Source: Candidatus Aminicenantales bacterium (GTDB lineage: Bacteria; Acidobacteriota; Aminicenantia; Aminicenantales; Saccharicenantaceae). Taken from it: 64,000 nt of DNA. The notes beneath the pieces were generated by a model. That model was not told the DNA's origin. It saw nothing but the letters and a program-made list of their open reading frames with translations, and did no database searches. Positions within the stretch are counted from its first letter, which is position 1, and each line of letters starts with the position of its first letter. The DNA is taken from contig JBEKVN010000013.1 of the NCBI GenBank assembly GCA_049513915.1, forward strand, positions 78,265 to 142,264, read 5' to 3'. Below, one piece after another: positions 1 through 64,000 of this stretch. The translations under genes and the position numbers were made by a program.

Positions 1-1015
1 CGAGGCCGCCTTCGGGGCCGGGGTGGTCTTCGAGGCCATCAACGAGAACTTGGACCTCAAGGTCAAGCTCCTGGGACAGATCCGGTCGCGGCACGCGGGC
101 GACCCCTGGTTTCTGACGAACACGTCCTCCATCCCGATCCACGAACTCGATAAGAAGGCGGCTCTCGGCGGCCGGATCATCGGATTCCACTTCTACAATC
201 CGCCGGCCGTCCAGAAGCTCGTCGAGCTGATCCGGGCGGAGACGACGCTCCCGGAACTGGCCGATTTCGCGGCCCAGTACGCGAAAAAACTCAGGAAAAC
301 CGTGGTCCCCTCGCGGGACGTCGCCGGCTTCATCGGCAACGGGCATTTCATAAGGGATGCGCTCTACGCCGTTTCTGAAGTCCAACGCCTGGCCGGGGAC
401 TTCGGCTTCGCCGAATCCGTCTATATGGTCAACAAGGTCAGCCAGGACTTCCTGATCCGCCCCATGGGCATTTTCCAGCTCATCGATTATGTCGGCCTCG
501 ACGTCTGCCGAAGCATCCTACGGGTCATGAACGAACGGCTGGCCGGCGGTCATCTCCAAAGTTCGTTGATCGACAGGTTGGTCGAGATGGGGATCACGGG
601 CGGGCAATTTGCCGACGGATCCCAAAAGGACGGCATCGTCAAGTACGAAAAAGGGCGGCCGGCGGGCGTTCTCGATCCTGACAAAAGGCTCTATGTCTCC
701 TTCGCCGACATCGCGCCGCGCGCAGACGGGCGACTCGGCGACCCGCCCTCCGCCGCCAAACCCTGGAAAACCGTCATCCAGGTTCCAAACCGGACGGCCT
801 ACCTCGACGGCTATTTTCGTGAGCTGGCCGCGATGAGAACTCTGGGCGCCGACCTCGCCAGAAGATACGGTCTTAAGTCCAGGGACATCGGCCTCGGGTT
901 GGTGAGGGACCGGGTCGCCGAGCGCGAAGAGGACGTCAACACGGTCCTGCTGACAGGCTTTTATCATGCCTACGGCCCGGTCAATCGCTATTTCGACGGA
1001 GAGGATACGCCATGA
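1..1015 (+). CDS. 3-hydroxyacyl-CoA (3-hydroxybutyryl-CoA) dehydrogenase, 5-prime truncated at window edge
   Basis: Reading frame is open to base 1. NAD-dependent HBD-type motif IGFHFYNPP and a C-terminal dimerisation-like region. Stop overlaps the next start (ATGA at 1012-1015). Confidence 0.75.
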   Translation, partial: EAAFGAGVVFEAINENLDLKVKLLGQIRSRHAGDPWFLTNTSSIPIHELDKKAALGGRIIGFHFYNPPAVQKLVELIRAETTLPELADFAAQYAKKLRKTVVPSRDVAGFIGNGHFIRDALYAVSEVQRLAGDFGFAESVYMVNKVSQDFLIRPMGIFQLIDYVGLDVCRSILRVMNERLAGGHLQSSLIDRLVEMGITGGQFADGSQKDGIVKYEKGRPAGVLDPDKRLYVSFADIAPRADGRLGDPPSAAKPWKTVIQVPNRTAYLDGYFRELAAMRTLGADLARRYGLKSRDIGLGLVRDRVAEREEDVNTVLLTGFYHAYGPVNRYFDGEDTP

Positions 1016-2259
1016 ATAAACGCCGGCGGAAAGTCTTCATGACGGCGGGATATCAGACAATCGCCCTGGGAACGGGGCGGAAGGAATTCAATCCCACAAC
1101 GCCCCGGCCCGGACTCGAGGACTATATCCGGGAGGCGGGCCAGGGGACACTGAAGCAGATCGGAGGCGGGGCAAACGTCGACGAAGGCGTGATCAGCAAT
1201 TTTATGGCCGCCCGCTTCAACCGGCAGGGCAACCTCGCGGCCCTGATCCCTATGATCGACGAAAGCCTGCGCTGGAAGCCCTCGACGCGCGTCGAGGGCG
1301 CCTGCGGTTCCGGAGGACTTGGCCTTATCACCGCGATCAAGTCTGTGCTGGCCGGCACCGCCGAGGTCGTCCTGACGGTCGGAGTCGAAGTCCAGAACAC
1401 GGTCAAGGCGATCTACGGCGCGGACATCCTGGCCGGTGCGGGCTGGTACCGAGGCGAACGGAAGACCGGCCACGCCTATTTCTTTCCGTCTCTCTTCAGC
1501 GACCGGGCCGGGGCTTACTTTGAAAAATATGGTCGGGACAAAACGCGGAGGGCCTTCGCCCGATGGTACCGGAACGCCGTCGAGAACGCCCGGCTCTGCG
1601 AGACGGCCCAGGAATTCCACAACGCGTGCGAAGACCTCGAGACGCTGGGCCTGACCGAGCCGAACCCGCGGAACTTCGTCGACCACCTCAACGTTTACGA
1701 CTGCTCCAAGGTCTCCGACGCGGCGGCCGCGATCGCCGTCGCCTCGGAGGAGGGATTGAAGCGCTGCGGTATCGCCGGGAAGGACGCGGTGGAGGTCTTG
1801 GGGTGGGGCCAGGTCGAGGCCGATCTGACCATGCCTCCGGCGGACCTGACCGAGCTCGAGACTTCAAAACGGGCCGTCGAGAAAGCCTTCGAATCGTCGG
1901 GGGTCCGCCGCGAGCAGCTCGGCACGGTGGAATGCCACGACTGCTTCACCATCTCCGGACTCCTCTCCGTCGAGGCCATCGGCTTCGCCGGGAAGGGCGA
2001 AGGGCCGGACTATGTTCTCGAGGGAAAAACATCGCGCGGGGGGGAGATCCCCTTCAACACGTCCGGAGGGCTGATCGGCTGGGGGCATCCGACGGGCGGG
2101 ACCGGCGTGCGCCAGGCCGTCACGGTCTGGCAGCAGCTCACGGGGAGGGCGGGCAAGTGGCAGTTGGAAATCTCGCCGAAGAAGCCCTATGCGCTCTCCG
2201 TGAACATGGGCGGGAACGACAAGACCGTCGTCGCCGTCGTCTACAAGCGGGCGGCCTGA
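1012..2259 (+). CDS. thiolase-family acetyl-CoA C-acyltransferase (SCP-x/archaeal-type thiolase)
   Basis: 415 aa. Gly-rich thiolase core (EGACGSGGLG) and a C-terminal GWGHPTGGTG motif like GHPLGATG of nonspecific thiolases. Translationally coupled to the upstream dehydrogenase. Confidence 0.7.
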   Translation: MNKRRRKVFMTAGYQTIALGTGRKEFNPTTPRPGLEDYIREAGQGTLKQIGGGANVDEGVISNFMAARFNRQGNLAALIPMIDESLRWKPSTRVEGACGSGGLGLITAIKSVLAGTAEVVLTVGVEVQNTVKAIYGADILAGAGWYRGERKTGHAYFFPSLFSDRAGAYFEKYGRDKTRRAFARWYRNAVENARLCETAQEFHNACEDLETLGLTEPNPRNFVDHLNVYDCSKVSDAAAAIAVASEEGLKRCGIAGKDAVEVLGWGQVEADLTMPPADLTELETSKRAVEKAFESSGVRREQLGTVECHDCFTISGLLSVEAIGFAGKGEGPDYVLEGKTSRGGEIPFNTSGGLIGWGHPTGGTGVRQAVTVWQQLTGRAGKWQLEISPKKPYALSVNMGGNDKTVVAVVYKRAA

Positions 2260-2317
2260 CCCGGCGAGGATTTGGGCCGCTGCCGGGGCTCACGTCCCCG
2301 GACTCCCGCGAAGGGGA

Positions 2318-2346
2318 TTGAATTCCCGCCATCCTTTTTATATACT
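2318..2346 (+). promoter_or_regulatory. sigma70-like promoter TTGAAT-17-TATACT upstream of pta-like gene
   Basis: -35 TTGAAT at 2318-2323, 17-bp spacer, -10 TATACT at 2341-2346, about 35 nt upstream of RBS AAGGAG and the ATG at 2382. Confidence 0.4.
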
Positions 2347-2381
2347 GCTTCCTTTCTTAACCTCATGAAAAGGAGTCATCC

Positions 2382-3359
2382 ATGGCGAACACATTCATCC
2401 AGGACATCCGTCATAAAGCCGCGAAAAAGTTCCTTAAGGTCGCTTTCCCCGACGCCGAGGACGTGAGGACGCTGAAGGCCGCCCTGATGCTCAGGGACCA
2501 GAAGATCGCCCAGCCCTGGCTCGTCGGGAACACGGAGGCGATCCTCAAAGTCGCCAGGGACAACGGCCTCGCGCTCGAGGGCATTCCGATTATCAACCCG
2601 GCCGCCGACGGGCACAAGGACGAACTCGTCAAGCTGCTCTTCGAGAAGCGGAAAGCCAAAGGCTGGACGCTCGAACAAAGCGCGGAAGCCGCCCGGACGT
2701 CCCTCTACTACGCGGGCCTGATGCTCGCGACGGACAAGGTGGGCGCGGTCGTCGGCGGCAACATCTCCTCGACGGGCGACGTCATCCGGGCCGCCATTCA
2801 CACGGTCGGCACGGCGCCCGGGATCGCCACAGTCTCGAGCTATTTCATCATGGTCTTCCCGGAAAGGCTCTTCTGTTACGCGGACTGCGCCGTCGTCTGC
2901 AATCCGACCGACGCCCAGCTGGCCGACATCGCCATCACGTCGGCCAAGAATTTCCAGGCCGTCACGGGGCAGGAGCCACGGGTGGCCATGCTGTCCTTCT
3001 CGACCAAGGGGTCGGCGACGCATGCCGACATCGACAAGGTCGTCAGCGCGACGAAAATCGCCAGGGAGAAGGCGCCGGCGCTCCTCCTCGACGGCGAGAT
3101 GCAGGCCGACGCGGCCCTCGTGGCCTCGGTCGGGGAGCGGAAGTGCAAGGGCAGTCCGGTCGCCGGCAAGGCCAACGTCCTCATTTTCCCGGACCTCGAC
3201 GCCGGCAACATCGGCTACAAGCTGACCGAGCGCCTGGCCGGGGCCGAGGCGGTCGGGCCGATCGTCCAGGGCCTGAACAAGCCCTATTGCGACCTCAGCC
3301 GCGGCTGCTCGGCCGACGACATGGTCAACGTCGCCGCCATTTGCAGCCTCATGGCGTAA
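2382..3359 (+). CDS. pta: phosphate acetyltransferase / phosphate butyryltransferase (Pta/Ptb family)
   Basis: 325 aa with Pta/Ptb family conservation (C-terminal SRGCSADDMVNVAAI-type motif). RBS AAGGAG present. Confidence 0.75.
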   Translation: MANTFIQDIRHKAAKKFLKVAFPDAEDVRTLKAALMLRDQKIAQPWLVGNTEAILKVARDNGLALEGIPIINPAADGHKDELVKLLFEKRKAKGWTLEQSAEAARTSLYYAGLMLATDKVGAVVGGNISSTGDVIRAAIHTVGTAPGIATVSSYFIMVFPERLFCYADCAVVCNPTDAQLADIAITSAKNFQAVTGQEPRVAMLSFSTKGSATHADIDKVVSATKIAREKAPALLLDGEMQADAALVASVGERKCKGSPVAGKANVLIFPDLDAGNIGYKLTERLAGAEAVGPIVQGLNKPYCDLSRGCSADDMVNVAAICSLMA

Positions 3360-3385
3360 GCGCATTCGAACTCCCCGTCTTCCGG

Positions 3386-3415
3386 TTGACTTTCCCGGCA
3401 GGCCTCAAATATAGT
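3386..3415 (+). promoter_or_regulatory. sigma70-like promoter TTGACT-18-TATAGT upstream of ACD gene
   Basis: -35 TTGACT at 3386-3391, 18-bp spacer, -10 TATAGT at 3410-3415. Confidence 0.4.
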
Positions 3416-3454
3416 AATCCTTCCCCGCAAGGGACATCTTAAGGGAGCCAGCGC

Positions 3455-5590
3455 ATGTCATCATCTTCCGTCAACTCAGCGAAGTTCAAGATCCTGGACG
3501 GCCTGTTGAGGCCGAAAACGATCGCCGTGGTCGGCGCTTCGGGCACGCCGGGGAAACTCGGCTACACGGTCCTCAAGAACATTCTCGCCAACGGATACAG
3601 CGGCACCGTATACCCCATCAACCTCAACGACCCCGAGATCCTGGGCCTCAAGGTCTACAAATCCGTCCTGGACGTCCCGGGAGAGATCGACGCGGCCATC
3701 ATCTGCGTTCCGGCCAGGTTATGCGCCCAGGTCACCGAAGAGTGCGGAAAAAAGGGCGTCAAGGGCCTGATCGTCATCACGTCCGGTTTCAGCGAAATCG
3801 GCCGGAAGGACCTGGAGGAGGAGATCGTCCGGATCGCCTTGAGGTATGGGACCCGAGTCCTCGGGCCGAACATCGTCGGCATCATGTCAAACTCGGACAA
3901 GCTCAACGCCTCCTTCGCGCCCTTCCTCCCCTTCCCCGGCAAGCCTTCGCTCGTTTCCCAGAGCGGGGCCCTCATCGTGGCCATGGACGCCGCGACCTAC
4001 TTCCGGCGCGTCGGCTTCGACAAGATGATCTCGGTCGGCAACATGGCCGACGTGGACCTCGCCGACTGCATCGAGTGGCTCGACGCCGACCCGAACACGA
4101 CCTGCATATCCCTCTATATCGAAGGCCTGAAGAACGGCCGGCGCTTCATCGACGCGGCCCGGCGCGTCCGGACGCCCGTGGTGGCCCTCAAGGCCGGGGT
4201 TTCCGCCCACGGCGCGGCGGCGGCGGCCTCGCACACGGGGTCCCTGGCCGGGGCGTCCAAAGTCTACGAGGCCGCCTTCAACCAGGCCGGGATCGTCCAG
4301 GCGGTGGACCTGAACACGCTTTTCGACCGCAGCCTCGCCCTGTCACTCCAACCGGCCATGAGGGGCGACAACCTGTTCGTCCTGACGAACGGCGGCGGCG
4401 TGGGTGTCCTCGCGACAGACGCGGCCGAACGCTTCGGGGTCCCGCTCCAGTTCGCGCCGCCCGACCTCCAGGCCGAGCTTCGCAAGCATATGCCCGAATT
4501 CGGCTCGGCCAAGAACCCGGCCGACCTGACCGGCATGGCCGGAAAAGACTGGTATTATGAATGCGTCAAGGCCATCCTGGCCCATCCCTGGGTGGACGCC
4601 CTGGTTATCCTCTACTGCGAGACGTCGCTCACGGTCCCCATGGAGGTCGCCCAGGCCATCCATAAGAGCATCCTGGATTCGGGCGTGACCGATAAGCCGG
4701 TGGCCATCGCCTTCGTGGGCGGCGAGCAGTCGGAGGAATGCCTGCACTGGTTCATCGAGAAGGGTCTCCCGGCTTACGAAGTGCCGGACAAAGCGGTCAA
4801 CGCGGTCGCCGCCCTGCGCGAGTACTCGAGGATCCGGTCCCTGGTCACCGAGATCCTGCCCGAGCCCGGCGGCAAGTCGCCAGACCAAGCCAGAGAAGTT
4901 ATCGCCGCCGCCCGCGCCCAGGGCCGGACCGTCCTGACCGAGGTCGAGGCCAAAGAGGTCTTTTCCGCCTATGGGCTCCCGGTGGCCGCGACGGTCCTGG
5001 CCCGAACCGAGGACGGGGCGGTCACGGCGGCGAAGAAGATCGGATACCCGGTCGTCATGAAGATCGTCTCGCCCGACATCATCCACAAGTCCGACGCGGG
5101 CGGGGTCAAGGTCAACATCAAGGACGACGGCGGCGCACGCTCCGCTTACCGGGCCATCATGGCCGCCGCCAAGACCTATAAGGCCGACGCGGACATCCAC
5201 GGGATCGCCGTCCAGCCGATGGCGCCGTTCGGGACCGAGGTCATTCTCGGCTCCGTCGACGACCCGAGCTTCGGCCCCACGGTCATGTTCGGGCTGGGGG
5301 GGGTCTTCGTCGAGATCCTCAAGGACGTGACGTTCCGGGTCGCGCCCGTGTCGTCCACGCAGGCCGGCCGCATGCTGGAGGAGATCGAAGGCGCGCCGAT
5401 CCTGGCGGGGGCGCGGGGTGAATCGCCCAGGGACCGGGAGGCGCTCATCCAGCTCATCATGGCCTACTCACGGATGATCCTGGACCTCGAGGACGACATC
5501 GCCGAGTCCGACGCGAACCCGGTCTTCGTGTACGAAAAAGGGAAAGGGCTCGCAGTCGTCGACGCCCGGATCATCCTCAAGAAAAAATAG
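3455..5590 (+). CDS. ADP-forming acetyl-CoA/acyl-CoA synthetase, fused alpha+beta (NDP-forming, ATP-grasp)
   Basis: 711 aa. N-terminal CoA-binding/succinyl-CoA-synthetase-like region (IAVVGASGTPGKLG). C-terminal ATP-grasp beta domain (KEVFSAYGLPVA, VVMKIVSPDIIHKSDAGGVKVNI). Confidence 0.8.
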   Translation: MSSSSVNSAKFKILDGLLRPKTIAVVGASGTPGKLGYTVLKNILANGYSGTVYPINLNDPEILGLKVYKSVLDVPGEIDAAIICVPARLCAQVTEECGKKGVKGLIVITSGFSEIGRKDLEEEIVRIALRYGTRVLGPNIVGIMSNSDKLNASFAPFLPFPGKPSLVSQSGALIVAMDAATYFRRVGFDKMISVGNMADVDLADCIEWLDADPNTTCISLYIEGLKNGRRFIDAARRVRTPVVALKAGVSAHGAAAAASHTGSLAGASKVYEAAFNQAGIVQAVDLNTLFDRSLALSLQPAMRGDNLFVLTNGGGVGVLATDAAERFGVPLQFAPPDLQAELRKHMPEFGSAKNPADLTGMAGKDWYYECVKAILAHPWVDALVILYCETSLTVPMEVAQAIHKSILDSGVTDKPVAIAFVGGEQSEECLHWFIEKGLPAYEVPDKAVNAVAALREYSRIRSLVTEILPEPGGKSPDQAREVIAAARAQGRTVLTEVEAKEVFSAYGLPVAATVLARTEDGAVTAAKKIGYPVVMKIVSPDIIHKSDAGGVKVNIKDDGGARSAYRAIMAAAKTYKADADIHGIAVQPMAPFGTEVILGSVDDPSFGPTVMFGLGGVFVEILKDVTFRVAPVSSTQAGRMLEEIEGAPILAGARGESPRDREALIQLIMAYSRMILDLEDDIAESDANPVFVYEKGKGLAVVDARIILKKK

Positions 5591-5595
5591 CCGCC

Positions 5596-5677
5596 TCTAT
5601 TTCGGTGACACACAACTAAATACACTAATTAGGGACCTGTGCCTATTTCGGTAATTAGTTGTGTGTCACCGAAATTG
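5596..5677. repeat. AT-rich palindromic intergenic element, family A copy 1
   Basis: Perfect 20-bp inverted arms TTTCGGTGACACACAACTAA (5600-5619) and TTAGTTGTGTGTCACCGAAA (5655-5674), plus an internal direct repeat CTATTTCGG. A second copy lies at 21895-21975. GC is far below the window average. Confidence 0.6.
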
Positions 5678-5693
5678 AAAGCTGCCCGGCCGA

Positions 5694-6566
5694 TTACTTA
5701 CAACAAAGGTTGTATTTCTTGAGCAAATGGTCCGGCTGATAGGACAGCTTGGCCTTGCGCAGCCCCGGCACGCCCACGTCCTGCTCGCGGTTGATGAAGC
5801 GGAAGCCGGACCACTCGCGGCGCACGAATTCGCGGTTGATCCATTGGGCCAGGCCGGGGAAGGCGGGGTTGGCGATCTCGATCTGAATGAGGGCCGTGTC
5901 GTCGGTTAGCGGCGTGCCGATGGTGAAGGCCTCGACCCTCCCGCCTACGGACACGACCGCGCCCGCGAGGTCGAGCTTCTCGAAGAGGAGCAGGGCCTCG
6001 AGGATGGCTTCCTTTTCGGCCTTCATGTACGGGTCGCCGTTGCCCTTCTCCTCGAACCACTGAGAGAGGAGGCGGCGGCAGTCGTCGGCGTGTTCGCTCC
6101 GGAGCCGCTCGTAGGCGTGGGCGAACGTGGACTCGAACTTCCTGATGCGGTTGCGCTTTCCGTCGTACTTCTTGCCCTTGAGCTCCGCCAGGTCTTCCCG
6201 AAGATAGACGTAATCGAAGTTGTCGCGGTCTTCCTCGATCTTGTAAGGGGCGCCGTACTGCCGGACAAAAGCTTCGGGCACGCGGGACAGGCGCGGGGCG
6301 TGGGTTAGGCAGGTCTCGATCGTCTTTTCGATTTCGTTCTCACCTGCCGGCGGCAGAAAATAGGCCGGCTCGAACGTCGGCTCGACGAGGATGCAGAGGT
6401 TCCCGTTGAGGGCCGTGTAGCGGGGACGCTCGGAATCCTTCCAGATGAAGATGTTGGGGAAGCTCATCTCGCAAACCCCGGACGGGTTCACGTCCAAGTA
6501 CCGATTGACGAGGTCCCGGTCGTCGAAGCCGAGAGGTTTGAATTCGGGATATAGCGGAGGATTCAT
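5694..6566 (-). CDS. DUF2156-family protein (MprF C-terminal-like aminoacyl-transferase fold)
   Basis: Conserved DUF2156-like sequence. Likely start is the ATG at 6566 (MNPPLYPEF), which overlaps the GNAT stop in an ATGA arrangement. The ORF track extends to 6617. Confidence 0.6.
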   Translation of the reverse strand: MNPPLYPEFKPLGFDDRDLVNRYLDVNPSGVCEMSFPNIFIWKDSERPRYTALNGNLCILVEPTFEPAYFLPPAGENEIEKTIETCLTHAPRLSRVPEAFVRQYGAPYKIEEDRDNFDYVYLREDLAELKGKKYDGKRNRIRKFESTFAHAYERLRSEHADDCRRLLSQWFEEKGNGDPYMKAEKEAILEALLLFEKLDLAGAVVSVGGRVEAFTIGTPLTDDTALIQIEIANPAFPGLAQWINREFVRREWSGFRFINREQDVGVPGLRKAKLSYQPDHLLKKYNLCCK

Positions 6567-6976
6567 GACACCTTTCTCACCATGACGGTGCACAGCCGCG
6601 CGTCGCAGCCTTCGCACCAGGCGGTCTTCCGCTTTTCGGGGAACGTCGCGGGGATTTTCCGGGCCTTTTCAAAGCCGCACGTCTTGAAGAAACCCGGGAC
6701 AACGGTCGCCAGGTAAACTTCGCCGGAGGCCGCGTCCATCAGGGCCTCGACCAGGGCCTTGGCGAGGCCCTTCCCCCGGTGCCCGGGGTCGACCCCCAAG
6801 GCGCAAAGCTCCAGGCAATCGGTGTGCTTCTTCAAGCCCACCAGGCCGACCACCCGGCCCTCGGCTTCCGCCACCCAGAGATCATCCCTCTCTATGCCGG
6901 GGTAATCCAAGCCCAGGGTCCGGGCCAGTCCGACGGCGAGGGGGACGTCTTCCGGGACGGTTTTGCGGACGCGCAT
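6563..6976 (-). CDS. GNAT family N-acetyltransferase
   Basis: 137 aa with acetyl-CoA binding motif (GVDPGHRGKGLAKALV). Stop overlaps the start of the downstream DUF2156 gene. Confidence 0.7.
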   Translation of the reverse strand: MRVRKTVPEDVPLAVGLARTLGLDYPGIERDDLWVAEAEGRVVGLVGLKKHTDCLELCALGVDPGHRGKGLAKALVEALMDAASGEVYLATVVPGFFKTCGFEKARKIPATFPEKRKTAWCEGCDARLCTVMVRKVS

Positions 6977-6985
6977 AAGTGTTTC

Positions 6986-6994
6986 ATTATACCA
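6986..6994 (-). promoter_or_regulatory. extended -10 element TGGTATAAT on minus strand about 9 nt upstream of GNAT start (possible leaderless/short-leader transcript)
   Basis: Minus-strand reading of 6986-6994 gives TGGTATAAT. The GNAT ATG is at 6976 with no Shine-Dalgarno in between. Confidence 0.3.
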
Positions 6995-7071
6995 GAATCC
7001 GGCCCGTTAAACGATGAACGCGAGCCCCCGGCCCAAACGATTGGAAGCTCGGGCATCGGCCCAGCTTTTCG

Positions 7072-7101
7072 TTGACAGCGCTCCCGGGGATTATCTATAG
7101 T
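7072..7101 (+). promoter_or_regulatory. sigma70-like promoter TTGACA-18-TATAGT upstream of BNR-repeat gene
   Basis: -35 TTGACA at 7072-7077 and -10 TATAGT at 7096-7101. Divergent from the GNAT promoter. Confidence 0.4.
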
Positions 7102-7130
7102 TGTACTTCGCGATCTCCAGGAGGTGAACG

Positions 7131-9533
7131 ATGTCCATATGCGGGAAACGCGTCCCGGGAAGAATGTTTCTTCTATCCGCCCTGCTTCTGTCTCTAGCGC
7201 TCATCCCATTTGCCCAGCAGGCCAAGAAGCCGGCGGTCCTTCAGTCCACGAGCCCCGAGCTGCGGCTCAAAGGCTTCGCGGAGTATCAGGCCATGCTCAA
7301 GGCCTCGAAGTTCAAGGACCTGAAATGGCAATATCTCGGCCCGAACAACGTCAGCGGCAGGGTGACGGACGTCGCGGTTGTCGCCCCGAAGGGCAAAAAC
7401 TACACGATCTACGTCGCCGCGGCCTCGGGAGGCGTCTGGAAGACGGAGAACGAGGGCACGACCTGGGCGCCGATCTTCGAACACGAGGTCTCGGCGGCCG
7501 TCGGAGACATCGCCGTCGCCCCGTCGAACCCCCAGATCCTCTGGGTCGGGACCGGCGAGCACAACATTTTCCGGAGTTCCCAGGCCGGCTGCGGCGTTTA
7601 CAAAACGACGGACGGCGGCAAGACGTGGGCCAACATGGGCCTCACCGACACCAACACGATCGCCCGGATCGTCGTCCACCCGAAAAGTCCGGACGTCGTT
7701 TATGTCGCGGCCTCGGGACACGAGTGGACGTCGAACCCCGAGCGGGGCGTCTTCAAAACGACCGACGGCGGCAAGTCCTGGGCCAAAGTCCTCTTCGTCA
7801 ACGACCAGACCGGTGCCGTCGACCTGGTCATGGATCCGAAGGACAACGACACGCTCTACGCCGCCACGTGGCAGCGGACGCGCAAAAAATGGAACGACCC
7901 GCGGAACTTCTCCGACTACACGGGAAGTGGGATTTACAAGACCACCGATGCGGGCAAGACGTGGAATCCCATCAACGCCGGCCTTCCGGAGGCGAAGTCC
8001 CGCGGCCGGATCGGGCTCGATATCTGCCTGACGAAGCCCAACGTTCTCTACACGCTGGTCGACAATTACGAGATCGCCCGCAAGCCGACGGCCGAGGAGC
8101 AGACGGATTCCTACGGCCTCCCCTCGAGCGGGATCATCAAGGGGGCCACGGTCTACCGCTCCGACGACGGCGGCGCCTCCTGGAAACAGGTGAGCGGCCT
8201 CACACCCGAACAGAAGACCTTCATGGAACGCCACTCCAACACCTACGGCTGGGTCTTCGGCCAGATCCGCGTCGACCCCAACGACGCCGATACCGTGTAC
8301 ATCATGGGCGTGCCGTTCAGCGTCTCGACGGACGGGGGCAAGACCTTCGCCCATGTCGAGAGCCCGGGCGGCGACAACCACGCCCTGTGGATCGACCCGG
8401 ACAATTCGAATTACCTGATCAAGGGCTTCGACCAGGGCGTCGCCGTGTCCTACGACAAAGGCAAGAACTGGCGGTACTGGCAGGACGGGATTCCCGTCTG
8501 TCAGTTCTTCAATATCGCCTATGACATGGCGACGCCTTTCAAAGTCTACGGCTCGATGCAGGACCACGGCAGCTTCCGGGCGCCCGTGGACCTCAGCCAG
8601 GGCCGGGACAAGATCCCCGTCCAAAAGTTCGAGAACGCCCCCGGCGGCGAGGGCTCGAACCAGGCCATCGACCCGAACGATCCCAACGTCGTCTTTTCGG
8701 CGGGCTTCTATGGGACCATCATGCGCTCCGACTACGGCAAACCCGGCGAATATCCCGGCTGGCCCTACACCAAGTCGCTCCTGCCCGCGCCTTACGAGAA
8801 CGAGCCCCGCCTCCGCGGCCAGTGGCTCGCGCCGTTCATTCTCTCCCCGGTCAACCCCAATATCGTCTACCACGGCATGCAGTTCGTCTTCCGGTCGCTC
8901 GACAGGGGCGACACGTGGGAAAAAATCAGCCCCGATCTGACATGGAACACGGCATCGGAAATGGGCGATATCCCCTACCATACCCTCTTCGCCATCTCCG
9001 AGTCGCCGCTCCGGTTCGGCCTCGTATACGCCGGGACCGACGACGGCCGGCTCTGGGTCACGAAGGACGGCGGCAAGGCCTGGCAGGAGATCACGGCCGG
9101 CCTCCCGCCCGGGAAATGGATGTCGCGCGTCGTCGCCTCGTCCTACAAGCTGGGCACGGTGTATCTCACCCAGAACGGGAAACGGGACGACGATTTCACG
9201 CCGTACGTCTGGAAATCGGCGGACTACGGCAAGACCTGGGTGAGCATCGCCAAGGGCATCCCCGTCGGTCCGGTCAACGTCATCCGGGAAGACCCCGTGA
9301 ACGAAGACATCCTCTACGTGGGGACAGATATGGGCGTCTACGTCACGACCGACGGCGGGAAGACCTGGATGACCCTGGGGTCGAACCTGCCGACCGCCTA
9401 CGTCCACGACCTGATCATCCACCCGAGGGACAACGTTATTGTCATCGCGACCCACGGCCGAGGCATGTGGGCCCTCGACGCCAACCCGGTCAACGAGAAA
9501 GACAAGCGGCGGAACTTCTTTTACGGGGACTGA
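7131..9533 (+). CDS. secreted BNR/Asp-box repeat protein (sortilin/VPS10- or GH74-like beta-propeller glycosidase)
   Basis: Signal peptide. At least 8 S/T-x-D-x-G-x-T/S-W/F Asp-box motifs (GGVWKTENEGTTW, TDGGKTW, TDGGKSW, TDAGKTW, SDDGGASW, STDGGKTF, TKDGGKAW, TDGGKTW). Confidence 0.7.
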   Translation: MSICGKRVPGRMFLLSALLLSLALIPFAQQAKKPAVLQSTSPELRLKGFAEYQAMLKASKFKDLKWQYLGPNNVSGRVTDVAVVAPKGKNYTIYVAAASGGVWKTENEGTTWAPIFEHEVSAAVGDIAVAPSNPQILWVGTGEHNIFRSSQAGCGVYKTTDGGKTWANMGLTDTNTIARIVVHPKSPDVVYVAASGHEWTSNPERGVFKTTDGGKSWAKVLFVNDQTGAVDLVMDPKDNDTLYAATWQRTRKKWNDPRNFSDYTGSGIYKTTDAGKTWNPINAGLPEAKSRGRIGLDICLTKPNVLYTLVDNYEIARKPTAEEQTDSYGLPSSGIIKGATVYRSDDGGASWKQVSGLTPEQKTFMERHSNTYGWVFGQIRVDPNDADTVYIMGVPFSVSTDGGKTFAHVESPGGDNHALWIDPDNSNYLIKGFDQGVAVSYDKGKNWRYWQDGIPVCQFFNIAYDMATPFKVYGSMQDHGSFRAPVDLSQGRDKIPVQKFENAPGGEGSNQAIDPNDPNVVFSAGFYGTIMRSDYGKPGEYPGWPYTKSLLPAPYENEPRLRGQWLAPFILSPVNPNIVYHGMQFVFRSLDRGDTWEKISPDLTWNTASEMGDIPYHTLFAISESPLRFGLVYAGTDDGRLWVTKDGGKAWQEITAGLPPGKWMSRVVASSYKLGTVYLTQNGKRDDDFTPYVWKSADYGKTWVSIAKGIPVGPVNVIREDPVNEDILYVGTDMGVYVTTDGGKTWMTLGSNLPTAYVHDLIIHPRDNVIVIATHGRGMWALDANPVNEKDKRRNFFYGD

Positions 9534-9534
9534 G

Positions 9535-10131
9535 ATGCCCCGGCTTGGCCGGGAGACGGGCGCTCTGCCGGGGCTGACCGTCGAACTCGAGGGCGTCGGG
9601 CCCATGCTCTTCGAGAAGAGCCGGCGTGCCCGGCGGGTCTCGGTGACCATCCGTTCCTCCCTAGGCGTCCGGGTGGCCGTTCCCACGCGTGTTTCATTCG
9701 AGGAGGCCCGACGGCTCGCGGCGGCCAAGCGCTTCTGGATCCGGCGGACGCTCGCCCGGGTCGAGCGGGCCCGGGGTCGGTGCCGGGAAGCGGTTCTCGC
9801 CGCCGGCCAACTCGACAAACGATCCGCCCGCGCTCTGCTCGAACGGCGGCTGGAGGAGCTGGCCGCGGAGCATGGCTTCATCTGCCCAGGACTCAGCGTC
9901 CGGACCCAGAGCACCCTCTGGGGAAGCGCCTCGCCCTCGGGACGCGTTCAGCTCAACGCCCACCTGGCCGTTCTACCGCAAGAGTTGGCCGATTACGTCA
10001 TCATCCACGAACTCGTCCACACCCGCGTCCGGGGCCACGGCCGGGCATTCTGGACGGAGCTCGCGCGGCACGTTGCCGATGTCCGCGGCTGCCGGGCCCG
10101 CCTCCGCGAATATTCGCTGGCGCTGTTTTGA
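9535..10131 (+). CDS. M48-family/YgjP-like (DUF45) zinc metallohydrolase
   Basis: HExxH zinc motif IIHELVHTRVRGH near the C-terminus. Size and layout match YgjP/SprT-like proteins. The start at 9535 was chosen just after the upstream stop. Confidence 0.65.
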   Translation: MPRLGRETGALPGLTVELEGVGPMLFEKSRRARRVSVTIRSSLGVRVAVPTRVSFEEARRLAAAKRFWIRRTLARVERARGRCREAVLAAGQLDKRSARALLERRLEELAAEHGFICPGLSVRTQSTLWGSASPSGRVQLNAHLAVLPQELADYVIIHELVHTRVRGHGRAFWTELARHVADVRGCRARLREYSLALF

Positions 10132-10240
10132 CCGGAACGAGAGAAGGTTCAGCGCGCCGGGCCATCGTCTCGCCGGTAAACCAATCCGGGCGCGTCTTCG
10201 TAAATGGAAATGATAAGATTCGCACCGAGGAGGAGAATTC

Positions 10241-10798
10241 ATGGATGACCCAGATCTGAAAGAAATCCGCGATGCCATCGGGAAACTGACCCTGCGCAAC
10301 CGCCGGCTCACGTGGGCGTTGACGGCGTCCGTGTCCGTCCTGGCTCTCGGGATCATCGCGCTGTCCGTTTTCAGATTTCCGTCGAAGAGCGCTGTTCCTG
10401 CCGATGGCGTCCTCACGCTCCGCGGGCTGGTCATCCTCGACGCCAACGGCGTGGAACGGGTCAGGATCCAGGCCCCCCTCCCCGACCCCCTGATCCTGGG
10501 CAAGCGGTTTCCTCGCGGCGGGGCGGTCAGCGGCATTCTATTGTCCGACGAGGAAGGCAACGAGCGGAGCGGCTACGTGACCTCCGACGGCTACCCCAAC
10601 GTCTTTTTCACCCTGGACAGCCTGGCCCGCCAGCACGTCCTCTTCATCACGGAACCGCAAGGCGACCCAACGCTGCGACTGTGGGATGGGGCAAGCGCCG
10701 CCACGCTTTCGGCGGGATCGGACGGCCCCGGCCTGAAACTCACGGCCGGAGAAAAAACGCTGCTGGAAATCCCCGCCCGCCGGCCGGCGGGCAAATAA
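10241..10798 (+). CDS. hypothetical membrane-anchored protein
   Basis: RBS GAGGAGG 8 nt upstream. One N-terminal TM helix (LTWALTASVSVLALGIIALSVF). No recognisable catalytic motif. Confidence 0.45.
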   Translation: MDDPDLKEIRDAIGKLTLRNRRLTWALTASVSVLALGIIALSVFRFPSKSAVPADGVLTLRGLVILDANGVERVRIQAPLPDPLILGKRFPRGGAVSGILLSDEEGNERSGYVTSDGYPNVFFTLDSLARQHVLFITEPQGDPTLRLWDGASAATLSAGSDGPGLKLTAGEKTLLEIPARRPAGK

Positions 10799-10811
10799 GG
10801 GAGGCGGGGCC

Positions 10812-11825
10812 ATGAAAATGTCGGCCAAATTCTTCTTCGGTTGCTTGGTCGCGTGCGGGGGGATTCTCGCCGCTCCGCGCCTCCCCGCTCAAGAAGGCGT
10901 TGGGGCTTCCGGAATCTGGAAAGGGCATGAGGCCGGGATCAGCGGCGTGGCCTTGAACCCGGACGGATCCCGGCTCGCGACGAGCGGGTTGGACGGAGCG
11001 GTCCGGCTCTGGGACACGGCCTCCGGCCGGGTCCTCCGGGTTCTGCGCAGCCGCGATGCCGAGTTCTACGCCGTCTCGTTTTCGCGGGAAGGGAAATTCG
11101 TCGTTGCGACCGGAGATAAAGGAATGGTGACGGTTTTCGACGCTCAATCAGGGAGCATCCTCCGGGAGCTCCGGGGGCTTGAGGGTTGGTCGGCGGGTTT
11201 GGCTCTCTCTCCCGACGGCCGGTTCGCGGCGGCCTGGAGCATGGACGGTCGCGTCCTCGTTTGGGACATCGAGGGCGACGGGAAGCCGCGTGTCCTCGCG
11301 GGAGACGCCAGGAAATGGGGGATGGCGCTGGCGTGGTCCCCCAACGGCCGCGTTTTGGCGGCAGGGAGGGCGTCCATCACGCTCTGGGACGTCGAAAAAG
11401 GTGTTCGCATGGGAGATCTTTCCGGCCACAGGGATTTCGTCAGGGATCTGACGTTTTCGCCGGACGGGCGCCTCCTGGCGTCGACGGGCCTCGACAAAAC
11501 AGTCAGGGTTTGGGACGTCCCGGCCACCCGCGAACGCTATGCCCTCAGGCCTGAAGGCTTTGTTCATCCCTCGACCCAAGGTCCCGTGACCGAACCGATC
11601 CGTGTTCCCCTGCTCGCGGTGCGTTTCTCTCCCGACGGAAAAACGCTGGCGACCGCCGGGGCCGACCGCCTCGTGCGCCTCTGGGACGCCGAAACCGGGC
11701 GTTTTATCCGGGCCTTCCAGGGGCATGCCATGAGCGTCACGGGGCTGGCATTCAGCCCGGACGGGAAAACCCTTTATTCCGCCAGCCTGGACAAAATCAT
11801 CCGTGTCTGGCGGCTTAAGCCCTAA
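10812..11825 (+). CDS. WD40-repeat beta-propeller protein with signal peptide
   Basis: RBS GGGAGG. Repeated WD40 units ending in LWD/VWD/TVFD (GAVRLWDTASG, VRVWDVPA, LVRLWDAETG, IIRVWRL). Confidence 0.7.
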   Translation: MKMSAKFFFGCLVACGGILAAPRLPAQEGVGASGIWKGHEAGISGVALNPDGSRLATSGLDGAVRLWDTASGRVLRVLRSRDAEFYAVSFSREGKFVVATGDKGMVTVFDAQSGSILRELRGLEGWSAGLALSPDGRFAAAWSMDGRVLVWDIEGDGKPRVLAGDARKWGMALAWSPNGRVLAAGRASITLWDVEKGVRMGDLSGHRDFVRDLTFSPDGRLLASTGLDKTVRVWDVPATRERYALRPEGFVHPSTQGPVTEPIRVPLLAVRFSPDGKTLATAGADRLVRLWDAETGRFIRAFQGHAMSVTGLAFSPDGKTLYSASLDKIIRVWRLKP

Positions 11826-11884
11826 GGAAGACCTGGACTTCGCGGAAAGCTTTCGCCGGTCCTTTTGCTAAAGGACAATGTAAT

Positions 11885-11953
11885 ATCTACTTGACATTTT
11901 GTATACTATATATTACATTCATTTGCATAAGCAAAGCAAAGGAGGCTTAGAAG
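11885..11953 (+). promoter_or_regulatory. AT-rich promoter island with TTGACA and TATACT/TATATT boxes and RBS AAAGGAGG
   Basis: About 70 bp at under 30% GC in a 66% GC background. Contains TTGACATTTTGTATACTATATATTACAT. Sits immediately upstream of the membrane-protein/XRE gene pair. Confidence 0.35.
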
Positions 11954-12418
11954 ATGCATCCACAGGTCAAACACGCAAGATTTAATCTGATCGTTTGCGC
12001 CGTCACGGTGGCGGTGACGGCGGCAGCCTATGTGGTGGCATTGGCTTTGGTCGGTCCTCACAGGGCGCGGGGCGCTTTCGGATTCCTGGGATTTCTGGGA
12101 CTGCTCGGCTTGGGCCCGACCTTCTACCGAGAGAAACTGGCCGAAGGCGGCGTGGTCCTTGACGAACGCGACAAGCAGATCGCGGACCGTTCCCGAGTGA
12201 TCGCGTGGAGCGTCACCTGGCTTTACTGGTGTTTGGTATGCATGGGCGTGTGGCTCTGGGTGGCGCTTCGATCGGGCCTTGCGGCCTTGGAGGCCCCGTT
12301 CGTACCCGCGGAATGGCCGCCGTTGGTTTTAATGGCGGCGTTAATTGTCTTTATGATGGCCTGGTCCATATCCATCCTGGTCCATTATCGGCGAGGGGAT
12401 GTGGCGGGCGATGAGTGA
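11954..12418 (+). CDS. small 4-TM membrane protein (DUF2178-like) partnered with XRE regulator
   Basis: Four hydrophobic helices. Stop overlaps the start of the next gene (ATGA). Confidence 0.5.
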   Translation: MHPQVKHARFNLIVCAVTVAVTAAAYVVALALVGPHRARGAFGFLGFLGLLGLGPTFYREKLAEGGVVLDERDKQIADRSRVIAWSVTWLYWCLVCMGVWLWVALRSGLAALEAPFVPAEWPPLVLMAALIVFMMAWSISILVHYRRGDVAGDE

Positions 12419-12617
12419 GCTGACCAACCGGATCCGCCGCTTCCGGTTTGACTGCGGCGAGATGACGCAGCAGGAACTGGCGGAGAAGGCCGGCGTCACC
12501 CGCCAGACGATTATCGCGCTCGAAGCGAACCGGTACGTCCCGTCCCTGCTGCTCGCTCATCGCATTTCCCACGTATTCGCCGTTCCGATCGAAGATGTCT
12601 TTCAATTTGACGATTAA
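12414..12617 (+). CDS. XRE-family helix-turn-helix transcriptional regulator (Cro/CI type)
   Basis: 67 aa with HTH motif MTQQELAEKAGVTRQTIIALEANRYVPS. Start ATG overlaps the upstream stop. Confidence 0.75.
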   Translation, partial: SELTNRIRRFRFDCGEMTQQELAEKAGVTRQTIIALEANRYVPSLLLAHRISHVFAVPIEDVFQFDD

Positions 12618-12638
12618 GGCCTGGGAAAAAAGGGCTGA

Positions 12639-12667
12639 TTTAAATCCTCCATCGCATTTGCTATAAT
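12639..12667 (+). promoter_or_regulatory. promoter-like TTTAAA-17-TATAAT upstream of DPP4 gene
   Basis: -10 TATAAT at 12662-12667. RBS AGGAGG precedes the ATG at 12717. Confidence 0.3.
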
Positions 12668-12716
12668 CCCCGCCTTGCTCATGCCACAGAACGTTCCTTT
12701 CTAGGAGGTCTCATCC

Positions 12717-15437
12717 ATGTCTCATCCAACCAGTCTCCGAAAGGCCGTCGCTCCGGCGGCCACGTTGGTTATTTTCCTGAGCTTTGCGATTCTGAGCCCG
12801 GCCGCCGCCCCCGGCGCCGAAATGAAGAAGGCCGACAAGGCCAACTATGAGCTGGCCGCGCGCTTTACCTCGGCCAAGGTCGGGAAGCTCGTCTTCGACA
12901 CTTCCGTCCAGGCCCACTGGCTCGAGACGGGCGACAGGTTCTGGTACAGCTGGGAAACGAGCAAGGGACGGTCGTTTTCCATCGTCGACCCCCTGCGCGC
13001 CACGAAGAGCCCGCTCTTCGACAACGCCCGGATGGCGGCCCTGCTGACCGGGATCGTCCTGACCCCGTATGACTCCCAGCACCTGCCCTTCCGGACCGTG
13101 AAATTCATCGACAAAGACACGGCCCTCCGCCTGGAGCTCGAGGTCCAGAAGGACTCGGACGTCCGCCTCGGGGACAAGATCGTCAAGGCCGGGGACATCG
13201 AGAAGAAGCGCGAAGACGCCAAGAAGGCCAAGGAGGAGGAGGCCAAGACGCAGGAGAAGAAAGACCAAGAGAAGAAGGAGCAGGACAAGAAGGACCTGGA
13301 AAAGAAGGAGCTGGATAAAAAGGACCAGGATAAAAAAGACGCCGATAAGGACAAGGCCAAGGAGCCCGAGAAAAAAACGACCACCCTCTATTTCGAGTAT
13401 CAGCTCGCCACGGGCACGCTGACGCTCCTCCCCGACTACGAGGCGCCGCCCAAGCGGCCCAAATGGGCGTCCGTTTCCCCCGATGAAAAAATCGTCATCT
13501 TCGCCCGCGGCTTCAACCTCTTCATGATGGACGCCGAGAACTTCAAGCTGGCCCAGAAAAAAGCCGACGACGCGGCCATCAAGGAGGTCCAGCTCACGAC
13601 CGACGGCGAGGAGCACTATTCCTACGCCCGTGACCTCAATGAGGAAGATAAGAAGGAGCTCCAGAAGGACGAGAAGGACCGCAAGGATTACCGCGTCCCG
13701 GCCGGCTATATCGTCTGGTCCAAGGACTCGAAAAAGTTCGCCTGTGTCCGCGAGGACGAACGCAAGGTGGGCGACCTCTGGGTTATTAACGTCCTGGCCA
13801 ACCCGCGCCCGACGCTCGAAACCTACCGCTACGCCATGCCGGGCGAGGAAAACCAGGCCCAGCCCGAGCTCCTCGTTTTCGATATCGCGAGCAAGGGCAA
13901 GGTCAAGATCAAGGCCGACGGCTTCAAGGACCAGACCCTGGGGGTCGAGACAGCGCCCCGCCGCAACGTGGACCGCGAGAAGGACTTTCCGCCTCCGTCC
14001 CAGTGGCTGAGCGACACGTCGGACAAGCTCTATTTCGGGCGCCAGAGCCGGGACCTCCACAAGTATGACGTCTGCGTCGCCGACACGGCGACCGGCGACG
14101 TGAAGGTCTTGATCGAGGAGCGCCTGAATACCTATATCGACGTCGAGTCCCTCCGCCTTGTCAACGGCGGCAAAGAAATGGTCTGGTGGTCCGAGCGCGA
14201 CGGCTGGGGCCATTACTACCTCTATGACGGCGACGGCAAGCTCAAGTCGCAGATCACTTCCGGCGAGTTCACCTGCCAGGGGATCGAGGGCGTCGACGAG
14301 AAGACCCGCGTCCTCTACTTCAACGCCTGCGGCCGCGAGCCGAGCGAGGACCCCTACTTTTTCCACCTCTACCGGGTCAACCTGGACGGCACGGGGCTCC
14401 GGCTCCTCAACCCCGGCGACGCCAATCACGGGGCCGACGCCGACGACAACCTGCGCGTGTTCATTGACACGTTCTCGCGCGTCAACACGGCCCCGGCCTC
14501 GGAGCTGCGGGACATGATGGGGAACGTCGTCCTCAAGCTCGAAACGACGGACACGGGCGCTCTTGTCGAGGCCGGCTACAAGTTCCCCGAGCCGTTCAAG
14601 GTCAAGGCCGACGACGGCATCACCGATCTCTACGGCGTCATGTACAAACCCTTCGACTTCGACCCCGCCGTGAAGTATCCGATCATCGCTTACGTCTATC
14701 CGGGCCCCCAGACCGAGAGCGTAACCAAGACCTTCTCGCCCCGGAACGGCAACGTCGCCCTGGCCCAGCTCGGGTTCATCGTCATCGAAGTCGGCAACCG
14801 CGGCGGCAACCCCATGCGCTCGAAGTGGTACCACAACTACGGCTATGGCAACCTCCGCGACTACGGCCTGGCCGACAAGAAGCGGGCCATCGAGGAGCTG
14901 GGCATCAGGTACCCCTATATCGACGCCGACCGGGTCGGCATCTACGGCCACTCGGGCGGCGGTTTCATGACGGCCGCAGCCCTGCTCGTCTATCCCGATT
15001 TCTTCAAGGTCGGCGTGTCCTCGTCCGGAAACCACGAGAACAACATCTACAACCGCTGGTGGAGCGAAAAGCATCACGGCGTCAAGGAAGTCACGGACAA
15101 GGAAGGGAACATCAAGTTCGAGTACAGCATCGAGAAGAACTCCGAGATCGCCAAGAACCTCAAGGGCCACCTCCTGCTCACGACGGGGGACATGGACAAC
15201 AACGTCCACCCGGGGAACACCATCCGGCTGGCCAACGCCCTGATCAAGGCCAATAAGCGCTTCGACTTCTTCCTCTTCCCGGGCCAGCGCCACGGCTACG
15301 GCGACATGAACGACTACTGGTTCTGGATCCGGGCCGACTACTTCGCCAAGTACCTGCTCGGCGATTTCTCCCAGACCGTCGACCTCATCGAACTGCAGAA
15401 GGAGAAAGAGCAAACGGGGGACAAGAAGGGACGGTAG
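12717..15437 (+). CDS. dipeptidyl peptidase IV (S9B prolyl oligopeptidase family) with Lys/Glu-rich insert
   Basis: Signal peptide. DPP4-type N-terminal propeller and a C-terminal alpha/beta hydrolase with catalytic GHSGGG serine motif, later Asp and His (DNNVHP). A 60-aa K/E/D-rich low-complexity insert lies at aa 161-220. Confidence 0.85.
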   Translation: MSHPTSLRKAVAPAATLVIFLSFAILSPAAAPGAEMKKADKANYELAARFTSAKVGKLVFDTSVQAHWLETGDRFWYSWETSKGRSFSIVDPLRATKSPLFDNARMAALLTGIVLTPYDSQHLPFRTVKFIDKDTALRLELEVQKDSDVRLGDKIVKAGDIEKKREDAKKAKEEEAKTQEKKDQEKKEQDKKDLEKKELDKKDQDKKDADKDKAKEPEKKTTTLYFEYQLATGTLTLLPDYEAPPKRPKWASVSPDEKIVIFARGFNLFMMDAENFKLAQKKADDAAIKEVQLTTDGEEHYSYARDLNEEDKKELQKDEKDRKDYRVPAGYIVWSKDSKKFACVREDERKVGDLWVINVLANPRPTLETYRYAMPGEENQAQPELLVFDIASKGKVKIKADGFKDQTLGVETAPRRNVDREKDFPPPSQWLSDTSDKLYFGRQSRDLHKYDVCVADTATGDVKVLIEERLNTYIDVESLRLVNGGKEMVWWSERDGWGHYYLYDGDGKLKSQITSGEFTCQGIEGVDEKTRVLYFNACGREPSEDPYFFHLYRVNLDGTGLRLLNPGDANHGADADDNLRVFIDTFSRVNTAPASELRDMMGNVVLKLETTDTGALVEAGYKFPEPFKVKADDGITDLYGVMYKPFDFDPAVKYPIIAYVYPGPQTESVTKTFSPRNGNVALAQLGFIVIEVGNRGGNPMRSKWYHNYGYGNLRDYGLADKKRAIEELGIRYPYIDADRVGIYGHSGGGFMTAAALLVYPDFFKVGVSSSGNHENNIYNRWWSEKHHGVKEVTDKEGNIKFEYSIEKNSEIAKNLKGHLLLTTGDMDNNVHPGNTIRLANALIKANKRFDFFLFPGQRHGYGDMNDYWFWIRADYFAKYLLGDFSQTVDLIELQKEKEQTGDKKGR

Positions 15438-15455
15438 GTCTTTAGGTGCGGCTGG

Positions 15456-16154
15456 CTAGAATCTTACGCCGAGAAGCATGACGAGGGCGTTGGGTTTGGA
15501 CCTCGAAAAGCCCGAATAGCTTTCGGACAGGATATTCCATACACCCCAATGGTAGCGTACTTCCAGAGACAGCGCGGCCGCACGGGCCGCTAACTCGAGG
15601 CCGGCCCCGAATACGATCGCGGCGTCGAAGCTCTTGGTGATGTCCCGGAGGTTTTCTTCATTTCCAGCCGGCCCCGTCGAATCCGCGCGCGGCTCGGCGA
15701 CGTGAGAAAGAACGTAAGCGAGCTCGATGCCGCTGGCAATGAAAGGCGAGGTGCCCCTCCGGAGCCTAAACTTCAGGAGCAGGGGCAGGCTGATTTCTTC
15801 AAGCTTGAAAACGGTCCTTTCCAGCAGGGCTCCATCCCGCCACTCTGAGAAGTCGTTTCCTTTCTGAACATACATGATGTCCGCTTCCAAGGCGAAGAGG
15901 CGGGATACCGGAAACTCGACTCCCATGCCGAAGCCGAACCCCGGCCGATACCCGTAATCCGTCGCGAAGCGTCCGGAGGCATCATAACGGGACAGGCTAA
16001 ACCCTCCCATGACCTTGTATTCGCGGGCGTCGACCTCGAAAGTTAAGCCAACGAACATGAGGAGCCCCAAAGTCGCCTTCCTCCAGAGGGCCGGGCGCCG
16101 GATCGCCATTAATGGCAAGCTCAAATTTGGTGCTCCTCTGTTGGATGAACTCAT
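15456..16154 (-). CDS. outer-membrane beta-barrel protein (porin/OmpA-like barrel)
   Basis: Alternating amphipathic beta-strands and C-terminal ...LLGVRF ending in Phe. Real start is probably the internal Met of the signal peptide (MAIRRPALWRKATLGLLMF) near 16109. Confidence 0.55.
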   Translation of the reverse strand: MSSSNRGAPNLSLPLMAIRRPALWRKATLGLLMFVGLTFEVDAREYKVMGGFSLSRYDASGRFATDYGYRPGFGFGMGVEFPVSRLFALEADIMYVQKGNDFSEWRDGALLERTVFKLEEISLPLLLKFRLRRGTSPFIASGIELAYVLSHVAEPRADSTGPAGNEENLRDITKSFDAAIVFGAGLELAARAAALSLEVRYHWGVWNILSESYSGFSRSKPNALVMLLGVRF

Positions 16155-16164
16155 CTCATGCCCT

Positions 16165-16719
16165 TCACTTGAACCGGTAGCCGATCCCTATTGCGGCCTG
16201 GAACCCCCCGACATTGAATGATAACTCGACGGGTGTCATCCGGCATGTGGAATATTGAAGATGAAGGTCGACGAACCACTTCGTCTGCAACGGAAATTGG
16301 CCCCCGGCCTCGACCGCCGGGCCCCAGCGTCCATAAGTGACGTCCCCGATGGGATTTACCTCCCTGAAGACATGATAAAGGACGCCTACTCCGGCAAAGA
16401 GCCTGAAGATCCCCGCCGGACGGACGACCCTCAGCCCGCCGCCGGCCGGGACGAGCCAGAGCTTCGTTTGCTCCCCCGTCGGAATCAGGTGGCCCTTCTT
16501 GTAGACAAGGTCGGCGCTCACCCAAAGCTCCAGGCTCTTCCAGACCGCGGAAGAGCCCTCGATCCCCCAGCATGTCCCCCCACCGTAGATGGACTTGAAA
16601 TCGGAATCCGAAGGCTGAAAATATCCGCCCCTGACCGTGACGCTCGTTCCGTTGGCGGCGGCTGCCGGCACAAACAGCAGAAGGAGTATTGAGAACAGGG
16701 CGAGCTTTCTCATGATCAC
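16165..16719 (-). CDS. outer-membrane beta-barrel protein
   Basis: Signal peptide MRKLALFSILLLLFVPAAAA. Beta-strand pattern with C-terminal GIGYRFK. Confidence 0.55.
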   Translation of the reverse strand: MIMRKLALFSILLLLFVPAAAANGTSVTVRGGYFQPSDSDFKSIYGGGTCWGIEGSSAVWKSLELWVSADLVYKKGHLIPTGEQTKLWLVPAGGGLRVVRPAGIFRLFAGVGVLYHVFREVNPIGDVTYGRWGPAVEAGGQFPLQTKWFVDLHLQYSTCRMTPVELSFNVGGFQAAIGIGYRFK

Positions 16720-17375
16720 CTGGCAGCCGGCGGCTTATAGATGAAGTCAACGGCTATACCCTCTCCGCCGTCGGCGGTCACGCCCCAAACCTGGTAGAGA
16801 TAGGAGCCGCTCCGCTGAACGTGGTATTGATAATACCGGAAAGCGCCGCCGCCGACTTCCTCCAGCTTCTCGGAACCTTCCGAGATAACCCAGAGGTCCC
16901 CCCACGGAATGGGACCTAAAACATAGATCCTGTATTTCACGATGTTCAGGTCGTCGTTGACCGGGTTGGGCTCCCATGTCACCTCGTTGGTGTAATCCGC
17001 CATGGCCAGGGAACGCGTCATTAGGGTCCTGGCCGCGAAATTGAGCGGCGGAGAGAACAAGAGCCCTCCGGTGATCGTGACGTTGAGGCGAGTCAGCGGA
17101 AGGGCCTGGGCCGTGACCGTTGTCTCCTGTGACACCAACGAGACAGGAACCGGTTCGGCGGACGAAACCTGCACCTCGAGGCCGGCCGTCCCCACGAATC
17201 CGGGCAGACGCTCGATGAGGCCTTCGGATGAGGCCTTCATGAGGAGGAATCGGAGTCCCCCAAGGCCGTTTATGGTCGTCGTCCCCCCGATGAAGTAGGC
17301 CCCGTCGGCCGCGGGGAGCACGGACAGGCCATCGGACCAACGGCCCGCAACCCCATCGTTTCCGTACGTCCGCTG
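16716..17375 (-). CDS. C-terminal segment of secreted repeat protein, in frame with upstream ORF and separated only by TGA at 17376-17378
   Basis: Manual translation shows ...TPDGEIE-TGA-QRTYGNDGVAGRWSDGLSVLPAADGAYFIGG in a single frame. This segment holds a possible Ig/FN3-like domain (EVTWEPNP...KYRIYV). There is no ATG of its own; the ORF track used GTG. Confidence 0.45.
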   Translation of the reverse strand, partial: QRTYGNDGVAGRWSDGLSVLPAADGAYFIGGTTTINGLGGLRFLLMKASSEGLIERLPGFVGTAGLEVQVSSAEPVPVSLVSQETTVTAQALPLTRLNVTITGGLLFSPPLNFAARTLMTRSLAMADYTNEVTWEPNPVNDDLNIVKYRIYVLGPIPWGDLWVISEGSEKLEEVGGGAFRYYQYHVQRSGSYLYQVWGVTADGGEGIAVDFIYKPPAAR

Positions 17376-18635
17376 TCACTCGATTTCCCCGTCAGGAGTC
17401 AGCTTCGCGAGAAGAGCCCGCCCGTAATTGAATGGGGAAAAAGAATTCGTTTCGCCGGCCGCAATATAGCCTCCATCCGGCGTCTGCTGGATGGATCTGA
17501 ATCGCTCGTCGTAACTCCCGTGGTAGGTCTTTGTCCACTCGACGGCGCCCCCCGCCGAGAGTTTCATGGCCCAGGCATCCCCGTTAAACAAACTCCCGGT
17601 CTCCGCGGCGCTCCCGACCAGGATCGACCCTCCGTCGCCTGTCGGTTTGAAGGAAAGGACGCTAATACCGGACCCCTCATAGGCCGTCTGCCCTTCGATG
17701 TCGCCCGAGGACGAGAGCCGAAGGAGCAGGAGACTCGTGTCGCTTCCGCTTCCCGGAGAAAAAGCAAAGCCGCAAACAGCGTAACCGCCGTCAGACGTCT
17801 GGTAGAAGCCGGAGGGGGCTTCGTCAAGCGTCCCCCCGTAGGTCTTCTGCCAAGCCGGGTTCCCGCTCGAGTCGAGCTTGATCAGGAGGATATCCGATTC
17901 GTCCGGAATGCCGCCCCCCCCCGGGTCACCTGAACTCGCCGCGAGGAGATAGCCTCCGTCGCCTGTTTGCTGAAGGTCGGTGAAATAGTCCCGCTTGCCT
18001 TCGTGATCATATTGCCGCTGCCATTCGATGTCGCCGTTGGAAAGGAACTTGACCGCCAGTAGGCCCGACGAGTTCTCGCCGCCGGCGACGACTCCCCCGT
18101 CGCTCGTCGGATGGATGGACCGGATAAATTGAGTGTATCCCTGTCCTTTCCCCTGTCTGTAAACCCGCTGCCATTCGATCTCGCCCTCGGCGTTCACCTT
18201 CATGACGCAACTGTCATAGGATGCGGGAATTTGAGTCGATGTGTGGCCCAGCAGGAAAAGACCGCCGTCCAGGGCTGGCGACATCCGGAAGCCATAAATA
18301 ACGCCGTTGTTCGAAATGTCCATCGTCCCGGGTCTCGAATAGGTCCTGGCCCACGTCTGGCGGCTCCCGTTGACGCCGCCTCGATATGGGCCGGCCGCGC
18401 GCGTCCGCGCACTGTCCTTCTCCCGGGGCTCCGCTTTTTGGCCGGCCGGGGGCCGCTTCTGCAGGAATTCCCGTGTGTCGACGCCGCCTGGTGAGGGTTT
18501 AGAATTCGGATTTGGGAAACGGGCGTTCGAAGTCGCGGCCACTCCGGCGATCAGAAGGAAGAATAATGCCGACGATCGGACAAGGAATCCAATTCCGGGA
18601 GTTTTTTTCGTTGGCGCGTCCAAGCTCATTTTCAT
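17376..18635 (-). CDS. secreted repeat protein (N-terminal part), about 45-aa repeats with DGGY/GDIEWQ motifs
   Basis: N-terminal hydrophobic signal/anchor. Repeats TSDGGYAV, TGDGGYLL, TPDGGYIA, NGDIEWQRQY, GEIEWQRVY, SGDIEGQ. Ends at a TGA that is in frame with the next ORF. Confidence 0.6.
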   Translation of the reverse strand: MKMSLDAPTKKTPGIGFLVRSSALFFLLIAGVAATSNARFPNPNSKPSPGGVDTREFLQKRPPAGQKAEPREKDSARTRAAGPYRGGVNGSRQTWARTYSRPGTMDISNNGVIYGFRMSPALDGGLFLLGHTSTQIPASYDSCVMKVNAEGEIEWQRVYRQGKGQGYTQFIRSIHPTSDGGVVAGGENSSGLLAVKFLSNGDIEWQRQYDHEGKRDYFTDLQQTGDGGYLLAASSGDPGGGGIPDESDILLIKLDSSGNPAWQKTYGGTLDEAPSGFYQTSDGGYAVCGFAFSPGSGSDTSLLLLRLSSSGDIEGQTAYEGSGISVLSFKPTGDGGSILVGSAAETGSLFNGDAWAMKLSAGGAVEWTKTYHGSYDERFRSIQQTPDGGYIAAGETNSFSPFNYGRALLAKLTPDGEIE

Positions 18636-18800
18636 CCTCTCCCCCGGCCGAATTCGCGGCCGCTCGTTTCAACCCCTGGATACTATCAATCTAGGTTCCC
18701 GGCCCGCCGTTGTCAATGTCCGGCTTCGACAGGGAGAAAATCCCTCTTTTCTTCGCTCGCATTTTGTTATAAAACTGAGCCCGAGAAGAGGTGCCCGCCC

Positions 18801-20129
18801 ATGAACGATAACGCATCCAACGCCGCGTCTCCTCCCGCTCCGCATGCCGGGCCCGCGTCCGCCGCGCCGCCCGCCCGCCACTACGGGATGGTCGCCTTGA
18901 TCTTCCTGACCTTCTTCGTCATCTCGCTCCTGACCAACATCATCGGCCCGCTGGTCCCCGATATCATCAAGAGCTTCGAGCTCAGCCTGACCCTGGTCGC
19001 GCTTCTCCCCTTCGCCTTCTTCATCGCCTACGGATTCATGTCCATCCCGGCCGGCATGCTCCTCGAGAAAACCCGGGAAAAGCCGGTCATGATCGCCGCC
19101 TTCACGCTGGCCTTCGCGGGGGCCATGCTTTTTTCGCTTTTCCCCCGCTACGCGACGGCCATCCTGTCGCTTTTCTTGATCGGGGCCGGCATGGCCGCCC
19201 TCCAGGTGGCCATCAACCCGCTCCTCCGCGTCTCGGGCGGCGAGGAGCATTTCGCCTTCAACTCGGTCATGGCCCAGCTCGTCTTCGGCGGGGCCTCCTT
19301 CCTCAGCCCGTACATCTATTCCTATTTCGTCCGGAACCTGGGCCAGCCCGGCGGCGAGGGCAAGCCGCTCGTCGGCCTGATGTCGAAGCTCGTGCCGGCG
19401 TCGCTCCCCTGGGTATCCGTGTACTGGGTGTTCGCGGTCCTCGTCATCGTGATGATCGCGGTTTTGGCCCTCGCGCGCTTCCCGCTCGTTGTCAAAAAGG
19501 AGGAGGAGCGGGCCGGCGCCTGGGCCACGCACAAAGCGCTCTTTAAGAACAAGGTTGTCCTGCTTTACTTCCTGGGGATCTTCACCTACGTCGGTACGGA
19601 GCAGGGCGTCGCCAACTGGATCTCCCAGTTCCTCGTGACCTACCACAAGTACGATCCTCAGACCATCGGGGCGAGCAAGGTGTCCCTCTTCTGGGGCATG
19701 ATGACGATCGGCGGGATCCTCGGCCTCGTCCTCCTCAAGCTCTTCGACAGCCGGAAGGTCCTGGTCGGGTTCGCGGCCGCGGCCATCGTCTTCTTGACCC
19801 TGGCCCTTTTCGGGCCGGGACCGTTGGCCCTGGTCATGTTCCCGCTCATGGGATTCGCCGCCTCGGTCATGTGGCCCATCATTTTCTCCCTGGCCCTGAA
19901 CTCGGTCTCGAGCCACCACGGCTCCTTCTCCGGGATTCTCTGCACGGGCATCATCGGGGGGGCCCTCGTGCCGCTCGTCATCGGCCGCCTCGGTGACACA
20001 TACGGTCTCCGCCAGGGCATGTTCTTCCTGTACCTGACCCTTGGCTACATCCTGAGCATCGGACTCTGGGCGAAACCGATCATCCTCAACGAAACGATCG
20101 CCCGAAAAAGACAGAGGGAGGCCGCGTGA
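18801..20129 (+). CDS. MFS sugar transporter (FucP / glucose-galactose transporter family)
   Basis: 12 predicted TM helices with MFS signature. Stop overlaps the ROK kinase start. Confidence 0.75.
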   Translation: MNDNASNAASPPAPHAGPASAAPPARHYGMVALIFLTFFVISLLTNIIGPLVPDIIKSFELSLTLVALLPFAFFIAYGFMSIPAGMLLEKTREKPVMIAAFTLAFAGAMLFSLFPRYATAILSLFLIGAGMAALQVAINPLLRVSGGEEHFAFNSVMAQLVFGGASFLSPYIYSYFVRNLGQPGGEGKPLVGLMSKLVPASLPWVSVYWVFAVLVIVMIAVLALARFPLVVKKEEERAGAWATHKALFKNKVVLLYFLGIFTYVGTEQGVANWISQFLVTYHKYDPQTIGASKVSLFWGMMTIGGILGLVLLKLFDSRKVLVGFAAAAIVFLTLALFGPGPLALVMFPLMGFAASVMWPIIFSLALNSVSSHHGSFSGILCTGIIGGALVPLVIGRLGDTYGLRQGMFFLYLTLGYILSIGLWAKPIILNETIARKRQREAA

Positions 20130-20980
20130 GCCAGGACGCCGTCATCGGGATCGACCTCGGAGGAACGAACGTCCGGGCCGGGCTGGTTGTCGGCGGCCGC
20201 CTGGCCGAAGTCCGCTCCGTCCCCGTCCGGAGCCAGGGCACGGAGCGCGACGTCCTCGAGGACATGTTCAGCGCCGTTGATGCGGTTATGCGGAAGGATG
20301 TCGCCGGAATCGGGGCCGGCGTCCCCTCGGTCATCGACCTCAAGAAAGGGGTCGTTTACGACGTCCAGAATATCCGCTCCTGGAAAAAGGTCCCGCTCAA
20401 GACCAACCTCGAGGAGCGCTACCATCTGCCGGCCTACGTCAACAACGACGCCAACTGCTTCGCCGCGGGCGAAAAATATTTCGGCAAGGCCAAGCCCTAC
20501 GATCACGCCGTCGGCCTGATCATCGGGACGGGCCTCGGGGCCGGGATCATCGCCAACGGGCGGCTCTACTCGGGGATCAACTGCGGGGCCGGCGAATTCG
20601 GCATGCTCCCCTACCTCGACCGGAATTTCGAGGCCTACGCCAGCGGCCAGTTCTTCGAGCGCGTCCACGGCACGAGCGGCCGCGAGATGGCCGGCCGGGC
20701 GGAGCGCGGCGACCAGCGGGCCCTCGACATCTTCGCGGAATTCGGCATCCACGTCGGCGAGGCCGTCAAGGCCATCTGCTACGCGGTCGACCCCGAGGTC
20801 ATCGTTCTGGGCGGCTCGATCAGCAGATCCTTCCGCTTTTTCCGCGAATCCCTATGGACGACATTCCAGACGTTCGCCTATTCCATCACGAAGGAGCGTC
20901 TGAAGATCGAAGTCTCCGAGACCGAAAATATCGCCATCCTGGGCGCCGCCGCCCTCTATTACGACGCGCTGGCGAAATAG
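20126..20980 (+). CDS. ROK-family sugar kinase (glucokinase/N-acetylglucosamine kinase-like)
   Basis: N-terminal GIDLGGTNVRAGLV ATP-binding motif and ROK consensus region. Confidence 0.8.
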   Translation: MSQDAVIGIDLGGTNVRAGLVVGGRLAEVRSVPVRSQGTERDVLEDMFSAVDAVMRKDVAGIGAGVPSVIDLKKGVVYDVQNIRSWKKVPLKTNLEERYHLPAYVNNDANCFAAGEKYFGKAKPYDHAVGLIIGTGLGAGIIANGRLYSGINCGAGEFGMLPYLDRNFEAYASGQFFERVHGTSGREMAGRAERGDQRALDIFAEFGIHVGEAVKAICYAVDPEVIVLGGSISRSFRFFRESLWTTFQTFAYSITKERLKIEVSETENIAILGAAALYYDALAK

Positions 20981-20997
20981 GCCGTTGGAGTCATGAA

Positions 20998-21879
20998 ATG
21001 ATCAGACCTCATCAGAAACCGCTCCGGCCGGTCTGCGCCGCAGGGATCCTCGCCCTGTTGACATTCGCCGCCTGGGATCCGGCCCCTGCCCGGGCCGAAA
21101 GCAAGGGTCTCCTCGGCCCGTGGAAGGCCACGGCGGAATTGAGCTTCGTCGTCACCGGGGGCAACACGGCCACCGCGGCCTTCAGCCTCGCCAACACGCT
21201 CAAGCGGAGCTGGGAGAAGGACGCCCTGACCGTCAAGACCTACCTTCTGAGCAGCCATGCGACGACCATCACGAGGACCGCCGTCGGCACCGAAACGGAT
21301 TTCAGCGTCATCGAGCAGAAAACCGAGCGCCTGGTGGCCGAGAACTTTCTCGTGTCGGGAATGTATGACCACCGCCTCTCCAAGAAGGTGGTCCTCCAGG
21401 TCGGCCTCGGCTGGGACCGCAACCGGTTCGCGGGCCTCGCCAGCCGGGTCATATTCACGGCCGGCACGGGCTACGCCTGGATCGAAACGGACCGGACGCA
21501 GTTCAAGACCGACGGCGCCATGACGTACACCCTTCGCAAGTACTTCGGCCAGCCGGCCACGTCGTTCGCCGGTTTCCGGGCGATCGCCACCTTCGAGCAA
21601 AAGCTCTTCGACTCGTCCGCTTTCGCCAGCCAGTTCATCTTCGACGAAAACCTGAAGAGGACGGTCGATTGGCGTTACGACTGGACGAACTCCGTGACCG
21701 CCTCCATCTCCAAGTCCCTGGCGCTCAAGACGAGCGTCCGGCTTCTGCACGCCCACTTGCCTGCGAACGAAGCCGTCCCGCTCTTTGATCCCGAGGGCCT
21801 CCCGACAGGCCTGACCGTTCCGGTCCCGCTGAAGAAAGTCGACACGCTCTTCACGACCTCGATCGTCATCAACTTTTAG
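20998..21879 (+). CDS. DUF481-family outer-membrane beta-barrel protein
   Basis: Start MIRPHQK carries a signal peptide (ILALLTFAAWDPAPARA). Beta-barrel pattern, C-terminal Phe (VINF). The longer ORF from 20854 overlaps the ROK gene and was rejected. Confidence 0.6.
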   Translation: MIRPHQKPLRPVCAAGILALLTFAAWDPAPARAESKGLLGPWKATAELSFVVTGGNTATAAFSLANTLKRSWEKDALTVKTYLLSSHATTITRTAVGTETDFSVIEQKTERLVAENFLVSGMYDHRLSKKVVLQVGLGWDRNRFAGLASRVIFTAGTGYAWIETDRTQFKTDGAMTYTLRKYFGQPATSFAGFRAIATFEQKLFDSSAFASQFIFDENLKRTVDWRYDWTNSVTASISKSLALKTSVRLLHAHLPANEAVPLFDPEGLPTGLTVPVPLKKVDTLFTTSIVINF

Positions 21880-21894
21880 AGCGGCCGGGAGGTC

Positions 21895-21975
21895 ATAACG
21901 GTGACACATAACTAAATACACTAAATAGGGATATGCGTCTATTTCGGTAATGAGTTATATGTCACCGAAATCAAC
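21895..21975. repeat. AT-rich palindromic intergenic element, family A copy 2
   Basis: CGGTGACACATAACTAAATACACTAAATAGGGA...CTATTTCGGTAATGAGTTATATGTCACCGAAAT. Roughly 85% identical to 5596-5677 with the same arm/core layout. Confidence 0.6.
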
Positions 21976-22072
21976 CGGACCGGGTTTGACCGGGCCCGGG
22001 ATTCTTAGTAAAATACTAAGGAATGATGATCGACTTTAGCGGGAAGAGTCTCACAGGAGGAAGGGGGGTGTC

Positions 22073-22504
22073 ATGAAAAAACGATACTGGCGCTGCAACA
22101 TCTGCAACGACGTTCACTACGGAATCGCCCCGCCCGAGCTTTGCCCGACGTGCCAGGCGCTGAACGCCTACGCCGAGATCACGGCCGATGAAGCTCGCAA
22201 GTTCCTGGGCGGCGGCCCCGACGTGACCTTCACGCCGGCCGATTTCCGGCAGGCCATCGAACGGTTCACCTCCGGGAACGAGTTCATGGTCAACCCGGAC
22301 CCGGGCAAGGTCGAAACCCTGGTCGAGGGGATCTTCGAGAATGAGAAAAACCACGGGTTCAAATACTGCCCTTGCCGCCTGCGCACCAAGGACTGGGAAG
22401 AGGATTTGAAACTCGTCTGCCCCTGCAACTTCAAGATCCACGAAACCTATCGCGGACTTCCGAACGGCGAATGCTGGTGCGGACTCTTTGTCAGGAGGAC
22501 ATAA
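22073..22504 (+). CDS. rubredoxin-like domain fused to ferredoxin:thioredoxin reductase catalytic-subunit-like domain
   Basis: N-terminal CxxC...CPxC rubredoxin knuckles (RCNICNDVHYG...CPTCQA). C-terminal CPC-x14-CPC-x15-CWC resembles the FTR catalytic CPC..CPC..CHC arrangement. RBS AGGAGG. Confidence 0.6.
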   Translation: MKKRYWRCNICNDVHYGIAPPELCPTCQALNAYAEITADEARKFLGGGPDVTFTPADFRQAIERFTSGNEFMVNPDPGKVETLVEGIFENEKNHGFKYCPCRLRTKDWEEDLKLVCPCNFKIHETYRGLPNGECWCGLFVRRT

Positions 22505-22785
22505 TGGCTCGACTGCTGATGTTCCACGGGCGGGAATGCCCCCACTGCAAAAAGATGATGGCGGTCGTCGAACAGCTCGAAAAAGAGATGGGCATCGTCT
22601 TCGAAAAGCTCGAGATCTGGCACGACGAGAAAAACGCCGACCTGATGAGGTCCTACAAGCCGGTCATCGCGCCAAAGTGCGGCGGCCAGCTGCGGGTCCC
22701 GACGTTTCTGAACGTCGATACGAGCGACGTCATTTGCGGCGAGGTCGAGCCCGACAAGCTCAAGGCCTGGCTCGAGAAGAAATAG
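22504..22785 (+). CDS. small thioredoxin-fold protein (CPHC active site; Trx/Grx-like)
   Basis: 93 aa, CPHC motif at residues 12-15. Start ATG overlaps the upstream stop (TAATG). Longer ORF-track alternative from 22372 rejected. Confidence 0.6.
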   Translation: MARLLMFHGRECPHCKKMMAVVEQLEKEMGIVFEKLEIWHDEKNADLMRSYKPVIAPKCGGQLRVPTFLNVDTSDVICGEVEPDKLKAWLEKK

Positions 22786-22867
22786 CCTCGCCCCTCGCGG
22801 GGCCGGGGCGGCGGCGCCGGAAGTTTCGTCCGGCGGGCTCCAGGAATCGGGGCGAATCGGGGGACGA

Positions 22868-23947
22868 ATGATCGAACGCTTTGACCCGCTCAAGGGGGAA
22901 AGGCTCCAGATTCTTGACGAGGCGGGCGAGGTTCGCGCCGGACTCGAGCCGGCCCTGCCCGGCGAGGCCCTGCGCAAGATGTATGCGCATATGGTCCTCG
23001 CCCGGGCCGCCGACGCCAAGGCGCTCAAGCTCCAGCGCCAGGGGCGGCTGGGGACGTACGCGTCGAGCCGCGGGCACGAGGCCTGCCAGGTCGGCACGGC
23101 CTCGGCCATGGACGGGCCGGATTGGCTCTTCCCCTACTTCCGCGACCTGGGGACCTACATCACGCTCGGCTATCCGCTCGAGGATTACTTCCATTACTGG
23201 ATGGGGAACGAAGCGGGAATCCGGACGCCAGAGGGCCTGAATATTTATTCCTTCGCCATTCCCGTGGCTTCTCAGATCCTCCACGCCGTCGGCGCCGGGA
23301 TGGCCGCCAATTACCGGAAACTCCAGATTGCCGTGGTCGCGACGTTCGGGGACGGGGCGACCTCCGAGGGCGATTTCCACGAGGCCATGAATTTCGCCGG
23401 CGTCTTCAAGACGCCGAACGTTTTCGTGTGCTACAACAACCAGTTCGCGATCTCGGTCCCGCGGAGCCGGCAGACGGCCTCTGCGACCATCGCCCAGAAG
23501 GCCGCCGCCTACGGCTTCCGCGGCGTTCAGGTCGACGGCAACGATATTCTGGCCGTGTACGCGGCCGCCAAAGAAGCCGCGCAGAACGCCCGGAGCGGCG
23601 GCGGCCCGACCCTGATCGAGGCCTACACTTACCGGATGGGCGACCATACGACGTCGGACGACGCCGCGCGCTACCGGACCAAGGACGAGGTCCTCGCGTG
23701 GGAGAAGAAGGACCCGGTCGCCAGGTTCCAAATCTACCTAAAGAACAAGGGCATCTGGGACGGGGCCTATGAAAAAGAGGTCCAGGACAAGGCCGCGGAG
23801 TTGGTGGAAAAGGCCGTCGCGGCGGCTGAGGCGAAGCCGCCCGCTTCGGTCGAAGACCTCTTCGCCTTCACCTACGCCGCGATGACGCCGAACCTCAAGG
23901 AGCAGCTGGCCGGGGTCGAGCCTTCCGACAAGGAGGCCGCCCGATGA
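22868..23947 (+). CDS. 2-oxoacid dehydrogenase E1 component alpha subunit (TPP-dependent; PDH/BCKDH/acetoin DH type)
   Basis: TPP-binding region GDGATSEGDFHEAMNFAG...YNNQ typical of E1 alpha. Confidence 0.85.
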   Translation: MIERFDPLKGERLQILDEAGEVRAGLEPALPGEALRKMYAHMVLARAADAKALKLQRQGRLGTYASSRGHEACQVGTASAMDGPDWLFPYFRDLGTYITLGYPLEDYFHYWMGNEAGIRTPEGLNIYSFAIPVASQILHAVGAGMAANYRKLQIAVVATFGDGATSEGDFHEAMNFAGVFKTPNVFVCYNNQFAISVPRSRQTASATIAQKAAAYGFRGVQVDGNDILAVYAAAKEAAQNARSGGGPTLIEAYTYRMGDHTTSDDAARYRTKDEVLAWEKKDPVARFQIYLKNKGIWDGAYEKEVQDKAAELVEKAVAAAEAKPPASVEDLFAFTYAAMTPNLKEQLAGVEPSDKEAAR

Positions 23948-24918
23948 TCATGACCATGGTCCAAGCCATCAACCAGGCCCTCGCCCAGGAAATGGCGAGG
24001 GACGACAGGTACCTGCTCCTCGGCGAGGACGTCGGGCGCGACGGCGGCGTCTTCAGGGCCACCGAAGGGTTGGTCGACAAGTTCGGGCCCGACCGGGTCA
24101 TCGACACGCCGCTTGCCGAATCGGCGGCCGTCGGAGTGGCGGCCGGCATGACGGCGCTCGGGCTCCGGCCCATCGTCGAGATCCAGTTCATGGGTTTCAT
24201 CTACCCGGCCTTCAACCAGATCATTTCCCACGTCGCCCGCCTGCGGAACCGGACGCGCGGCCGCTTCCCCGTCCCGCTGACCATCCGGACGCCCTACGGC
24301 GCCGGCGTCCGGGCCCTCGAGCACCACTCCGAGAGCACGGAGGCCCTGTTCTGCCAGATCCCCGGGCTGACGGTCGTTGTCCCATCGAACGCCATTGACG
24401 CCAAGGGACTGCTCATCGCGTCCCTGCGGAGCGAAGACCCCGTCCTCTTTATGGAGCCGACGAAGCTCTACCGGTCGGAAAAACAGGACGTCCCCGAGGC
24501 GGCTTACGAAGTCCCGCTGCGGCAGGCGAAAATCGTTCGGGAGGGCGCGGACCTGACCATCGTCGCCTGGGGCGCTATGGTTCCCGTAGCCATGAAGGCT
24601 GCGGAAAAGGCGGCGTCCGAGGGCGTGAGCACCGAGGTCCTGGATCTCAGGACATTGGCCCCGATGGACCGGGAAACGATCATCGCCTCGGTCAAGAAGA
24701 CCGGGCGGGCCATCGTCCTCCACGAGGCCCCGAAGACATGCGGGCTGGGCGCGGAGATCGCCGCTCTGATCGGCGAGCGGGCCCTGCTCAGCCTGAGCGC
24801 TCCGGTCATGCGCGTCACGGCGCCCGACATCACGATCCCGCTGCCCAAGAGTGAGGACTATTATTACCCGAGCCCGGAGAGACTGCTCCGCGCGATCCAC
24901 GAGATCATGGAGTTCTGA
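23944..24918 (+). CDS. 2-oxoacid dehydrogenase E1 component beta subunit
   Basis: Transketolase-like pyrimidine and C-terminal domains. Start overlaps the E1 alpha stop. Confidence 0.85.
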   Translation: MIMTMVQAINQALAQEMARDDRYLLLGEDVGRDGGVFRATEGLVDKFGPDRVIDTPLAESAAVGVAAGMTALGLRPIVEIQFMGFIYPAFNQIISHVARLRNRTRGRFPVPLTIRTPYGAGVRALEHHSESTEALFCQIPGLTVVVPSNAIDAKGLLIASLRSEDPVLFMEPTKLYRSEKQDVPEAAYEVPLRQAKIVREGADLTIVAWGAMVPVAMKAAEKAASEGVSTEVLDLRTLAPMDRETIIASVKKTGRAIVLHEAPKTCGLGAEIAALIGERALLSLSAPVMRVTAPDITIPLPKSEDYYYPSPERLLRAIHEIMEF

Positions 24919-24920
24919 TC

Positions 24921-26147
24921 ATGGCCAAACAATTCCGGTTCCCCGACGTCGGGGAAGGCATCACGGAAGGCGAAATCGTCCGCTGGCTGGTGAAGGAAGG
25001 CGAGGAGATCAAGGCCGACCAGACCCTGGCCGAAATCGAAACCGACAAGGCCATCGTCGAAATGCCCTCCCCTTACGCCGGGACGGTGCTCAAGCTCCAT
25101 TTCAAGGAAAAGGACATCGTCAAGGTCGGGCAGGTCCTCGTGACGATCGGGGAAAAAGGCGAGGCGGTGCCCGAGGCGGGAGCGGCGGCCCAGGCGCCGG
25201 TCGCGGAGGCGCGGGCCGGAACGCTTTCCGGGACGATAGCCGCTGGAGCCGCGGCCCAGGCCGGCGCGGTTCAGGCCACGCCCAAGGTCCGAAAGCTCGC
25301 ACAGGAGCTCGCGGTTGACCTCGCGGCTATCCAGGGAACGGGCCCGGGCGGCCGGATCACCGAGGACGACGTCCAAGCGGCCAAAGAGAAGCTTCCCGAA
25401 AAGAAACGCGAGATCAAGGTCAAATCGAAATATGACTTCTACGGAACCCTGGAGCGCATCCCGCTCCGCGGCATCCGGCGGGCCACCGCCAAGCACATGC
25501 GGGAATCGCTGGATAAGGCGGCCCACGTCACGCATTGCGACGAGGCCGACGCCACCAAGCTGGTGGCCCTCCGCGACGCGATGAAGCCCGAAGCCGAGGC
25601 CAAGGGCGTCAAGCTCACCTACCTGCCGTTCATCGTCAAGGCGGTCGTCGAGGCCCTCAAGCTCCACCCGACCCTCAACGCGATGCTCGACGAGGAGGAG
25701 CAGGAGATCGTCGTCAAGAAGTATTACAACATCGGGATCGCGGTCGACGTCCCCGACGGCCTGATCGTCCCCGTGGTCAAGATGGCCGACCAGAAATCGG
25801 TCTTCGATATCGCCGAAGAGATCCAGAACCTGGCCAAGGCGGCCAAGGAACGAACGCTTGACCTGGCCGACCTCAAGGGCGGAACGTTTTCCATCACAAA
25901 TATCGGGGTCATCGGCGGGTACGCGGCAACCCCCATCACCAACTATCCCGAAGTGGCCATCCTGGCGTCCATGAAGATCGAGGACCGGCCCCGGGTCGAG
26001 AAGGGGGCCGTCGTCGTCCGGAAAACCATCCCCCTCTGTCTGGCCTTCGACCACCGGGTCAACGACGGCGCGGAGGCGGCCCGTTTCGCCAAAGACCTCA
26101 TCCGCTTCCTGGAGGATCCGGAGAAATTGCCGCTCAAGGGCGAATAA
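24921..26147 (+). CDS. dihydrolipoamide acyltransferase E2 component
   Basis: N-terminal lipoyl domain with ETDKA lipoyl-lysine motif, Ala/Pro-rich linker, E3-binding domain, and catalytic domain with DHRVNDG. Confidence 0.85.
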   Translation: MAKQFRFPDVGEGITEGEIVRWLVKEGEEIKADQTLAEIETDKAIVEMPSPYAGTVLKLHFKEKDIVKVGQVLVTIGEKGEAVPEAGAAAQAPVAEARAGTLSGTIAAGAAAQAGAVQATPKVRKLAQELAVDLAAIQGTGPGGRITEDDVQAAKEKLPEKKREIKVKSKYDFYGTLERIPLRGIRRATAKHMRESLDKAAHVTHCDEADATKLVALRDAMKPEAEAKGVKLTYLPFIVKAVVEALKLHPTLNAMLDEEEQEIVVKKYYNIGIAVDVPDGLIVPVVKMADQKSVFDIAEEIQNLAKAAKERTLDLADLKGGTFSITNIGVIGGYAATPITNYPEVAILASMKIEDRPRVEKGAVVVRKTIPLCLAFDHRVNDGAEAARFAKDLIRFLEDPEKLPLKGE

Positions 26148-26170
26148 GACCCTGTCTTTCCGCGTCCACT

Positions 26171-28051
26171 TTACTGCTTGCCGCAATCGATCGCGGAGAT
26201 CGAAAGGGCGGGCAGAGTCAGGACGTTCCCGGACGGTTTATCGACCTTCGCCCTGACCACCCGGACGGGATTGGCGAACCCGTTGATGATGTCGACCTGC
26301 CGCCGGTCCTGCGCGTCCTTGATGACCTCCCCTCCCCTGACGGCGAAGCCCGGCCCGAAATCCGACAGGTCAACCGTGACGTCCACGGGTTCTGTCCCCG
26401 GATTGACCACAAAGACGGTGACCGCGGATTTGTCTTCGGCGGCGCAGGCCGTCACGTCCACCCCGGCCGGCACGTCGGCCGCCACCCGGAGCGGCAAGGG
26501 ACGCGAATGCTGCCGGTACATGGACATGACGTGGAAGCCGGGCGTCCGGTAGAGCCCCGCGGCGTTGGTCTGGATCGTCCCGCCGCTGAAGCTGTTGGTC
26601 AGGTTCGACCGGCAGGCCAGGGCCACGAAATCGGCGTGGCGATGCAGGACATTGAGGAACTGGGCTTCGAAAATCGCGCAGCCCAGGGTGTTGAGCTTGC
26701 CCCGGCCGAGCCCCCAGTTGCCGGCGTCGATGTTCCACTCCGTGACGCCCATCCGGATCCTGTCGCGGCCGGCCGATTCCTTAATCCAGCCCTCGATCTT
26801 CCGCAGGTCAGAATCCACGCCGTCGAGGTCGGGCTGATAGTAGTGCGGACAGGCGATATCGATGTCCGGGCCCGCGACGTCGATGATTTCCTTCGTCGGG
26901 AAGGACGAGAGGACGAGGGCCTTGGGGTCGGCGGCCCGGACAGCCCGGGCGAACTCCACGAGGCTTTTGACGTATCCGGGAGCGCCGATCTCGTTCCCGA
27001 TTTGAAAGTATCTGACGCCGTAAGGCTCGGGCCGGCCGTTCGCGGCCCGTTTCCGACCCCACTCTGAGTCGGCTGGCCCGTTGAGATATTCGACCAGGCG
27101 CCTGGCGTTGTCCAGCCCGTCTCCGAGGCTGACGCAAACGAGCGGCTCCGCGCCGGCGGCCCGGCAGAAACGCACGAATTCCTCGACCCCGACGTCGTTC
27201 GTGTCCCGCCGGCCCCAAACCCGGTTAACAAAGGACGGCCGGAGGTCGCGGTCGCCGATGGCGTCGGCCCAGCGGTAGGGGCCGGGGTCGATGGTCGAGC
27301 CGCCCCAGCGAAGGATGGGGGGGTCGAGCTCTTTGGCGGCCTCGACGACATCCCGCCGCCAGCCGTCGATGTTGTCCGCGGGCATGAGCGAGACCTTGTC
27401 CAGCCAGAGGCGGCCCCGGCCGCTCGCCTCGATCTCGAAAACCGCCCGGTCGGTCGTGCCCTGCGAAACGAGCGCGCCGGAGAACTTGGTCCATTCGGGG
27501 CCCGGCTTGGGGAGTTCGAGCGCGGCCAGCGTCATCCACGACCCGTCAGGGAGGAGGGTCTTAAGCGAAATCCGGACCTTCAGAGACGACGCGTCGGCGC
27601 GCCAATGCCCTGACACGGGATAGGCCATCCCCTTCCGAACGGCGAGGCCGCCCTGCGTGAGCCGTACGGGGCGGCTTCCCGGCGCGTCCAGCCGGCAGGA
27701 CTGCCGGTCGTTGAACGGATTCGCCGTGTCATACGCCCAGTCGGGACTCTTGTCCCAGTCACGGTCGCAGAGGTTGGGCTCTCCCCGGAAATAGTCCCAG
27801 GTCGAGGTCGGAAGGATGCCTTCGAACCCCCGGTCGCCGAGCATCTCGGCCCACATCCCCGGCACGACATCGTCGAGAAGCTCGACGAACCCGCCGTAGA
27901 GCATGGGGCTAATCCGGCCGCCGTGGAGCGGCTGGGAGGTGATTTTCAGGACGGTCCCGCGGACCGGCGCGCCCGCAATCCCGCGATGCGTCAGCGGCAG
28001 CGAAGTCAGGAACAGGATGGCCAACGCCATCCGGAATCGCCGAGCTGTCAT
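26171..28051 (-). CDS. secreted clan GH-A glycoside hydrolase, probably GH51-like alpha-L-arabinofuranosidase
   Basis: Signal peptide. TIM-barrel region with a GNE acid/base-type motif (FQIGNEIGAPGY). Size and layout match GH51. Family assignment is tentative. Confidence 0.5.
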   Translation of the reverse strand: MTARRFRMALAILFLTSLPLTHRGIAGAPVRGTVLKITSQPLHGGRISPMLYGGFVELLDDVVPGMWAEMLGDRGFEGILPTSTWDYFRGEPNLCDRDWDKSPDWAYDTANPFNDRQSCRLDAPGSRPVRLTQGGLAVRKGMAYPVSGHWRADASSLKVRISLKTLLPDGSWMTLAALELPKPGPEWTKFSGALVSQGTTDRAVFEIEASGRGRLWLDKVSLMPADNIDGWRRDVVEAAKELDPPILRWGGSTIDPGPYRWADAIGDRDLRPSFVNRVWGRRDTNDVGVEEFVRFCRAAGAEPLVCVSLGDGLDNARRLVEYLNGPADSEWGRKRAANGRPEPYGVRYFQIGNEIGAPGYVKSLVEFARAVRAADPKALVLSSFPTKEIIDVAGPDIDIACPHYYQPDLDGVDSDLRKIEGWIKESAGRDRIRMGVTEWNIDAGNWGLGRGKLNTLGCAIFEAQFLNVLHRHADFVALACRSNLTNSFSGGTIQTNAAGLYRTPGFHVMSMYRQHSRPLPLRVAADVPAGVDVTACAAEDKSAVTVFVVNPGTEPVDVTVDLSDFGPGFAVRGGEVIKDAQDRRQVDIINGFANPVRVVRAKVDKPSGNVLTLPALSISAIDCGKQ

Positions 28052-28075
28052 GTCTCCTCCTCTCGAATTCCGGGC

Positions 28076-29137
28076 TCAGTGGCCGTGACGATGATGCGTG
28101 TCCGGCCAATGGCCGTGGGCATGTTCGGTCCCCTCATGGACGTGTTCGTGGGTGTGGGGTTCCCGGATCGGGCCGTCGTGCGCGTGGAGATGGTGAAGGT
28201 CCGCATGGCTGTGGGAATGGGTGTGTGTGGTCCTCTCATGCCTGTGGGCGTGGGCGTGCCTCTCGCCGACGATCAGGGCGACGGCCACGGCCATCAGCAT
28301 CCCGGCCGCCGCCATGGGCCAGCGGACGGCGTCCCTCAAGAGGACGAGCGCGACCAGCGACCCGGCAAACGGCCCGAAACTGAAAAAAGCCCCCGTCCGG
28401 AACGCCCCCAGGCCCTTGAGGGCCCGGATAAACAGGACCAGGCTCAATCCGTAGCAGACGGCTCCGATGAGCAATCCGTAGGCGGCCGCCGCCCCCAGCC
28501 GATATCCTTGTCCCAGGATAAAAGCCGCGGCCGTCGAAACAGCCCCGGCGGCGAGCCCCTTGATCCTGGCAATTTCGACCGGGTCCTTATCCGAGATCTG
28601 GCGCGTCAAGTTGTTATCAAGCCCCCAGCCGATCATCGCGGCGAGAACCAGGACGGGGCCCGTCAGATTGAACCGGCCTTGCCCGGGGTTCCAGGAAAGC
28701 AGCACGCCGGCCGCGGTCATCATGGCCAGGGCCAGCCAGGTCCTCCTCCCCGCATTCTCCCGGAATAGAAAAACGGCGATGAGCGCCGTGGCCAAGCCTT
28801 CAAAGTTCAGGAGGAGCGAGGCCGAAAATCCGGATATCCGGCTCAAGCCCTCCATCAGGCAAACCGGTCCGATGATGCCTCCCGTGAGGACCGCCCCGGC
28901 CAGCCAGGGAAGGTCCTTTTTTTCGAGGTGGGCTTCCCCGCCCCCCGCGGAGCCGTCCCTCGGGCCCACTGCCCGCCTGGTCACGGAATAGGCCGAGAGG
29001 CCGAGAAAAACGCCCAGATACAGGAGGCCCGCCAGCGCGACGGGGCGGACGTCCCCGAGCAGGAGCTTGGCCAGGGGAGTGCTGACGCCGAACAACACCG
29101 CCGAGAGAAGGACCGCGACGACCGGTTTCACGTTCAT
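28076..29137 (-). CDS. DMT-superfamily (EamA-like) transporter with His-rich C-terminal tail
   Basis: 10 TM helices with duplicated EamA halves. C-terminal roughly 60 aa is HxH-rich (HAHAHRHERTTHTHSHSHADLHHLHAHD...HGHWPDTHHRHGH). Confidence 0.7.
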   Translation of the reverse strand: MNVKPVVAVLLSAVLFGVSTPLAKLLLGDVRPVALAGLLYLGVFLGLSAYSVTRRAVGPRDGSAGGGEAHLEKKDLPWLAGAVLTGGIIGPVCLMEGLSRISGFSASLLLNFEGLATALIAVFLFRENAGRRTWLALAMMTAAGVLLSWNPGQGRFNLTGPVLVLAAMIGWGLDNNLTRQISDKDPVEIARIKGLAAGAVSTAAAFILGQGYRLGAAAAYGLLIGAVCYGLSLVLFIRALKGLGAFRTGAFFSFGPFAGSLVALVLLRDAVRWPMAAAGMLMAVAVALIVGERHAHAHRHERTTHTHSHSHADLHHLHAHDGPIREPHTHEHVHEGTEHAHGHWPDTHHRHGH

Positions 29138-29207
29138 GAGACGCCCTCCGATTATAAATCCGCCCGCTCCCCTGGCTCAAGCGGTAATCGTCGACCGGCC
29201 TCAAGAG

Positions 29208-29400
29208 GGGTGAGGGGACAGCCGGAACGTCATGCGCGGTTTAGCCCAAGAATCGCGCTCTCCGAGGGTAGTTCCAGGGGGAACCGCCAAAACTTGTCTG
29301 AGCTCAGCGTAGCGCACGCTGAGCGAGTTGTTTTGGTGCCGAGGAGAGTGGGATTCTTGCGGCGTGAAGAACCGCGCTCTGGAGTGGAGGCTGACCCTTA
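29208..29400. repeat. family C conserved leader block (copy 1) containing a 111-bp hairpin insertion flanked by 8-bp direct repeat CGCGCTCT
   Basis: The block GCCGGAACGTCATGCGCGGTTTAGCCCAAGAATCGCGCTCT...GGAGTGGAGGC matches 48103-48170 except for the inserted 29262-29372. Direct repeats lie at 29254-29261 and 29373-29380. Inner hairpin at 29287-29336. Confidence 0.45.
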
Positions 29401-29406
29401 CCCCTC

Positions 29407-29435
29407 TTGAGGCCCGGCGGGTTTTCGGCTATAAT
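29407..29435 (+). promoter_or_regulatory. sigma70-like promoter TTGAGG-17-TATAAT upstream of EF-G paralog
   Basis: -35 TTGAGG at 29407-29412 and -10 TATAAT at 29430-29435. The same architecture sits upstream of the M16 peptidase at 48223-48251. Confidence 0.45.
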
Positions 29436-29526
29436 ATGGGCTCATTAGCTCGAATTGGATGACTCCGTCAGTCTCGAAGCGGCTCCCTTCGGAATTCCCG
29501 GACAGAGGCGAATAAGCAAAAGGCAG

Positions 29527-31623
29527 ATGTCTATGAGCACAGAAATCACCAGGATGCGGAATATCGGCATCAGCGCCCACATCGACTCCGGCAAGACAAC
29601 CTTGACGGAGCGGATTCTCTTTTACTGCAAGAAGATCCACAAGATCCACGAGGTCAAGGGCAAGGACGGCGTCGGCGCCACCATGGATTCCATGGACCTC
29701 GAGCGCGAGCGGGGCATCACCATCGCCTCGGCCACGACCAACGTCACCTGGGACGACCATTCCATCAACATCATCGACACGCCCGGCCACGTCGACTTCA
29801 CGATCGAGGTCGAGCGCTCGCTGCGCGTCCTCGACTCGGCCATCCTCGTGCTCTGCTCGGTCGGAGGCGTCCAGTCCCAGACGATCACCGTCGACCGCCA
29901 GCTCCGGCGCTACAACGTCCCCTTCATCGCCTTCGTCAACAAGCTCGACCGCGTCGGCGCCAACCCCTTCAAGGTCCGGGACCAGATCGCCGAGAAACTC
30001 GGGCACAACGCCGTCCTCATGCAGATCCCAGTCGGCCTCGAGGACGGGTTCAAAGGCATCATCGACCTCGTGGCCATGAAGACCCTATCCTTCGACGGGC
30101 CCGACGGCGAGATCGTCCGCGCCGGGGAGATCCCGGCCGGGCTCGAAGCCGAAGCCCGGAAGGCCCGCGAAGCGATGATCGACGCCGCCTCCATGTTCTC
30201 CGACGAGCTCATGGAAGCCGCGCTCGAGGGCAGGGCCACCGAGGACATGATCCATGCCGCCGTGCGCAAGGGCACCGTCGCCCGAAAGCTCATGCCCGTT
30301 TTCGTCGGGTCCGCCTTCAAAAACAAAGGAATCCAGCCTCTTCTCGACGGCGTCGTCCGCTATCTGCCCAACCCGGCCGAGGTGGAAAACCGGGCCATCG
30401 ACCTGGACGAGGAGGGCCTGGAGCACGTCCTCGCCGCCGACCCGGACGCGAAGACCGTCGCCCTGGCTTTCAAGCTCGAAGAAGGGCCATACGGGCAGCT
30501 GACCTATATCCGGATCTACCAGGGGAGCGTCCGCCGGGGCGACGAGCTCGTCAACACCCGGTCCGGCCAGAAGATCAAGGTCGGGCGGCTCGTCCGGATG
30601 CACGCGGACGACATGGCGGAAATTCAGGGCGCCGAGTGCGGCGACATCGTGGCCCTTTTCGGGATCGACTGCGCCTCGGGAGACACCTTCTGCAGCCCGG
30701 GCCTGAACCTGGCCATGACGCCCATCTTCGTCCCCGACCCGGTCATTTCCCTGGCCATCACGACCGTGGACAACGCCGCCGCCGACCGGGTGGCCAAGGC
30801 CCTTAACCGGTTCACCAAGGAAGATCCCACCTTCCGAACCCACGTCGATTCCGAGTCCAACCAGACCATCATCCAGGGCATGGGCGAGCTCCACCTCGAT
30901 ATTTACGTCGAGCGCATGAAGAGGGAATACCGGGCCGAGGTCCAGACCGGAATGCCCCAAGTCGCCTACCGCGAGGCCATCACGCACCGTGTCGAATTCG
31001 ACTACACCCATAAAAAGCAAACCGGAGGCGCCGGCCAGTACGCCCGGGTCATCGGTCACATCGAGCCGCTGCCCAAGGGGACTTACGAGTTCGTGAACGA
31101 AGTCCGGGGCGGCCGCGTCCCCCGCGAATTCATTCCGTCCTGCGACAAGGGTTTCAAGGCCGTCCTCAAAAAGGGCCCGCTCATCGGCTTCCCGGTGACC
31201 GGGATCAGGGTCGTCCTGAACGACGGCGCGTACCACCCCGTGGACTCCTCGGACATCGCCTTCCAGATGGCCGCCCAGGGCGCCTTCCGGCAGGTCTACA
31301 TGAAGGCCAAGCCGCAGATCCTCGAGCCCATCATGAAGGTTTCGGTCGAGGGGCCGAGCGAGTTCGCCGGCAACGTCTTCGCCACGATCAGCCAGAGGCG
31401 CGGCATCATCGTCAGCTCGGTCGAGGACGGGATGTTCGCCCGGGTCGACGCCGAGGTCCCGCTCAGCGAGATGTTCGGCTACTCATCGGTCCTGAGGTCG
31501 CTGACCCAGGGCAAGGCCGAATTCACCATGGAATTCCTGAAATACGGCAGGGTGCCGCCGCACGTCGCCGAGCTCCTGACGGAGCAGTACCTGGAAAAAC
31601 AGAGGAAAGCCTCCCAGAAATAA
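29527..31623 (+). CDS. elongation factor G paralog (EF-G2-like translational GTPase)
   Basis: G1 motif [18 protein letters not shown], plus EF-G domains II-V. The ORF track starts at 29455. The ATG at 29527/29533 (MSMSTEITR) fits homologous N-termini better. Confidence 0.85.
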
Positions 31624-31637
31624 TGAGAGGAGATGCC

Positions 31638-32366
31638 ATGACGCTCACGGTCAAGGAAGAACTTATCAAGCGGAGCCCCCTGAGGATCCTCGAAAAATCG
31701 ATCTCGGGCGGGCTCGGCCGCGGAAACATCGGCGTCCTCGCTTCCCGGAAAGGCGTGGGCAAGACGGCCTGCCTGGTCCACATCGCCGCGGACAAGCTCC
31801 TCCAGGGCCAGCACATCATCCACGTCTCCTACGCCAGCCGGGTCGACCACATCCTCATCTGGTACGAGGACATCTTCAAGGAGATCGGGAAGAAGCCCGG
31901 GATGAAATCCGCGCTCGAAATGTACGACGAGCTCATCCGCAACCGCGTCATCATGAACTTCAAGCAGGAAGGAACGAAGACCGAGCAGGTCCTCCGGAGC
32001 CTGGAGGCCATGATCGTCCACGGCCAGGTCGGGGCCGAAACGGTCATCGTGGACGGCCTCGATTTCGCCCAGTCCGGGCCCGAGGACCTCCGGAAGTTCA
32101 AGGAATTCGCCGGCCGCCTCGGACTCGAAGTTTGGTTCAGCGCCTCCCTCCGGGGGGACGAGCCCCTGTTCGACGATAAAGGGATCCCGTTCATGCTCCG
32201 GGACCACCTGGGCGTCATCGACGTCCTGATCTCCCTCCAGCACCACGGCGACCATGTCCATTTCACCCTGGTCAAGGACCACGACCGGCTGGCGCCCAAG
32301 GACATGCGCCTGAAGCTCGACCCGAAAACGCTCCTTATCGCCAGGGATGTCGTCCGGACGGCCTGA
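31638..32366 (+). CDS. single-domain KaiC/RecA-like P-loop ATPase
   Basis: GGLGRGNIGVLASRKGVGKTA Walker A-like segment and hydrophobic Walker B VIVDGLD. RBS GAGAGGAGA before the ATG at 31638. First in-frame ATG at 31623 overlaps the EF-G stop (TAATG). Confidence 0.5.
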   Translation: MTLTVKEELIKRSPLRILEKSISGGLGRGNIGVLASRKGVGKTACLVHIAADKLLQGQHIIHVSYASRVDHILIWYEDIFKEIGKKPGMKSALEMYDELIRNRVIMNFKQEGTKTEQVLRSLEAMIVHGQVGAETVIVDGLDFAQSGPEDLRKFKEFAGRLGLEVWFSASLRGDEPLFDDKGIPFMLRDHLGVIDVLISLQHHGDHVHFTLVKDHDRLAPKDMRLKLDPKTLLIARDVVRTA

Positions 32367-32382
32367 CCGTCCGCGAGCTTTT

Positions 32383-32411
32383 TTGACGCGCCGTTTCTTC
32401 TGTGCTATATG
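32383..32411 (+). promoter_or_regulatory. sigma70-like promoter TTGACG-17-TATATG upstream of HAD hydrolase gene
   Basis: -35 at 32383-32388 and -10 at 32406-32411. Confidence 0.35.
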
Positions 32412-32452
32412 TTTAGTTTTCCATAGATAGCCGGATAGAAGACGACAGGACC

Positions 32453-33106
32453 TTGACTCAAAAACGCCTGGCCATCATCGACCTCGACGGCACTCTCCTC
32501 CGAAGGACGAGCTCGGAGTACTCGTTCTTCCGCTTCCTCGTCCTGCGGGGGAAAATCAGTCCGATCCGCCTGGCGTCGTTTTTTCTGACGTTCGGCCGCG
32601 ACGCCCTGAAGCTCGGGCTTCGCCAGGCGCTCGGCTGGAACGCCACGTATCTCCGGGGAGAGACGCCCGCAAGGGTCGCCGTCTGGGCCGGGAAATTCGG
32701 AAAGGCTTACCTCCGGGACGCCGTGCCCGAGGGGCTCCAGAAGAGGATCCGGGGATTCAAGGCTCAGGGCTGTCTCATCATCCTTCTCTCGGGCTCCCTG
32801 CAGGTCCTCGTCAACGAGCTCAGGGAAAAGCTCGCGGTCGACTTCGTCATCGGCCGCGAACTCGAAATCGTGGGGGGCAAACTCACCGGCCACCGTCTCG
32901 GCATTTATCCCTACGCCCGTCAGAAAGTCGAAGCCCTGTTCAAGAGGATCAAGCCCGCCGAAATCGACTGGAAGGAATCCTGGGCGCTGGCCGACCGGCT
33001 GTCGGATCTGCCCGTCCTGGAACTCGTCGGCCATCCCGTGGCCGTCCACCCCACCGCGGGGCTCCGCCGGCACGCCCTTCAGCACGGCTGGGAAATCATC
33101 GGCTGA
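32453..33106 (+). CDS. HAD-superfamily subfamily IB hydrolase (phosphoserine phosphatase-like)
   Basis: DxDGT motif (IIDLDGTLL) and a downstream HAD motif. Apparent TTG start. Confidence 0.65.
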   Translation: MTQKRLAIIDLDGTLLRRTSSEYSFFRFLVLRGKISPIRLASFFLTFGRDALKLGLRQALGWNATYLRGETPARVAVWAGKFGKAYLRDAVPEGLQKRIRGFKAQGCLIILLSGSLQVLVNELREKLAVDFVIGRELEIVGGKLTGHRLGIYPYARQKVEALFKRIKPAEIDWKESWALADRLSDLPVLELVGHPVAVHPTAGLRRHALQHGWEIIG

Positions 33107-33233
33107 GCCGGCCCGAACAGGGTTCCTCCCGTCATTTCAACGTCGCCGAACTCCCCTCGATCTCCGTCCACCGCTCGGCCCGGCCGGCGGCAAGCAAAAC
33201 CTTGAGACAGAAGGCGTCCGGGCGGGCGCGGTG

Positions 33234-34262
33234 TCATCCCCGGGCCAGGATGACTTTCAGTGTGTCGGCATATTTCCGGCTCGGGGCGTCGGGCGTGACG
33301 AAGGCGATTTCGTCCGGTCCCTTGACGCCCAGCCCGAGTTCGACCGCCCTTTGGATCTGCTCTTGCTCGAAGATCTTCGTGTTCATAATGGCCTCGTTCG
33401 AGCCGAGGTCTTTGAGGACGGCCAGGCCGGCGGCGTCGACCGCGACCCGGTCCGTGCCGGCGATGAAGACACCGGCGCTCGCCTGTTTCCCTTTGCTCGG
33501 GCCGCCGTCGACGAAGGCCTCCACGCCGTCGAGGACGATGAGGCCGGGCTTATAGCCCTGGTTGATCTCCGCGATCATCCGCCTCTGGTCGGGGGAGCGA
33601 TGGAGCTGGCGCATGAGCCGCTTGGGGGTCATCCCCACGGCCAGCTTGAGGGACATGGTGAAGACGCCGCCGTAAGCGTGGGTCTTGAGGCAGCAGGTCG
33701 AGACGACGAAATCGGATTCGACGACCGGCCTCGGAATGAAAAACCCGCCATCCCAATGGTTCCCGGGCGGATTGAAGGGCACCCAGTCCACATCGGCCAG
33801 TTCTTCGAAATTGACGATGCCGAAGCCCAGGGACTTGGCCATTTCGAAGATCCCTTTCTCCTCCATGACCTTCTTAGTCTCCGGCGGGCCGCTTCGTTCG
33901 CCGACGGTGACCGAGCCCGCCCCCCGCTTCTTGAGCTCCCCGACGATCGCGGCGAGCGTGTCATTGTGGGTCGAGCCGGGCGTCGGGTCGGCGGTATTGA
34001 AATTCGGCTTGATCAGGACGCGTTTGCCGGTGAGGGATGGAATCTTCAAAAGCTTCAAGGCCGTTTCGACGCCCTGTTTCCGGTCGGCGGTCTTGACCAG
34101 GGCGATGGTCGTCCCCCCGGCGCCAGTCGCCTTCTCCCCGGCCGACAAGGTCCGGGCCGCGAACGAGCCAGCCGCCGGAACGGCCGCCAGGCCGGCCACC
34201 GTTGTCACCGAGACCTTGATGAAATCGCGCCGCGACCACCTTGAAGAGTCGAATTGTCTCAT
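33234..34262 (-). CDS. DUF362-domain protein with twin-arginine (Tat) signal peptide
   Basis: N-terminal SRRDFIKVSVTTVAGLAAVPAAGSFA matches the Tat motif. DUF362-like core. Confidence 0.65.
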   Translation of the reverse strand: MRQFDSSRWSRRDFIKVSVTTVAGLAAVPAAGSFAARTLSAGEKATGAGGTTIALVKTADRKQGVETALKLLKIPSLTGKRVLIKPNFNTADPTPGSTHNDTLAAIVGELKKRGAGSVTVGERSGPPETKKVMEEKGIFEMAKSLGFGIVNFEELADVDWVPFNPPGNHWDGGFFIPRPVVESDFVVSTCCLKTHAYGGVFTMSLKLAVGMTPKRLMRQLHRSPDQRRMIAEINQGYKPGLIVLDGVEAFVDGGPSKGKQASAGVFIAGTDRVAVDAAGLAVLKDLGSNEAIMNTKIFEQEQIQRAVELGLGVKGPDEIAFVTPDAPSRKYADTLKVILARG

Positions 34263-34424
34263 GTCTGTCTTCTCCTCCGTTTATTATAGCTTATCCGCCT
34301 AAATGTATCGTGCCGGCCTCATCGACTCCTCGGCAAGCGGCCAGGTCGCGGAGAGCGCTGAATTCCCGAGGTATTTTTCCGGGTGATCGGGTTCTTCATG
34401 ATCCTCGGCTCCTCGTGGGGATGT

Positions 34425-36542
34425 TCAAGGCCGGTCGCCGAGCTTCTGAACCCAAATGAAATCGAGACCGATTTCCGGCCGGGAGACGCCCGGTCTGGCC
34501 CCTTTGTATTCGATGACGAGCGTGTGCTCCCCCTGGGACAATTCCACCGGTTCAAGGGAGAAGGTCCTGAGCAGTGTGCGAAACGGGTCATAAAGATCGA
34601 TCGCCTCGGGCTTCCCGGCCCCGGCGGCCGGAAGGCCGTCGAGCCAAGCGGACACGGCGCCCGAGCCCGGAGTCAAGGCGGCCGTGATATGAACCTGCGT
34701 TTTTCCCGGGGAACCGACCTGAATTCTGAATTCTTTCCGGTCTCCCGGTTTCTCCGGCGTCCAGACGAGAAGCCGCCCGCCGGCCCAAAGCCGTCCGTCC
34801 CGGACCGCGGTATTCCTTTTGTCGGCCAAGACCTCCTCGGCGGCGTAAAAAACGGAATTCCGGGCGCCGAACCGGGCGGCCGGTTGCCAGCCTTCGGGAA
34901 GCCGGAGCTCGCGAAGGTCGTCCGGCATGATGGCTTCATGGTCGTCGATCGTGCCCGGACGGGCATAATAATATCCGGTCCGGGCGTACGACATGCCCGG
35001 CGTCCGTTCGTGGCTGCAGAGCTCCAGGCTGAACCCGATCGAGTCCCCGAAGGGGATGGAGTCCAGGACGTGCCAGCGGAAGTTCGTGACGAATCCCCTG
35101 TTGCCCGGCCCGTCGTTTCGCGGCTGGCCGCAGTAGGGGAAAAAGAAGATGTCGGGGGAGGACCATGAATAGTTGTAATAGTCCTCCGAGCCCGTGCCGA
35201 AGATAGAGGGGACCTTGTCGCCGTCGACGAAGACTTTTTCGTCCCCCTCTCCCCACCAGTTTCCCCAGGAAGTCGGCACGGTCGCCGGGTTGAGGAGGAT
35301 GGAGGTCGTGCCGACGTAGACGCCCTTCCCCCTGGCCAGAAGGAACGGCAGGTCCTGGACGTCCTCCCCCGAAGCGATGATGTCGTGATCGACGCGCCAG
35401 CGGGCCCGGAAATGCATCGTCCTCTCGTCCCAGACGAAATCCATGGGCACGGCCTCGCCGGCCGCTCGAACGGGCTGGCCGCCGAGGTTTTCGAGCACCA
35501 GGTTGAGGGATTTCTCGAAGGGCATGATAAACCGGCAGGTCATCCGGCCGTCCTCCCTCACCGAAAAAGGGAGCGACCGGTAGGGGTTGACGCCCGGCGC
35601 CGCCCCGAAGAAATCCCCCACCGGGGACTGGACCTGTCCCCAGGGGAAGCCGTCGCAGACGACATTGAGGACGGTCTGTCTAAGGGCCGCGTCCAGGTTG
35701 TCGGCCTGCAGGCGCAGCCAGAATTCTTCGAGGGCGCCAGGGCCGTCGAGCTTGAGCACGTCCCGCTTTTCCCCGGGCGCGAGGGAAATATCAAAGGCCC
35801 GGGCGGGCTTGGCCGCAGGCAAGGCCGGCCGGGCGTCGGGGTCGGAGAGGGCCAGGGTGACCCGGTCGATCGTTTCCTTGAACCGCGTGATATCGTCCGG
35901 GCGGAAAGAGACGACGGCCGTTCCCGGGACATATCTCCGGACTTCGATATGATAGAAATGGATCTCGTCCAGTTTTCCGACCCAGACAAGACGGAGGCGC
36001 TTGGCGAAAGGGATAGGGGCGTAAGAGGCGTCGCGCTGGTATACGGTGGTCCGGAAGCGTTCGCCGTCGAGCGCCCTCATCTCCGGAAAAACGTCGTAGG
36101 GACGACGGAAGAACGGGTCGGCCTCGCCGTCGTAGAGGGGACGGTCAATGTTGTCCACGTAGAGCCGCACCCGGCCTGAAATCGAGGCGGTCCAAAGGCG
36201 GACGACGGCGCCGGGGCCGGGAACGTCGGCCATGAGGTATTCGCCGGGGCCTGCGCCCTCGGGCGCCTTGAGGACCTTTTCGAAGTTCGGGACCGGCTCG
36301 CCTCCGAACCCGTCCGCGTTCGCGAACCAGTCGGGGCCGCCCGGCACCCGGCTGCGGTGGTCCGTCGAGGAGAACTGAAAGGTGCGGAACGCGGGCTCCG
36401 GGTATCGGGCCAGGGCCTGGAGGTCGATCATTTCCTCGAACAATGTCCCGGTGGTCACCGGCGGCCGGCCGCTCGAACAAGCCAGCCCGCCAATAAGGAA
36501 AAGCCCGATGAGAAGCGCGATAAACCCGGATTCTCTGCTCAC
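34425..36542 (-). CDS. GH172 / DUF2961-family glycoside hydrolase, secreted
   Basis: Signal peptide. Conserved DUF2961 regions including GEGDEKVFVDG and GTGSEDYYN. Confidence 0.65.
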   Translation of the reverse strand: MSRESGFIALLIGLFLIGGLACSSGRPPVTTGTLFEEMIDLQALARYPEPAFRTFQFSSTDHRSRVPGGPDWFANADGFGGEPVPNFEKVLKAPEGAGPGEYLMADVPGPGAVVRLWTASISGRVRLYVDNIDRPLYDGEADPFFRRPYDVFPEMRALDGERFRTTVYQRDASYAPIPFAKRLRLVWVGKLDEIHFYHIEVRRYVPGTAVVSFRPDDITRFKETIDRVTLALSDPDARPALPAAKPARAFDISLAPGEKRDVLKLDGPGALEEFWLRLQADNLDAALRQTVLNVVCDGFPWGQVQSPVGDFFGAAPGVNPYRSLPFSVREDGRMTCRFIMPFEKSLNLVLENLGGQPVRAAGEAVPMDFVWDERTMHFRARWRVDHDIIASGEDVQDLPFLLARGKGVYVGTTSILLNPATVPTSWGNWWGEGDEKVFVDGDKVPSIFGTGSEDYYNYSWSSPDIFFFPYCGQPRNDGPGNRGFVTNFRWHVLDSIPFGDSIGFSLELCSHERTPGMSYARTGYYYARPGTIDDHEAIMPDDLRELRLPEGWQPAARFGARNSVFYAAEEVLADKRNTAVRDGRLWAGGRLLVWTPEKPGDRKEFRIQVGSPGKTQVHITAALTPGSGAVSAWLDGLPAAGAGKPEAIDLYDPFRTLLRTFSLEPVELSQGEHTLVIEYKGARPGVSRPEIGLDFIWVQKLGDRP

Positions 36543-36573
36543 GCGGCCTCCTCCCCCGGCCCGGCCGGTCCGC

Positions 36574-39000
36574 TCACTCGTAAAGGACGAGCTCCCGCTT
36601 GGCCCTGGGCGCAGGATAGGAGGTCATCCAGGCCTCGGGTTTCACTCCGTTGGTTCCGCCCTGGAGAATGAGCACGACGATGTCGACGGTCTTTCCGGCC
36701 GTGGACTCAGGCAGGGGAAAATAGTAAGTGTAGTTCCCGTCTTTCTCGACGTTATGATATTCCCAGGTGTTGCTGGGAAACGAAACGGCTCGGTCCTGGG
36801 CGCCCACCGGCCGGCCGTCAACGCGGAGCGCGGCGTAGGCCCCCTCGTCGCCGTGGTTTCCGTTCAAGGCCACCGCGAGATAAGCGTTTCCGGAGACTTC
36901 TTCCGGCTTGAAAGTGAGCCGCCAGGCGGCCACGGCGGGTTTCAAGGCATAAGGATGGAAGAGATTGGAGGCCCGCCAGGCCGAACGGTCCAGAGGCTCG
37001 CCGCCGAGATAGGCCTCGACCTCGGACAAGCGGCGGGGAGCGCCGCTGACGCGGAGGTATCGCACGGGCCTGTCCGAAGGCGTTTTAAGGACGGCGATCG
37101 TCCCCTTGCCGCCCCAGGCCGGAGCCAGGCGAACCCATGTTTCGAGGTCGGCGGATACCTCGGCCGCGGCGTCCTTCCCGAAGCTGTCCAGGTCCGGGCT
37201 GAGGTCGGCGGCTTGCCGGTCCCGAACCTTGAGCACGATCCTGTCCATCCGGAGGGGCCGGCCGAAGTCCAGCCGGAACGAGCGCCCCGCCAGCCGCGCG
37301 ACGAAGGCCGTCTCTATTCTGCCGTCGAAAAGGTTCCGGTCCCAGATGCCCCGGTTCACGAACATCGGCTTGGAGAAGAAAGCCGTCCGCGCCGCGTCAA
37401 CCTGCGGAATCGCGCTTGGACCGGAGCGGAGAAGGGACCTCACCTCGAGGGCGTTATTGTCCGCCGCGAAGCAGGTCGCCTCGAACAGGGCCTCGGCGTC
37501 CGCTGGAACGGGGCAGGGTTCGAGGTCGCCGATCTTCCGGTGCCAATCGGTCTTCGGCCGCCGGCCGGGGAAATCCACGCGGAGGGCCTTCCCTTCGAGG
37601 AGAAGACTCGCGCCGACCCCGTCCAACACGGCCCGGCGGAACTTGCGGCCGCCGGAGGTCAGACGGATCTCCGATCCGGCCCCCGGTGCCCCCAGCAAAT
37701 TGACAATGGCCGGCTTGCCCGGCGTCTCGCGGACGACGTCATAGTCGCAGCCTTCGACACCGATTTCGGCCAGGGACCGCGACGACGCGGCGATAAGACA
37801 GGACCGGAAGGGCGGCACTTCGACGGCCACATCAGAGCCCCACGGGAAACGGCCGAGCACGGATTCGGAGGGATGGAACCGGCGGACCTCAATCTCCCGG
37901 CTGGTCGCAAGGCCGAGCGTCTCGTCGAGCCGGACGCCATAGGTGACGGGGTTCCAGGTCAGGTTGCGGAGCGTGATGAACCGCGTCGCCCCGTCACCCC
38001 TCGAAACGGCGGAGGGGCCGTAACGGGCTTCGGGCAGGACGATCCCACTCGTCAGGATGTCGCGATACTTGCGGTGGAGGTTGAAGATTCGAGCCAGCCT
38101 GGGAAATTCGTCATCCCTGAGGAGCCAGGGATTGCCGTAGATCGATGGAGCGAGCAGGAGGCACCGGTTGAAGGCTTGGAGGACGAGGTCATCTTCCCAA
38201 TAATCCAGACAGGACGAGAGGCATACGCCGTGGTCCTCCAGCCGCCGGGTGAGGTTCGGCGGCAGTTCCCGGGCCAGGGCGCCGGCCCTATGATGGGCGG
38301 CCGTCCCGCTGTTGGGCATGAAGACGTCGATATAAGTCTCGACGCCCTCCCAGAGGGACACGCTCGCGACGCCGGCGGCGACGCCGAGTTTCACGCGATG
38401 GTTCTGGATCATGAGGTCGGGACGGTAGGCCCGGCAGGCCTCAACCGCCCGACGGAAGACCTCCTGCTTCTCCGGCCTGAGCTGGCCGGCCACGGCGTCG
38501 ATCTTGAAGGCGATGAAGTTATGGTCCCGGCAGAGCGAGACGAGCATGTCGACGCGGGCTTTTTCTTCTTCCGGAGTGTCGCCGAAGCCGTCGGGCCCCA
38601 TCCAGACGCCCAGGCGGCCCCCGAACCCGGCCGCTTTCTTGACCAGAGGCGCGAAGCCGCGCGGAAACTGGGCCTTGAACTCCTCGGATGACAGGGTCCC
38701 GTAGTGGTATGGTATGAGGCGCCCGACGCCGGCCGTATAGGGGCCGTCGTCGATATTGCCCACATCGAGCGAATAGACGTCGAGCGTCATCCCGAACTCA
38801 TCATGGAGCCACTGGAAAAATTCCATGTTGACGAGGGTTTGGGCCTCGGTCGTCCCCTCGTATTGGCTGTTGATCCAGTCGAAGTAGTGGGACTTGGACG
38901 GCGTGAGCTCACCGGCCGGGCTGGAGGCGATGGCCGTGCCGTTCTCCCGGTTCCCGCCCGAGGACGACGCCAGCCAGAGCAGGGACAGGACCAGGATCAT
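36574..39000 (-). CDS. large secreted glycoside-hydrolase-like protein (TIM barrel with FKIDA motif, clan GH-D-like) plus C-terminal beta-sandwich domains
   Basis: Signal peptide at the internal Met (MILVLSLLWLASSSG), so the start is placed near 39000; the ORF extends to 39126. Motifs HYFDWINSQYEG, WMGPDGFG, FIAFKIDAVAG. Family unassigned. Confidence 0.5.
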   Translation of the reverse strand: MILVLSLLWLASSSGGNRENGTAIASSPAGELTPSKSHYFDWINSQYEGTTEAQTLVNMEFFQWLHDEFGMTLDVYSLDVGNIDDGPYTAGVGRLIPYHYGTLSSEEFKAQFPRGFAPLVKKAAGFGGRLGVWMGPDGFGDTPEEEKARVDMLVSLCRDHNFIAFKIDAVAGQLRPEKQEVFRRAVEACRAYRPDLMIQNHRVKLGVAAGVASVSLWEGVETYIDVFMPNSGTAAHHRAGALARELPPNLTRRLEDHGVCLSSCLDYWEDDLVLQAFNRCLLLAPSIYGNPWLLRDDEFPRLARIFNLHRKYRDILTSGIVLPEARYGPSAVSRGDGATRFITLRNLTWNPVTYGVRLDETLGLATSREIEVRRFHPSESVLGRFPWGSDVAVEVPPFRSCLIAASSRSLAEIGVEGCDYDVVRETPGKPAIVNLLGAPGAGSEIRLTSGGRKFRRAVLDGVGASLLLEGKALRVDFPGRRPKTDWHRKIGDLEPCPVPADAEALFEATCFAADNNALEVRSLLRSGPSAIPQVDAARTAFFSKPMFVNRGIWDRNLFDGRIETAFVARLAGRSFRLDFGRPLRMDRIVLKVRDRQAADLSPDLDSFGKDAAAEVSADLETWVRLAPAWGGKGTIAVLKTPSDRPVRYLRVSGAPRRLSEVEAYLGGEPLDRSAWRASNLFHPYALKPAVAAWRLTFKPEEVSGNAYLAVALNGNHGDEGAYAALRVDGRPVGAQDRAVSFPSNTWEYHNVEKDGNYTYYFPLPESTAGKTVDIVVLILQGGTNGVKPEAWMTSYPAPRAKRELVLYE

Positions 39001-39189
39001 CGTCCAGCCCACGGCCCTCTTCACGAAGACGCGGTATGACGAAAGGCCTCCGCGCTGGCGCGCGCCGGCGTCCCGCCGGAGGGAGAGAACTTGCAGCCGG
39101 GCCGGCCCGGAGGGGATTTTTGACATGATGATCCGATCGGCTTGTGAACGGGAGGATAAAACAGGCCCTTCCGGGTGTCAAGGCCGGTT

Positions 39190-40899
39190 TCAGAACGAGA
39201 ATTCGATGCCGGCGAAGAGCCGCTCTTCGAGGCTGCTGACCCGGACCCCCGGGAGCCTCCCCCACCTGTGGATGCCTTCGAAGTTCGCGAAAAGCTCGAA
39301 CGGCATCCGGGGCAATTTCCACCCGGCCCCGAGGAGATAGCGGAACCGGTTGTCGTCGCCGTGGGCGGGGTTCGTGACCTCTCCCGGGAACCGACCCCTG
39401 GAGTCGGCGGAACCCCAGGCGCCGAAGCTCGCCAGGGCACGGGCCCGGAAACCTCCCCACTCCAGGGTCGACTGTCCGGAGACCGTGCCGCCGAAGCCGT
39501 AATAATATCCGTAGTATATGAGCGTCTCTTTCATGCCCTTGACCGTGTCATCGGGAAGGGTGTGGTGGAGCTCGGTATAGGCGTTGTACGCGAGCGAATT
39601 GACCAGTCCGAAATCAAGATATGCCGCGGCCACCGTCCTGAGCTTCCACCCTCGGCGGAAGATCGTCCAATCGACGACCGGGCCCGCGATGTGAAGGAGC
39701 GCCAGCTTGTCGGTAAAATTCCGCGGGATCTCGAGATGGATTTCGGCGCCCAGCTGGAAGGGATCCACGGGCACCTGCTTGATATCGTAATAGTCGATAG
39801 GCCTCTTCCTGTAGTATTCGAAACAAGACCCGAGCCCGACGGTCAGGCTGTAACCCTCGAGGTTGTCGTCGATCTTCTGCCGGTGGGAACCCCAGGGCGA
39901 GGCTTCGAAGGAGAAATTCGTTTCGTCGGTCATCCCGTTGCGGACCGCCTGGTCGAAGGTGATGGAACTGAAATAAGTGTCCTTGACGGTTTCCCGGATG
40001 TCGCCGGGCTTCCCGTATTCCGGGAGCCCGAGGATCTGCGTGTGAACCGCGTAGTACGCGGCGGTTTCGGCGGGCCGGCCGGCCGCGGAGAGGCTCCGGA
40101 CTCCGGCCACCAAGCCGAAGTCGTGCCATCCCGGCTGCACATAGTCCCGGGCCCCCTGGTCCTTGCGGTCCAGCCAGTGGTTGATCTTAAGAACGGGGTT
40201 CATAAAGCTCAGGACCTGGTAGAAAAAGCCGGATTGGTGGGCCAGGTAGTCTCCGACCTGGTACCAGGGCTCGCCGATCGCGAATCCGCCGAGTCCGGTC
40301 ATGAACTGATCGTTGATGGAGATGACTTCCTTCCACTCAATAACGGACTCCCAAAACGTCGAGGTGACGGCCGACATCATCCAGGAATACAGCCAGGACA
40401 TGTGGCTCGTCCGGGCGAACTCATAATAGATCCCGCCGGCAAGGCTGTGAGTCCAGTTGAGCTTGAAGTTGTTCGAGTCGAAGCGCCAGCCGGCGAGGAA
40501 AAGGAGCCTGTTGACTTGGCTGTCCAGGGTTAATTTGAACTGCCAGTCCTCCCGGAAGTGGCTTTTATACCGGATCCAGTAGCTTCCGCCAGAAAAGCCG
40601 ACAAAGATGCCGAGCTCGATCCAGGCCCGCCCCGGCTTGGGATTTTGAAGGATGTCGGGCGCGGCCGGCGCGGACGGCTCTCCCATTTTGCGGAAACCGG
40701 GCAGGACGAAAGAGCGGCTCCAGTCGGCGGGCGCCTCGGAAACTTCAAAGCCTGACGGCGCCGCCAAGCTGAAATGCACCCTTTCCGCGGGCCCACCCGG
40801 GCCGTCCTGCGAGCCCGCGGCGGCAGGCCGCGCACAAAGCCAAATCAGACAAACAGCGGCCAGTCCGGCGGCCAAAGGGTTCGGTCTCTTGCTCTGCAC
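39190..40899 (-). CDS. outer-membrane beta-barrel / secreted protein of unknown function
   Basis: Signal peptide MQSKRPNPLAAGLAAVCLIWLCARPAAA. Aromatic-rich alternating pattern with C-terminal GIEFSF. Confidence 0.5.
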   Translation of the reverse strand: MQSKRPNPLAAGLAAVCLIWLCARPAAAGSQDGPGGPAERVHFSLAAPSGFEVSEAPADWSRSFVLPGFRKMGEPSAPAAPDILQNPKPGRAWIELGIFVGFSGGSYWIRYKSHFREDWQFKLTLDSQVNRLLFLAGWRFDSNNFKLNWTHSLAGGIYYEFARTSHMSWLYSWMMSAVTSTFWESVIEWKEVISINDQFMTGLGGFAIGEPWYQVGDYLAHQSGFFYQVLSFMNPVLKINHWLDRKDQGARDYVQPGWHDFGLVAGVRSLSAAGRPAETAAYYAVHTQILGLPEYGKPGDIRETVKDTYFSSITFDQAVRNGMTDETNFSFEASPWGSHRQKIDDNLEGYSLTVGLGSCFEYYRKRPIDYYDIKQVPVDPFQLGAEIHLEIPRNFTDKLALLHIAGPVVDWTIFRRGWKLRTVAAAYLDFGLVNSLAYNAYTELHHTLPDDTVKGMKETLIYYGYYYGFGGTVSGQSTLEWGGFRARALASFGAWGSADSRGRFPGEVTNPAHGDDNRFRYLLGAGWKLPRMPFELFANFEGIHRWGRLPGVRVSSLEERLFAGIEFSF

Positions 40900-40990
40900 C
40901 TCGGGTTCCCTCTTTTTTAAAAGCTAACATAGGCCTTTCCGAGCATTACGTCAAGACCGGCGGGCGCCCTCCGGGGGGAAATCGGCCTTG

Positions 40991-41091
40991 AAGAATGGGG
41001 ACGAAGAATGGGGACGGTCCTGGTTTTCCATCCGCGGCCCAACCGGGATTTCTCTCGCCTATCCTAGAAAACCAGGACCGTCCCCATTTTC
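40991..41091. repeat. family B hairpin element copy 1 (25-bp inverted arms GAATGGGGACGGTCCTGGTTTTC / GAAAACCAGGACCGTCCCCATTTTC)
   Basis: Arms at 41003-41028 and 41067-41091 around a 38-nt loop. A partial tandem duplicate GAAGAATGGGGAC precedes the left arm. Confidence 0.6.
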
Positions 41092-41226
41092 GTGGTCCGC
41101 GTCACCCTGAAGCTCCACGGACTTGCGTCCGTGGAACCCCAAGAACGGGATTGACAGGCCCCGGACAGCGGCGTTATCATAAGCGGCGTGATTGTCGGGG
41201 GTTTTTCAAATCAACGGAGGTAAAGA

Positions 41227-42729
41227 ATGATGAGAAAGAAACTGTTCGTCCGGCCCGCCCTCGCGCTGGCCGTCCTCGTCCTGCTCAACCTGGCCCTGGC
41301 GGCTCAGTCCTTCGAGGGCGTCAAGAAGCAGGTCCGGACCCATGTGCTGCCGAACGGCATGAAATTCATCGTCCTCGAGCGGCACGACGTCCCGGTGGCA
41401 TCGTTCCATGTCTACGCGGACGTCGGCAGCGCCAACGAATCCTACGGCATTACGGGCATTTCCCATATCCTCGAGCACATGGCTTTCAAGGGGACCACCA
41501 CGATCGGGACGAAGGACTACGCCGCGGAATCGAAGGTCCTCGAAGAGCTGGACAATGTCTACGACCAGATGAAGCGAGAAGAGGCCAAGCCCATCGCGGA
41601 CAAGGCGAAAGCGGCCGAACTCAAAGCCAAGTTCGACGACCTCGAAAAGAAAGCCAAGGACTACGTTGTCAACAACGAGTATTTCGACATGATGATGCGG
41701 CAGGGCGACGCCGGCGTCAATGCCTACACGTCCTCCGACGCCACCCAGTACATCAACTACCTTCCCAGCAACCGCCTGGAATTCTGGATGGCCATGACCT
41801 CGGACCGGTTCCTGAACCCCGTCTTCCGGGAATTCTACAAGGAGCGGGACGTGATCATGGAGGAGCGGCGCCTCGGGGTTGAAACCCAGCCCACGGGCAA
41901 GCTCATGGAGGATTTCGTGGCCGTCGCCTTCAAGGCCCACCCGTACCACCACGAAGTCGTCGGGCACATGTCCGACCTCCAGGCCATCCGGCGGCAGGAC
42001 GTCGAGGACTATTTCAAGAAGTTCTACAGCCCAAGCAATCTAACCGTTGGGATCGTGGGCGACGTTTCGGCGGACGAAGTCTTTCGGCTGGCCGACCTCT
42101 ACTTCGATCGCATCCCGAGCGGGCCCAAGCCCGAGCCCGTCCGGACCAGGGAGCCCGAGCAGTGGGGCGAGAGGCGCGTCATCGTCTCCGCCAAATCCCA
42201 GCCGTTCCTGTTCATCGGTTTCCATGTCCCGGACGCGAAAAGCAAGGACGCCCCGGCCCTCGAGGCCCTCGTCAACATCGTCGGACGGGGCCGGTCCTCC
42301 CGGCTCTACCAGGCCCTGGTCAAGGACAAGAAACTGGCGATCCAGACCAGCTGCATGAACGGGTTCCCCGGGGACAAGTTCCCGAACCTCGTCGTCTTCT
42401 ACGCGATTTCGGCCCAGGGAAAGACCTCGGCCGAATGCCAGGCGGCCATCGAGGAGGAGATCGAGAAGATCAAGAAGGAATCGGTGACGGAAGACGAGCT
42501 GACCAAGTTCAAGCGGAGCACCATCAAGGGGCTCCTCGGCCAGATGAAATCCAACCCCCGGATGGCCGCGATGCTAACCTACGCCGACGTGGTCCTGGGC
42601 GGCTATGAAAAGGCGTTCGACCAGATCGAAGACTACAAAGCTATCACCGCCGAAGACGTCAAACGGGTCGCCAACACGTACCTCGTGAAAACCAACCGGA
42701 CCGTCGGCGAGATCATTCCCGAGAAGTAA
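41227..42729 (+). CDS. M16 family zinc peptidase (pitrilysin-like), catalytic subunit
   Basis: Signal peptide. Inverted zinc motif HILEHMAFKG (HxxEH) and a downstream E. Confidence 0.85.
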   Translation: MMRKKLFVRPALALAVLVLLNLALAAQSFEGVKKQVRTHVLPNGMKFIVLERHDVPVASFHVYADVGSANESYGITGISHILEHMAFKGTTTIGTKDYAAESKVLEELDNVYDQMKREEAKPIADKAKAAELKAKFDDLEKKAKDYVVNNEYFDMMMRQGDAGVNAYTSSDATQYINYLPSNRLEFWMAMTSDRFLNPVFREFYKERDVIMEERRLGVETQPTGKLMEDFVAVAFKAHPYHHEVVGHMSDLQAIRRQDVEDYFKKFYSPSNLTVGIVGDVSADEVFRLADLYFDRIPSGPKPEPVRTREPEQWGERRVIVSAKSQPFLFIGFHVPDAKSKDAPALEALVNIVGRGRSSRLYQALVKDKKLAIQTSCMNGFPGDKFPNLVVFYAISAQGKTSAECQAAIEEEIEKIKKESVTEDELTKFKRSTIKGLLGQMKSNPRMAAMLTYADVVLGGYEKAFDQIEDYKAITAEDVKRVANTYLVKTNRTVGEIIPEK

Positions 42730-42748
42730 GGGAAGTGAGGAGACACCC

Positions 42749-44185
42749 ATGAATAACGCGAAGACCATCCAGAAAGCGATCGCCGGGCTTTGCCTCCTGG
42801 CCGTTCTCTTCGGGGCCGCCTACGCACAGAAAGCGCCGAAGGACAAGTTCGCCTTCGGGCCCCTTCACCCGATCAAGATGCCCAAGGTCGTGGAGGCCGA
42901 ACTGCCGAACGGCCTCAAGCTCTTCCTCGTCGAGGACCCCGAGTACCCGACGATCGACCTGTACGCCATGGTGCGCACCGGCGCCGTTTTCGAGCCGGCG
43001 GACAAGACCGGGCTGGCCTCCATCACGGGGTCCGTCCTGAGGACGGGTGGCACGCAGACGAGGACTGGCGATCAGATCGATAAGGAGCTCGAGACTCTGG
43101 CCGCGACCGTGGAGACCGGCATCGGGGACATGTCCGGGTCTCTCCGGGTGTCCGTGCTCAAGGGGGATTTTGACAAGGCCGTGGCCATCCTCGCCGACAT
43201 CCTGACCCATCCCGCCTTCCGGGAGGACAAGATCAACCTGGCCAAGATCCAGCAGAAGTCCATGATCTCCCGCCGCAACGACGACATCGGCGGCATCACC
43301 TACCGCGAGTTCGACCGGCTGATCTACGGGAAGGACAGCCCGTACGCCCGGCAGATCGAATACGCGACGATCGACGCCATCACCCGTCAGGACCTGGTGG
43401 ATTTCTACAACGCGTATTTCCATCCCAACAACACCCTGATGGCGGTCTGGGGAGATTTCAAGGCGGATGACATGGCCGCCAAGTTGAAAACAGCCCTGGG
43501 AGCATGGACCAAGGGCCGGCCGTCGGCCGCGCCCTGGCCCAAGGTCAATTATGAATTCAAGTCGACGGTCAACTATATCGAGAAGCCCGACGTCAACCAG
43601 GCCAACGTCATGCTCGGCCACATCGGCGGCCTCATGAACAACCCCGACCTCGCCGCCCTGAACGTCATGAACCAGATCCTGTCCTTCGAGCGCATGTTCA
43701 AGCGGGTCCGGACGGACGAGGGCCTGGCCTACAGCGTCTGGGGGAGCTACGGGGCCTCCTACGTCTATCCCGGGACCTTCAACTGCGGCGTCCAGACCAA
43801 GTCCCAGTCCACGGTCTACGCCATCAACATCATGCTCCAGGAGCTGAAGAAGATCACCGAGCGGGAAGTGACGGACGAAGAGCTGGCCAAGGCCAAAGAC
43901 GGCTATCTCAATTCCTACGTTTTCGACTTCGAGAGCAAGGCCCAGATCGTCAACCGCCTCATGTCCCTGGCGTATTACGGCTATCCCCGGGATTTCGCCG
44001 AGAAGCTCAAGCAGGGCGTCGAGAAAGTCACCAAGGCCGACGTTCTCCGGGTGGCCAAAAAATATATCCAACCGGGCCAGGTCCAGATCCTCGTCGTCGG
44101 GAAGAAAGAGGATTTCGACAAGCCGCTGTCCACGCTGGGCGCCGTGAACGTCATCGACATCACGATCCCCGGCCCGAAGAAATAG
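42749..44185 (+). CDS. M16 family peptidase, non-catalytic partner subunit
   Basis: M16 fold without HxxEH. Signal peptide. Confidence 0.75.
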   Translation: MNNAKTIQKAIAGLCLLAVLFGAAYAQKAPKDKFAFGPLHPIKMPKVVEAELPNGLKLFLVEDPEYPTIDLYAMVRTGAVFEPADKTGLASITGSVLRTGGTQTRTGDQIDKELETLAATVETGIGDMSGSLRVSVLKGDFDKAVAILADILTHPAFREDKINLAKIQQKSMISRRNDDIGGITYREFDRLIYGKDSPYARQIEYATIDAITRQDLVDFYNAYFHPNNTLMAVWGDFKADDMAAKLKTALGAWTKGRPSAAPWPKVNYEFKSTVNYIEKPDVNQANVMLGHIGGLMNNPDLAALNVMNQILSFERMFKRVRTDEGLAYSVWGSYGASYVYPGTFNCGVQTKSQSTVYAINIMLQELKKITEREVTDEELAKAKDGYLNSYVFDFESKAQIVNRLMSLAYYGYPRDFAEKLKQGVEKVTKADVLRVAKKYIQPGQVQILVVGKKEDFDKPLSTLGAVNVIDITIPGPKK

Positions 44186-44963
44186 GCCTGTTCGCCGGCT
44201 GGAATTCGGGGCAAGAGGGCGGCTTGACACCGAGATAGACAACCGCGATGCCGCCGGACAGCCGGCGGAAGAGGACGTCGTCGAAGCCTGCCTCCCTGAT
44301 ATTCTCTGCTATTTCCTCTGGCGCCGGGAAGACCCGGATGGACTCGGCCAAATAGCGAAAGGATCCTCCCCCGCGGCAGATCAACCGTCCCGCGAGCGGC
44401 ATCCAGCAAAAAGAGTAGGCGTGATAAAGGGCGCGGAAAAACCGGTTAACGGGGAGGGAGAACTCGATGACCATCAGTTTTCCTCCCGGCTTGAGGACGC
44501 GCAGGAACTCGCCGAGGCCTTTTGCGGGATGGGCCAGGTTGCGGAGGCCGAATCCGATGGTCACGGCGTCGAAAGTCCCGCCGGGAAAACTCAGATCCTC
44601 GGTATCGCCCTGGACGAAGCCGATCGGGGCCCTGGCCGCCGGCCCGCGGGCCCGGCTCTCGCCGACCTCCATCATGGCCCGGCTGAAATCATAGACCACG
44701 ACCTGGCCGGCGGGACCGGCCGGGCGGGCGACGAGCCTGGCCAAGCCCGCCGTTCCGCCGCAGGCATCCAGAACAAAGTCCCCTTCCCCGACGCCCAGGA
44801 GGCTCACCGCGTTCTTCCGCCAGCGGGAATCGAGTCCGAAACTCAGCACCGTATCGGCGAAGTCGTAGGCCCGGGCGATTTCGTCGAACTCGGCCCGGAC
44901 GAGGCGCTTTTTTTCGGCCGGAGTGACCTCCCGGTATCCGAAAGGGACTGTTTCTTTGGTCAA
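44160..44963 (-). CDS. ubiE: class I SAM-dependent methyltransferase, UbiE/MenG (demethylmenaquinone / ubiquinone C-methyltransferase) family
   Basis: VLDACGGTAG motif I (written in read direction). Family length and motif spacing. 3-prime end overlaps the convergent M16 gene. Confidence 0.7.
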   Translation of the reverse strand: MTKETVPFGYREVTPAEKKRLVRAEFDEIARAYDFADTVLSFGLDSRWRKNAVSLLGVGEGDFVLDACGGTAGLARLVARPAGPAGQVVVYDFSRAMMEVGESRARGPAARAPIGFVQGDTEDLSFPGGTFDAVTIGFGLRNLAHPAKGLGEFLRVLKPGGKLMVIEFSLPVNRFFRALYHAYSFCWMPLAGRLICRGGGSFRYLAESIRVFPAPEEIAENIREAGFDDVLFRRLSGGIAVVYLGVKPPSCPEFQPANRPISSGRGS

Positions 44964-45112
44964 CGCATCTCCCGGCCGCAGTTTCCACGGTCCTGCACTG
45001 GGTCCTAATATAGAGGATTACCGGCCCCGACTAAAGACTTTTCGTTCTTCGGCGATCAACCCGGGAGCCGGCCTTGAATTCGCCCGGGGGCTCTGCTATA
45101 AGCAGGGGGTGG

Positions 45113-45202
45113 GGAAAATGGGGACGGTCCTGTTTTTCCGGCTGCATCCCAAGCGAGACTTCTCTTGCTTATATAAGGAAAAACAGGACCGTCCCCATTT
45201 TC
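45113..45202. repeat. family B hairpin element copy 2 (arms GGAAAATGGGGACGGTCCTGTTTTTCC / GGAAAAACAGGACCGTCCCCATTTTC)
   Basis: Arms at 45113-45139 and 45177-45202 around a 37-nt loop similar to copy 1. Preceded by TTGAAT-17-TATAAG at 45075-45103. Confidence 0.6.
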
Positions 45203-45267
45203 AGTCCCCATTTGCAGACCCCGGCTCCGGGGATACGCCCGCTCCGCAGCGCGAAAGGGAGGATCCC

Positions 45268-48075
45268 ATGAAACAGCGCAATCCATCCCGTCAGGCGGGG
45301 ATCTTCGCCTTTTACGCCTTCATTGCTCTTCTCCTAGTCGCGCCCCTGCCGGTCCGGGCCGCGGCCAATGACCTCCAGTATCTCGAGCTCGCGACGCGCG
45401 ACGGCCTCGCCGTGCGCTCTTACCAGGTCTCGAGCGGCGAAATGTTCATCCTTCCCTCCTCCCGGCCGCTCTTTTCGGTCAGGGTCGACAACGTCCTCGT
45501 CTCGACGCTTGACGCGAAGGTCAGCCAGGAGCAGGACGTCATCGCCGCCCGTCTGACCGACGGAGTCACGGGACGCTTCCGGGTCGGCCGCCGGTCCGAC
45601 CGGGGCTGGAGGATCGACATCGTATTCGAAAACGGCTCCAAGAAGCCCGTCGTCCTCGAGAACATCGTCCCCTTCGGCGAAGACCCGCGGGACATCTTCA
45701 TCACCGGCTACGGGCCGCCGGCCCTGGCCCGGGCGGGGCTCTTCCGCCCGGGGAAAAAGCCGGTCAGCGTGATCCTCCCCGATAACGCTTGGGAGCTGGG
45801 CTACGGAGCGGTCGAGCGGCCCGGAGGTTATTCTCTCTGCGGGCTGGCCCGGCGCGGCAAGGGCGCAAAAGCCGAACTCCGGCGCTACCGGACGGTCCTC
45901 GAACCCGGCGGAACCGTTGAATACACGATCTACGCCGACGTCTACTCCGGCGAGTGGCAGGACGGGCTCCGGGCCATGTTCCACGGACGCCGGCTGTTCG
46001 ACCTCGAGAAGTTCGACCGCGCCCTCTACGACCGTCCGGACCTCGCCTGGGTCAGGAAGAGTTTCGTCATGGTGCTGCAGATGGCCTGGGACCGGGAGTT
46101 TTTTGACCGGACGAGCGGCCGCTACGAAATCGAGCCGTTCCTCGAAAAGAGCCGCGCGGTCCTCGGCGGTTACGACGTTTTCGGCATCTGGCCGACCTGG
46201 CCCCGGCTCGGGCTCGACGACCGGAACCAGTGGGACCTCTATCGCGATCTCCCGGGCGGTCTCCGGGGACTGCGTGAGCTCGCCGATCTCGCCCACAAGC
46301 GAGGCACGAAGTTCTTCGTCGCCTACAATCCCTGGGACACGGACACGCGGCGGGAAAAACCCTTCGAAGGGATGGCCGGCCTCATCCGCGATCTCGATGC
46401 CGACGGAGTCGTTCTCGACACCATGGGCGGGTCCACCAAAGAGGCCCAGAAGGCTGCCGACAGCGTCAAACCCGGGGTCATTATGTACAGCGAGGGCATG
46501 CCGGTTCCCGCGGACATGCCCGATATCGTCGCAAGCCGCGTCCACGACGCGCTTGTGCTATCGCCCGTCCTCAACCTCAACCGTCTCATCGAGCCGGAGT
46601 TTACGATCTTCCGGGTCGCCCAGCTCGCCGACGGAGAGCTCCATCGCGAGGTGGCCGTCGCCTTCTTCAACGGCTACGGCGTCGAGCTCAACGCCTTCAA
46701 GGCCGGACGTCCGGACTGGGTCGCGCCGGACCTGCGGACCCTGGGCCGGGCGGCCATGATCCTGAGGGCCAACGCGTCCGTGCTGAACACGCCGGCGTGG
46801 ACGCCGCTCGTCCGGACGCTCGAAGACGGCGTCTGGGTCAACGAATGGCCGGGGGGCGGCAAGACGATTTACACGATCTATTCGGAAGAACCGGCGGGAT
46901 TCGAAGGTCCCCTCTTCTCCGCGACGGCCGGCGGCGGCAGCCATTTCGTCGACCTCTGGAACCACGCCGAGGTCGAGCCCATCGTCGTCGACGGCGAGAG
47001 CTCGGTGCCGGCCTCGCTCCCGCCCTACCCCGCCTCCGCTTCGGGGACGCGGCGCGAAGGCGCCATCGGCTGCGTTGGCCGCTTCGAGAAAGCATTGGAA
47101 GCCGCAATCGACGGGGACGTGCTCAGGCTGAAGTCCTCGCGCGGGGACAGGATCCTGGTCTGGCGGGGAAATCCCTCCTACGAAAAAAGGCCCGAATCGC
47201 TCGAGGCCGGAGCATGGGCCCGGCCCCTCGCGGGGCTGCTCGGCTCCTACCGGGGAAAAATCGTCATCCAGCTCATGGATGGGACCGAGCTGCTGGACGA
47301 GCGCGTGCTCACCATCGAGCCGGGGACACCGCTTAGGACGAGCCCGGCCGAGAAGACGGAGCCCGCGGCCACCGCTCCTCCGGGGATGGTTGATGTCCCC
47401 GGCGCCGACTATGAATTCCGCGTGAACAAGGCCGATACGTTCATTCCCCTGCCGGATTTTTCGAGGCCGCGCAAGGTCGCGGTGGATCGTTTCTTCATGG
47501 ACGCGCGGCCCGTGACCAACCTGGATTTCAAGCAGTTTCTGGATGCCACGGGATACAGGCCCGCCGACGCCGCGAACTTCCTCAAGCACTGGACGGGCGG
47601 GAAGATCCCGGCCGGCCAGGCCGATTATCCGGTCGTCTACGTGAGCTTCGAAGACGCGAAAGCTTACGCCAAGTGGGCCGGAAAGCGCCTTCCCACGGAG
47701 ATCGAGTGGCAGTATGCCGCCCAGGGCACGGACGGCCGGACCTGGCCGTGGGGGAAGACGTTCACGAAAGGGGCGTGCAATGACGGCCTCGGCCGGGCCA
47801 CGCCTGTCAACGCATTCCCCCGGGGGAAAAGCCCGTTCGGGGTCCTCGACCTCGTCGGGAACGTCTGGCAGATGACGGCCGACGTTTACGATACGTCAAG
47901 CTATACCTACGTTATCATCCGCGGCGGCAGCTTCTGGGACCCGACTTCGAGTTCCTGGTACCTGAAGGGCGGCCCGCAGCCCTTGGACGAGCACCAGGTG
48001 CTCCTGCTCGTGTCCCCGGGCTTCGACCGCAGCCCGAACGTCGGATTCCGCTGTGTCAAGGACGCGACCCGCTGA
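45268..48075 (+). CDS. secreted multidomain protein: N-terminal glycoside-hydrolase-like TIM barrel plus C-terminal FGE-sulfatase (SUMF1/formylglycine-generating enzyme-like) domain
   Basis: Signal peptide at MKQRNPSRQAGIFAFYAFIALLLVAPLPVRAAA; ORF-track start 44923 rejected. C-terminal 300 aa has FGE-sulfatase hallmarks (VSFEDAKAYAKWAGKRLPTEIEWQYAA, GNVWQMT, RGGSFWD, NVGFRCV). Confidence 0.65.
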   Translation: MKQRNPSRQAGIFAFYAFIALLLVAPLPVRAAANDLQYLELATRDGLAVRSYQVSSGEMFILPSSRPLFSVRVDNVLVSTLDAKVSQEQDVIAARLTDGVTGRFRVGRRSDRGWRIDIVFENGSKKPVVLENIVPFGEDPRDIFITGYGPPALARAGLFRPGKKPVSVILPDNAWELGYGAVERPGGYSLCGLARRGKGAKAELRRYRTVLEPGGTVEYTIYADVYSGEWQDGLRAMFHGRRLFDLEKFDRALYDRPDLAWVRKSFVMVLQMAWDREFFDRTSGRYEIEPFLEKSRAVLGGYDVFGIWPTWPRLGLDDRNQWDLYRDLPGGLRGLRELADLAHKRGTKFFVAYNPWDTDTRREKPFEGMAGLIRDLDADGVVLDTMGGSTKEAQKAADSVKPGVIMYSEGMPVPADMPDIVASRVHDALVLSPVLNLNRLIEPEFTIFRVAQLADGELHREVAVAFFNGYGVELNAFKAGRPDWVAPDLRTLGRAAMILRANASVLNTPAWTPLVRTLEDGVWVNEWPGGGKTIYTIYSEEPAGFEGPLFSATAGGGSHFVDLWNHAEVEPIVVDGESSVPASLPPYPASASGTRREGAIGCVGRFEKALEAAIDGDVLRLKSSRGDRILVWRGNPSYEKRPESLEAGAWARPLAGLLGSYRGKIVIQLMDGTELLDERVLTIEPGTPLRTSPAEKTEPAATAPPGMVDVPGADYEFRVNKADTFIPLPDFSRPRKVAVDRFFMDARPVTNLDFKQFLDATGYRPADAANFLKHWTGGKIPAGQADYPVVYVSFEDAKAYAKWAGKRLPTEIEWQYAAQGTDGRTWPWGKTFTKGACNDGLGRATPVNAFPRGKSPFGVLDLVGNVWQMTADVYDTSSYTYVIIRGGSFWDPTSSSWYLKGGPQPLDEHQVLLLVSPGFDRSPNVGFRCVKDATR

Positions 48076-48102
48076 TTCTCTTAAGAAAGAGGATTGCGCG
48101 GG

Positions 48103-48170
48103 AGGGCCGAAGGGGAATGGCCGGAACGTCATGTGCGGCTTAGCGCAAGACGCACTCTGGAGTGGAGGCC
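48103..48170. repeat. family C conserved leader block, copy 2 (uninterrupted)
   Basis: GGCCGAAGGGGAATGGCCGGAACGTCATGTGCGGCTTAGCGCAAGACGCACTCTGGAGTGGAGGCC. Matches the two halves of 29208-29400 that flank its insertion. Confidence 0.45.
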
Positions 48171-48222
48171 ATCCCCGAGGCCCTTTCAAAGACGCACAGT
48201 CACGAGACCCGTCCGACCTTTC

Positions 48223-48251
48223 TTGAGCCCGGCGCGAGCGCTGTGTATAAT
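48223..48251 (+). promoter_or_regulatory. sigma70-like promoter TTGAGC-17-TATAAT upstream of M16 peptidase
   Basis: -35 at 48223-48228 and -10 at 48246-48251. Paralogous to the promoter at 29407-29435. Confidence 0.45.
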
Positions 48252-48281
48252 GGGCTTTTCAATCTCCCTGGAGGTGACGGC

Positions 48282-49607
48282 ATGCCGAAAAAAACGTGGC
48301 TCACGATCCTCTTCCTGTCAACATTCGCCCTGTCCCTTTCGGCGGCGTTCAAGAAGGAGGATGTCAAGGTCTACCAGCTCGCGAACGGGCTCAAGGTCCT
48401 CCTCGTCGAGGACCATAACATCCCCAACATCGCCCTCTACACGTTCTTCCGCGTCGGTTCCCGCAACGAGCGGCCCGGCCTAACGGGCGTGTCCCACTTC
48501 ATCGAGCACATGATGTTCAACGGAACGCCCAAGGTCGGGCCCGGCGAGTTCGACCGGCGCATGGAATTCCGCGGCGGGTCGAACAACGCCTATACGGCGG
48601 ACGACATGACGGGCTACACGGACTGGTTCCCGGCCCCGGCCCTCGAAGCCATGATCGACATGGAGGCCGACCGGATGCAGGGCCTGGCCTTCGTTCCCGA
48701 CGTCCTGGAGTCGGAGCGGGGCGTCGTCGCCTCCGAGCGCCGGATGGGCGTTGAAAACAACAACGACTCGATCCTCAACGAGAACGTCCGGGCCACCGCC
48801 ATCATGGCCCACCCGTACCACTGGGACGTCATCGGCTGGATGAGCGACATCCTGAGCTGGCGCCGCGACGAGGTGATCGCCTATTACCGCACATACTACG
48901 CGCCGAACAACGCTATCCTGGTCGTCGTCGGCGACTTCGAGCCGGCCAAAACCCTGGGCCTCATCAAGAAATATTACGAGCCGATCAAGGCCTCGATCGC
49001 GCCCCCCTCCGTTTCGACGGTCGAACCGCCCCAGATGGGGCCCAAGAGCGTCCTCATCCGGAAAGAAGCGCAGGCGCCGTCGTTCATGGTCGTCTGGCAC
49101 GCCCCGAACGCCAAGGATGCCGATTTCCTGCCGCTTTCGATCCTGGCCAAGCCGCTTCTCCAAGGCGAGAGCAGCCGCCTCTACCGGCGTCTGGTCCGCG
49201 AAGAGCAGCTCGCGATCCGCGTCGGGGGCGGAGCGCAGGAGACCATCGACCCCTTCCTGTTCACGATCGACGTCAAGCCCCGGCCGGGCGCCGACTTCGA
49301 CAAGATCGACCGGGTTATCGAGGAAGAACTGGCCAAGATCAAGAACGAGGGGATCACGCCGAAGGAGTTCGAGAAGGCCATGAACATCGTCCGGAACGAT
49401 TTCTACATGGGCCTCCAGACGATCTCCGGAAAGGCCAACCAGCTCGGCGCCTATGAGCTTCTCTACGGCGATTTCGGAAAGCTCTTCACCATCATGGACG
49501 ATTACGCGGCCGTCAAGATCGAAAGGGTGAAGGAGGTCGCGAAGAAATATCTCACGGAGAATAATAAAACGATCGGGAAGCTCGTCCCCGAGGGAGGTGC
49601 CAAGTGA
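48282..49607 (+). CDS. M16 family zinc peptidase, catalytic subunit (second pair)
   Basis: Signal peptide at MPKKTWLTILFLSTFALSLSAA; ORF-track start 48162 rejected. HFIEHMMFNG HxxEH motif. Confidence 0.85.
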   Translation: MPKKTWLTILFLSTFALSLSAAFKKEDVKVYQLANGLKVLLVEDHNIPNIALYTFFRVGSRNERPGLTGVSHFIEHMMFNGTPKVGPGEFDRRMEFRGGSNNAYTADDMTGYTDWFPAPALEAMIDMEADRMQGLAFVPDVLESERGVVASERRMGVENNNDSILNENVRATAIMAHPYHWDVIGWMSDILSWRRDEVIAYYRTYYAPNNAILVVVGDFEPAKTLGLIKKYYEPIKASIAPPSVSTVEPPQMGPKSVLIRKEAQAPSFMVVWHAPNAKDADFLPLSILAKPLLQGESSRLYRRLVREEQLAIRVGGGAQETIDPFLFTIDVKPRPGADFDKIDRVIEEELAKIKNEGITPKEFEKAMNIVRNDFYMGLQTISGKANQLGAYELLYGDFGKLFTIMDDYAAVKIERVKEVAKKYLTENNKTIGKLVPEGGAK

Positions 49608-51004
49608 AAAAGCTCGCCCTGACAGGTTTCGCGCTTGTTCTGGCCGCCGTCCTGGCCGCCCCGGCGCCGCTCGCCGCGGCCGCCCAGCTGCCGGCGCCGG
49701 AAAAGCTCGTCCTCAAGAACGGAATCACGGTCTATTTTCTCAAGAACTCGGACCTCCCGATCGTCAGCTTCCGGATGGTCGTCCGGGGCGCCGGGTCGGC
49801 CTTCGAGCCGGCCGCGGCCGAAGGCGCGGCCAACCTGGCCGCGACCCTGATGATGAAGGGCACGGCCAAAATGGACGCGGACGCCGTCGCCGAAGCCCTC
49901 GATTTCATGGGCGCCAGTCTCGGCATCTCCGCGGCCGACGAGTACGCCCAAGTCAGCGGCGACAGCCTTTCCCTGCACTTCCCGCGCCTCATGGAGATCG
50001 CCGCGGACTGCCTCACGGCCCCCGCCTTCAAAACCGAGGAGTTCGCCAAGGAGCGGGCCCGGAGGATCGACAGCCTCAAGTCCGCCAAGGACAATCCAGG
50101 GGCGGCGGTCCGCTATTACTTCCAGAAGGCCTACTTCGGCGGCCACCCGCTCGGCCACCTGGCCACGGGAACGGAATCGTCCCTGCAGAAGATGACCCTT
50201 CAGGCGGTCAAAGACTTCTACGCCCTGCATTTCCGGCCCGACACGGCCATCGCGGCCGTCGTCGGCGACATCGAAAAGGACAAGCTCGTCGCCCTCCTCG
50301 AATCGACGGTCGGCCGCTGGGCCAAGCCCGCGAGCGCCGCGCCGTCCGACGTCATCCCCGCTCTGCCGCAGCCGAAGGGCAAGACACTCCTCCTCGTCGA
50401 TAAGCCCGACGCCACCCAGGCCTATTTTGTCCTGGGCGCGCCCGGGTACGCCATGGGAGACAAGGTGACGCCTCAGGCCGCGGTCATGAACACGCTATGG
50501 GGCGGACGGTTCACCTCCTGGCTGAACACCGAGCTCCGGATCAAGCGCGGGCTGACCTACGGCGCTTCGAGCGCGTTCCGAACCTGGGTCGCCGGCGGGA
50601 TTTTCACGGCCAGCTCCTACACGAAAAACGACAAGATCGGCGAGATGCTTGACATCACGTTCGGCCTCCTCGGGAAGGGCGCCAAAGAGGGGTTCGCGGC
50701 CACGGACATCGAGAGCAGCCGCAACTATATCCAGGGGCAGTTCCCCCCGACGCTCGAAACCAACGCCAGCAAGGCCGGGGCCTACGTCCGCGTGGCCTTT
50801 TATAATCTCGGCTTCGACTACTACGACAAGTACCTGGCCGCGATCGGGAACGTTTCCGTCGAAGCAGCCAAGGCCGCGGCGGCGGCCCTCCTGCCGCAAG
50901 ACGATTACGTCCTGGTCGTCGTGGGCAAGGCGGCCGACATCCGGCCCCTGCTCAAGAAATTCGGGACCTGGCAGGAAAAGAAGATCACGGACCCTGATTT
51001 TTAG
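49604..51004 (+). CDS. M16 family peptidase, non-catalytic partner (second pair)
   Basis: Signal peptide. M16 fold without HxxEH. Start overlaps the upstream stop. Confidence 0.75.
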   Translation: MKKLALTGFALVLAAVLAAPAPLAAAAQLPAPEKLVLKNGITVYFLKNSDLPIVSFRMVVRGAGSAFEPAAAEGAANLAATLMMKGTAKMDADAVAEALDFMGASLGISAADEYAQVSGDSLSLHFPRLMEIAADCLTAPAFKTEEFAKERARRIDSLKSAKDNPGAAVRYYFQKAYFGGHPLGHLATGTESSLQKMTLQAVKDFYALHFRPDTAIAAVVGDIEKDKLVALLESTVGRWAKPASAAPSDVIPALPQPKGKTLLLVDKPDATQAYFVLGAPGYAMGDKVTPQAAVMNTLWGGRFTSWLNTELRIKRGLTYGASSAFRTWVAGGIFTASSYTKNDKIGEMLDITFGLLGKGAKEGFAATDIESSRNYIQGQFPPTLETNASKAGAYVRVAFYNLGFDYYDKYLAAIGNVSVEAAKAAAAALLPQDDYVLVVVGKAADIRPLLKKFGTWQEKKITDPDF

Positions 51005-51122
51005 TTACCGCACGGGAATATTTGGTTCCCGGTGGGAATTCCCGTCAGCGCGTTTGCGCTCCGGAGAGGTCGGGGGTACAATTTAACCTCAGCGGTATTC
51101 CGCTCTTGAGGAGCAGTCATTC

Positions 51123-51983
51123 ATGAAAAAGACCGTTCTCCTGGCTCTGGCCGTTTCGTTTCTCGTCCCGGCGGCTCTAAGCCCCGGCCAGGCCGATAAG
51201 GTCTCCATCCGCTTCGGTCCCCAATCCGGGGCCGCCTTGACCTACTCCATCAACGGCCAGGTCAACGTCAGCGGCAAGGACTTCTTCGGCAAGGACCTGA
51301 CCCTGGACGCCGACGCCCAGGGCGAGATCCGGCTCAGCGTGATGAATTCATCGAACGACTCGGTCCTGGCCGGCCTGACCACCCCAGGCATCCAGGTCCG
51401 GGCCCAGCTCCCCGACCGGACGCAAACCCAGACCCTCAAAACGCTCGAGGGGAAATCCCTGGAGGTCTCCTTTAACCGGACCGGCAAGGTCATGGACATC
51501 CGCAATCCCGAGGCCCTGGCCCAGGAAAACGTGCTGAACTTTTCCATCCCCCAGATCCTCCGCGACTATTTCCCGGTTTTCCCGGCCCAACCCGTCGGGC
51601 CGGGGGACCAGTGGCGCGAAAGCCGCCGCATCACCCTTCCCTTTCAGGGCCTGGAGCTCCAGGTCAACCTGATCATCGAATACACGCTGAACGATATCCT
51701 CCCGTCCCCCGACGGGCGGAGGGCGGTCGTCTCGGCCGTCTACACGGTCAGCGTCTCCGGGTCCCGGGACCTGGGCGAATCCATGGGCGTCTTCGAAGGC
51801 CAAGGGTCGGGCACAGGATCCCTCGTCTTTCTCATCGACCGAGGCTATTTCACCGAATACCGGCTGGACCTCAGGACCGAGGCCGCATTCGTGATGAAAA
51901 AGGGCGCCAAGCGTCTGCTCGATATGCCCTTTTCCTTTTCTCTCCTGGCCGACGTCAACCTCATCGGCAACACGAGGCCGTGA
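51123..51983 (+). CDS. hypothetical secreted protein
   Basis: Signal peptide MKKTVLLALAVSFLVPAALSPGQA. No recognisable motif. Confidence 0.45.
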   Translation: MKKTVLLALAVSFLVPAALSPGQADKVSIRFGPQSGAALTYSINGQVNVSGKDFFGKDLTLDADAQGEIRLSVMNSSNDSVLAGLTTPGIQVRAQLPDRTQTQTLKTLEGKSLEVSFNRTGKVMDIRNPEALAQENVLNFSIPQILRDYFPVFPAQPVGPGDQWRESRRITLPFQGLELQVNLIIEYTLNDILPSPDGRRAVVSAVYTVSVSGSRDLGESMGVFEGQGSGTGSLVFLIDRGYFTEYRLDLRTEAAFVMKKGAKRLLDMPFSFSLLADVNLIGNTRP

Positions 51984-52024
51984 GCGCAGGCGGAGCGGCG
52001 CGCCGGACTTTTTTCCCCAACCAC

Positions 52025-52053
52025 TTGAATTTCCGGAAAAATGGGGGTATCAT
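52025..52053 (+). promoter_or_regulatory. sigma70-like promoter TTGAAT-17-TATCAT upstream of metK leader
   Basis: -35 at 52025-52030 and -10 at 52048-52053. Confidence 0.35.
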
Positions 52054-52061
52054 TTTTTTTT

Positions 52062-52245
52062 ACATCAGGAGAGGCTCGATCCTAACCGATCGGACCCGGC
52101 AACCTGGGGCGGACACCCGAGGTGCTCACTCGCCAGCGGCGAGGATGTGGTCGCGAAAGCGAACGCGGCAACCAAGTGTCCAACGGCCGACAAACCCGCC
52201 TTCCTGATGATAGAGAGGTGGGTTTTTTTGCGGCCGCGCATTGAC
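52062..52245 (+). promoter_or_regulatory. SAM riboswitch (SAM-I clan: SAM-I/SAM-IV-like) in metK 5-prime leader
   Basis: P1 strands CATCAGGAG (52064-52072) and CTTCCTGATG (52200-52209). Conserved core AGGAGAGGC...GGACCCGGCAACC resembles SAM-I ...AGAGAGGCGGAGGGA...GCCCGGCAACC. Followed by a hairpin plus T7 tract. metK lies directly downstream. Confidence 0.55.
52191..52228 (+). terminator. putative riboswitch expression-platform terminator (ACCCGCC...GGTGGGT + TTTTTTT)
   Basis: 7-bp stem with one G-U around a 16-nt loop, overlapping the P1 3-prime strand, followed by a seven-T run at 52222-52228. Confidence 0.3.
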
Positions 52246-52310
52246 CCGCCGCGACCCCACCTCCCCTGACCGATCTCCGAGACACCCGGCGTTCCGGAAA
52301 GGAGGCTTCG

Positions 52311-53495
52311 ATGGCCACCGATTTCGTTTTCACTTCGGAATCCGTGTCCGAAGGCCATCCCGACAAGATGGCGGATCAGATCTCCGACGCGGTGCTCGAC
52401 GCGATCCTGGCGCAGGACCCCGACGGCAAAGTCGCCTGCGAAACGATGCTCACGAAGAACGTGGCGATCGTGGCCGGCGAGCTGGGCACCGACGCCCGCA
52501 TCGACCCGGTGCAAATCGTGCGCGACGTCGCCCGGGAGATCGGGTACACGGACGCTCATTGCGGCTTCGACCACAAGACCTGCAAGGTCTTCACGTATCT
52601 CGGCCGGCAGTCGGCCGACATCGCCCGCGGCGTCGACCGGAGCGGCGGCGAGATCGGCGCCGGCGACCAAGGCCTGATGTTCGGATACGCCACCGTCGAG
52701 ACGCCCGAGCTCATGCCCCTGCCGATCCGCCTGGCCCACCGGCTCGTCGAAAAGCAGGCGGCGGTCCGCAAGGCCGGACTCCTGCCCTGGCTCCGGCCCG
52801 ACGCCAAGTCCCAGGTGTCCGTCCGGTACAAAAACAAGCGGCCCGTGGCCGTCGAGAAGGTCGTCCTGTCGACCCAGCATGACAGCGAGGTCAAGGACTC
52901 GACGATCCGCGAAGGTGTCATCGCCGAGATCATCGAAAAAGTCATCCCGGCCGAACTCCGGCGGGGGAACGTCGAATATCTTATCAACCCGACGGGCCGG
53001 TTCGTCATCGGCGGCCCCGTCGGCGACACCGGTCTGACCGGCCGGAAGATCATCGTCGATACCTACGGCGGCAGCTGTCCCCACGGCGGCGGCGCTTTTT
53101 CCGGCAAGGACCCGACCAAGGTTGACCGCTCGGCGGCCTACGCGGCCCGCTATATCGCCAAGAATATCGTGGCCGCGGGCCTGGCCGACCACTGCACGGT
53201 CCAGCTGGCCTACGCCATCGGCGTCATCGAGCCGTTCTCTCTCATGGTCAACATCCACAGCGGCGGCCGAATCAGCGAGCGGCAGATCGAAGAGGCCGTT
53301 CGCAAGATTTTCCGGCTGACGCCCAAGGGCATGATCGAGATGCTCGACCTCCGGCGGCCCATCTACCAGAAGACGGCGGCCTACGGTCACTTCGGGCGCG
53401 AGCTCCCGGAATTCACCTGGGAGCGGACCGACAAGGTTCAGGAGTTGCGGGCCTATTTCGGCTACGAGAGCCTGGACGCGCTCAGCCGATCCTGA
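52311..53495 (+). CDS. metK: S-adenosylmethionine synthetase
   Basis: Hallmark motifs [25 protein letters not shown] and [32 protein letters not shown]. Confidence 0.95.
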
Positions 53496-56400
53496 CCCAT
53501 TTCGCGGCCGAAGTGAAATAGAGCCCGGATTCTTTGACCCGCTGGCCGGTGATCTTCTCCCAGAATCGGCCGTAGAGAGCGACCTGCGGCCGGTAATAGT
53601 CCACGAGTTCGCGGAGGGCCGGCCTGTCCTCTCCGGCATCCTTGTCCTCGGGGCCTTCCGCGACACGGTCGGTCTTGTAATCGGCGATGACCCATCCGTC
53701 TCGTTCGAGGAAGGCCAGGTCGATGGCGCCCGAAAGGACGAGCGGCGCGTTCTTGACCGGAGCGACAGGCCTCGCCCCGGCCATTGAGACCAGTCCGGCC
53801 CGGCTGGAGAGTTCCCCGTAATCCGGGTCTTCCGGTCCCACCTTGACCGCGAAGGGGGTCTCAAAGAACTTTGTTTCGGCGGCCATGGCCCTGGCCCAGA
53901 ATTCCGAGGAGATGATCTCCCGGACAAGGGCCGCGAGTTTCTCATCCTCCCCGGCGACGAGGTGCGTCGCTTCAAGCGCGTTTCGCGCCAAGAGCCTGAG
54001 CGTAGCGTCGGAAATCACGAGCGTTCCCTTTTCCGGCGCGCCGTCCCTCCCGGCTTTACCGAGGACGTTCATCATCATGTGGACCGCGGTCCCCCACTTC
54101 ATGCCGAAACCGCTCGCCGGCCATTCCGGCGACGACCTCTCCCGCCTCGCAAGCGAGGTGACGCTTTCGCGGAGATAGCCGGCCCGGGAGGCGGCCCCCC
54201 TCCTCGCGAGAATGCCCTCCCTTACCTTGGCGACCTCGCCCGGCTTTAAAACAAGCTTCCCGGCCCGCGCGGCTTCGCGCTTCTGGTCCGCCTCATGCCC
54301 GGGCCCCGGCCAGGCAAGCTCCGGGATATCTCCCAGCCAACCGTCGAGGGTCCCCCAGGCCTTTTTCGCCCCGAGGTCTCCTCCATACGTGCTCACGACC
54401 AACATGTCCCCGGCCCGGGTGGCCGCGACGTACATGAGCCTGTGCTCTTCGGCCTCGGCATACTTCTTTTCTTCCTCGACGGTCTCCGCCCATCCGGCCG
54501 GTTCAGAGATGGACTGTCTCGCCCATCGCAGCTTCTTTGAAAAAAGAAAATGGCCGCGCGGTCCGGGCATATCTCCGGCCGAAGCGGCCCGCCGGCTCAA
54601 GACCGGCCCCGTGAACCTCACGATGTGTTTGTCCGGCTCGGGCCGCCTCCGGCCGGCCGGATTGGCCAGGATCACGACCGGCGCCTCGAGCCCCTTGGCC
54701 TTATGGAGGTTCATGAGGCGGACGACATCCCGGCGGCCCGGCGTGAGGTTCATTTCCCCGAACGTATCAAGTTCGATCCACTCCGCGACGAAGTCGGCGA
54801 CCGCGGCGAAAGACGTCGTTCCTTCGGTCTCCAGGGCCCGGACGACCTCGACCAGTTTGAGGACGTTTCCGGCTTGGCCCGGCCCGTCCCCGCCGGAGGA
54901 AACGAGGTAGTTGAGGAGCCCCGACGCTTCGAGGACCATCTCCAGGACGTTCGAAGACGCGTACCGCTTCGTCCATGCCCACCAGTCCCGGAGCGTCTGG
55001 AGGGCGCGGCGGACCTTGGCCGCCGCTTCGCCCCCGGGCGCGATCTCGCCCGTGAAAGAGAACGTCCCGCCCGAGGCGCTGAAATCCAAGAGTTCCTGGT
55101 CGCTCACGCCGAAGAACACGCCCTTGAGCACGGCGGCCGCGGCCACGGGATTGTCGGGAGACTTCAGCGCCAGAAGAAGCCGGACGACCTGGCCGATCTC
55201 GTCGCTCTCGGAAAAGGCGGCGCTTCCGGAGATATCATAAGGGACGCCCGCCGCGGCCAGGGCGCGGGCGTAGATGTCCATATTCTTTCTGTAGCGGAAG
55301 AGGACGAGGAAGTCTTCCGGCCTGGCCGGCCGCGCGCCCGTCCCACGCTCTTCGACTTTGAGGTTCCCGGCGCACGCCCAGGCCACGAACCCGGCGATCC
55401 TGGCCGCGTCGAGCGCGGCGATGTCTTCTCCCCTGTTCCATGCGACCTTGGGGATCGAGATTTTGAAAACGCCCTGCGCCGCGTCCGCGCAGTCCGGCCG
55501 CACGGCGTCGAGCCGGGCGAAGCTGGCCTGATACCCGTCGGCCCCGGCCGGGAACGTGCCCTCGAAGATCGGGTTGACCCAGTCGGCGATGCACCGGAGC
55601 GACCGGAAGTTCGCGGTGAGCGGGAGGACCTCTCCGCCGCCCGCTTCGATGCGCCGCTTGACCAGGTTGTAGATGTCGATATCGGCCCGCCGGAATCTGT
55701 AAATGGATTGCCTCGGGTCGCCGACGAGGAAAAGGCGTCCCGGGTCGGGGACGAGCCTGGTCCAGTCCCGCTCGCGAATGTCCCTGCCTGTGATGTAGAA
55801 AAGGACTTCAGCCTGGATGGGGTCTGTGTCCTGGAATTCGTCAACCAGGATTCGCCGATAGCGGTCCTTGAAATACTCCCGGACCTCGGGATTGTCCCGG
55901 AGGAGCCCGGCGGCGACAAGAAGTTGGTCCTGGAAGTTGAGTCTGGATTTTTCGCGGCGCCGGGACTCGTAGAATCTCACGGCCGGCCGCAGGAAGGCCA
56001 GGGCCTTGTCGTGCCGGTATTCGCGCCAGGCCCGCAAGGCCGGGGCCACGACGTCCTCCCGGAAATCCTCGAAGGCCCCCTCGAACGCATCCGCCGCGGC
56101 TTTGTCCGGCCAGCATTTTTTCTTGACGTCCGGGCTCCGGTCCATGAGTTCCAGGCTCTCCATGAGAAGAACGGGGTCCGTGAAGCCCAGCCGGCCGCGC
56201 CGACCGAACAGACGGCGCATCAGGTTCTGGAGCTCGTCCCGGCCGGTTTCGGGGCGTTCGGGGGGCACCGCGACGGCGGCCCGGCCCAGAAACTCCTCGA
56301 GCTCTGAGCGGAGGACCGCGAAGTTGGGGGGGGCCGAGCGCCCGCCCGCGGGTTCGACTTCCGGGTAGAGCGAGAGGCTTTCGAAGGCGTCCCGGAGGTC

Positions 56401-56913
56401 CGCTGGGAAGAGACCGACGTCCTCCATGGCCCGGAGGACGTCTTCGGCCTTGAGTCCGGCCTCGATGAGATAATCGTGCCAGCACGTCTCCCGGAAAAGG
56501 GCGTCATCGAGGTCTTCCATCTCTTCGAACTCCGGGTCGATCCCGCACTCGACGGGACGTTCGCGGATCAGCCGGGCCGAGAAGGAATGGATAGTACCGA
56601 TGAAGCCCTGCTCGAGGTCCCGGAGCGCGGCCCGGAGCCGGTCCTTCTCTTCCCGCCCGAAACTCTTTTCGTCCGGGCGGAGGCTCCGTTCGAGGGCGAG
56701 CTGGAAACGGCCCCGGAGCTCGGCGGCCGCCTTCCGCGTGAAGGTCACCGCCGCCAGGCCCTGCATGGACGACCGCCCCGTGGCGATGAGGGCGATCATC
56801 CGGTCGACCAGGCTCCGCGTTTTTCCCGATCCCGCTCCCGCCTCGACCAGAAACGTGGTATCCAGGTCCCGAACGATCCTGTCGCGGGCATCCTGATCGA
56901 CGGGCTTAGTCAT
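53482..56913 (-). CDS. addA: AddA-type helicase-nuclease (UvrD/PcrA-like SF1 helicase with C-terminal RecB-family PD-(D/E)xK nuclease)
   Basis: N-terminal Walker [12 protein letters not shown] and UvrD helicase motifs. C-terminal nuclease motif [21 protein letters not shown]. Lies downstream of addB on the same strand. Confidence 0.85.
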
Positions 56914-59900
56914 ACCTTTTCAACCTGTCCAAGGCCTCGAAGACCTCCGGGTTGGCCTTGACTTTCCGCTTGGCCTCCTCGGGCGAGCCGCCGCAGACCG
57001 GCGCGAAATCGCAGAAATCGCATTGGGCGTCGGGCCCGGTCACGAAGCGGCCTTTGGCGACCAGGTCGAGAATGTCGTTGAGGAGCATCCGGAACGCCTG
57101 CCGGTCGAATTCCCCGACGGTGATCTCCCGCCCTTCGCCGCGGCGCGTCGGGAAATAGTAGCCGCTTTCCGTAACCCGGGGACGCAGGTCCGTTTTCTCC
57201 CGCTTGAGAATCTGCTCGGCGGCCAGGGCGTAGAGCGCGTGCTGGATGACACGGCCCTTGCCGAACGAACGGAAGCCCTCGTAAGGCCTGTAGCTCCCCG
57301 TTTTGTAATCCAGGATCCGGTAGGTGCCGGGCCCGGTCCCGTCGATGCGGTCGATGGTCCCCCGGAGGACAAATGACCTTTCTTCGCCGAGGCCGATCTC
57401 GACGCCGCTGAACCGTTTCTCGAAGAGGAGCGGCCGGTCGCCGGCGTCCCGGCCGGCTTCGACCCTGAGAAAGATGCCCAGGGCCTCGAAGATGTCCTTC
57501 CGCTCTTTTTCGAAGATGCCCGCGGACGGAGGCGGGATAAGCTCCTTCCATTTGAGGATGACACCGTCGCCGGTTGTCTCCATGAGCGGAGCGTGCTTCG
57601 CCGCGTCGACCCTTTCCTTCTTTCCGCTGACCGCGGTCATGAAATCGCAAAGGATCTCGTGGATGAGACTGCCGCGCTGCATCGGGTCGAGCCACCGGGA
57701 CCGGTCGAGTTCGAGCTCTTCGGGCGGCTCGACGCCCAGAATGTAGCGCAGAAAGTAGCCATAAGGGCATTTGGCCAATAGCTCCAGGCGCGAGGCCGAC
57801 AGGGCGATCTCGTGGTTGATGACCGGATCATAACGGCTGCGGTCGATGCGGACGAGGCCTTCGTATTCAGTCAGAGGATCGCCGCTCCGGGCCTCAGCCG
57901 CTTCGAGCCCGCAACGGAGCGAGGGGAAGTTCTTCATGACGGCATCGACCCCGTCGAGGAACCGTCCGGCGCGGGCGAGGCGGCCGAACCACCAGTCCCT
58001 CTCGTCGACGGCGTTGTCTCCGTCGTCCGGGAGGAAACCGGCCGGGTCCAGTCGTCCGGCCAGGAGCGCTTCGCTCTGGAAAGCCCGTTCGAGGGCCGAA
58101 TAATCCAAGCCCGCATCGCCCCGGGAAAGCCGGTGGGCCTGGAGAAGAACGGAGGAGGGATACAGGGTCCGCTCGTCCATAATGTCGTATGCCGGATAGC
58201 TGAGCGTCACCCTCCCGCGGAGCGATGAGAGCAGGACGGCCATCGCGTAGAGATTCGATTTGAGGGCGTCGGCCGTGGTCGGCAGGAACGGGGAGATCGC
58301 CTCCCGCTCGGAGTCGAGAAGGACCGGGTCCTGCGGGCCGGGCCCGGGGAACGCGGAATCCGTGAGCCCGACGATAAACGTCTCGGGCCTCCCCGAAAAG
58401 CCCCCGGAGTCAAAGCTCGAGACATGGAGGTGGCCGGGGAGCGGCGAGGAGCTGCCGACGGATAGGGACGTGACCAGCGTGCGGAGCCGGTCAAGGGCAT
58501 CGTCGCGGTCCAATGTCCCTGGAGAAGCCGGCCCCTCGCCCTCGCCCGCGGCCTTGCGCAGTTCGGAAACGATGACCTCGAGCGCCTGACGGTCGAGCTC
58601 GGACCGGAGCCGGACCTTCGTTTCGAGAGCCGTCCTGAGTCCTTCGCAGAGTCCAGGGAAATCCAGCTGCCTGCAATCGCCGGATTCCCCGGCCTCGGGA
58701 AAGAGGGCCAGGAAGGAGCCGACCGCCTCCGTCAACCGTCCGATCTCTTCGACGTCGCGCCGCAGGGACGCGATCTCGGCCGGGCTTCGCTCCTCGTCAT
58801 CGCCGTGCGGCGGCCGGTCAAGGTCCGCCTCGCGGCCCGCTCTGAACCTCGTGAGACATTCGATATACCTCTCCCGCCCCCAGCCGATCATGGCCCGCCG
58901 CAGATGGAGGCTGATTCTCAGGGAAACAGATGAATCCTCGGCCGCGCCGGGGAGGAGTTCGAGGTCGCCGGCTTCCACGAGACGCGAGAGGTCGGCCGCG
59001 AGATAGTCGTTTTGGAGCCAGTCGGCCAGTCCCGTGAACGCCCGGCCGGGCGACGTGAACGAAACGGGAATGCCGCCGGCATACGTCAGGGGAAGCCGGG
59101 CCCGCTCGGCCAGGAGATGGAGGATCGCCGGGTAGGCGGGGCCGGGAGGGTGGATGACCTCGACCTCATCGAATCGGGTTTTGCCGGCGGCGATACGCCG
59201 GAGGATCTCGCGGCATTCATTCCCCGGTCCGACGGCCCGGAAGGATTTGAGCGTGCCGTCGCCGACAGGCGGCGACGCGGCCGCCGGGTCGAAGAGCCAG
59301 GGCAGGCGCTCGGCGTCCGATGACGGCGCGGCGGGCGGGGCTGGGGATCCGGGACCGGGCCCCCACCAGAGCCGCGGCTGGTCGAGCCCGGCGACGGGGT
59401 CCCGCGGGACGAGGACGAGCGCCGGCCCCGCGACGGCCTCGACGAGATCTTTTTCCAAACCGCAGAGGCCCTGATCTTCAAGGCACAGGTGCCAGGCCGC
59501 TCTTTTCGAAAGCCGGTCCGCGGCCTGCGTTTTCGTTTTTCCCCGCGGCGGCTTGGAGTCCCAACCTTCCGGAGCGGCCGGCCGCTCGGACTTGATCGTT
59601 TCCAGGGCGAAGAGATACAGCCCTGGGTGGTCCAGGATGTTCCTCTCCTCCAAGATTTTTTCGTAACGGCCGAGGAGAAGGGCAACGTCCCGGGCTTTTT
59701 CTTCCCTCTTGAAGGCCGAGGGAGTAAGGTCGACGCTTCGGACTTTGGCCAACCGGAGCGATTGGATAGCCCGGTGGAGGGCCCGCGCGACGCCGGGCGT
59801 GGGATGGAGCGTGCCGAAATATTCCAGCCGGCCGCCGCTCTTGAGCTCGCGGAAGAGGCCGTCGACGAGGACCAGGAGATCCATCTCGCCAGCCTGCTTT

Positions 59901-60106
59901 TTCCCGAGCGCCGCAAGCTCCACGGCCGCGACCTCGAGGGCCAGGGCGGGAAGAGTGATAAAACGCAGGTTGACCCACCCCTCCCCCGCCGCGGCCAGGG
60001 CTTCCCCGATCTGGTGCCCGATGGAGAAAGACGGGACGATGAAGATTTTCTCGTCCAGCCGGTGCTCCCGGCAGAAGGCCGCCAGGAACCCGATCATCGC
60101 ATTCAA
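56906..60106 (-). CDS. addB: AddB-type helicase-nuclease subunit (inactive helicase-like N-domain with C-terminal PD-(D/E)xK nuclease and Fe-S cysteines)
   Basis: C-terminal RGTIDRIDGTGPGTYRILDYKTG nuclease motif and cysteine cluster QCDFCDFAPVCGG. Overlaps the addA start. Confidence 0.75.
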   Translation of the reverse strand: MNAMIGFLAAFCREHRLDEKIFIVPSFSIGHQIGEALAAAGEGWVNLRFITLPALALEVAAVELAALGKKQAGEMDLLVLVDGLFRELKSGGRLEYFGTLHPTPGVARALHRAIQSLRLAKVRSVDLTPSAFKREEKARDVALLLGRYEKILEERNILDHPGLYLFALETIKSERPAAPEGWDSKPPRGKTKTQAADRLSKRAAWHLCLEDQGLCGLEKDLVEAVAGPALVLVPRDPVAGLDQPRLWWGPGPGSPAPPAAPSSDAERLPWLFDPAAASPPVGDGTLKSFRAVGPGNECREILRRIAAGKTRFDEVEVIHPPGPAYPAILHLLAERARLPLTYAGGIPVSFTSPGRAFTGLADWLQNDYLAADLSRLVEAGDLELLPGAAEDSSVSLRISLHLRRAMIGWGRERYIECLTRFRAGREADLDRPPHGDDEERSPAEIASLRRDVEEIGRLTEAVGSFLALFPEAGESGDCRQLDFPGLCEGLRTALETKVRLRSELDRQALEVIVSELRKAAGEGEGPASPGTLDRDDALDRLRTLVTSLSVGSSSPLPGHLHVSSFDSGGFSGRPETFIVGLTDSAFPGPGPQDPVLLDSEREAISPFLPTTADALKSNLYAMAVLLSSLRGRVTLSYPAYDIMDERTLYPSSVLLQAHRLSRGDAGLDYSALERAFQSEALLAGRLDPAGFLPDDGDNAVDERDWWFGRLARAGRFLDGVDAVMKNFPSLRCGLEAAEARSGDPLTEYEGLVRIDRSRYDPVINHEIALSASRLELLAKCPYGYFLRYILGVEPPEELELDRSRWLDPMQRGSLIHEILCDFMTAVSGKKERVDAAKHAPLMETTGDGVILKWKELIPPPSAGIFEKERKDIFEALGIFLRVEAGRDAGDRPLLFEKRFSGVEIGLGEERSFVLRGTIDRIDGTGPGTYRILDYKTGSYRPYEGFRSFGKGRVIQHALYALAAEQILKREKTDLRPRVTESGYYFPTRRGEGREITVGEFDRQAFRMLLNDILDLVAKGRFVTGPDAQCDFCDFAPVCGGSPEEAKRKVKANPEVFEALDRLKRYD

Positions 60107-60118
60107 ATGAACCCCCGT

Positions 60119-60991
60119 TTACTTCCGGTAGAGGTAGATTTTGTGAGGCCGGGGGCCGTCGCCCGGGATAACCTCCTGGGCCACGATACGGTCATCCCAG
60201 CCCGGGATCCGGTAGTTGTGGGAAACGATGCGCGTGCCGGGCTTGAGATCCGACTCGAAGAGAGGCTTCAGTGTCTCGAGGGATTCCGGCAGCAGGTAAA
60301 GCGCCAGAACCGTGGCGGGGACGATGTGGACCTTCGTCGCGTCCGCGCATATGAAGCGGACCAGGCCCTCGACGCCATCTCTCTTCGCGCCGGCCTCGCA
60401 TTCCTCGACGAGCTTGGGGTCGATCTCGATGCCCACGCCGCGGGCCCCGTAGATTTTCGCCGCCGCGATGACCATCCGGCCGTCGCCGCAGCCGATATCG
60501 TAGACGATGTCATCGGGCCCAACCTTGGCCAGGGCCAGCATCTTCTCGACGATGGCCGGCGGCGTCGGGACATAGGGGGCCAGGTCGGCGGCGTCCTCGC
60601 GGCCGTGCGCCCCGGGGTAAACCCTGATCAGGCCGTTCTCATCATAGCGGAAGGAATAAGGCCGTCCGGGGAAAACCGTATAAGAGCTCCGGCGCGAACC
60701 GTTGTCGAAGGTGATCTCGACCGGAATCTCGGTCACGATCCGGTCGACGGACCCGACGGCCAGCTTGCGTGTCTTCGGCCGGCTCATATATGGGTTGGGC
60801 CCAATGACGTACTGGACGTCCTTCTTGGTGACGTTCCGCAGGGTTGCCTCCTGCCCGTAGACCACGGCAGGATGCCGCGGGTCGAGGATGACCCTGTTCT
60901 CGACCTTGGCGGGAGGGGTGATGAGAAAATAAGCCAGGACTGCGAATGCCAGAAGCCCGGCGGCCCGGAGCAGAAGTTTCTTTGCGCTCAT
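60119..60991 (-). CDS. membrane-anchored class I SAM-dependent methyltransferase
   Basis: N-terminal TM helix. Motif I DIGCGDGR and a downstream acidic motif. Start placed at MSAKKLLL; the ORF extends to 61021. Confidence 0.65.
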   Translation of the reverse strand: MSAKKLLLRAAGLLAFAVLAYFLITPPAKVENRVILDPRHPAVVYGQEATLRNVTKKDVQYVIGPNPYMSRPKTRKLAVGSVDRIVTEIPVEITFDNGSRRSSYTVFPGRPYSFRYDENGLIRVYPGAHGREDAADLAPYVPTPPAIVEKMLALAKVGPDDIVYDIGCGDGRMVIAAAKIYGARGVGIEIDPKLVEECEAGAKRDGVEGLVRFICADATKVHIVPATVLALYLLPESLETLKPLFESDLKPGTRIVSHNYRIPGWDDRIVAQEVIPGDGPRPHKIYLYRK

Positions 60992-61105
60992 CCTATCCAC
61001 CAACCGCGAGGGGGACGGCACGGTTTCCTCTCAACGCGGGAAATTCTCGCCGCGCCCCGAGGTGACCGAGTTTCCTCCGATCGTCAGGGCCCACCTCCGA
61101 GATGC

Positions 61106-62662
61106 CTATTTCCTTATCGGGGTTTCCTTGACCGGCTGGAGCCGGAGGAGAACGGCGCCGTGACGGTTGACTTTCTCGGTGAACCAATTTTCGAACACCC
61201 CCCAATCGTACTGGCGCCAGGCGTCCCGGACCTTCCATTTTCCCTTGATCCCCAGGTCCTCCCAGCGGGCCGTGACGGTCGTTGTCGAATTTCCGCGGTT
61301 GAACAGTCCGACGGCCTTGGAGCCGTCTTCCATGTCCTTGGCCCAGACCTCGCAGTCCTTATCTTTGGAGACGGGCACGGCCTGCTTGCCGAGGGCGTCC
61401 TGGTTGACCTCGATGACCTCGTCGTTGCCGAGAAGCCCCAGCGTGAAATCGTCGAGCTGGGTGATGTCGCCGCCGAAAATGAGCGGGGCGGCGAGCAAGG
61501 ACCACAGCGTCAAATACGTGTACTGCTCGTCCCCGGTGAGCGGGGCGGGGACGAGCTTGTCGTTCCAGAGAATGTAACCGACTAGGATGTTGTCCGGGTC
61601 GTTCCAGCCGCCGGGGCCGGCGAATTTCTCCTTGCCGGCCTGGCCGAAGCCGATCCGCGACATGGACGTCCAGAGGCTCTTGTCCTCGGGCGGGATGCCC
61701 AGGTCCCCGGTCGTCCGCCAGTAGTTGCCGCCGACCTCTTTCCCCCACTCCCAGACATCGCCCATGCCGTATTGGCAGAGGTTGTAGACCATGTCGCGGC
61801 CGACCTTGTTCAAGGCCTCCCGCATGACGATGTAGGGGTGCTTGAGGGACGGAAGTGCCTTGTCGATAGCGACCTCGCCATAGGAGCACCAGTCGTATTT
61901 CAGGAAATCGAAACCCCAAACGGCAAATTGCCGGGCGTCCTGCTCCTCGTGGCCGAAGCTTCCGGCGTAGCCGGCGCAGGTCGCGGGACCCGGCGAGATA
62001 TAGATCCCGATCTTGAGCCCAAGCCGGTGGACGGCGTCACACATGGCTTTCATGTCTGGGAAGTTCTTGTTCGAGCGGAGATTGCCCGCCGCGTCCCGGG
62101 GCTCGCCGCCGATCGCCGGGTCGTCCGATTTGAGCTTGATGTTCCAGCCGTCGTCGATATTGATATAGGTGTACCCGTGGTCGGCAAGCCCTGAGGAAAC
62201 CATGGCCGCGGCCTGGTCCCGGATCATTTTGTCGCTGATATTCGTGTAGGCCATATACCAGCTCGACCAGCCCATGGGCGGGGTCAGGGCGATCTGATCG
62301 CCGACAACGATGCGGAACGGCTTCTCCGAAACGCCGAGCGCGTTTTTGGCCCGGAGCTTGACCGCGTATGTGCCTTTTAAGCTCAGCGTTCCGGTGATCC
62401 GGCCGGTCTTGGCGTCGAGCATCAGCCCGGAGGGAAGGCCCGTCACCGAGAATTCCATGGGGCGGTCGCCTGTGGCGGGAATCGCATAAGCGAACGGCGC
62501 CCCGGGGCGGCAGCCGTAGATCGTCGGGCCGTTGATCCTCGGAGCCGGCGACGGCTTGGGGGTCAGACTGCGCCGCTGGGCTGCAAGAGGCGCGGCCAGG
62601 CAGGCGACCAACAGGGAAGAGATGATAAGGGCTGGAATTCTCTTGCGCGGGCGAACGGTCAT
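61106..62662 (-). CDS. GH27 alpha-galactosidase (melibiase), secreted
   Basis: Signal peptide from the internal Met at 62662 (MTVRPRKRIPALIISSLLVACLAAPLAA). GH27 hallmarks TPPMGWSSWY, YINIDDGW and LKYDWC nucleophile region. ORF-track start 62956 rejected. Confidence 0.8.
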   Translation of the reverse strand: MTVRPRKRIPALIISSLLVACLAAPLAAQRRSLTPKPSPAPRINGPTIYGCRPGAPFAYAIPATGDRPMEFSVTGLPSGLMLDAKTGRITGTLSLKGTYAVKLRAKNALGVSEKPFRIVVGDQIALTPPMGWSSWYMAYTNISDKMIRDQAAAMVSSGLADHGYTYINIDDGWNIKLKSDDPAIGGEPRDAAGNLRSNKNFPDMKAMCDAVHRLGLKIGIYISPGPATCAGYAGSFGHEEQDARQFAVWGFDFLKYDWCSYGEVAIDKALPSLKHPYIVMREALNKVGRDMVYNLCQYGMGDVWEWGKEVGGNYWRTTGDLGIPPEDKSLWTSMSRIGFGQAGKEKFAGPGGWNDPDNILVGYILWNDKLVPAPLTGDEQYTYLTLWSLLAAPLIFGGDITQLDDFTLGLLGNDEVIEVNQDALGKQAVPVSKDKDCEVWAKDMEDGSKAVGLFNRGNSTTTVTARWEDLGIKGKWKVRDAWRQYDWGVFENWFTEKVNRHGAVLLRLQPVKETPIRK

Positions 62663-62769
62663 GGGACACCTTCTTTCGTCGGCTTCAAGGTAATTCAGGT
62701 CGCCGGGAGAGTCAAGAGAGGCAGAACCCCTCCTGGCGCGGGCGCGCTTGGCAGGACTTGCGGGCCCGC

Positions 62770-63882
62770 TCAGAAATTCCAGCGGATCTTGTACCGCTTG
62801 AGCACGGCGTAGCCTTCGTCCGTTTCTTCGGAGGCATACAGGCGGCCTTTCAGGATGAACGGCTGAAGAACGGGGATGACAGCCCGGACAAGATATCTCC
62901 CCTCGGAATCGAACACGTCGAAATAATATCCCTTCCGGCCCGGAGGGCGCTCCCAACTCAAAACATAGATCCGGCCTTCATCGTCGGACACCAGATATCG
63001 AAAGGCGGGATAATACTTCGGAACCTTCAGGACATTCATCATCTCCGGGCGAGTGCCCTCCGTCCGTTCCTTCACGTCCTCCTGCACCACCGGGACGGGT
63101 TCCGGATCGAATTGGATTTTTCGGAGGAGGCGTCCGTTCGTGTCGTGGACTCTGAGCTCGGGCTTAACGGCGTGGCCGCAGACGACGCCGCCTCCGGGCA
63201 GAGGGGCCCACCGGAGCACCGGGAAAAACGGATCATACCCATCGCGGCCGGAGTTCATAAGGGGCGAGGATTCGATAACAAAAAGATCTTTGAACGCTCC
63301 GTCATACTTGTGAAGTTCATAGCGTCCTTCCGGGCCCATGTTTGCTATGCAATATCCGAAGTAGTTCCCGCGGGAGTCGGGCCATATCCCCATGAGGATC
63401 TGGCCGCCCAGGGAGATATCCCGGAGGTAGTTCCCGCTCGCGTCGAAAATGGAGAGCCGGGCCACATTGACCACGACGATTTCGTTATTCTCGTTGAAGC
63501 GGATAGATTGTGGATTCGGGAACTCTCCCGGGCCCTGGCCGGCCTTGCCGAATGTCTTGATGTGTTTCCCATCCTGGCCGAAGACCTTGACGTCCTTGTC
63601 CTTCCCATCCAGGACGAAGATCACGCCGCGGCCGTCCACGGCGATCGAAGTGATCTCGGCCAGCAGTGTGTCGGCGCTGTCCTGGCCGCCGACCGACAGG
63701 TCTTCCTCGAGAGAGAAGGCCCCGGCGCCGTACTGGGGCGAGCGGGGATTCTTGACGACGACGACGTCGCCCTCCTTATCGATCCTTCCCTTCCAATCGG
63801 GCTTCTTTTGGGGGAATGAGAGTGTCGTCAAAATACAAGCCAGCAAGCCAAAACCCAGGGATACCGAAAACCGCCGTCTCAT
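62770..63882 (-). CDS. secreted 6-bladed beta-propeller (NHL-repeat-like) protein
   Basis: Signal peptide at MRRRFSVSLGFGLLACILTTLSF. Repeated blades with IAVDGRG, VFD, YV motifs. Confidence 0.5.
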   Translation of the reverse strand: MRRRFSVSLGFGLLACILTTLSFPQKKPDWKGRIDKEGDVVVVKNPRSPQYGAGAFSLEEDLSVGGQDSADTLLAEITSIAVDGRGVIFVLDGKDKDVKVFGQDGKHIKTFGKAGQGPGEFPNPQSIRFNENNEIVVVNVARLSIFDASGNYLRDISLGGQILMGIWPDSRGNYFGYCIANMGPEGRYELHKYDGAFKDLFVIESSPLMNSGRDGYDPFFPVLRWAPLPGGGVVCGHAVKPELRVHDTNGRLLRKIQFDPEPVPVVQEDVKERTEGTRPEMMNVLKVPKYYPAFRYLVSDDEGRIYVLSWERPPGRKGYYFDVFDSEGRYLVRAVIPVLQPFILKGRLYASEETDEGYAVLKRYKIRWNF

Positions 63883-64000
63883 GGGCACCTCCCCTCCGGC
63901 CATGCCGGACACGTCATATCGCCTCACAGGTTGGCCGCGCGCGCCCGCGTGGCATCCATGTTGGCTATTGTCGGCGGTTCTGAGCTTTGGCCCCCCAGCC

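Follow-up and report, generated by a model that had tools for sequence, protein, structure and literature searches.

Intergenic palindromes of Candidatus Aminicenantes as probable REPIN-like dimers of the terminal repeats of a TIRYT-type RAYT

The AT-rich palindromes present in two copies in the window (the whole stretch of 64,000 nucleotides analyzed here, from a Candidatus Aminicenantales bacterium) are very probably REPIN-like, non-autonomous dimers of the terminal inverted repeat (TIR) of a RAYT (REP-associated tyrosine transposase) of the TIRYT type, the repeated module being the terminal repeat that brackets a single-copy Y1 (HUH) transposase gene. This reading is carried by the architecture of the elements, their distribution as an intergenic population restricted to the Aminicenantes, their polymorphism and their retention at an orthologous site, the presence of a module-flanked Y1 gene and the co-divergence of enzyme and repeat. 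No transposase gene lies within the window, and the link between element and transposase rests on related contigs and on co-occurrence at the level of MAGs, rather than on the window's own genome.

Results

Structure and context of the two copies

Copy 1 (5599..5675) is a complete inverted doublet, that is, a REPIN-like dimer of TIRs with a perfect outer stem of 21 bp. Its right arm (5644..5676, + strand) is an intact module, TATTTCGGTAATTAGTTGTGTGTCACCGAAATT, that scores 47.4 bits (E 2e-13) against the module HMM, and its left arm (5598..5629, - strand) is an inverted module to which the HMM matches partially (5596-5623, 28 bits). The two are separated by an apical spacer, TAGGGACCTGTGCC (5630..5643), delimited in the alignment of a subclass of about 77 nt and corresponding to the most variable part of the element across the copies of that subclass. 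The initial annotation had described a perfect inverted repeat of 20 bp, and TTTCGGTGACACACAACTAA (5600-5619) and TTAGTTGTGTGTCACCGAAA (5655-5674) are indeed exact reverse complements, the pairing reaching 21 bp once A5599/T5675 is added. In the left arm the outer 20 nt are intact and the inner half reads AAATACACTAAT in place of AATTACCGAAAT, a divergence that is common to the 77-nt subclass. The right arm constitutes in turn a small dyad (TTTCGGT-N15-ACCGAAA), with an outer end, GTGTCACC, that corresponds to GGTGACAC on the opposite strand.

Copy 2 (~21895..21973) is a doublet with the same layout and orientation as copy 1, composed of an intact right module, TATTTCGGTAATGAGTTATATGTCACCGAAAT (21940..21971, + strand; module HMM 42 bits, E 1e-11), and of an inverted left module with a diverged inner half (21895..21926, - strand), recognized through a partial HMM match (21899-21919) and the subclass alignment. 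The outer stem of this copy contains two mismatches. The existence of a second copy had been noted before, but the identity between both is 88% over 73 nt (5603-5675 versus 21899-21971; repeat finder, family D15) and not about 85%. Likewise, the GC content of the elements is low, as claimed (39% in copy 1, 34% in copy 2), but the background of the window is 63.6% and not 66%. Allowing up to three mismatches, a 25-nt consensus locates exactly two sites in the window, corresponding to copies 1 and 2, and none in 100 shuffles; no further copy is detected in the window with this consensus, with the module HMM or with nhmmer and a two-copy profile. The window also harbors another repeat family, at 40990-41095 and 45105-45210.

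Both copies lie immediately downstream of a gene. As the initial annotation stated, copy 1 sits between two convergent genes, coding for an ADP-forming acetyl-CoA synthetase (ACD; 3455-5590, + strand) and a PF09924 (formerly DUF2156) protein (5694-6617, - strand), starting 8 nt past the TAG stop codon of the former and ending 18 nt before the stop codon of the latter. Copy 2 starts 19 nt past the TAG stop codon of a DUF481 gene (20854-21879) and is followed by a promoter-like site and by a gene for an FTR-beta (ferredoxin-thioredoxin-reductase-beta)/rubredoxin-like protein (22073-22504).

The predicted folding of both elements is strong when compared to shuffled sequences. As RNA, copy 1 folds with -45.5 kcal/mol (z -8.9) and copy 2 with -30.6 kcal/mol (z -5.0), and as single-stranded DNA with -26 and -14 to -15 kcal/mol, respectively, with all z-scores for these folds falling between -5 and -10. 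A single module (the right arm of copy 1) forms, as single-stranded DNA, a 9-bp stem with a 15-nt loop (-6 kcal/mol, z -4.1). The stem is AT-rich and has no T-run; the absence of a U-tract reported initially holds, and neither copy is called as an intrinsic terminator. No Rfam family is matched by either copy at gathering or permissive thresholds, the elements producing only generic matches to long-hairpin miRNA models that fall far below threshold. The sole Rfam match in the window at gathering score is an unrelated SAM riboswitch.

The module and its dispersed family

The conserved unit of the family is not the 80-bp palindrome, but a module of about 31 nt (31-33 nt), AATTTCGGTAATTAGTTGTGTGTCACCGAAAT, which shows the same small terminal dyad described above for the right arm of copy 1 and which is found both on its own and in inverted pairs whose spacers differ widely in length and sequence. 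When one genome per GTDB species was scanned with a pattern taken from the right arm, TTTCGGTAAN{8,12}GTCACCGAAA, 56 stretches matched it. About 30 of these belong to at least seven Candidatus Aminicenantales/Aminicenantia/Aminicenantes MAGs, with several stretches per MAG, and the remainder are isolated, chance-like and unrelated-looking matches in other taxa. A metagenome scan with CGGTAATNNGTTNNNTGTCACCGAA gave at least 120 matches, and the module is found almost solely in Candidatus Aminicenantes MAGs and in peat and sediment metagenomes. The hundreds of copies present in Aminicenantes genomes and metagenomes bear out the suggestion that the palindrome belongs to a dispersed repeat and is no terminator specific to one gene. 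Moreover, many other copies and a conserved site have been found, so that the lack of copies and of conservation in related genomes that had been named as evidence against the repeat is clearly not the case.

Over 1.07 Mb of Aminicenantes-type DNA, the module HMM identifies 102 doublets, along with about 70 strong modules that are unpaired; 248 distinct module sequences have been found. The arrangement of the doublets is invariable: in all of them (102/102) a reverse module precedes a forward module, with GGTGACAC/GTGTCACC outermost, and their length ranges from 72 to 260 nt (median 99). Once seed matches are excluded, flanking sequences harbor one extra element per ~36 kb, with the window holding two per 64 kb, and this density extrapolates to roughly 100 elements per genome. 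Both window copies are members of the 77-nt subclass, characterized by a left module with a diverged inner half (AAATACACTAAAT). Because this same diverged variant sits at no fewer than 18 loci with unrelated flanks, we take the doublet to be copied as a unit.

The family is markedly intergenic, with just 6 of the 161 unique elements sharing over 25 nt with a predicted gene, and the median distance from an element to the adjacent stop codon is 9 nt. When the intergenic context of the 107 classifiable elements is compared with that of the background intergenic regions of the same loci, 59 elements (347 background regions) are found between tandem genes, 31 (29%, versus 105 regions or 19% of the background) between convergent genes and 17 (16%; 94 regions) between divergent genes. 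The orientation of the asymmetric subclass with respect to the neighboring gene is about even and reveals no bias.

Mobility and persistence of the elements

The comparison of orthologous sites provides evidence of both gain and retention. In the intergenic region between the acetyl-CoA synthetase and PF09924 genes, the module is present in none of four relatives (ACD protein identity 76-84%), three of which have spacers of 37-62 nt with GC-rich hairpins, the fourth carrying a different insert of 274 nt. Hence, copy 1 is lineage-specific. The intergenic sequences of these empty sites cannot be aligned with the flanks of copy 1 in the window, and its exact insertion boundaries are for this reason not set. 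Elsewhere, locus L160 represents an empty site relative to locus L121, in which the module is inserted directly after a TAA stop codon, and at several orthologous sites the populations differ, one having a doublet where another has a singlet. Copy 2, on the other hand, is kept at the orthologous site of a MAG that is distinct at the species level (SPRUCE 645, locus L035), within a syntenic arrangement (ROK - DUF481 - element - FTR-beta) whose flanking proteins are 74-84% identical to those of the window. In this retained copy, one C-G to T-A exchange preserves the stem.

A Y1 transposase gene bracketed by modules

When outward-facing modules are separated by 0.8-2 kb, the DNA between them has a single recurrent component, an ORF of 218-237 amino acids (loci L156, L081, L127, L139 and L154), which codes for a Y1_Tnp protein. 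A Y1_Tnp gene with modules on both sides is present at these five metagenome loci and also at loci L179-L183, lending support to the initial proposal of a REP/MITE-like miniature element insofar as a RAYT-type Y1 transposase gene is enclosed by copies of the repeat unit. Other genes are encountered between distant outward-facing modules, namely a racemase and a kinase-like gene (L165), a glycosidase-like gene (L102) and a VapBC-like pair (L146), and none of these is considered a driver of the family, since none recurs.

The transposase matches PF01797 (Y1_Tnp) with 42-51 bits (cutoff 23), and among NCBIfam models it scores best against NF047646 (REP-associated tyrosine transposase), with 58-60 bits, below the equivalog cutoff of 80. 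The only sequence match in the PDB is 4ER8, the E. coli TnpA_REP, with which the HUH motif (NHVHL) and the catalytic tyrosine (RYVECNPV) align. In a Foldseek search with an AlphaFold model (pLDDT 88.3) derived from 50 homologues, the top match is 4ER8_A (E 4e-9; TM 0.75 normalized to the 165-residue target and 0.54 to the query), with the IS608, ISDra2 and IS200 transposases ranking after it. The protein also has a C-terminal extension of about 90 residues that is conserved and helical in the model, and for which Pfam, including its HTH families, gives no match even at E 10.

The genomic setting of the transposase gene is constant. On the 22 contigs with the fixed locus, which encompass three protein clusters with 78-100% identity, the order is tRNA-Met, modules, RAYT, modules, rpoD (3' end) and dnaG, with one to three reverse-oriented modules upstream of the gene and one or two forward-oriented ones downstream. 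Given that the neighbors are the same in every contig read, we take the RAYT to be a single-copy, vertically inherited locus, and not a multi-copy IS. The window itself is part of a metagenome contig (ENA ERZ27250059, k141_167633), and the contigs found for transposases P0001, P0006 and P0007 all derive from sister samples and not from this assembly.

Enzyme and repeat diverge together, and the more diverged transposases carry the more diverged modules. The RAYTs of loci L154 and L200, both 61% identical to P0001, carry the variant modules GCGTTGAC and GAGTTGTC; the repeat of the former (...GGTAATGCGTTGACTGTCACC...) is the variant that is dispersed in the SPRUCE 56 and OBJ_0618 MAGs, and that of the latter is a 36-nt TIR, TTGGTGACAGACAACGCAACCCCTAAATT. 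In other lineages, the TIRs of homologues are 26-36 nt long and 92-100% complementary. Among them, an Elusimicrobia homologue (L196, 58% identical to P0001) has a 27-nt TIR with 100% complementarity, AATTATGGGGACACATCACTTAATTAT, and an Omnitrophota homologue (L194, 59%) is associated with the TIR CCAGGGACACAACACTTAATTA, both TIRs (26-27 nt) being visibly alignable with AATTACGGTGACACACAACTAATTA of the Aminicenantes module. The outer end of the latter, GGTGACAC, agrees at 7 of 8 positions with the published motif GGGGWSAS, which is matched exactly by GGGGACAC within the alignable TIR of the 58%-identical Elusimicrobia homologue. The GTGACAC/GTGTCAC sequences that had been put forward as half-sites of a protein-binding palindrome are better read as this outer transposase-end motif than as the operator of a regulator.

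Pairing and covariation in the doublets

Independent evolutionary support for selection on the hairpin itself is weak. The similarity between arms is only slightly higher within doublets (0.849) than between doublets (0.833), about 3 sd above permutations. In an alignment of 19 members of the 77-nt subclass, pairing is observed in 89.3% of cells versus 88.8% in column shuffles (96 of 500 shuffles are at or above this value), and the covariation score is 0.065 versus 0.053 in shuffles, with 26 of 500 as high, so that the covariation check proposed initially does not yield values clearly above shuffled controls. The intra-module stem is uninformative in this respect because it is nearly invariant, its sole variable pair showing no significant coupling (Fisher p = 0.10). 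With pairing and covariation not clearly above controls, the palindrome is accounted for by a conserved end sequence that has been duplicated in inverted orientation, and there is no indication of an RNA structure that evolves independently.

Discussion

Of the known elements that resemble the Aminicenantes repeat, the TIRtrons/TIRYTs, as described in the literature, provide a better fit than the canonical REPIN-RAYT systems. TIRYTs are RAYT-like genes flanked by TIRs that share the GGGGWSAS motif and that occur as singles, dimers and groups, and an Acidobacteria TIRYT group has already been recorded (Di Nocera et al. 2013, PMC3733652). They correspond to subclass 2.1 of TnpA_Y1, endowed with a C-terminal extension, and to RAYT group 1 (Quentin et al. 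2018, PMC6006769), the group of Bertels et al. 2017 (PMC5581495) that represents the TIRtron/TIRYT class. In agreement with this description, the Aminicenantes Y1 gene is flanked in all loci by long inverted repeats and not by GTAG REPs, the outer end of its module (GGTGACAC) comes close to GGGGWSAS, with an exact match in the Elusimicrobia homologue (GGGGACAC), the modules are dispersed as singles, head-to-head dimers and groups, and the protein exceeds the E. coli RAYT in length and has a C-terminal extension. There are nonetheless differences. TIR families have been described as moderately abundant and confined to few genomes (PMC3733652), and REP-like sequences were not found near subclass 2.1 genes (PMC6006769), whereas the Aminicenantes population is large (about 100 per genome, by extrapolation) and consists mostly of hairpin-forming dimers. 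In addition, the motif is matched in 7 of 8 positions, and no Pfam HTH is detected in the C-terminal extension, the domain expected there in TnpA_Y1 subclass 2.1 being HTH-like, with similarity to Bac_DnaA_C/HTH_23/HTH_28.

The REPIN-RAYT systems of Pseudomonas and Enterobacteria (RAYT groups 2 and 3; Bertels & Rainey 2011, PMC3116915; PMC5581495) share with the Aminicenantes elements the arrangement of two inverted units and a spacer in a hairpin of ~80-130 nt, the extragenic location of the copies, the coexistence of singlets and doublets, the persistence at orthologous sites across species and the association with a single-copy, vertically inherited and repeat-flanked Y1 gene. Canonical REPs, however, are defined by a GTAG tag (PMC3733652, PMC6006769), and in the consensus neither GTAG nor GTGG is found at either foot of the Aminicenantes module or doublet, which is why we do not file this repeat as a canonical GTAG REP. 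Its unit is moreover a weak stem of 7-9 bp with a 15-nt loop, as opposed to the tight hairpin of a typical REP, and the element is AT-rich in the GC-rich genomes of a different host phylum (Acidobacteriota, Aminicenantia). As for the enzyme, its modeled fold is closest to E. coli TnpA_REP (4ER8), followed by the IS200/IS605 TnpA proteins (IS608, ISDra2), and the HUH motif and the catalytic tyrosine align, although sequence identity is only about 18% and the Aminicenantes protein has the additional C-terminal helical region of about 90 residues.

We consider it improbable that the palindromes are instead transcript elements selected by the host, be it as terminators devoid of a U-tract or as hairpins stabilizing 3' ends, with their similarity maintained by a shared binding factor and not by mobility. 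The strength of the hairpins, their proximity to stop codons (median 9 nt) and their slight enrichment between convergent genes (29% of elements versus 19% of regions) speak in favor of such a role, as do the retention of copy 2 in another species in spite of flanking proteins that are only 74-84% identical and the GC-rich hairpins that relatives without copy 1 carry in the same intergenic region. Yet there is neither U-tract nor terminator call, divergent genes flank 16% of the classified elements, the two orientations are about equally frequent and no excess covariation is seen. Furthermore, the presence/absence polymorphism and the association with a transposase require mobility in any case, and any role in transcripts would thus be, at most, secondary and co-opted.

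Of the other possible origins, a classical MITE, i.e. an internally deleted derivative of a DDE-transposase IS with TIRs of about 30 bp, would account for the layout of TIR, spacer and TIR and for a spacer that varies in length and sequence. It is nevertheless highly unlikely, for the Y1/HUH gene is the only recurrent gene between outward-facing modules, with no other transposase there, neither the flanks nor the empty site show a target-site duplication, and the repeat-carrying gene is single-copy at a fixed locus, unlike a multi-copy IS. Even less credit can be given to a site for a site-specific recombinase (dif- or attC-like), the operator palindrome of a regulator or the gene of a structured small RNA. 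The module does contain an 11-9-11-like dyad (ATTTCGGTAAT / GTCACCGAAAT) and AAC/GTT motifs inside its arms, and the extra ACCGAAAT motifs after 9% of outer ends (1.4% in the background) could also be read in terms of a recombinase or regulator site. But attC sites are at odds with the lack of an integrase and a cassette array and with copies dispersed singly among housekeeping genes, and the ACACAAC/GTTGTGT sequences deviate from RYYYAAC/GTTRRRY and are located 10-13 nt inside the palindrome. The small structured RNA that figured among the initial candidates finds no backing in Rfam, in covariation, which is no better than in shuffles, or in orientation, which is unbiased.

If the repeats are, as we favor, TIR dimers mobilized by the RAYT, their spread can be envisaged by analogy with E. 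coli TnpA_REP and the IS200/IS605 TnpA proteins (PMC8266576, PMC6006769). The module or the whole doublet, when single-stranded, would fold into a hairpin, which the transposase would recognize before cleaving and rejoining the DNA without target duplication. Such a process would disseminate copies in trans, and the transposase gene itself would stay fixed beside rpoD. Once behind a gene, the hairpin would probably act on the transcript in the way that REPs do, through 3' end protection or pausing, and on the same grounds it is plausible that the transcripts of the acetyl-CoA synthetase and DUF481 genes are secondarily affected at their 3' ends. Effects of this sort are not needed to explain the repeat family.

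The Aminicenantes repeat is a known kind of element that is newly documented for this group, and no publication in the literature collection searched links Aminicenantes with RAYTs or REPINs. The results do not overturn current understanding, but they explain the AT-rich intergenic palindromes of Aminicenantes MAGs, which annotators therefore need not call sRNAs or terminators, and they extend the hosts of REPIN-like populations to an uncultured phylum. They also supply a clean pair of enzyme and repeat with which to ask how TIRs of the GGGGWSAS type are recognized, consisting of a single-copy, fixed transposase and about 100 repeats per genome, with variants of both diverging together. From a practical standpoint, the repeats may cause breaks in MAG assembly, and insertion polymorphisms could serve as strain markers.

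More tentatively, the data hint at a large, long-lived REPIN-style population that might be driven, in an uncultured class of the Acidobacteriota, by a TIRYT-type RAYT (subclass 2.1/group 1) fixed beside the dnaG-rpoD operon, and in which reiterations of the terminal 8-17 nt may mark a mode of cleavage and rejoining at the outer end that differs from the one guided by GTAG. Such partial tandem repeats of the terminal 8-17 nt are found within 36 nt of the outer end in 22 of 233 outer ends, as in GTCACCGAAATA-TCACCGAAATAG, the frequency of extra ACCGAAAT motifs after the ends being 9%, versus 1.4% in the background. One may speculate that they are footprints left where cleavage or joining took place at alternative sites; outer-end reiteration is also observed beside the transposase gene.

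A second inverted-repeat family

Besides the main family of REPIN-like dimers, repeat finding recovered a second inverted-repeat family (families D9 and D18) with copies at 40990-41095 and 45105-45210 of the window, each laid out as AATGGGGACGGTCCTGGTTTTCC ... GGAAAACCAGGACCGTCCCCATT around a spacer of about 40 nt. Two M16 peptidase genes lie between the copies, which are separated by 4.1 kb. As single-stranded DNA both copies fold strongly, at -33 kcal/mol (z -7) and -38 kcal/mol (z -10). The outer end of this family, GGGGACGG, matches the published TIR outer-end motif GGGGWSAS (PMC3733652) at 7 of 8 positions, the same score as the main family, and its outer ends are tandemly reiterated (GAAGAATGGGGACGAAGAATGGGGAC). 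An exact 15-mer search of the fetched loci returned only two further matches. This second family probably consists of TIR dimers as well and has a Y1 enzyme of its own.

A sequence similar to this second family also appears in the left end (AAGTGGGACGGGTCCTG) of an insert found in one relative, L202, where the intergenic region orthologous to that of copy 1 (5599-5675) contains a different, GC-rich element of 274 nt (L202 3437-3710). The gap between the convergent acetyl-CoA synthetase and PF09924 genes may be a recurrent landing site for differing elements.

Module ends, the Y1 transposase locus and enclosed genes

In the main family, 22 of the 233 outer ends of the roughly 31-nt modules have their terminal 8-17 nt repeated in short tandem (GTCACCGAAAT / ACCGAAAT), compared with 1.4% in background; examples among many loci are L047 4427-4474, L156 9828-9880 and L087 3237-3285. 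The same reiteration of module ends is present beside the Y1 transposase gene, which invariably has a tRNA-Met gene on one side and, on the other, the 3' end of rpoD followed by dnaG (L179-L193, L156, L081, L127 and L139). The transposase site adjoins the macromolecular-synthesis operon and is notably conserved.

Two outward-facing modules also flank a ribbon-helix-helix and PIN gene pair, VapBC-like, at L146 712-1934, a region with a GC content of 52% versus 59% across the locus. This pair may represent cargo caught between two repeat ends.

Other features of the window

A coding region at 13197-13680 carries Lys/Glu/Asp-rich repeats with a 15-nt period (GAGAAGAAGGAGC...; repeat finding, families D1 and D2), pointing to an encoded protein segment of low complexity. 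A SAM-I/IV riboswitch aptamer is matched on the plus strand at 52057-52185, with an Rfam score of 42.2 bits that is barely over the gathering score of 41.1. Between copy 2 (21895-21973) and the FTR-beta/rubredoxin-like gene there is a promoter-like site, TTGACC-17-TAAAAT (21986-22014; 10 of 12 matches); the orthologous region of L035, from the MAG SPRUCE 645, keeps the -35 TTGACC and reads TAGAAT at -10, a single change from the TAAAAT of the window.

What the first reader, a model, noticed from the sequence alone, without database searches (positions are those of the whole stretch)
16716..18635. Secreted repeat protein interrupted by a single in-frame TGA (17376-17378)
Manual translation of the minus strand gives ...LLAKLTPDGEIE-TGA-QRTYGNDGVAGRWSDGLSVLPAADGAYFIGG... 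in one frame. So ORFs 17376-18635 and 16716-17321 are one roughly 640-aa protein split by one stop: a signal peptide, about 45-aa DGGY/GDIEWQ repeats, then an FN3/Ig-like C-terminal domain. Candidates are a recent nonsense mutation (pseudogene), an assembly or sequencing error, programmed readthrough, or selenocysteine. No obvious SECIS hairpin follows the UGA, and the protein has no redox context, so Sec is unlikely.
Basis: seen in the sequence. Interest (0 to 1): 0.55.

Follow-up and report, generated by a model that had tools for sequence, protein, structure and literature searches.

The report
Secreted propeller gene broken by Trp-to-stop mutation
One base change (TGG to TGA) at a conserved tryptophan has cut a secreted beta-propeller gene of an uncultured Aminicenantales bacterium into two reading frames; it is an ordinary, young nonsense mutation, not selenocysteine or an unusual genetic code.

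Summary
Minus strand 18635..16716 is one 640-codon frame with a single internal TGA at 17378..17376. Nineteen full-length homologues (530-637 aa, best 72% identical) span both halves as one protein, and all have Trp at that column. Ten orthologous loci all read TGG there. The stop is therefore a single TGG>TGA transition in the recurring G-[DE]-I-E-W-Q-R-x-Y motif. It lies at the start of the seventh repeat of a seven-bladed beta-propeller that is followed by an FN3-like domain.

The same TGA is in two public assemblies made with different assemblers. These differ from each other by one base elsewhere, so an assembler artefact is unlikely.

TGA is an ordinary stop in this genome: 23 of 41 likely genes end with it, and 311 TGG but no in-frame TGA occur in 19,370 other codons. 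There is no SECIS-like signal.

The rest of the gene shows no decay. dN/dS downstream of the stop is 0.25, against 0.34 upstream.

Best reading: a recent nonsense allele, either a young pseudogene or a leaky hypomorph. Any background UGA misreading by Trp-tRNA would restore the exact wild-type residue.

Interest is low.

The parts
16716..18635 (-). Whole disrupted gene: 640 codons including one internal and one terminal TGA. It is the orthologue of a 620-637-aa Aminicenantes secreted beta-propeller + FN3-like protein.
   Evidence: single frame; 19 homologues span both halves; P0001 is 72% identical over 100% of the length; conserved gene order.
17376..17378 (-). Premature TGA (codon 420) in context GAG TGA CAG. 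It replaces the TGG (Trp) of the motif GEIE-W-QRTYG. On the + strand this is a C>T change at 17376.
   Evidence: 10 of 10 orthologous loci have TGG. Trp in 19 of 19 homologues; the same motif inside this gene uses TGG at codons 155, 205 and 367.
17379..18635 (-). 5' ORF (419 aa): signal-peptide-like N-terminus, a low-complexity linker and propeller repeats 1-6.
   Evidence: public gene calls give 417 aa (ENA, Logan, JGI) or 315 aa (NCBI, ABSG19_06550).
18522..18635 (-). Signal-peptide-like segment, residues 1-38: MKMSLDAPTKKTPGIGFLVRSSALFFLLIAGVAATSNA.
   Evidence: Read from the sequence. Homologues have comparable hydrophobic N-termini. No signal-peptide predictor was available, so this is an inference.
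17232..18353 (-). Seven-bladed beta-propeller region, residues about 95-468 (28 strands, 7 x 4). The stop falls in the first strand of the seventh four-strand unit.
   Evidence: AlphaFold model of orthologue P0001 has 28 strands between residues 93 and 465, with 10-residue block means mostly above 90 in this region. W417 of P0001 (equivalent to window codon 420) lies in strand 415-421; best PDB match is the CylK propeller; weak DUF5122 / delta-60 repeat hits.
16716..17375 (-). In-frame remainder downstream of the stop (219 codons plus the stop): propeller repeat 7, a linker and the FN3-like domain. Databases call it as a 201-aa 'hypothetical protein' starting at GTG 17321.
   Evidence: NCBI ABSG19_06545; dN/dS 0.25 against orthologue L026; no Shine-Dalgarno-like sequence and no promoter-like site before GTG 17321. 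It has no signal peptide of its own.
16737..17045 (-). FN3-like beta-sandwich domain, residues about 531-633.
   Evidence: model of the window's own C-terminal 159 aa has seven strands, with 10-residue block means mostly above 85 over residues 51-159; the top Foldseek PDB matches are fibronectin type III domains (target-normalised TM-score 0.6-0.8). Pfam gives no fn3 hit.
18688..18716 (-). Promoter-like site (TTGACA-17-TAGATT, 10 of 12 matches) about 50 nt upstream of the ATG at 18635.
   Evidence: This is a consensus match only.
15456..16713 (-). Two downstream outer-membrane beta-barrel genes (182 aa and 217-232 aa) in the same orientation. The first starts 2 nt after the propeller gene's stop and is preceded by AGGTGATC.
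   Evidence: PF13505 / PF13568 hits. The same arrangement follows P0001 and the L002 orthologue.

Best explanation
The two ORFs are one gene. It encodes a secreted protein made of a signal peptide, a disordered linker, a seven-bladed beta-propeller and an FN3-like domain, and it is conserved in Aminicenantes. In this Aminicenantales population it carries a real, evolutionarily recent nonsense mutation: TGG (Trp420) changed to TGA, which is a C>T transition on the + strand at 17376.

Under standard decoding, ribosomes stop at codon 420 and release a 419-aa fragment. That fragment lacks the seventh propeller unit and the FN3-like domain, so the propeller cannot close and the protein is most likely non-functional. 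The downstream 219 codons have no start signal or signal peptide of their own.

UGA is the leakiest stop codon, and the near-cognate tRNA that misreads it is Trp-tRNA. A small fraction of ribosomes (per cent level or below in E. coli) would therefore insert exactly the ancestral residue and make wild-type protein. The allele may thus be a strong hypomorph rather than a complete null.

Shown: single gene; TGG in all relatives; TGA reproducible in two assemblies; TGA is a normal stop in this genome; no decay elsewhere in the gene.

Inferred: loss of function of the truncated product; a low level of Trp readthrough.
For: - Single frame with one internal TGA.
- Nineteen of 19 homologues are single proteins with Trp at that column.
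- Ten of 10 orthologous loci read TGG, with near-identical flanking codons in the closest one: L026 has GAG ATC GAG TGG CAG CGG.
- Gene order is conserved: S9 peptidase, two OMP barrel genes, this gene, divergent MFS transporter, ROK kinase.
- The same TGA is present in ENA ERZ27250059 k141_167633 and in Logan SRR7028477_11030. The ENA contig differs from the window and the Logan contig by one base at window 9277, so these are not copies of one consensus. Identical gene products are also on record from JGI/IMG and NCBI.
- TGA is a genuine terminator here. Twenty-three of 41 likely genes end in TGA, and 19,370 codons hold 311 TGG and no in-frame TGA. At 28076 a gene ends in TGA and is followed by GGAGGAG and the next ATG. 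This gene's own terminal TGA coincides with the homologues' C-termini.
- There is no decay. dN/dS against L026 is 0.25 downstream and 0.34 upstream of the stop. The protein has 5 private changes at otherwise invariant columns, within the range of 0-7 seen for the intact homologues.
- The stop removes the seventh four-strand unit and the FN3-like domain.
- In E. coli, UGA readthrough of about 2-4% results from Trp-tRNA competing with RF2 (PMC10570021). UGA is the leakiest stop, read through at 1e-2 to 1e-3 (PMC4989110).
Against: - No reads were available. A systematic base-call error, or a consensus drawn from a polymorphic site, cannot be excluded.
- It is not known whether the ENA and Logan assemblies come from independent samples.
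- No intact allele from the same species was found. The closest intact relative is only 72% identical, so 'recent' rests on the lack of decay rather than on a dated comparison.
- The complete lack of decay fits equally well with the gene still being expressed through efficient readthrough.
- Loss of function of the truncated product is inferred from a structure model of an orthologue, not measured.
Confidence: 0.75

Rival explanations
1. Sequencing or consensus artefact. The organism's real gene has TGG, and the TGA is a systematic base-call error or the consensus of a polymorphic site. The gene would then be intact in most or many cells.
For: - Everything else about the gene looks intact.
- Metagenome-assembled genomes do carry errors. 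The L002 and L004 orthologues look frameshifted.
- All records may derive from one sampling project.
Against: - The same base appears in two assemblies made by different assemblers (the k141-style ENA contig and the Logan contig). These differ at another site, window 9277, so they are independent consensus calls.
- The site is not in a homopolymer.
- None of the other 41 likely genes in 64 kb looks interrupted.
Confidence: 0.12
2. Functional recoding. This lineage decodes this UGA, and perhaps others, efficiently as Trp. The agent would be a suppressor tRNA-Trp(UCA) or a tRNA-Trp(CCA) variant with a 4-bp anticodon stem. The gene would then be fully functional although it looks interrupted.
For: - The stop sits exactly at a Trp position.
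- The downstream part is under purifying selection like the rest.
- About 0.3% of standard-code bacterial genomes carry suppressor tRNAs, and 4-bp-stem tRNA-Trp promotes UGA readthrough in E. coli (PMC13092985).
- The base after the stop is C. From my own knowledge (Poole, Brown and Tate 1995; the paper is not held), UGA-C is the weakest termination signal in E. coli.
Against: - Only 1 of about 312 Trp positions in the window's likely genes uses TGA, and 23 of 41 genes terminate at TGA.
- No tRNA gene lies in the window.
- The C after the stop belongs to the conserved Gln codon (CAG) of the W-Q motif in all orthologues, so it is inherited rather than selected.
- A TGG>TGA transition at a Trp codon is also simply the expected way for a nonsense mutation to arise.
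Confidence: 0.08
3. Two separate functional genes: a 419-aa secreted six-repeat protein and an independently translated 201-aa protein.
For: Gene callers and the NCBI annotation list two hypothetical proteins.
Against: - No homologue is split at this point. The only disrupted orthologues are the L002 and L004 copies, which look frameshifted, and L023, which has an internal deletion.
- The split cuts a propeller between its sixth and seventh units.
- The downstream ORF has no Shine-Dalgarno-like sequence, no promoter-like site and no signal peptide.
- The 55 codons between the stop and GTG 17321 are still conserved coding sequence.
Confidence: 0.02
4. Selenocysteine insertion at the UGA.
For: - There is an in-frame UGA.
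- A GC-rich hairpin exists downstream. Its stem starts 28 nt after the UGA and its loop is GUC.
Against: - All homologues have Trp at the position, not Cys or Sec, and it is a structural repeat position.
- No Rfam SECIS match was found, even at E up to 10.
- The downstream 86 nt fold no better than shuffled sequence: z = +0.58, with 144 of 200 shuffles folding at least as well.
- The hairpin lies further from the UGA than in E. coli-type SECIS elements (my own knowledge).
- There is no tRNA-Sec gene in the window.
Confidence: 0.01
5. Genome-wide alternative genetic code: translation table 4 (UGA = Trp) or table 25 (UGA = Gly).
For: A UGA sits at a Trp position.
Against: - Twenty-three of 41 likely genes end at TGA, including ends confirmed by a following ribosome-binding site and start codon, or by the homologues' C-termini.
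- There is no in-frame TGA in 19,370 other codons, against 311 TGG.
- The genome is 60-68% G+C.
Confidence: 0.01

Closest known systems
Unitary pseudogene or hypomorphic allele created by a TGG>TGA nonsense transition
   Same: A single-base change at a conserved Trp codon. Orthologues are intact. There is no independent start signal for the downstream part. The rest of the gene is undecayed, as expected for a young lesion.
   Different: Loss of function was not demonstrated. No intact allele from the same species is available for comparison. Public annotation lists two hypothetical proteins rather than a pseudogene.
Background (non-programmed) UGA readthrough by near-cognate Trp-tRNA, as measured in E. 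coli (PMC10570021; PMC4989110)
   Same: The stop is UGA, the inserted residue would be Trp, and here Trp is the ancestral residue. Leaky decoding would therefore give the wild-type protein.
   Different: Nothing was measured in this organism. No stimulatory element is present and the stop is not conserved, so this is incidental leakiness and not a programmed recoding site.
DUF5122 / delta-60 / SBBP-type bacterial beta-propeller repeat proteins with C-terminal Ig/FN3-type domains
   Same: A repeat of about 53 aa with the motifs DGGY and G-x-I-E-W-Q-K-x-Y. A seven-bladed propeller is predicted. The protein is secreted, and many relatives carry PKD, Ig-like or FN3 C-terminal domains.
   Different: Sequence scores are below the curated thresholds: DUF5122 23.2 bits against 27, delta-60 repeat 21 bits against 76.5. 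The function of this Aminicenantes subfamily is unknown.
CylK (Friedel-Crafts alkylating enzyme), beta-propeller domain, PDB 7roo / 7fh6
   Same: It is the best structural match of the orthologue model: Foldseek E = 1e-14, about 430 aligned columns, TM-score about 0.47.
   Different: Only 18% identity. The similarity is confined to the propeller fold, no catalytic residues were compared, and the domain architecture differs. No functional inference is drawn.

Membership tests
Nonsense-mutation pseudogene (one gene split by a premature stop) | Orthologues encode one continuous protein across the break | tested here: met
   Nineteen of 19 homologues. Eight orthologous loci give a single tblastn segment without stops.
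Nonsense-mutation pseudogene (one gene split by a premature stop) | A sense codon one mutational step away sits at the position in relatives | tested here: met
   TGG in 10 of 10 loci.
Nonsense-mutation pseudogene (one gene split by a premature stop) | The stop is real in the DNA, not an artefact | tested here: inconclusive
   The same base is present in two assemblies from different assemblers that differ at another site. No reads could be inspected.
Nonsense-mutation pseudogene (one gene split by a premature stop) | The downstream part lacks its own expression signals | tested here: met
   No Shine-Dalgarno-like sequence before GTG 17321, no promoter-like site and no signal peptide.
Bacterial selenoprotein gene | Cys or Sec at the UGA position in homologues | tested here: not met
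   Trp in 19 of 19 homologues.
Bacterial selenoprotein gene | SECIS hairpin immediately downstream of the UGA | tested here: not met
   No Rfam hit. Fold z = +0.58 against shuffles. The only hairpin begins 28 nt downstream of the UGA.
Bacterial selenoprotein gene | Sec machinery (selA, selB, selC, selD) in the genome | not testable with these tools
   No tRNA genes in the window.
Genetic code 4 / 25 (UGA as a sense codon genome-wide) | UGA not used as a terminator, and frequent in-frame UGA in conserved genes | tested here: not met
   Twenty-three of 41 likely genes end in TGA, and there are no in-frame TGAs in 19,370 codons. Confirmed gene ends are described.
Programmed stop-codon readthrough | Stop codon conserved among orthologues | tested here: not met
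   All orthologues have TGG.
Programmed stop-codon readthrough | Stimulatory downstream RNA structure or context | tested here: not met
   The downstream fold is not different from shuffles. The C after the stop belongs to the conserved CAG codon.
DUF5122 / delta-60 repeat beta-propeller proteins | Score above the curated family threshold | tested here: not met
   PF17164: 23.2 bits against 27. TIGR02608: 21 bits against 76.5. Several homologues do carry precomputed PF17164 or PF26094 hits.
DUF5122 / delta-60 repeat beta-propeller proteins | Multi-bladed beta-propeller fold | tested here: met
   The model of orthologue P0001 has 28 strands in 7 units and pTM 0.79. Propeller matches in the PDB.
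Fibronectin type III domain | FN3 beta-sandwich fold | tested here: met
   Model of the window's C-terminal 159 aa. The top PDB matches are FN3 domains with E of 4e-5 to 1e-3.
Fibronectin type III domain | Sequence match to Pfam fn3 | tested here: not met
   No fn3 hit at E up to 1.

The most novel reading that the evidence does not exclude
[quoted passage not shown] The gene would then be functional, and the TGA would be a tolerated, effectively synonymous change. That would be an early, ambiguous step towards UGA>Trp reassignment in a GC-rich free-living lineage.
Probability: 0.04. Interest if true: 0.6.

Novelty: new member of a known kind. Interest (0 to 1): 0.13.

Why it matters
It matters mainly for annotation. 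The two 'hypothetical proteins' in public records (NCBI ABSG19_06545 and ABSG19_06550, and the 417-aa and 201-aa gene calls in ENA, JGI and Logan) are fragments of one gene and should be merged or flagged as a pseudogene.

Biologically it is one more case of a young loss-of-function or hypomorphic allele in a secreted surface protein of an uncultured bacterium. It would become interesting only if the UGA proved to be efficiently decoded as Trp, and the evidence in this window argues against that.

Tried and rejected
- An exact look-up of the 419-aa ORF found nothing, because public gene callers start two codons later at 417 aa.
- The search for related loci with the single protein found no relatives in genome or metagenome contigs. 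The alignment-based scans did.
- P0124, the apparent variant of the downstream ORF in JGI/IMG, differs only by V instead of M at the GTG start. It is therefore not a real variant and could not be looked up.
- Rfam at gathering threshold gave no hit in the gene (its one hit elsewhere in the window is listed under Noticed in passing), and at E up to 10 around the stop it gave no SECIS or recoding element.
- I tested for relaxed selection as a sign of an old pseudogene, using dN/dS and private substitutions. There was no signal.
- I checked whether a second same-frame ORF pair, at 28076, was another interrupted gene. It is two genuine genes separated by a ribosome-binding site and an ATG.
- Poole et al. 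1995 and Cridge et al. 2006, on UGA-C termination efficiency, are not held in the library. The statement that UGA-C is the weakest E. coli termination signal rests on my own knowledge.
Full report
OBSERVATION. The minus strand from 18635 to 16716 is one reading frame of 640 codons. It has a single internal stop, TGA at 17378..17376 (codon 420, context GAG TGA CAG), and a terminal TGA at 16718..16716. With the gene's own base composition a random codon is a stop with p = 0.032, so 219 further open codons in the same frame would occur by chance with P of about 8e-4.

ONE GENE, NOT TWO. I joined the two halves, put Trp at the stop position, and searched 5.8 billion proteins. This gave many full-length relatives of 530-637 aa. 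The best, P0001, is 72% identical over 100% of the query, and the named ones come from Candidatus Aminicenantes or Acidobacteria metagenome-assembled genomes. In an alignment with the 19 closest, every homologue runs through the junction without a gap and every one has Trp at the stop's column.

At the DNA level, all ten orthologous loci fetched from genome and metagenome collections read TGG there. The closest, L026, has GAG ATC GAG TGG CAG CGG where the window has GAA ATC GAG TGA CAG CGG. The stop is therefore a single third-position G>A transition, which is C>T on the + strand at 17376.

The same motif, G-[DE]-I-E-W-Q-[RK]-x-Y, recurs inside the gene and uses TGG at codons 155, 205 and 367.

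Gene order is conserved in the relatives: S9 peptidase, two small outer-membrane beta-barrel genes, this gene, a divergent MFS transporter and a ROK kinase. These are true orthologues.

WHAT THE PROTEIN IS. Sequence libraries give only sub-threshold hits to beta-propeller repeat families: DUF5122 at 23.2 bits against a cut-off of 27, and the delta-60 repeat at 21 bits against 76.5.

An AlphaFold model of orthologue P0001, built from 35 aligned sequences, has mean pLDDT 79.9 and pTM 0.79, and 10-residue block means are mostly above 90 in the folded part. Residues 1-88 are disordered. After that come 28 strands in seven four-strand units (residues 93-465), followed by a beta-sandwich. Its best PDB match is the propeller of CylK, with E = 1e-14 and 18% identity. 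That is a fold-level similarity only.

A model of the window's own last 159 residues matches fibronectin type III domains, with target-normalised TM-scores of 0.6-0.8. Pfam finds no fn3.

The N-terminus has two Lys residues, a hydrophobic stretch and ATSNA. It looks like a signal peptide, but this was judged from the sequence only.

Trp417 of P0001, the equivalent of window codon 420, lies in strand 415-421, the first strand of the seventh unit. Termination at codon 420 therefore removes one propeller unit and the whole FN3-like domain. A six-unit fragment of a seven-bladed propeller is unlikely to fold; this is an inference.

IS THE TGA REAL? Exact-sequence look-ups show the same split gene calls (417 aa and 201 aa) on two public contigs: ENA ERZ27250059 k141_167633 (84,652 bp) and Logan SRR7028477_11030 (10,028 bp). 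The Logan contig is 100% identical to window 9038-19065. The ENA contig differs from the window by exactly one base, at window 9277 (A in the window and Logan, G in ENA; Asn or Ser in the gene at 7128-9533). Both carry TGA. These are therefore separate consensus calls from different assemblers.

Identical products are also on record from JGI/IMG and from an NCBI Candidatus Aminicenantales genome (ABSG19_06545 and ABSG19_06550), where the halves are annotated as two hypothetical proteins.

An assembler artefact is thus unlikely. A systematic read error or a polymorphic site cannot be excluded without the reads. It is also unknown whether the assemblies come from independent samples.

IS TGA A STOP IN THIS ORGANISM? 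Yes. Among 41 likely genes in the window (GC3 of at least 0.72), 23 end in TGA, 11 in TAA and 7 in TAG. Their 19,370 codons contain 311 TGG and no in-frame TGA. At 28076 a gene ends ...HGH-TGA and is followed by GGAGGAG and the ATG of the next gene, which has a signal peptide. The propeller gene's own terminal TGA coincides with the homologues' C-termini. A code with UGA as a sense codon genome-wide is excluded.

SELENOCYSTEINE AND PROGRAMMED READTHROUGH. No Rfam family matches around the stop, even at E up to 10. The 86 nt from just before the UGA fold no better than shuffled sequence: z = +0.58, with 144 of 200 shuffles folding at least as well. The only sizeable hairpin starts 28 nt after the UGA. 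There is no tRNA gene in the window. Homologues have Trp at the position, not Cys or Sec, and none has a stop there. Both readings are rejected.

AGE AND STATE OF THE LESION. Against orthologue L026, dN/dS is 0.34 for codons 1-419 and 0.25 for codons 421-639. The window's protein has 5 private changes at columns otherwise invariant among the 19 homologues, counting the stop itself. The intact homologues have 0-7. There is no second stop and no frameshift. The lesion is therefore young relative to the divergence from L026 (dS about 0.54), or the downstream part is still translated.

The downstream ORF has no Shine-Dalgarno-like sequence before its GTG at 17321 and no promoter-like site. The only good promoter-like match lies at 18716-18688, upstream of the first ATG. 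The downstream ORF also has no signal peptide. Independent expression as a second secreted protein is implausible.

MOST LIKELY MECHANISM. This is a recent nonsense allele. Most ribosomes terminate at codon 420. In E. coli, UGA is read through at about 2% (37 C) to 4% (25 C) because Trp-tRNA competes with RF2 (PMC10570021). UGA is the leakiest stop, read through at 1e-2 to 1e-3 (PMC4989110). Trp is the ancestral residue here, so any such misreading would give the exact wild-type protein, and the allele may be a strong hypomorph rather than a null.

The base after the stop is C. From my own knowledge (Poole et al. 1995; not held in the library), UGA-C is the weakest termination context in E. 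coli. However, this C is simply the first base of the conserved Gln codon of the W-Q motif, so it is inherited rather than selected.

RESIDUAL NOVEL READING. Some standard-code bacteria carry suppressor tRNAs (0.3% of genomes). [quoted passage not shown] That paper does not mention Aminicenantes. The tRNA-Trp gene of this genome could not be reached. With only 1 of about 312 Trp positions using TGA, I put this reading at about 4%.

VERDICT. The finding is an ordinary young pseudogene or hypomorphic allele of a conserved but uncharacterised Aminicenantes secreted propeller protein. Its main value is to correct the public annotation. Interest is low.

Noticed in passing
window 52057-52185 (+): A SAM-I/IV riboswitch match just above Rfam's gathering score (42.2 bits against 41.1). 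It lies directly upstream of the 416-codon ORF at 52245-53495 (+).
   Followed up: no
window 9277: The only difference between the window/Logan contig (A) and ENA contig k141_167633 (G) over 14.7 kb. It changes AAC (Asn) to AGC (Ser) in the 800-aa Sortilin/BNR-type gene at 7128-9533. It is either a polymorphic site or a difference between samples.
   Followed up: partly
window 17691-17693 (-), codon 315: In repeat 5 of the same protein the equivalent conserved Trp is Gly (GDIEGQ, codon GGG). Eighteen of 19 homologues have Trp there and one has Ser. This is a second hit on the recurring Trp, but it is not private enough to indicate decay.
   Followed up: partly
L002 7925-9818; L004 5280-6976; L023 2655-3598: Some orthologues are themselves disrupted. 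In L002 the signal-peptide part is in a different frame from the rest. In L004 the gene is spread over three frames with stops. L023 has an internal deletion of about residues 137-379. The L002 and L004 cases may be indel errors in the assemblies; I could not check how those genomes were sequenced.
   Followed up: partly
window 16716-18635 (public records): The NCBI genome annotation (Candidatus Aminicenantales bacterium, ABSG19_06545 and ABSG19_06550) and the JGI, ENA and Logan gene calls list the two halves as separate hypothetical proteins, not as a pseudogene.
   Followed up: yes
window 16711-16722 (-): The first downstream outer-membrane barrel gene starts 2 nt after the propeller gene's stop (TGATCATG). 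It is preceded by AGGTGATC, which from my own knowledge is complementary to the 3' end of 16S rRNA. That gene therefore has its own ribosome-binding site and need not depend on translational coupling.
   Followed up: no
window 28076-28200 (-): The EamA-type transporter gene at 28076-29137 ends in a long His-rich tail (...HAHAHRHERTTHTHSHSHADLHHLHAH...HGHWPDTHHRHGH), which may bind metal.
   Followed up: no

Follow-up and report, generated by a model that had tools for sequence, protein, structure and literature searches.

A probable REPIN-like doublet between the DUF481 and rubredoxin-FTR genes of an Aminicenantales genome, built from units that flank a Y1 transposase gene in related genomes

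To our knowledge, nearly all work on REPIN-RAYT systems has been done in Gammaproteobacteria. These systems have been argued to be ancient, vertically inherited replicators and not ordinary selfish DNA. The described examples used here for comparison are those of P. fluorescens and E. coli (Nunvar, 2010; Bertels & Rainey, 2011, PMC3116915; Ton-Hoang, 2012; Messing, 2012, PMC3479197). A further group, the TIRtrons or TIRYT, comprises RAYT-like genes with long inverted repeats unrelated to the GTAG REPs. The repeats make up families of moderate abundance, with singles, dimers and clusters, and among these transposases it is an Acidobacteria group that the authors find to be delimited most sharply (Di Nocera, De Gregorio & Rocco, 2013, PMC3733652). 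A literature search returned no paper combining RAYT or REPIN with Aminicenantes, and the single occurrence of the core motif of the element described below was in a paper on human genetics with no bearing on the subject. Elements of this kind are well known; the example is new for a poorly studied phylum, in which it is not yet described.

The stretch of 64 kb analysed here (the window) carries two copies of an inverted doublet, named copy 1 and copy 2 (Table 1). Copy 2 had been predicted at 21895–21975. The copy itself was recovered, and its exact ends were moved to those given in the table on the basis of conservation across the family. The element is one of five AT-rich islands, with a G+C content of 36% against 63.6% for the window, and forms a long imperfect palindrome with an interrupted outer stem and with the spacer as its most divergent segment in comparison with copy 1 and with the orthologous copies. 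The two core strings of the original prediction were found exactly at 21900–21931 and 21939–21971, each with one other match in the window; both of these fell in copy 1 (5604–5635 with two mismatches and 5643–5675 with three), and shuffled sequences gave a match in 0 of 100 trials. The plus-strand stop codon expected within about 15 bp upstream is the TAG of the DUF481 gene, 14 nt before the first conserved base of copy 2, and on its other side the copy lies immediately 5' of the -35 box of the rubredoxin-FTR promoter. Copy 1 had also been placed near a stop, and the stop codon at 5588–5590 indeed ends 7 nt before it.

Table 1. Coordinates of the two doublets and their neighbours in the window, and of stuttered unit ends at related loci.
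Feature	Position	Strand	Details
Copy 2, whole doublet	21894–21972 (79 nt)		Borders from family-wide conservation
Left REP-like unit of copy 2, variant a	21894–21927	+	CATAAC-GGTGACACATAACTAAATACACTAAATA; family profile
Spacer/loop of copy 2	21928–21938 (11 nt)	+	GGGATATGCGT; least conserved part, compact 67-nt class alignment
Right REP-like unit of copy 2, variant b, inverted	21939–21972	-	Reverse complement GATTTC-GGTGACATATAACTCATTACCGAAATAG
DUF481 outer-membrane protein gene	20998–21879	+	Source-assembly call; stop TAG 21877–21879
Sigma-70-like promoter of the rubredoxin-FTR gene	21986–22014	+	TTGACC-17-TAAAAT; consensus scan, 10/12 matches
Rubredoxin-FTR (rubredoxin/ferredoxin-thioredoxin-reductase) gene	22073–22504	+	
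Copy 1, compact doublet	5598–5676 (79 nt)	+	88% identical to copy 2 (over aligned 73 nt, repeat search of the window)
ADP-forming acyl-CoA synthetase-like gene, convergent neighbour of copy 1	3455–5590	+	Pfam
LPG_synthase_C gene, convergent neighbour of copy 1	5694–6617	-	Pfam
Stuttered unit ends	L185:3000–3125		
Stuttered unit ends	L040:4510–4545		
Stuttered unit ends	L085:720–735		

The folding of copy 2 as RNA was well beyond that of shuffled sequences on either strand (z = -6.1), and as DNA it gave -13.9 kcal/mol (z = -5.5 against shuffles). When the units were folded separately, the left one (variant a) had no fold of its own (0 kcal/mol) and the right one formed an 8-bp stem, ATTTCGGT/ACCGAAAT, of -5.5 kcal/mol. 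An intrinsic terminator was rejected; downstream of the AT-rich hairpin comes GAAATCAACCGG, with no T-run, and the terminator scan did not call copy 2. An integron attC site or a CRISPR repeat was also rejected on reading the sequence, which has no core sites, no regular array and housekeeping neighbours. If the element were a gene for a small structured RNA, or acted in cis as a regulatory RNA of the rubredoxin-FTR gene, this would account for the strong fold on both strands and for the location upstream of a gene. The window, however, gave no Rfam match to the element at the gathering score, the region 21850–22080 gave none up to E = 1, the element lies upstream of the promoter and outside the leader, and its relatives are dispersed beside unrelated genes in either orientation with no excess of covariation, which makes such an RNA scarcely credible.

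The outer stem of copy 1 is perfect, with 21 consecutive pairs, and its folds are stronger (RNA z of about -9 on either strand; DNA -25.6 kcal/mol, z = -10.9), leaving copy 2 as the weaker hairpin of the pair. The arm substitutions of copy 2 relative to copy 1 had been described as non-compensatory. This holds for two of the three differences, as 21959 G-to-A gives a C·A mismatch and 21952 T-to-G an A·G mismatch, each breaking a pair; it fails for the third, in which 21909 C-to-T and 21957 G-to-A are the two sides of one pair that changed from C-G to T-A. The right-arm variant of copy 2, GGTGACATATAACT (read inward), recurs in the family, and this ATAT variant of the right unit is also that of the units around the transposase gene in L185/L186, which are closely related populations. 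The element had been taken for a mobile or decaying repeat: the dispersed family described below is of mobile type, whereas random decay is not in keeping with GGTGACATATAACT being a recurrent family variant. Short-word BLAST of the 64-kb window and of a further 9 kb of its contig revealed no third copy, so that the contig has two copies in 73 kb. The additional 9 kb lie beyond window position 1 in ENA ERZ27250059 contig k141_167633 (84.6 kb), which is 100% identical to the window.

Some other features of the window were recorded. A second, unrelated family of inverted doublets, GAAAATGGGGACGGTCCTGKTTTTCC ... GGAAAAMCAGGACCGTCCCCATTTTC, with arms of about 26 nt and spacers of 37–40 nt, occurs at 41003–41091 and 45114–45202, and its two copies bracket roughly 4 kb with repeated LPNG-type (peptidase M16-like) genes. 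The longest AT-rich island (11856–11959) lies upstream of a DUF2178/HTH gene pair and contains a near-consensus promoter-like TTGACA...TATACT and an internal symmetry, TATATATTACATTCATTTGCATAAGCAAAGCAAAGGAGG. Another AT-rich island (52018–52072) is directly followed by a SAM-I/IV riboswitch aptamer on the plus strand (52057–52185), which scored 42.2 bits against a gathering score of 41.1. Imperfect tandem repeats of 15 nt and 33 nt, GAG/AAG-rich and hence Lys/Glu-rich in coding, span 13197–13678 within a 906-aa DPPIV/peptidase S9 gene (12717–15437).

The distribution of the family was examined by scanning a degenerate arm pattern, GGTGACAYAYAACTMAWTAC, against one genome per species. More than 102 stretches were matched, which is a lower bound, and nearly all of them were in MAGs of Candidatus Aminicenantes or Aminicenantales; among the loci listed, these account for 99 of 102, from peat, soil, permafrost and lake sediment. 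The match in L061, labelled actinobacterium (46% G+C), was discarded as a chance hit in which the flanks of the unit are absent. Two loci of 66–67% G+C, L031 and L038, are genuine family members in a MAG labelled Eubacteriales, a taxonomic label that may be wrong. At a tolerance of up to four mismatches the listed loci contain at least 207 arms, of which 43 are unpaired and the rest form 82 inverted doublets, and as many as 18 doublets per MAG were counted among them, again a lower bound. The family occurs as single 34-nt units, which are true singles and common, as inverted doublets, and as inverted units around a transposase gene.

A profile of 205 distinct arms defined a unit of 34 nt with sharp borders, conserved from -6 to +28 relative to GGTGAC; profile positions 1–20 were chosen by the search pattern, while the flanks are free of that selection and show no conservation past -6 or +28. 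The unit consensus was TAWTWC-GGTGACACACAACTAAATACACTTAATT, in which the GTAG or CGTC tag of classical REPs is absent, and a second unit variant ends in ...AACTAATTACCGAAAT. Across the family, variant b forms its own 8-bp stem of -4 to -5.5 kcal/mol and variant a alone remains unfolded. The doublets span 62–231 nt from outer end to outer end, with spacers of 2 to about 170 nt. The modal doublet is of 67 nt (13 copies) and belongs to the SPRUCE 141/645 lineage, with one in MFD03726.bin.3.73; both window copies are of this compact class, in which a variant-a unit stands opposite an inverted variant-b unit. Its loop consensus, TAGGGACCTGTGCCTA, is common to copies at unrelated loci, which indicates that the whole 79-nt doublet was replicated as one unit. 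Beyond the compact class, copies at unrelated loci were found in only two classes, of 86–91 nt and 227–231 nt. The long-spacer doublets of the MFD05942/MFD02222/Chersky lineage have unique spacers and are mostly orthologous between those genomes, and the fixation of many of them at orthologous loci in three related MAGs, with no copies at unrelated loci, suggested that mobility is low or limited to certain subfamilies. The doublets at L031:5131–5357 and L038:3569–3799 have unrelated flanks and a common GC-rich interior of about 150–190 nt (95% identity) with no Rfam match, which we read as non-coding cargo of greater length that has moved between these arms.

Whether all copies abut stop codons, as an insertion-site preference would suggest, had been proposed as a check. 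It was found that 79 of the 102 element-facing gene 3' ends lie within 30 nt of the element or inside it, with gene ends called by a crude G+C-by-codon-position caller and "inside" meaning the first 22 nt of the element. The unit supplies stop codons of its own, namely TAA in the flank and again in AACTAAA, and TGA within GGTGAC. The copies are extragenic, with doublets in convergent, tandem and divergent gaps and some copies in divergent promoter regions. This closeness to stop codons supports the proposed idea, and a target preference and the survival of harmless insertions account for it alike. In tandem gaps the element was nearer to the upstream stop in 25 of 44, a test that is invalid because the ORF caller extends starts into the element. 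The pairing of the arms was also evaluated in 15 compact copies, where 89.4% of cells were paired against 89.0% in the shuffle control and double-sided changes numbered 4 against 3.3; a count no higher than the control lends no support to selection on pairing. Left-arm and right-arm variants correlate at some positions, a correlation confounded by genome-specific variants. The earlier view that RNA pairing is not under strong selection agrees with this result and with the lack of an Rfam match.

The history of the site was followed in 80 orthologous loci from JGI metagenomes, which were fetched with the rubredoxin-FTR protein. The order DUF481, FTR and the promoter block are kept in most of these 80 loci, and the TTGACC...TAAAAT block is conserved at loci both with and without the element. 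The element is present in L077, which equals L109 (SPRUCE 645 type; FTR 83% identical to the window in amino acids, flanks 82–84% identical in nucleotides), and in L111 (FTR 82%). The site is empty in L105 (FTR 94%, DUF481 C-terminus 98%), in L107 (FTR 85%) and in all the more distant loci with lower FTR identity. L106 (Ga0209777_10027531; FTR 92%) carries a footprint, ATAAC-GGTGACACC-GAAAT, about 100–120 nt upstream of the FTR start at 330 and at the exact orthologous position of copy 2. This footprint consists of both element ends joined across a CAC direct repeat, which is the expected product of slippage across the hairpin with deletion of the element interior. It places the element in the common ancestor of the window and L106, with a loss in L105. 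The copies in L077 and L111 may either share the insertion of the window or represent gains of their own in the same 100-nt gap. Comparison of filled and empty sites showed no target-site duplication, in line with what Y1 transposases would leave. Among the three occupied sites, three double-sided changes keep or restore pairing (C-G to T-A in the window; A-T to C-G in L111, together with a left-arm A-to-C change re-pairing with a shared right-arm G) and three single changes break it. In 377 kb of orthologous loci the arms were found in L109 and L111 only, which indicates that the family is confined to a subclade. Different long palindromes (GGGGTCAAATCT..., GGGGTCAGGTCTAC...) occupy the DUF481–FTR intergenic slot in L112, L114 and L115, and the L114 arm fits GGGGWSAS, a motif reported for some TIRYT-flanking repeats by Di Nocera et al (2013, PMC3733652).

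The position of copy 2 raised the possibility of an element that mainly serves the host as an mRNA 3' hairpin, which would stabilise or end the DUF481 transcript, insulate this transcript from the downstream promoter and be kept by selection whatever its origin. The location 14 nt past a stop and directly before a conserved -35 box, the occupation of the same site in lineages at about 83% identity and the concentration of family members at gene 3' ends are in its favour. So is the identity between the window and L077, which is 82% in the element against about 70% at synonymous sites (third codon positions) and 52% in the rest of the spacer, the flanking coding sequence being 83–86% identical. 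E. coli REPs stabilise upstream mRNA, which also counts for such a role. Against it, the hairpin has no T-run and the terminator scan was negative, the closest relatives have no element (L105) or have its interior deleted (L106) with the genes intact, covariation is no higher than in the control, and some copies lie in divergent promoter regions. Service to the host as the main explanation was therefore considered unlikely.

In five MAGs (L040, L085, L093, L096 and L067), inverted units 855–914 nt apart enclose a single ORF of 227–243 aa, and an equal arrangement was found in L185/L186, ENA and JGI contigs recovered through protein P0007 and its cluster. The ORF matched Pfam Y1_Tnp (1.4e-11); its best NCBIfam model was REP_Tyr_transpos (NF047646) with 58.7 and 53.8 bits, under the cut-off of 80, the IS200 model gave 18.6, and the sole PDB match was E. 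coli TnpA-REP (4ER8). HVH, WQGRF and the catalytic Tyr of RYVxxNPVRA did not vary among seven sequences, which included homologues from Omnitrophota and Elusimicrobia. About 3,800 homologues were obtained at E below 1e-5, and the source annotation is just "transposase". On this evidence the ORF encodes an HUH/Tyr (Y1, IS200-like) transposase, whose best matches are the REP-associated tyrosine transposases. A 187-aa "truncated" transposase was set aside, being merely another start-codon call on the identical ORF.

The gene order tRNA-Met, transposase, 3' end of rpoD-dnaG is the same in every transposase locus, and one match per MAG was obtained among the fetched blocks; there is apparently one copy of the transposase gene, at a fixed place in the chromosome. 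This constant place between tRNA-Met and rpoD-dnaG fits a resident, vertically inherited gene, unlike an insertion sequence. The unit core has stayed identical although the transposases have diverged, being only 58–60% identical between genomes (down to 58%), and single copies persist at orthologous sites across species. Neither the window nor a further 9 kb of its contig contains a transposase gene; such a gene is present in the most similar populations, and the contigs that matched come from samples other than ERZ27250059. Directly upstream of a transposase-flanking unit, partial copies of the outer end of the unit were seen in a stuttered arrangement (GATAATTACGGTGAC three times, for example; Table 1), and contigs more than 99% identical (L196 versus L185/L189) differ in whether they have a 37-nt block of such partial ends. 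Repeated cleavage and rejoining could have left this block and the stuttered ends behind, as could slippage during replication.

A classical MITE, that is, an internally deleted derivative of a DDE-transposase insertion sequence with GGTGACACACAACT ends that moved as double-stranded DNA via terminal inverted repeats, would be small, AT-rich and present in many copies, and the 34-nt arms could be taken for its terminal inverted repeats. Target-site duplications, however, were absent both from the filled and empty sites and from the sequences next to 205 arms, the one coding element that has these ends carries a Y1/HUH transposase, and single units, which are unusual for MITEs, are common here. 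We therefore regard a MITE as very improbable.

The many-copy singles and doublets, together with the same units placed inverted around a Y1 gene, make copy 2 best read as a REPIN-like doublet of a RAYT- or "TIRYT"-type system whose units also flank a Y1 transposase gene in relatives, with a probability of roughly 0.75. On its side are the family itself, the anatomy of its units, their link to the transposase gene, the constant position of that gene, the replication of the compact class as a unit, the presence or absence of the element at the orthologous site, the closeness of copies to gene 3' ends, and the 37-nt polymorphism beside the transposase gene. The transposase score below the NCBIfam cut-off, the lack of a GTAG/CGTC tag, the hairpin-less variant a, the low or restricted mobility of the long-spacer doublets and the failure to link a transposase gene to the window's own contig or sample count against this reading. 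By analogy with E. coli TnpA-REP and IS200/IS605, the transposase would recognise the unit or the doublet hairpin on single-stranded DNA, and its catalytic tyrosine would cut, followed by strand transfer or rejoining (PMC3479197). The non-coding doublets would then be moved and spread in trans by the transposase, without target-site duplications; any benefit to the host is, like this movement, an inference. Copy 2 would be an old insertion, vertically inherited or re-acquired, harmless between a stop codon and the next promoter, and it may double as an mRNA 3' hairpin. Since the unit is without GTAG and variant a without a hairpin, the transposase would read the invariant 20-nt core or the doublet hairpin. 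We put forward with reserve, at a little under even odds, that the units and the transposase form a REPIN-RAYT-type partnership not described before, in an uncultured lineage that lies outside Proteobacteria, with a GTAG-less unit and one variant without its own hairpin.

A clear example from Aminicenantes would broaden the taxonomic base of the ancient-replicator argument. The lineage offers a fixed transposase locus, orthologous copies, losses with footprints, several doublet subfamilies and different recognition features, and the REPIN-like reading, if true, would provide a natural test of whether REPIN-RAYT-type systems are long-term, vertically inherited residents in bacteria generally. 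In practical terms, it would account for AT-rich hairpins at which MAG assemblies of the clade break and which mislead gene calling there, the latter because the unit supplies stop and start codons. Where the window alone is concerned, the result is an ordinary one: a non-coding copy of a mobile element in an intergenic slot where it is tolerated.

When compared with the REPIN-RAYT systems of P. fluorescens and E. coli, the Aminicenantes family is similar in its short, many-copy extragenic units that occur as singles and as inverted doublets folding into long hairpins, in the same units being inverted around an HUH/Tyr transposase gene at a fixed chromosomal position, in the lack of target-site duplications, in copies that are mostly downstream of genes, and in persistence at orthologous sites. 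It differs in that its units have no GTAG tag and are AT-rich in a GC-rich genome, one variant having no hairpin of its own, in doublet spacers of 2 to about 170 nt, in a protein of about 230 aa, against 165 aa for E. coli TnpA-REP, that scores under the curated RAYT cut-off, and in its host, which is outside the Gammaproteobacteria. With IS200/IS605 elements and their palindrome-associated miniature derivatives it shares the Y1/HUH domain, the dependence on hairpins and the lack of target-site duplications. Those insertion sequences, however, are autonomous, occur in multiple copies and have two ends that are not inverted repeats of one another, whereas the Aminicenantes gene stays in one conserved place while the non-coding units have multiplied, and the NCBIfam IS200 model gave only 18.6 bits. 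The TIRtron/TIRYT variant has in common with it a RAYT-like gene within long inverted repeats unrelated to the GTAG REPs, and repeats dispersed as a family; the length of the protein (about 230 aa, where the E. coli one has 165 aa) is suggestive. The motif GGTGAC has 0 occurrences in PMC3733652, and the Aminicenantes genomes fall outside that survey. Judged by anatomy, the Aminicenantes system would seem to correspond most closely to the TIRtron/TIRYT variant of Di Nocera et al (2013).

Follow-up and report, generated by a model that had tools for sequence, protein, structure and literature searches.

Here we describe a pair of adjoining genes, found in a 64-kb stretch of Aminicenantes DNA (the whole of which we call the window), whose products very probably form an FDR-type [4Fe-4S] disulfide reductase and its dedicated, translationally coupled, disulfide-exchanging CPHC redoxin. 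The pair lies beside genes for the E1 and E2 components of a 2-oxoacid dehydrogenase, and we infer an exchange of electrons between the pair and the lipoyl arm of E2, in which the pair probably takes the place of the third component, E3. We place the probability that the redoxin has the lipoyl arm of the adjoining E2 as its client, with the pair standing in for E3 in a pyruvate dehydrogenase (PDH)-type system free of flavin and NAD, at roughly 0.45. In textbooks, a lipoyl-dependent 2-oxoacid dehydrogenase complex works with three enzymes, E1, E2 and E3; here, both in one phylum of bacteria and among methanogenic archaea, E1 and E2 without a nearby E3 are linked repeatedly to a private thioredoxin (Trx)-like protein and a disulfide reductase of iron-sulfur type. 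If the pair does replace E3, it would represent a new way of closing the catalytic cycle of these complexes, the first physiological case, as far as we know, of FTR-type chemistry running from a thiol to an iron-sulfur carrier, and an extra anaerobic route from pyruvate to acetyl-CoA beside pyruvate:ferredoxin oxidoreductase. Even if the E3 idea proves wrong, FDR-type enzymes, whose partners are poorly known, would gain a clear candidate partner and client.

The first gene, ORF1 (positions 22073..22504, plus strand), encodes a predicted FDR-type, that is FTR catalytic-subunit-like, iron-sulfur disulfide reductase of 143 aa with an N-terminal rubredoxin-like domain; we refer to it as RdFTR and to the product of ORF2 as TrxL, both working names coined here. 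The N-terminal part is a rubrerythrin-type Cys4 domain (CxxC-x12-CxxC; residues 6-29, 22088..22159, plus strand) in which C8, C11, C24 and C27 (RCNICNDV...CPTCQA), all invariant, are predicted to form an Fe(Cys)4 electron-relay site. Over these same residues the Pfam model RUBY_RBDX scores 30.4 bits against a gathering threshold of 26.5, and the domain also matches the rubrerythrin C-terminal domains 1RYT and 1B71. The six-cysteine motif that follows, CPC-x14-CPC-x15-CWC (22367..22480, plus strand; C99, C101, C116, C118, C134 and C136), lies in a region containing the invariant H123-E-T-Y126 and, by homology, would supply four [4Fe-4S] ligands and a redox-active disulfide.

An earlier note on this DNA, made from the letters and their open reading frames, had described this fusion and read its C-terminal domain as the catalytic subunit of ferredoxin:thioredoxin reductase (FTR). 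The cysteine positions and coordinates are as it gave them, and the profile check it proposed places both domains above their gathering thresholds, with FeThRed_B (PF02943) scoring 55.8 bits against a cut-off of 22 (E 5e-15, residues 59-141). Among solved structures, the best matches by sequence are the FDRs 4TPU (E 3.3e-14) and 7PWE (E 7.3e-10), whose CPC...CPC...CYC motifs align with the six-cysteine motif of RdFTR. The FeThRed_B and 4TPU matches rule out a generic zinc ribbon, the outcome that the note had set against its own assignment. They also support its placement of RdFTR in the wider FTR family, though the FDR branch fits better, given that there is neither a variable-subunit gene nearby nor a CHC pair. 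Because the closest solved relatives are FDRs, we see in the pair a variant form of a known system, in which a reductase of FDR type has a redoxin of its own.

Conservation across relatives of RdFTR is strict. The best 120 of 719 detectable homologues all share the identical cysteine pattern, and Trp occupies the middle of the third pair in 120/120 close homologues and in nearly all members of the N-terminal-rubredoxin subfamily. The replacement of His (or Tyr) by Trp, whose conservation the earlier note had marked for checking, is kept across that subfamily. A residue other than His at this point is shared with the solved FDRs, and in an exhaustive HMMER comparison FTRc-like proteins differ in it: H, W, F, Y and L occur, among others, and 26 of the 91 motif-bearing matches have W. 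The N-terminal placement of the Cys4 domain, as against its C-terminal placement in 4TPU, defines a separate subfamily. An AF2 model of RdFTR built on a 19-sequence alignment is poor (pLDDT 63.7, below 50 in the cluster region) and served for a Foldseek check alone, with no structural conclusions drawn from it; the top three matches were 7PWE_B, 7PWE_A and 4TPU, followed by weaker ones to the classical FTR structures 1DJ7, 2PU9 and 7BZK.

TrxL (ORF2; 22504..22785, plus strand; 93 aa) is a predicted dedicated redoxin of Trx/glutaredoxin (Grx) fold with its CPHC motif at residues 12-15 (22537-22548). The Trx fold proposed for it earlier is borne out by an AF2 model of high confidence (pLDDT 90.1) with beta-alpha-beta-alpha-beta-beta-alpha topology, in which C12-P-H-C15 precedes a helix spanning residues 13-29, and by Foldseek, whose top PDB matches to this model are all thioredoxins or glutaredoxins (probability 1.00, TM <=0.73). 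Curated Trx/Grx profiles score TrxL below their cut-offs (Thioredoxin_2, 24.4 against 27; Glrx-like, 23.3 against 26), and every NCBIfam match falls far under its own; by these scores TrxL is a divergent family of its own. CPHC is present in all of the best 120 of its 542 homologues, P66, the cis-Pro of the RVPTF loop, is invariant in 120/120 homologues and in the archaeal orthologues, and two further cysteines, C59 and C78, are also invariant. That two Pfam thresholds are passed, and that 719 and 542 homologues exist, with cysteine patterns kept in the best 120 of each, argues that RdFTR and TrxL are not chance reading frames.

The two genes form a tight unit. One base is common to the stop codon of ORF1 and the start codon of ORF2 (TAATG), an overlap that the earlier note had reported together with the 93-aa CPHC protein, and both are found as it described; GGAGG lies 5' of ORF1 and AGGAGG 5' of ORF2. 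TrxL directly follows RdFTR in 80/80 species-level genomes. Measured from the stop of RdFTR, its start falls at -8 to +7 nt in about 157 of 166 loci, and the overlap is 1, 4 or 8 nt in 110 of those 166. This adjacency, kept in all but a few of the ~170 loci examined, is a new observation here.

Directly downstream, as the earlier note had it, and on the same strand lie the genes for E1 and E2. E1alpha (22868..23947, plus strand) matches Pfam E1_dh with 294.6 bits and NCBIfam TIGR03181 with a score of 460 bits against a cut-off of 411; E1beta (23944..24918, plus strand) carries Transket_pyr and Transketolase_C domains and scores 303.7 bits with NF006667, just under the cut-off of 321; and the E2 dihydrolipoyl acyltransferase (24921..26147, plus strand) carries the Pfam domains Biotin_lipoyl, E3_binding and 2-oxoacid_dh, with the lipoyl lysine in TDKA and the catalytic His in DHRVNDG. 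With all three genes present, and E2 complete in its lipoyl, binding and catalytic domains, the system is of PDH type. The gap between TrxL and E1alpha (about 82-88 nt) contains no terminator-like site in a consensus scan, and its predicted RNA structure is not unusual beside that of shuffled sequence (z 0.35); co-transcription of the pair with E1/E2 is plausible.

The same E1alpha-E1beta-E2 order follows the pair directly, on the same strand, in 47 of the 78 evaluable Aminicenantes genomes. The co-occurrence check that had been proposed is therefore positive, it extends to archaea, and it points to a more specific function than the general redox relay first suggested. In the remaining ~40% of Aminicenantes loci the pair lacks adjoining E1/E2; alternative neighbours include genes for a LarE-like ATPase and MnmA downstream on the same strand (n=9) and a convergent panDCB (n=11). 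No lipoate ligase or lipoyl synthase gene was seen near the operon in the window or the Aminicenantes loci.

What these operons lack is E3. Neither a regular expression for the disulfide signature of dihydrolipoamide dehydrogenase (Lpd) nor tblastn with an Lpd probe finds an E3 in a search of the window and the ~170 related loci, and the precomputed Pfam lists of the looked-up loci contain neither Pyr_redox_2 nor Pyr_redox_dim near the operons. The probe was an E. coli Lpd sequence, and as a positive control it detected distant TrxR-like flavoproteins in three of the loci. These searches covered the window and the loci, and a gene for E3 may lie at another place in the genomes. It is common for E3 to be encoded apart from E1/E2, which counts against the E3-substitute reading.

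Beyond Aminicenantes, the link between this pair and lipoyl metabolism recurs in a second domain of life with a different gene order. In Methanomassiliicoccales, the orthologous pair is followed by lplB-lplA and faces E2-E1beta-E1alpha-lipA in 7/7 looked-up loci, and the same lipoyl island surrounds the pair in 26 of 30 evaluable metagenome loci; the identities of lipA and lplB were confirmed with NCBIfam. Archaeal TrxL is 46-56% identical to that of Aminicenantes and keeps all invariant residues, while E1 and E2 share 54-65% identity between the two groups. Both linkages, to E1/E2 in Aminicenantes and to the lipoyl island in Methanomassiliicoccales, are reported here for the first time. Archaeal lipoylated 2-oxoacid dehydrogenase complexes are reported to track aerobiosis and to be lost in obligate anaerobes, and have been treated as markers of aerobic life (PMC3904984), so a version of them in these presumably anaerobic lineages needs explaining.

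An E1/E2 complex with no E3 gene nearby suggests that the pair may do E3's job. Very probably, the six cysteines in the FTRc-type fold of RdFTR hold a [4Fe-4S] cluster next to a redox-active disulfide, TrxL exchanges disulfides with this active site, and the Fe(Cys)4 domain would pass single electrons between the cluster and an external iron-sulfur carrier. In the mechanism we propose, dihydrolipoyl-E2 would reduce TrxL by thiol-disulfide exchange and TrxL would then reduce the RdFTR disulfide, after which electrons would leave singly, from the [4Fe-4S] cluster by way of the rubredoxin-like centre, to an acceptor of ferredoxin or rubredoxin type; the outcome would be a pyruvate-dehydrogenase-type system for anaerobes that needs neither flavin nor NAD. 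The direction, out of the lipoyl group, is one that we only infer: it would be favoured both by the rather oxidising character of a CPHC motif and by the high potential of rubredoxin-type centres. We offer tentatively the fuller proposal that RdFTR-TrxL replaces E3 by reversed FTR chemistry in strict anaerobes (Aminicenantes bacteria and Methanomassiliicoccales methanogens) and that the module (RdFTR, TrxL, E1alpha, E1beta and E2) was transferred horizontally between domains.

The counterpart of the pair in this scheme, Lpd, also uses a redox-active disulfide to re-oxidise the dihydrolipoyl arm of E2, but it is a FAD/NAD flavoprotein, whereas RdFTR-TrxL is unrelated, iron-sulfur based and made of two components. 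A precedent for the proposed exchange between TrxL and E2 is the Lpd-DlaT(E2)-AhpD-AhpC relay of Mycobacterium tuberculosis, in which a CxxC protein exchanges electrons directly with the E2 lipoyl group; there, AhpD is not of Trx fold, and the relay uses E3 and NADH and ends in a peroxiredoxin. Our literature search, which reached the key FDR papers through works citing them, turned up no paper that ties FDR or FTR-like proteins to 2-oxoacid dehydrogenase complexes.

Several further observations weigh against the E3-substitute reading. To our knowledge, the characterised FTR and FDR enzymes all run reductively, and electrons would have to move uphill from dihydrolipoamide, at about -0.29 V, to reach a low-potential ferredoxin at about -0.4 V. 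E2 keeps its E3_binding domain, though this domain also binds E1, and the structure model of RdFTR is poor. The pair also occurs without E1/E2 or a lipoyl island, both in the ~40% of Aminicenantes loci noted above and at four archaeal-type loci.

The main rival explanation is that the pair is a general ferredoxin-dependent thiol-disulfide reductase, passing electrons from ferredoxin through RdFTR and TrxL to many client disulfides, perhaps those of oxidative-damage repair, peroxiredoxins or enzymes with catalytic disulfides. In that case co-regulation or an inherited gene order, and no dedicated partnership, would account for its place beside E1/E2, and the alternative neighbours in Aminicenantes, including the same-strand MnmA and LarE-like ATPase genes, would fit. 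DPANN-type relatives of RdFTR occur without TrxL among genes for Fur, rubrerythrin, desulfoferrodoxin, TrxR-like proteins and glutaredoxin; such oxidative-stress clusters indicate that the enzyme family is not tied to lipoyl proteins, which supports this rival and counts against the E3-substitute reading. Of the characterised enzymes, the closest is the FDR of Methanosarcina acetivorans (4TPU), which is reported to reduce a thioredoxin from that organism (PMC6262447), and this, together with the glutaredoxin-FDR fusion 7PWE, means that the partners of such enzymes are not as largely uncharacterised as the earlier note had held. We nevertheless consider a general reductase the less likely reading, since it leaves unexplained both the adjacency of the pair to lipoyl genes in two domains of life, despite rearrangement, and the constant lack of E3 in those operons. 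TrxL, distinct, highly conserved and seen solely beside RdFTR among the loci examined, further suggests a specialised adaptor.

As in RdFTR, an FTRc-like CPC...CPC...CxC domain without a variable subunit is fused in 4TPU to a rubredoxin-like Cys4 domain; that domain is C-terminal in 4TPU and N-terminal in RdFTR. For the third pair, 4TPU has CYC and x12 spacing, as against CWC, x15 spacing and the invariant HETY insert in RdFTR. We know of no adjacent dedicated CPHC redoxin or lipoyl-complex context for 4TPU. The Desulfotalea psychrophila natural fusion 7PWE, like our pair, unites an FDR domain and a Grx-sized redoxin in one system, which supports ORF1 and ORF2 as direct partners, but it has CYC as its third pair and carries the redoxin as an N-terminal fusion, whereas TrxL comes from a gene of its own, translationally coupled to that of RdFTR, and what RdFTR carries at its N-terminus is rubredoxin-like. 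By sequence, TrxL and the Grx domain of 7PWE give no match at E <= 1.

Reductive maintenance or regulation of the complex, with an E3 elsewhere carrying the flux, is an improbable alternative. The pair would reduce (over-)oxidised lipoyl groups or regulatory disulfides of E1/E2, or would support lipoylation by LplAB and LipA. Its appeal lies in the archaeal layout, where the pair sits directly 5' of lplB-lplA on the same strand (gaps 9-48 nt) with lipA upstream of E1alpha, and in the known role of FTR and FDR enzymes as reductants. LipA, however, already yields the lipoyl group as reduced dihydrolipoyl, whereas E1 works on the oxidised form, which leaves no obvious need for a reductant; the failure to find E3 at any locus and the oxidising type of the CPHC motif also tell against this alternative.

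Another known client of such systems is class III (anaerobic), thioredoxin-dependent ribonucleotide reductase. In Methanosarcina barkeri, an FDR and an NrdH-like redoxin reportedly feed this enzyme, with NrdD in the same operon, in work attributed to Wei et al. in 2015. The resemblance is that of an FDR and a small dedicated redoxin encoded beside a client enzyme; the client there is NrdD, whereas the conserved neighbour of RdFTR-TrxL is the E1/E2 lipoyl complex. The precedent is cited, as reference 32, in PMC6262447, and eight archaeal-type loci, closely related to one another, do have a gene for NrdD at 2-9 kb from the pair. At no locus does NrdD share the operon of the pair, however, and neither the window nor any of the Aminicenantes loci has it, while its 83-99% identity across those eight loci marks them as the gene order of one lineage. 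We regard this role as highly improbable.

A classical chloroplast- or cyanobacterial-type FTR-thioredoxin regulatory system, which would share the FeThRed_B family and six-cysteine cluster/disulfide arrangement of FTRc (1DJ7, 2PU9 and 7BZK, matched weakly by Foldseek), is effectively refuted by the absence of a variable-subunit gene (FeThRed_A) within about +/-10 kb in the window neighbourhood or the looked-up loci and by Trp in place of the catalytic His, to which the differing x15 spacing, the added rubredoxin-like domain, the sequence match to 7BZK of only E 0.13 and the non-photosynthetic Aminicenantes host may be added.

Upstream of the pair, the sequence offers candidate control elements. 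Two antisense ORFs over the pair (22016..22441 and 22447..23109, minus strand) have no homology support and are taken as high-GC artefacts. A sigma-70-like promoter (TTGACC, 17 nt, TAAAAT; 21986..22014, plus strand) lies ~60 nt 5' of ORF1, and a TTTGACC...TAnTAT block is kept 5' of the RdFTR gene in most Aminicenantes loci. Overlapping the -10 element is a palindrome, ATTCTTAGTA-aaa-TACTAAGGAAT (22001..22024), a candidate operator that occurs once in the window and in none of 100 shuffles, and a related block, ATTTCCTAGTAnTATnGTAgAGAAT, is present at orthologous loci.

The two genes that the earlier note read as a redox relay lie on the forward strand of this metagenome contig, ORF1 at 22073..22504 (143 aa) and ORF2 at 22504..22785 (93 aa), and the coordinates, cysteine motifs, CPHC site, TAATG overlap (one base common to the ORF1 TAA stop and the ORF2 ATG) and downstream E1/E2 genes that it described are all present. 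Both genes have good Shine-Dalgarno sequences, and a sigma-70-like promoter (TTGACC, 17 nt, TAAAAT; 21986-22014) stands upstream of ORF1. An 82-nt gap, which was searched for terminator-like sites and unusual RNA structure and contains neither, separates ORF2 from the E1alpha, E1beta and E2 genes of a 2-oxoacid dehydrogenase.

ORF1 (RdFTR) carries four N-terminal cysteines at residues 8, 11, 24 and 27 (CxxC-x12-CxxC) and six C-terminal ones at 99, 101, 116, 118, 134 and 136 (CPC-x14-CPC-x15-CWC). By homology to ferredoxin:thioredoxin reductase (FTR), four of these six presumably bind a [4Fe-4S] cluster and two are predicted to form the redox-active disulfide. The proposed fusion of a rubredoxin-type with an FTR-like domain is borne out by Pfam, as both FeThRed_B (residues 59-141, 55.8 bits vs a cut-off of 22) and RUBY_RBDX, the rubredoxin-like domain of rubrerythrin (residues 6-29, 30.4 bits vs 26.5), exceed their cut-offs. 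The nearest solved structures are two ferredoxin:disulfide reductases (FDRs), 4TPU of Methanosarcina acetivorans (E 3.3e-14) and 7PWE (E 7.3e-10), the latter identified through a fold search as a naturally occurring fusion of glutaredoxin and FDR in Desulfotalea psychrophila, whereas the classical chloroplast FTR catalytic subunit (FTRc) matches weakly (E 0.13). Unlike 4TPU, which has its rubredoxin-like domain at the C-terminus and CYC as the third cysteine pair, ORF1 has the domain at its N-terminus, a CWC pair, and a longer spacer before that pair containing an invariant H-E-T-Y. AF2 modeled ORF1 poorly (pLDDT 63.7), perhaps as expected for a cluster-binding region modeled without cofactor from a shallow alignment; Foldseek groups this poor model with 7PWE, 4TPU, rubrerythrin and FTR.

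Word sharing recovered 719 homologues of ORF1, the best 120 of which are ~143 aa long with an identical cysteine pattern throughout. In an exhaustive HMMER search, FTRc-like proteins differed in the residue between the two cysteines of the third pair (H, W, F, Y, L and others), and CWC accompanied the N-terminal-rubredoxin architecture almost without exception, so that the His-to-Trp change singled out earlier is near-universal within this subfamily. Its members also occur in Methanomassiliicoccales, Woesearchaeota, Nanoarchaeota and one contig labelled Deltaproteobacteria. Some archaeal members have two rubredoxin-like domains; in three Methanomassiliicoccales variants of 191-194 aa (P0241, P0405 and P0398, from loci L085 and L089), these stand in tandem before the FTRc-like domain.

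ORF2 (TrxL), with its CPHC at residues 12-15, falls below the cut-offs of curated profiles (Thioredoxin_2, 24.4 vs 27; Glrx-like, 23.3 vs 26). The thioredoxin fold claimed for it is nevertheless supported by a confident AF2 model (pLDDT 90.1), in which the predicted order is beta-alpha-beta-alpha-beta-beta-alpha with CPHC opening helix 1, and whose top PDB matches are all glutaredoxins or thioredoxins. CPHC, the cis-proline P66, W39-H40, W89 and C78 are invariant in 120 homologues and C59 is kept in 119/120 bacterial ones; archaeal orthologues retain all of these residues. A protein identical to ORF2 is on record under the name Candidatus Aminicenantales. The two conserved cysteines outside the CPHC site, C59 (22678-22680) and C78 (22735-22737), would lie in active-site-flanking loops according to an alignment with thioredoxin, and might form a second disulfide or metal site.

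The pairing of the two genes is highly conserved. RdFTR relatives turned up in 287 genomes in a single scan of species representatives; the best-scoring 80 are all Aminicenantes-type, and in those 80/80 loci TrxL directly follows RdFTR. Across all sources, the TrxL start lies -8 to +7 nt from the RdFTR stop in about 157/166 loci, with the genes overlapping in 110/166. The suggested co-occurrence with E1/E2 likewise holds, with E1alpha-E1beta-E2 immediately downstream in 47/78 evaluable Aminicenantes genomes and an association again seen in archaeal islands. Other Aminicenantes loci have a LarE-like ATPase with MnmA (9), convergent panDCB (11) or different genes. In the nine genomes of the first kind (L019, L034, L036, L040, L041, L042, L045, L046 and L048), a PP-loop ATPase resembling LarE and the tRNA thiouridylase MnmA replace E1/E2 on the same strand after TrxL; both are sulfur-transfer enzymes that may form disulfides during catalysis and might serve as alternative TrxL clients.

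In Methanomassiliicoccales, lplB-lplA come directly after the orthologous pair, which faces a convergent E2-E1beta-E1alpha-lipA operon. This lipoyl-island layout was found in 7/7 looked-up loci, where NCBIfam confirmed lipA and lplB, and in 26/30 evaluable archaeal-type metagenome loci. Relative to Aminicenantes, linkage of the pair to E1/E2 is retained but gene order differs. Identity to the window proteins (46-56% for TrxL, 54-65% for E1/E2) is at a level that suggests transfer of the whole module between domains of life.

No Lpd-type (E3) ORF was detected in the 64-kb window or any locus by signature regular expression or by tblastn with an Lpd probe, whose sensitivity is supported by its picking up distant TrxR-like flavoproteins in L091-L093; nor do the precomputed Pfam lists of the looked-up loci hold Pyr_redox families beside the operons. 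The archaeal islands therefore comprise LipA (cofactor synthesis), LplAB (cofactor attachment), E1 and E2, with RdFTR and TrxL as the only adjoining redox proteins.

Taken together, the sequences support well the reading of ORF1 as an iron-sulfur disulfide reductase of the FDR type that carries its own rubredoxin-like relay, and of ORF2 as its dedicated redoxin. This upholds the relay interpretation and makes it more specific. From comparative genomics, we infer that the client of TrxL is the lipoyl group of E2. More tentatively, the pair may stand in for E3, in which case it would re-oxidise dihydrolipoyl-E2 and pass the electrons to an iron-sulfur acceptor. This direction is proposed because CPHC is a DsbA-type oxidising motif, rubredoxin-type centres are high-potential, and E1 requires the oxidised lipoyl form; LipA yields the reduced one. 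Against such substitution, however, FTR and FDR enzymes have a known role as reductants, electron transfer to low-potential ferredoxin would be uphill, lpd possibly lies elsewhere in the genome, and adjacent E1/E2 genes are missing in about 40% of Aminicenantes loci.

FDRs have been described as Fe-S enzymes related to FTRc, present in both archaea and bacteria and reducing atypical thioredoxins, with a cited role alongside class III ribonucleotide reductase (PMC6262447). The combination of FDR and redoxin is already known, and RdFTR-TrxL is a variant of it. In archaea, the distribution of lipoylated 2-oxoacid dehydrogenase complexes reportedly follows aerobiosis, with loss from obligate anaerobes (PMC3904984), and a pyruvate dehydrogenase complex has been noted in environmental Methanomassiliicoccales genomes with E3 passed over without comment (PMC7824343). 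Our literature search found no link between FTR-like proteins and 2-oxoacid dehydrogenase complexes, although primary FDR papers might mention the N-terminal-rubredoxin subgroup or its context. As far as we found, the conserved cross-domain association of the pair with an E1/E2 lipoyl complex, E3-less in the examined loci, is undescribed, and it offers a specific, testable hypothesis.

RdFTR also occurs without TrxL, in DPANN-type archaea and one other lineage. Such relatives in L086, L091, L092 and L093 (DPANN-type and unassigned archaeal contigs) lie within oxidative-stress clusters with Fur, rubrerythrin, desulfoferrodoxin and a TrxR-like flavoprotein, joined by glutaredoxin in L091 and L092; in L086 and L093, pentose-phosphate genes precede RdFTR. 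This setting suggests a second role for the family, possibly in coupling thiols to rubredoxin-type acceptors. In one archaeal lineage, the pair has an NrdD gene (class III ribonucleotide reductase; 83-99% identical among loci) 2-9 kb away (L103, L104, L113, L088, L089, L094, L101 and L107), an arrangement resembling the FDR/NrdH-like/NrdD system of Methanosarcina barkeri; the lipoyl island is absent from L103, L104 and L113.

Upstream of ORF1, a palindrome found once in the window (ATTCTTAGTA-aaa-TACTAAGGAAT, 22001-22024) overlaps the -10 element and is probably the operator for some regulator. A related block, TTTGACC...ATTTCCTAGTAnTATnGTAgAGAAT, stands 17-19 nt before the start codon in 16 orthologous loci by strict pattern match and is discernible by eye in many more. 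Further upstream, in the AT-rich spacer following a DUF481 outer-membrane gene, there is an inverted repeat (21899-21967; 21-nt arms, 86% complementary, 27 nt apart) that the window shares only with its closest relatives (L004 and L006) and that may act as a terminator or represent a small mobile/repeat element. Elsewhere in the window, two tandem pairs of M16-family (insulinase-like) peptidase genes (41227-44185 and 48162-51004) flank a 1050-aa ORF, and 10812-11825 encodes a seven-bladed WD40 beta-propeller protein of 337 aa, a type uncommon in bacteria.
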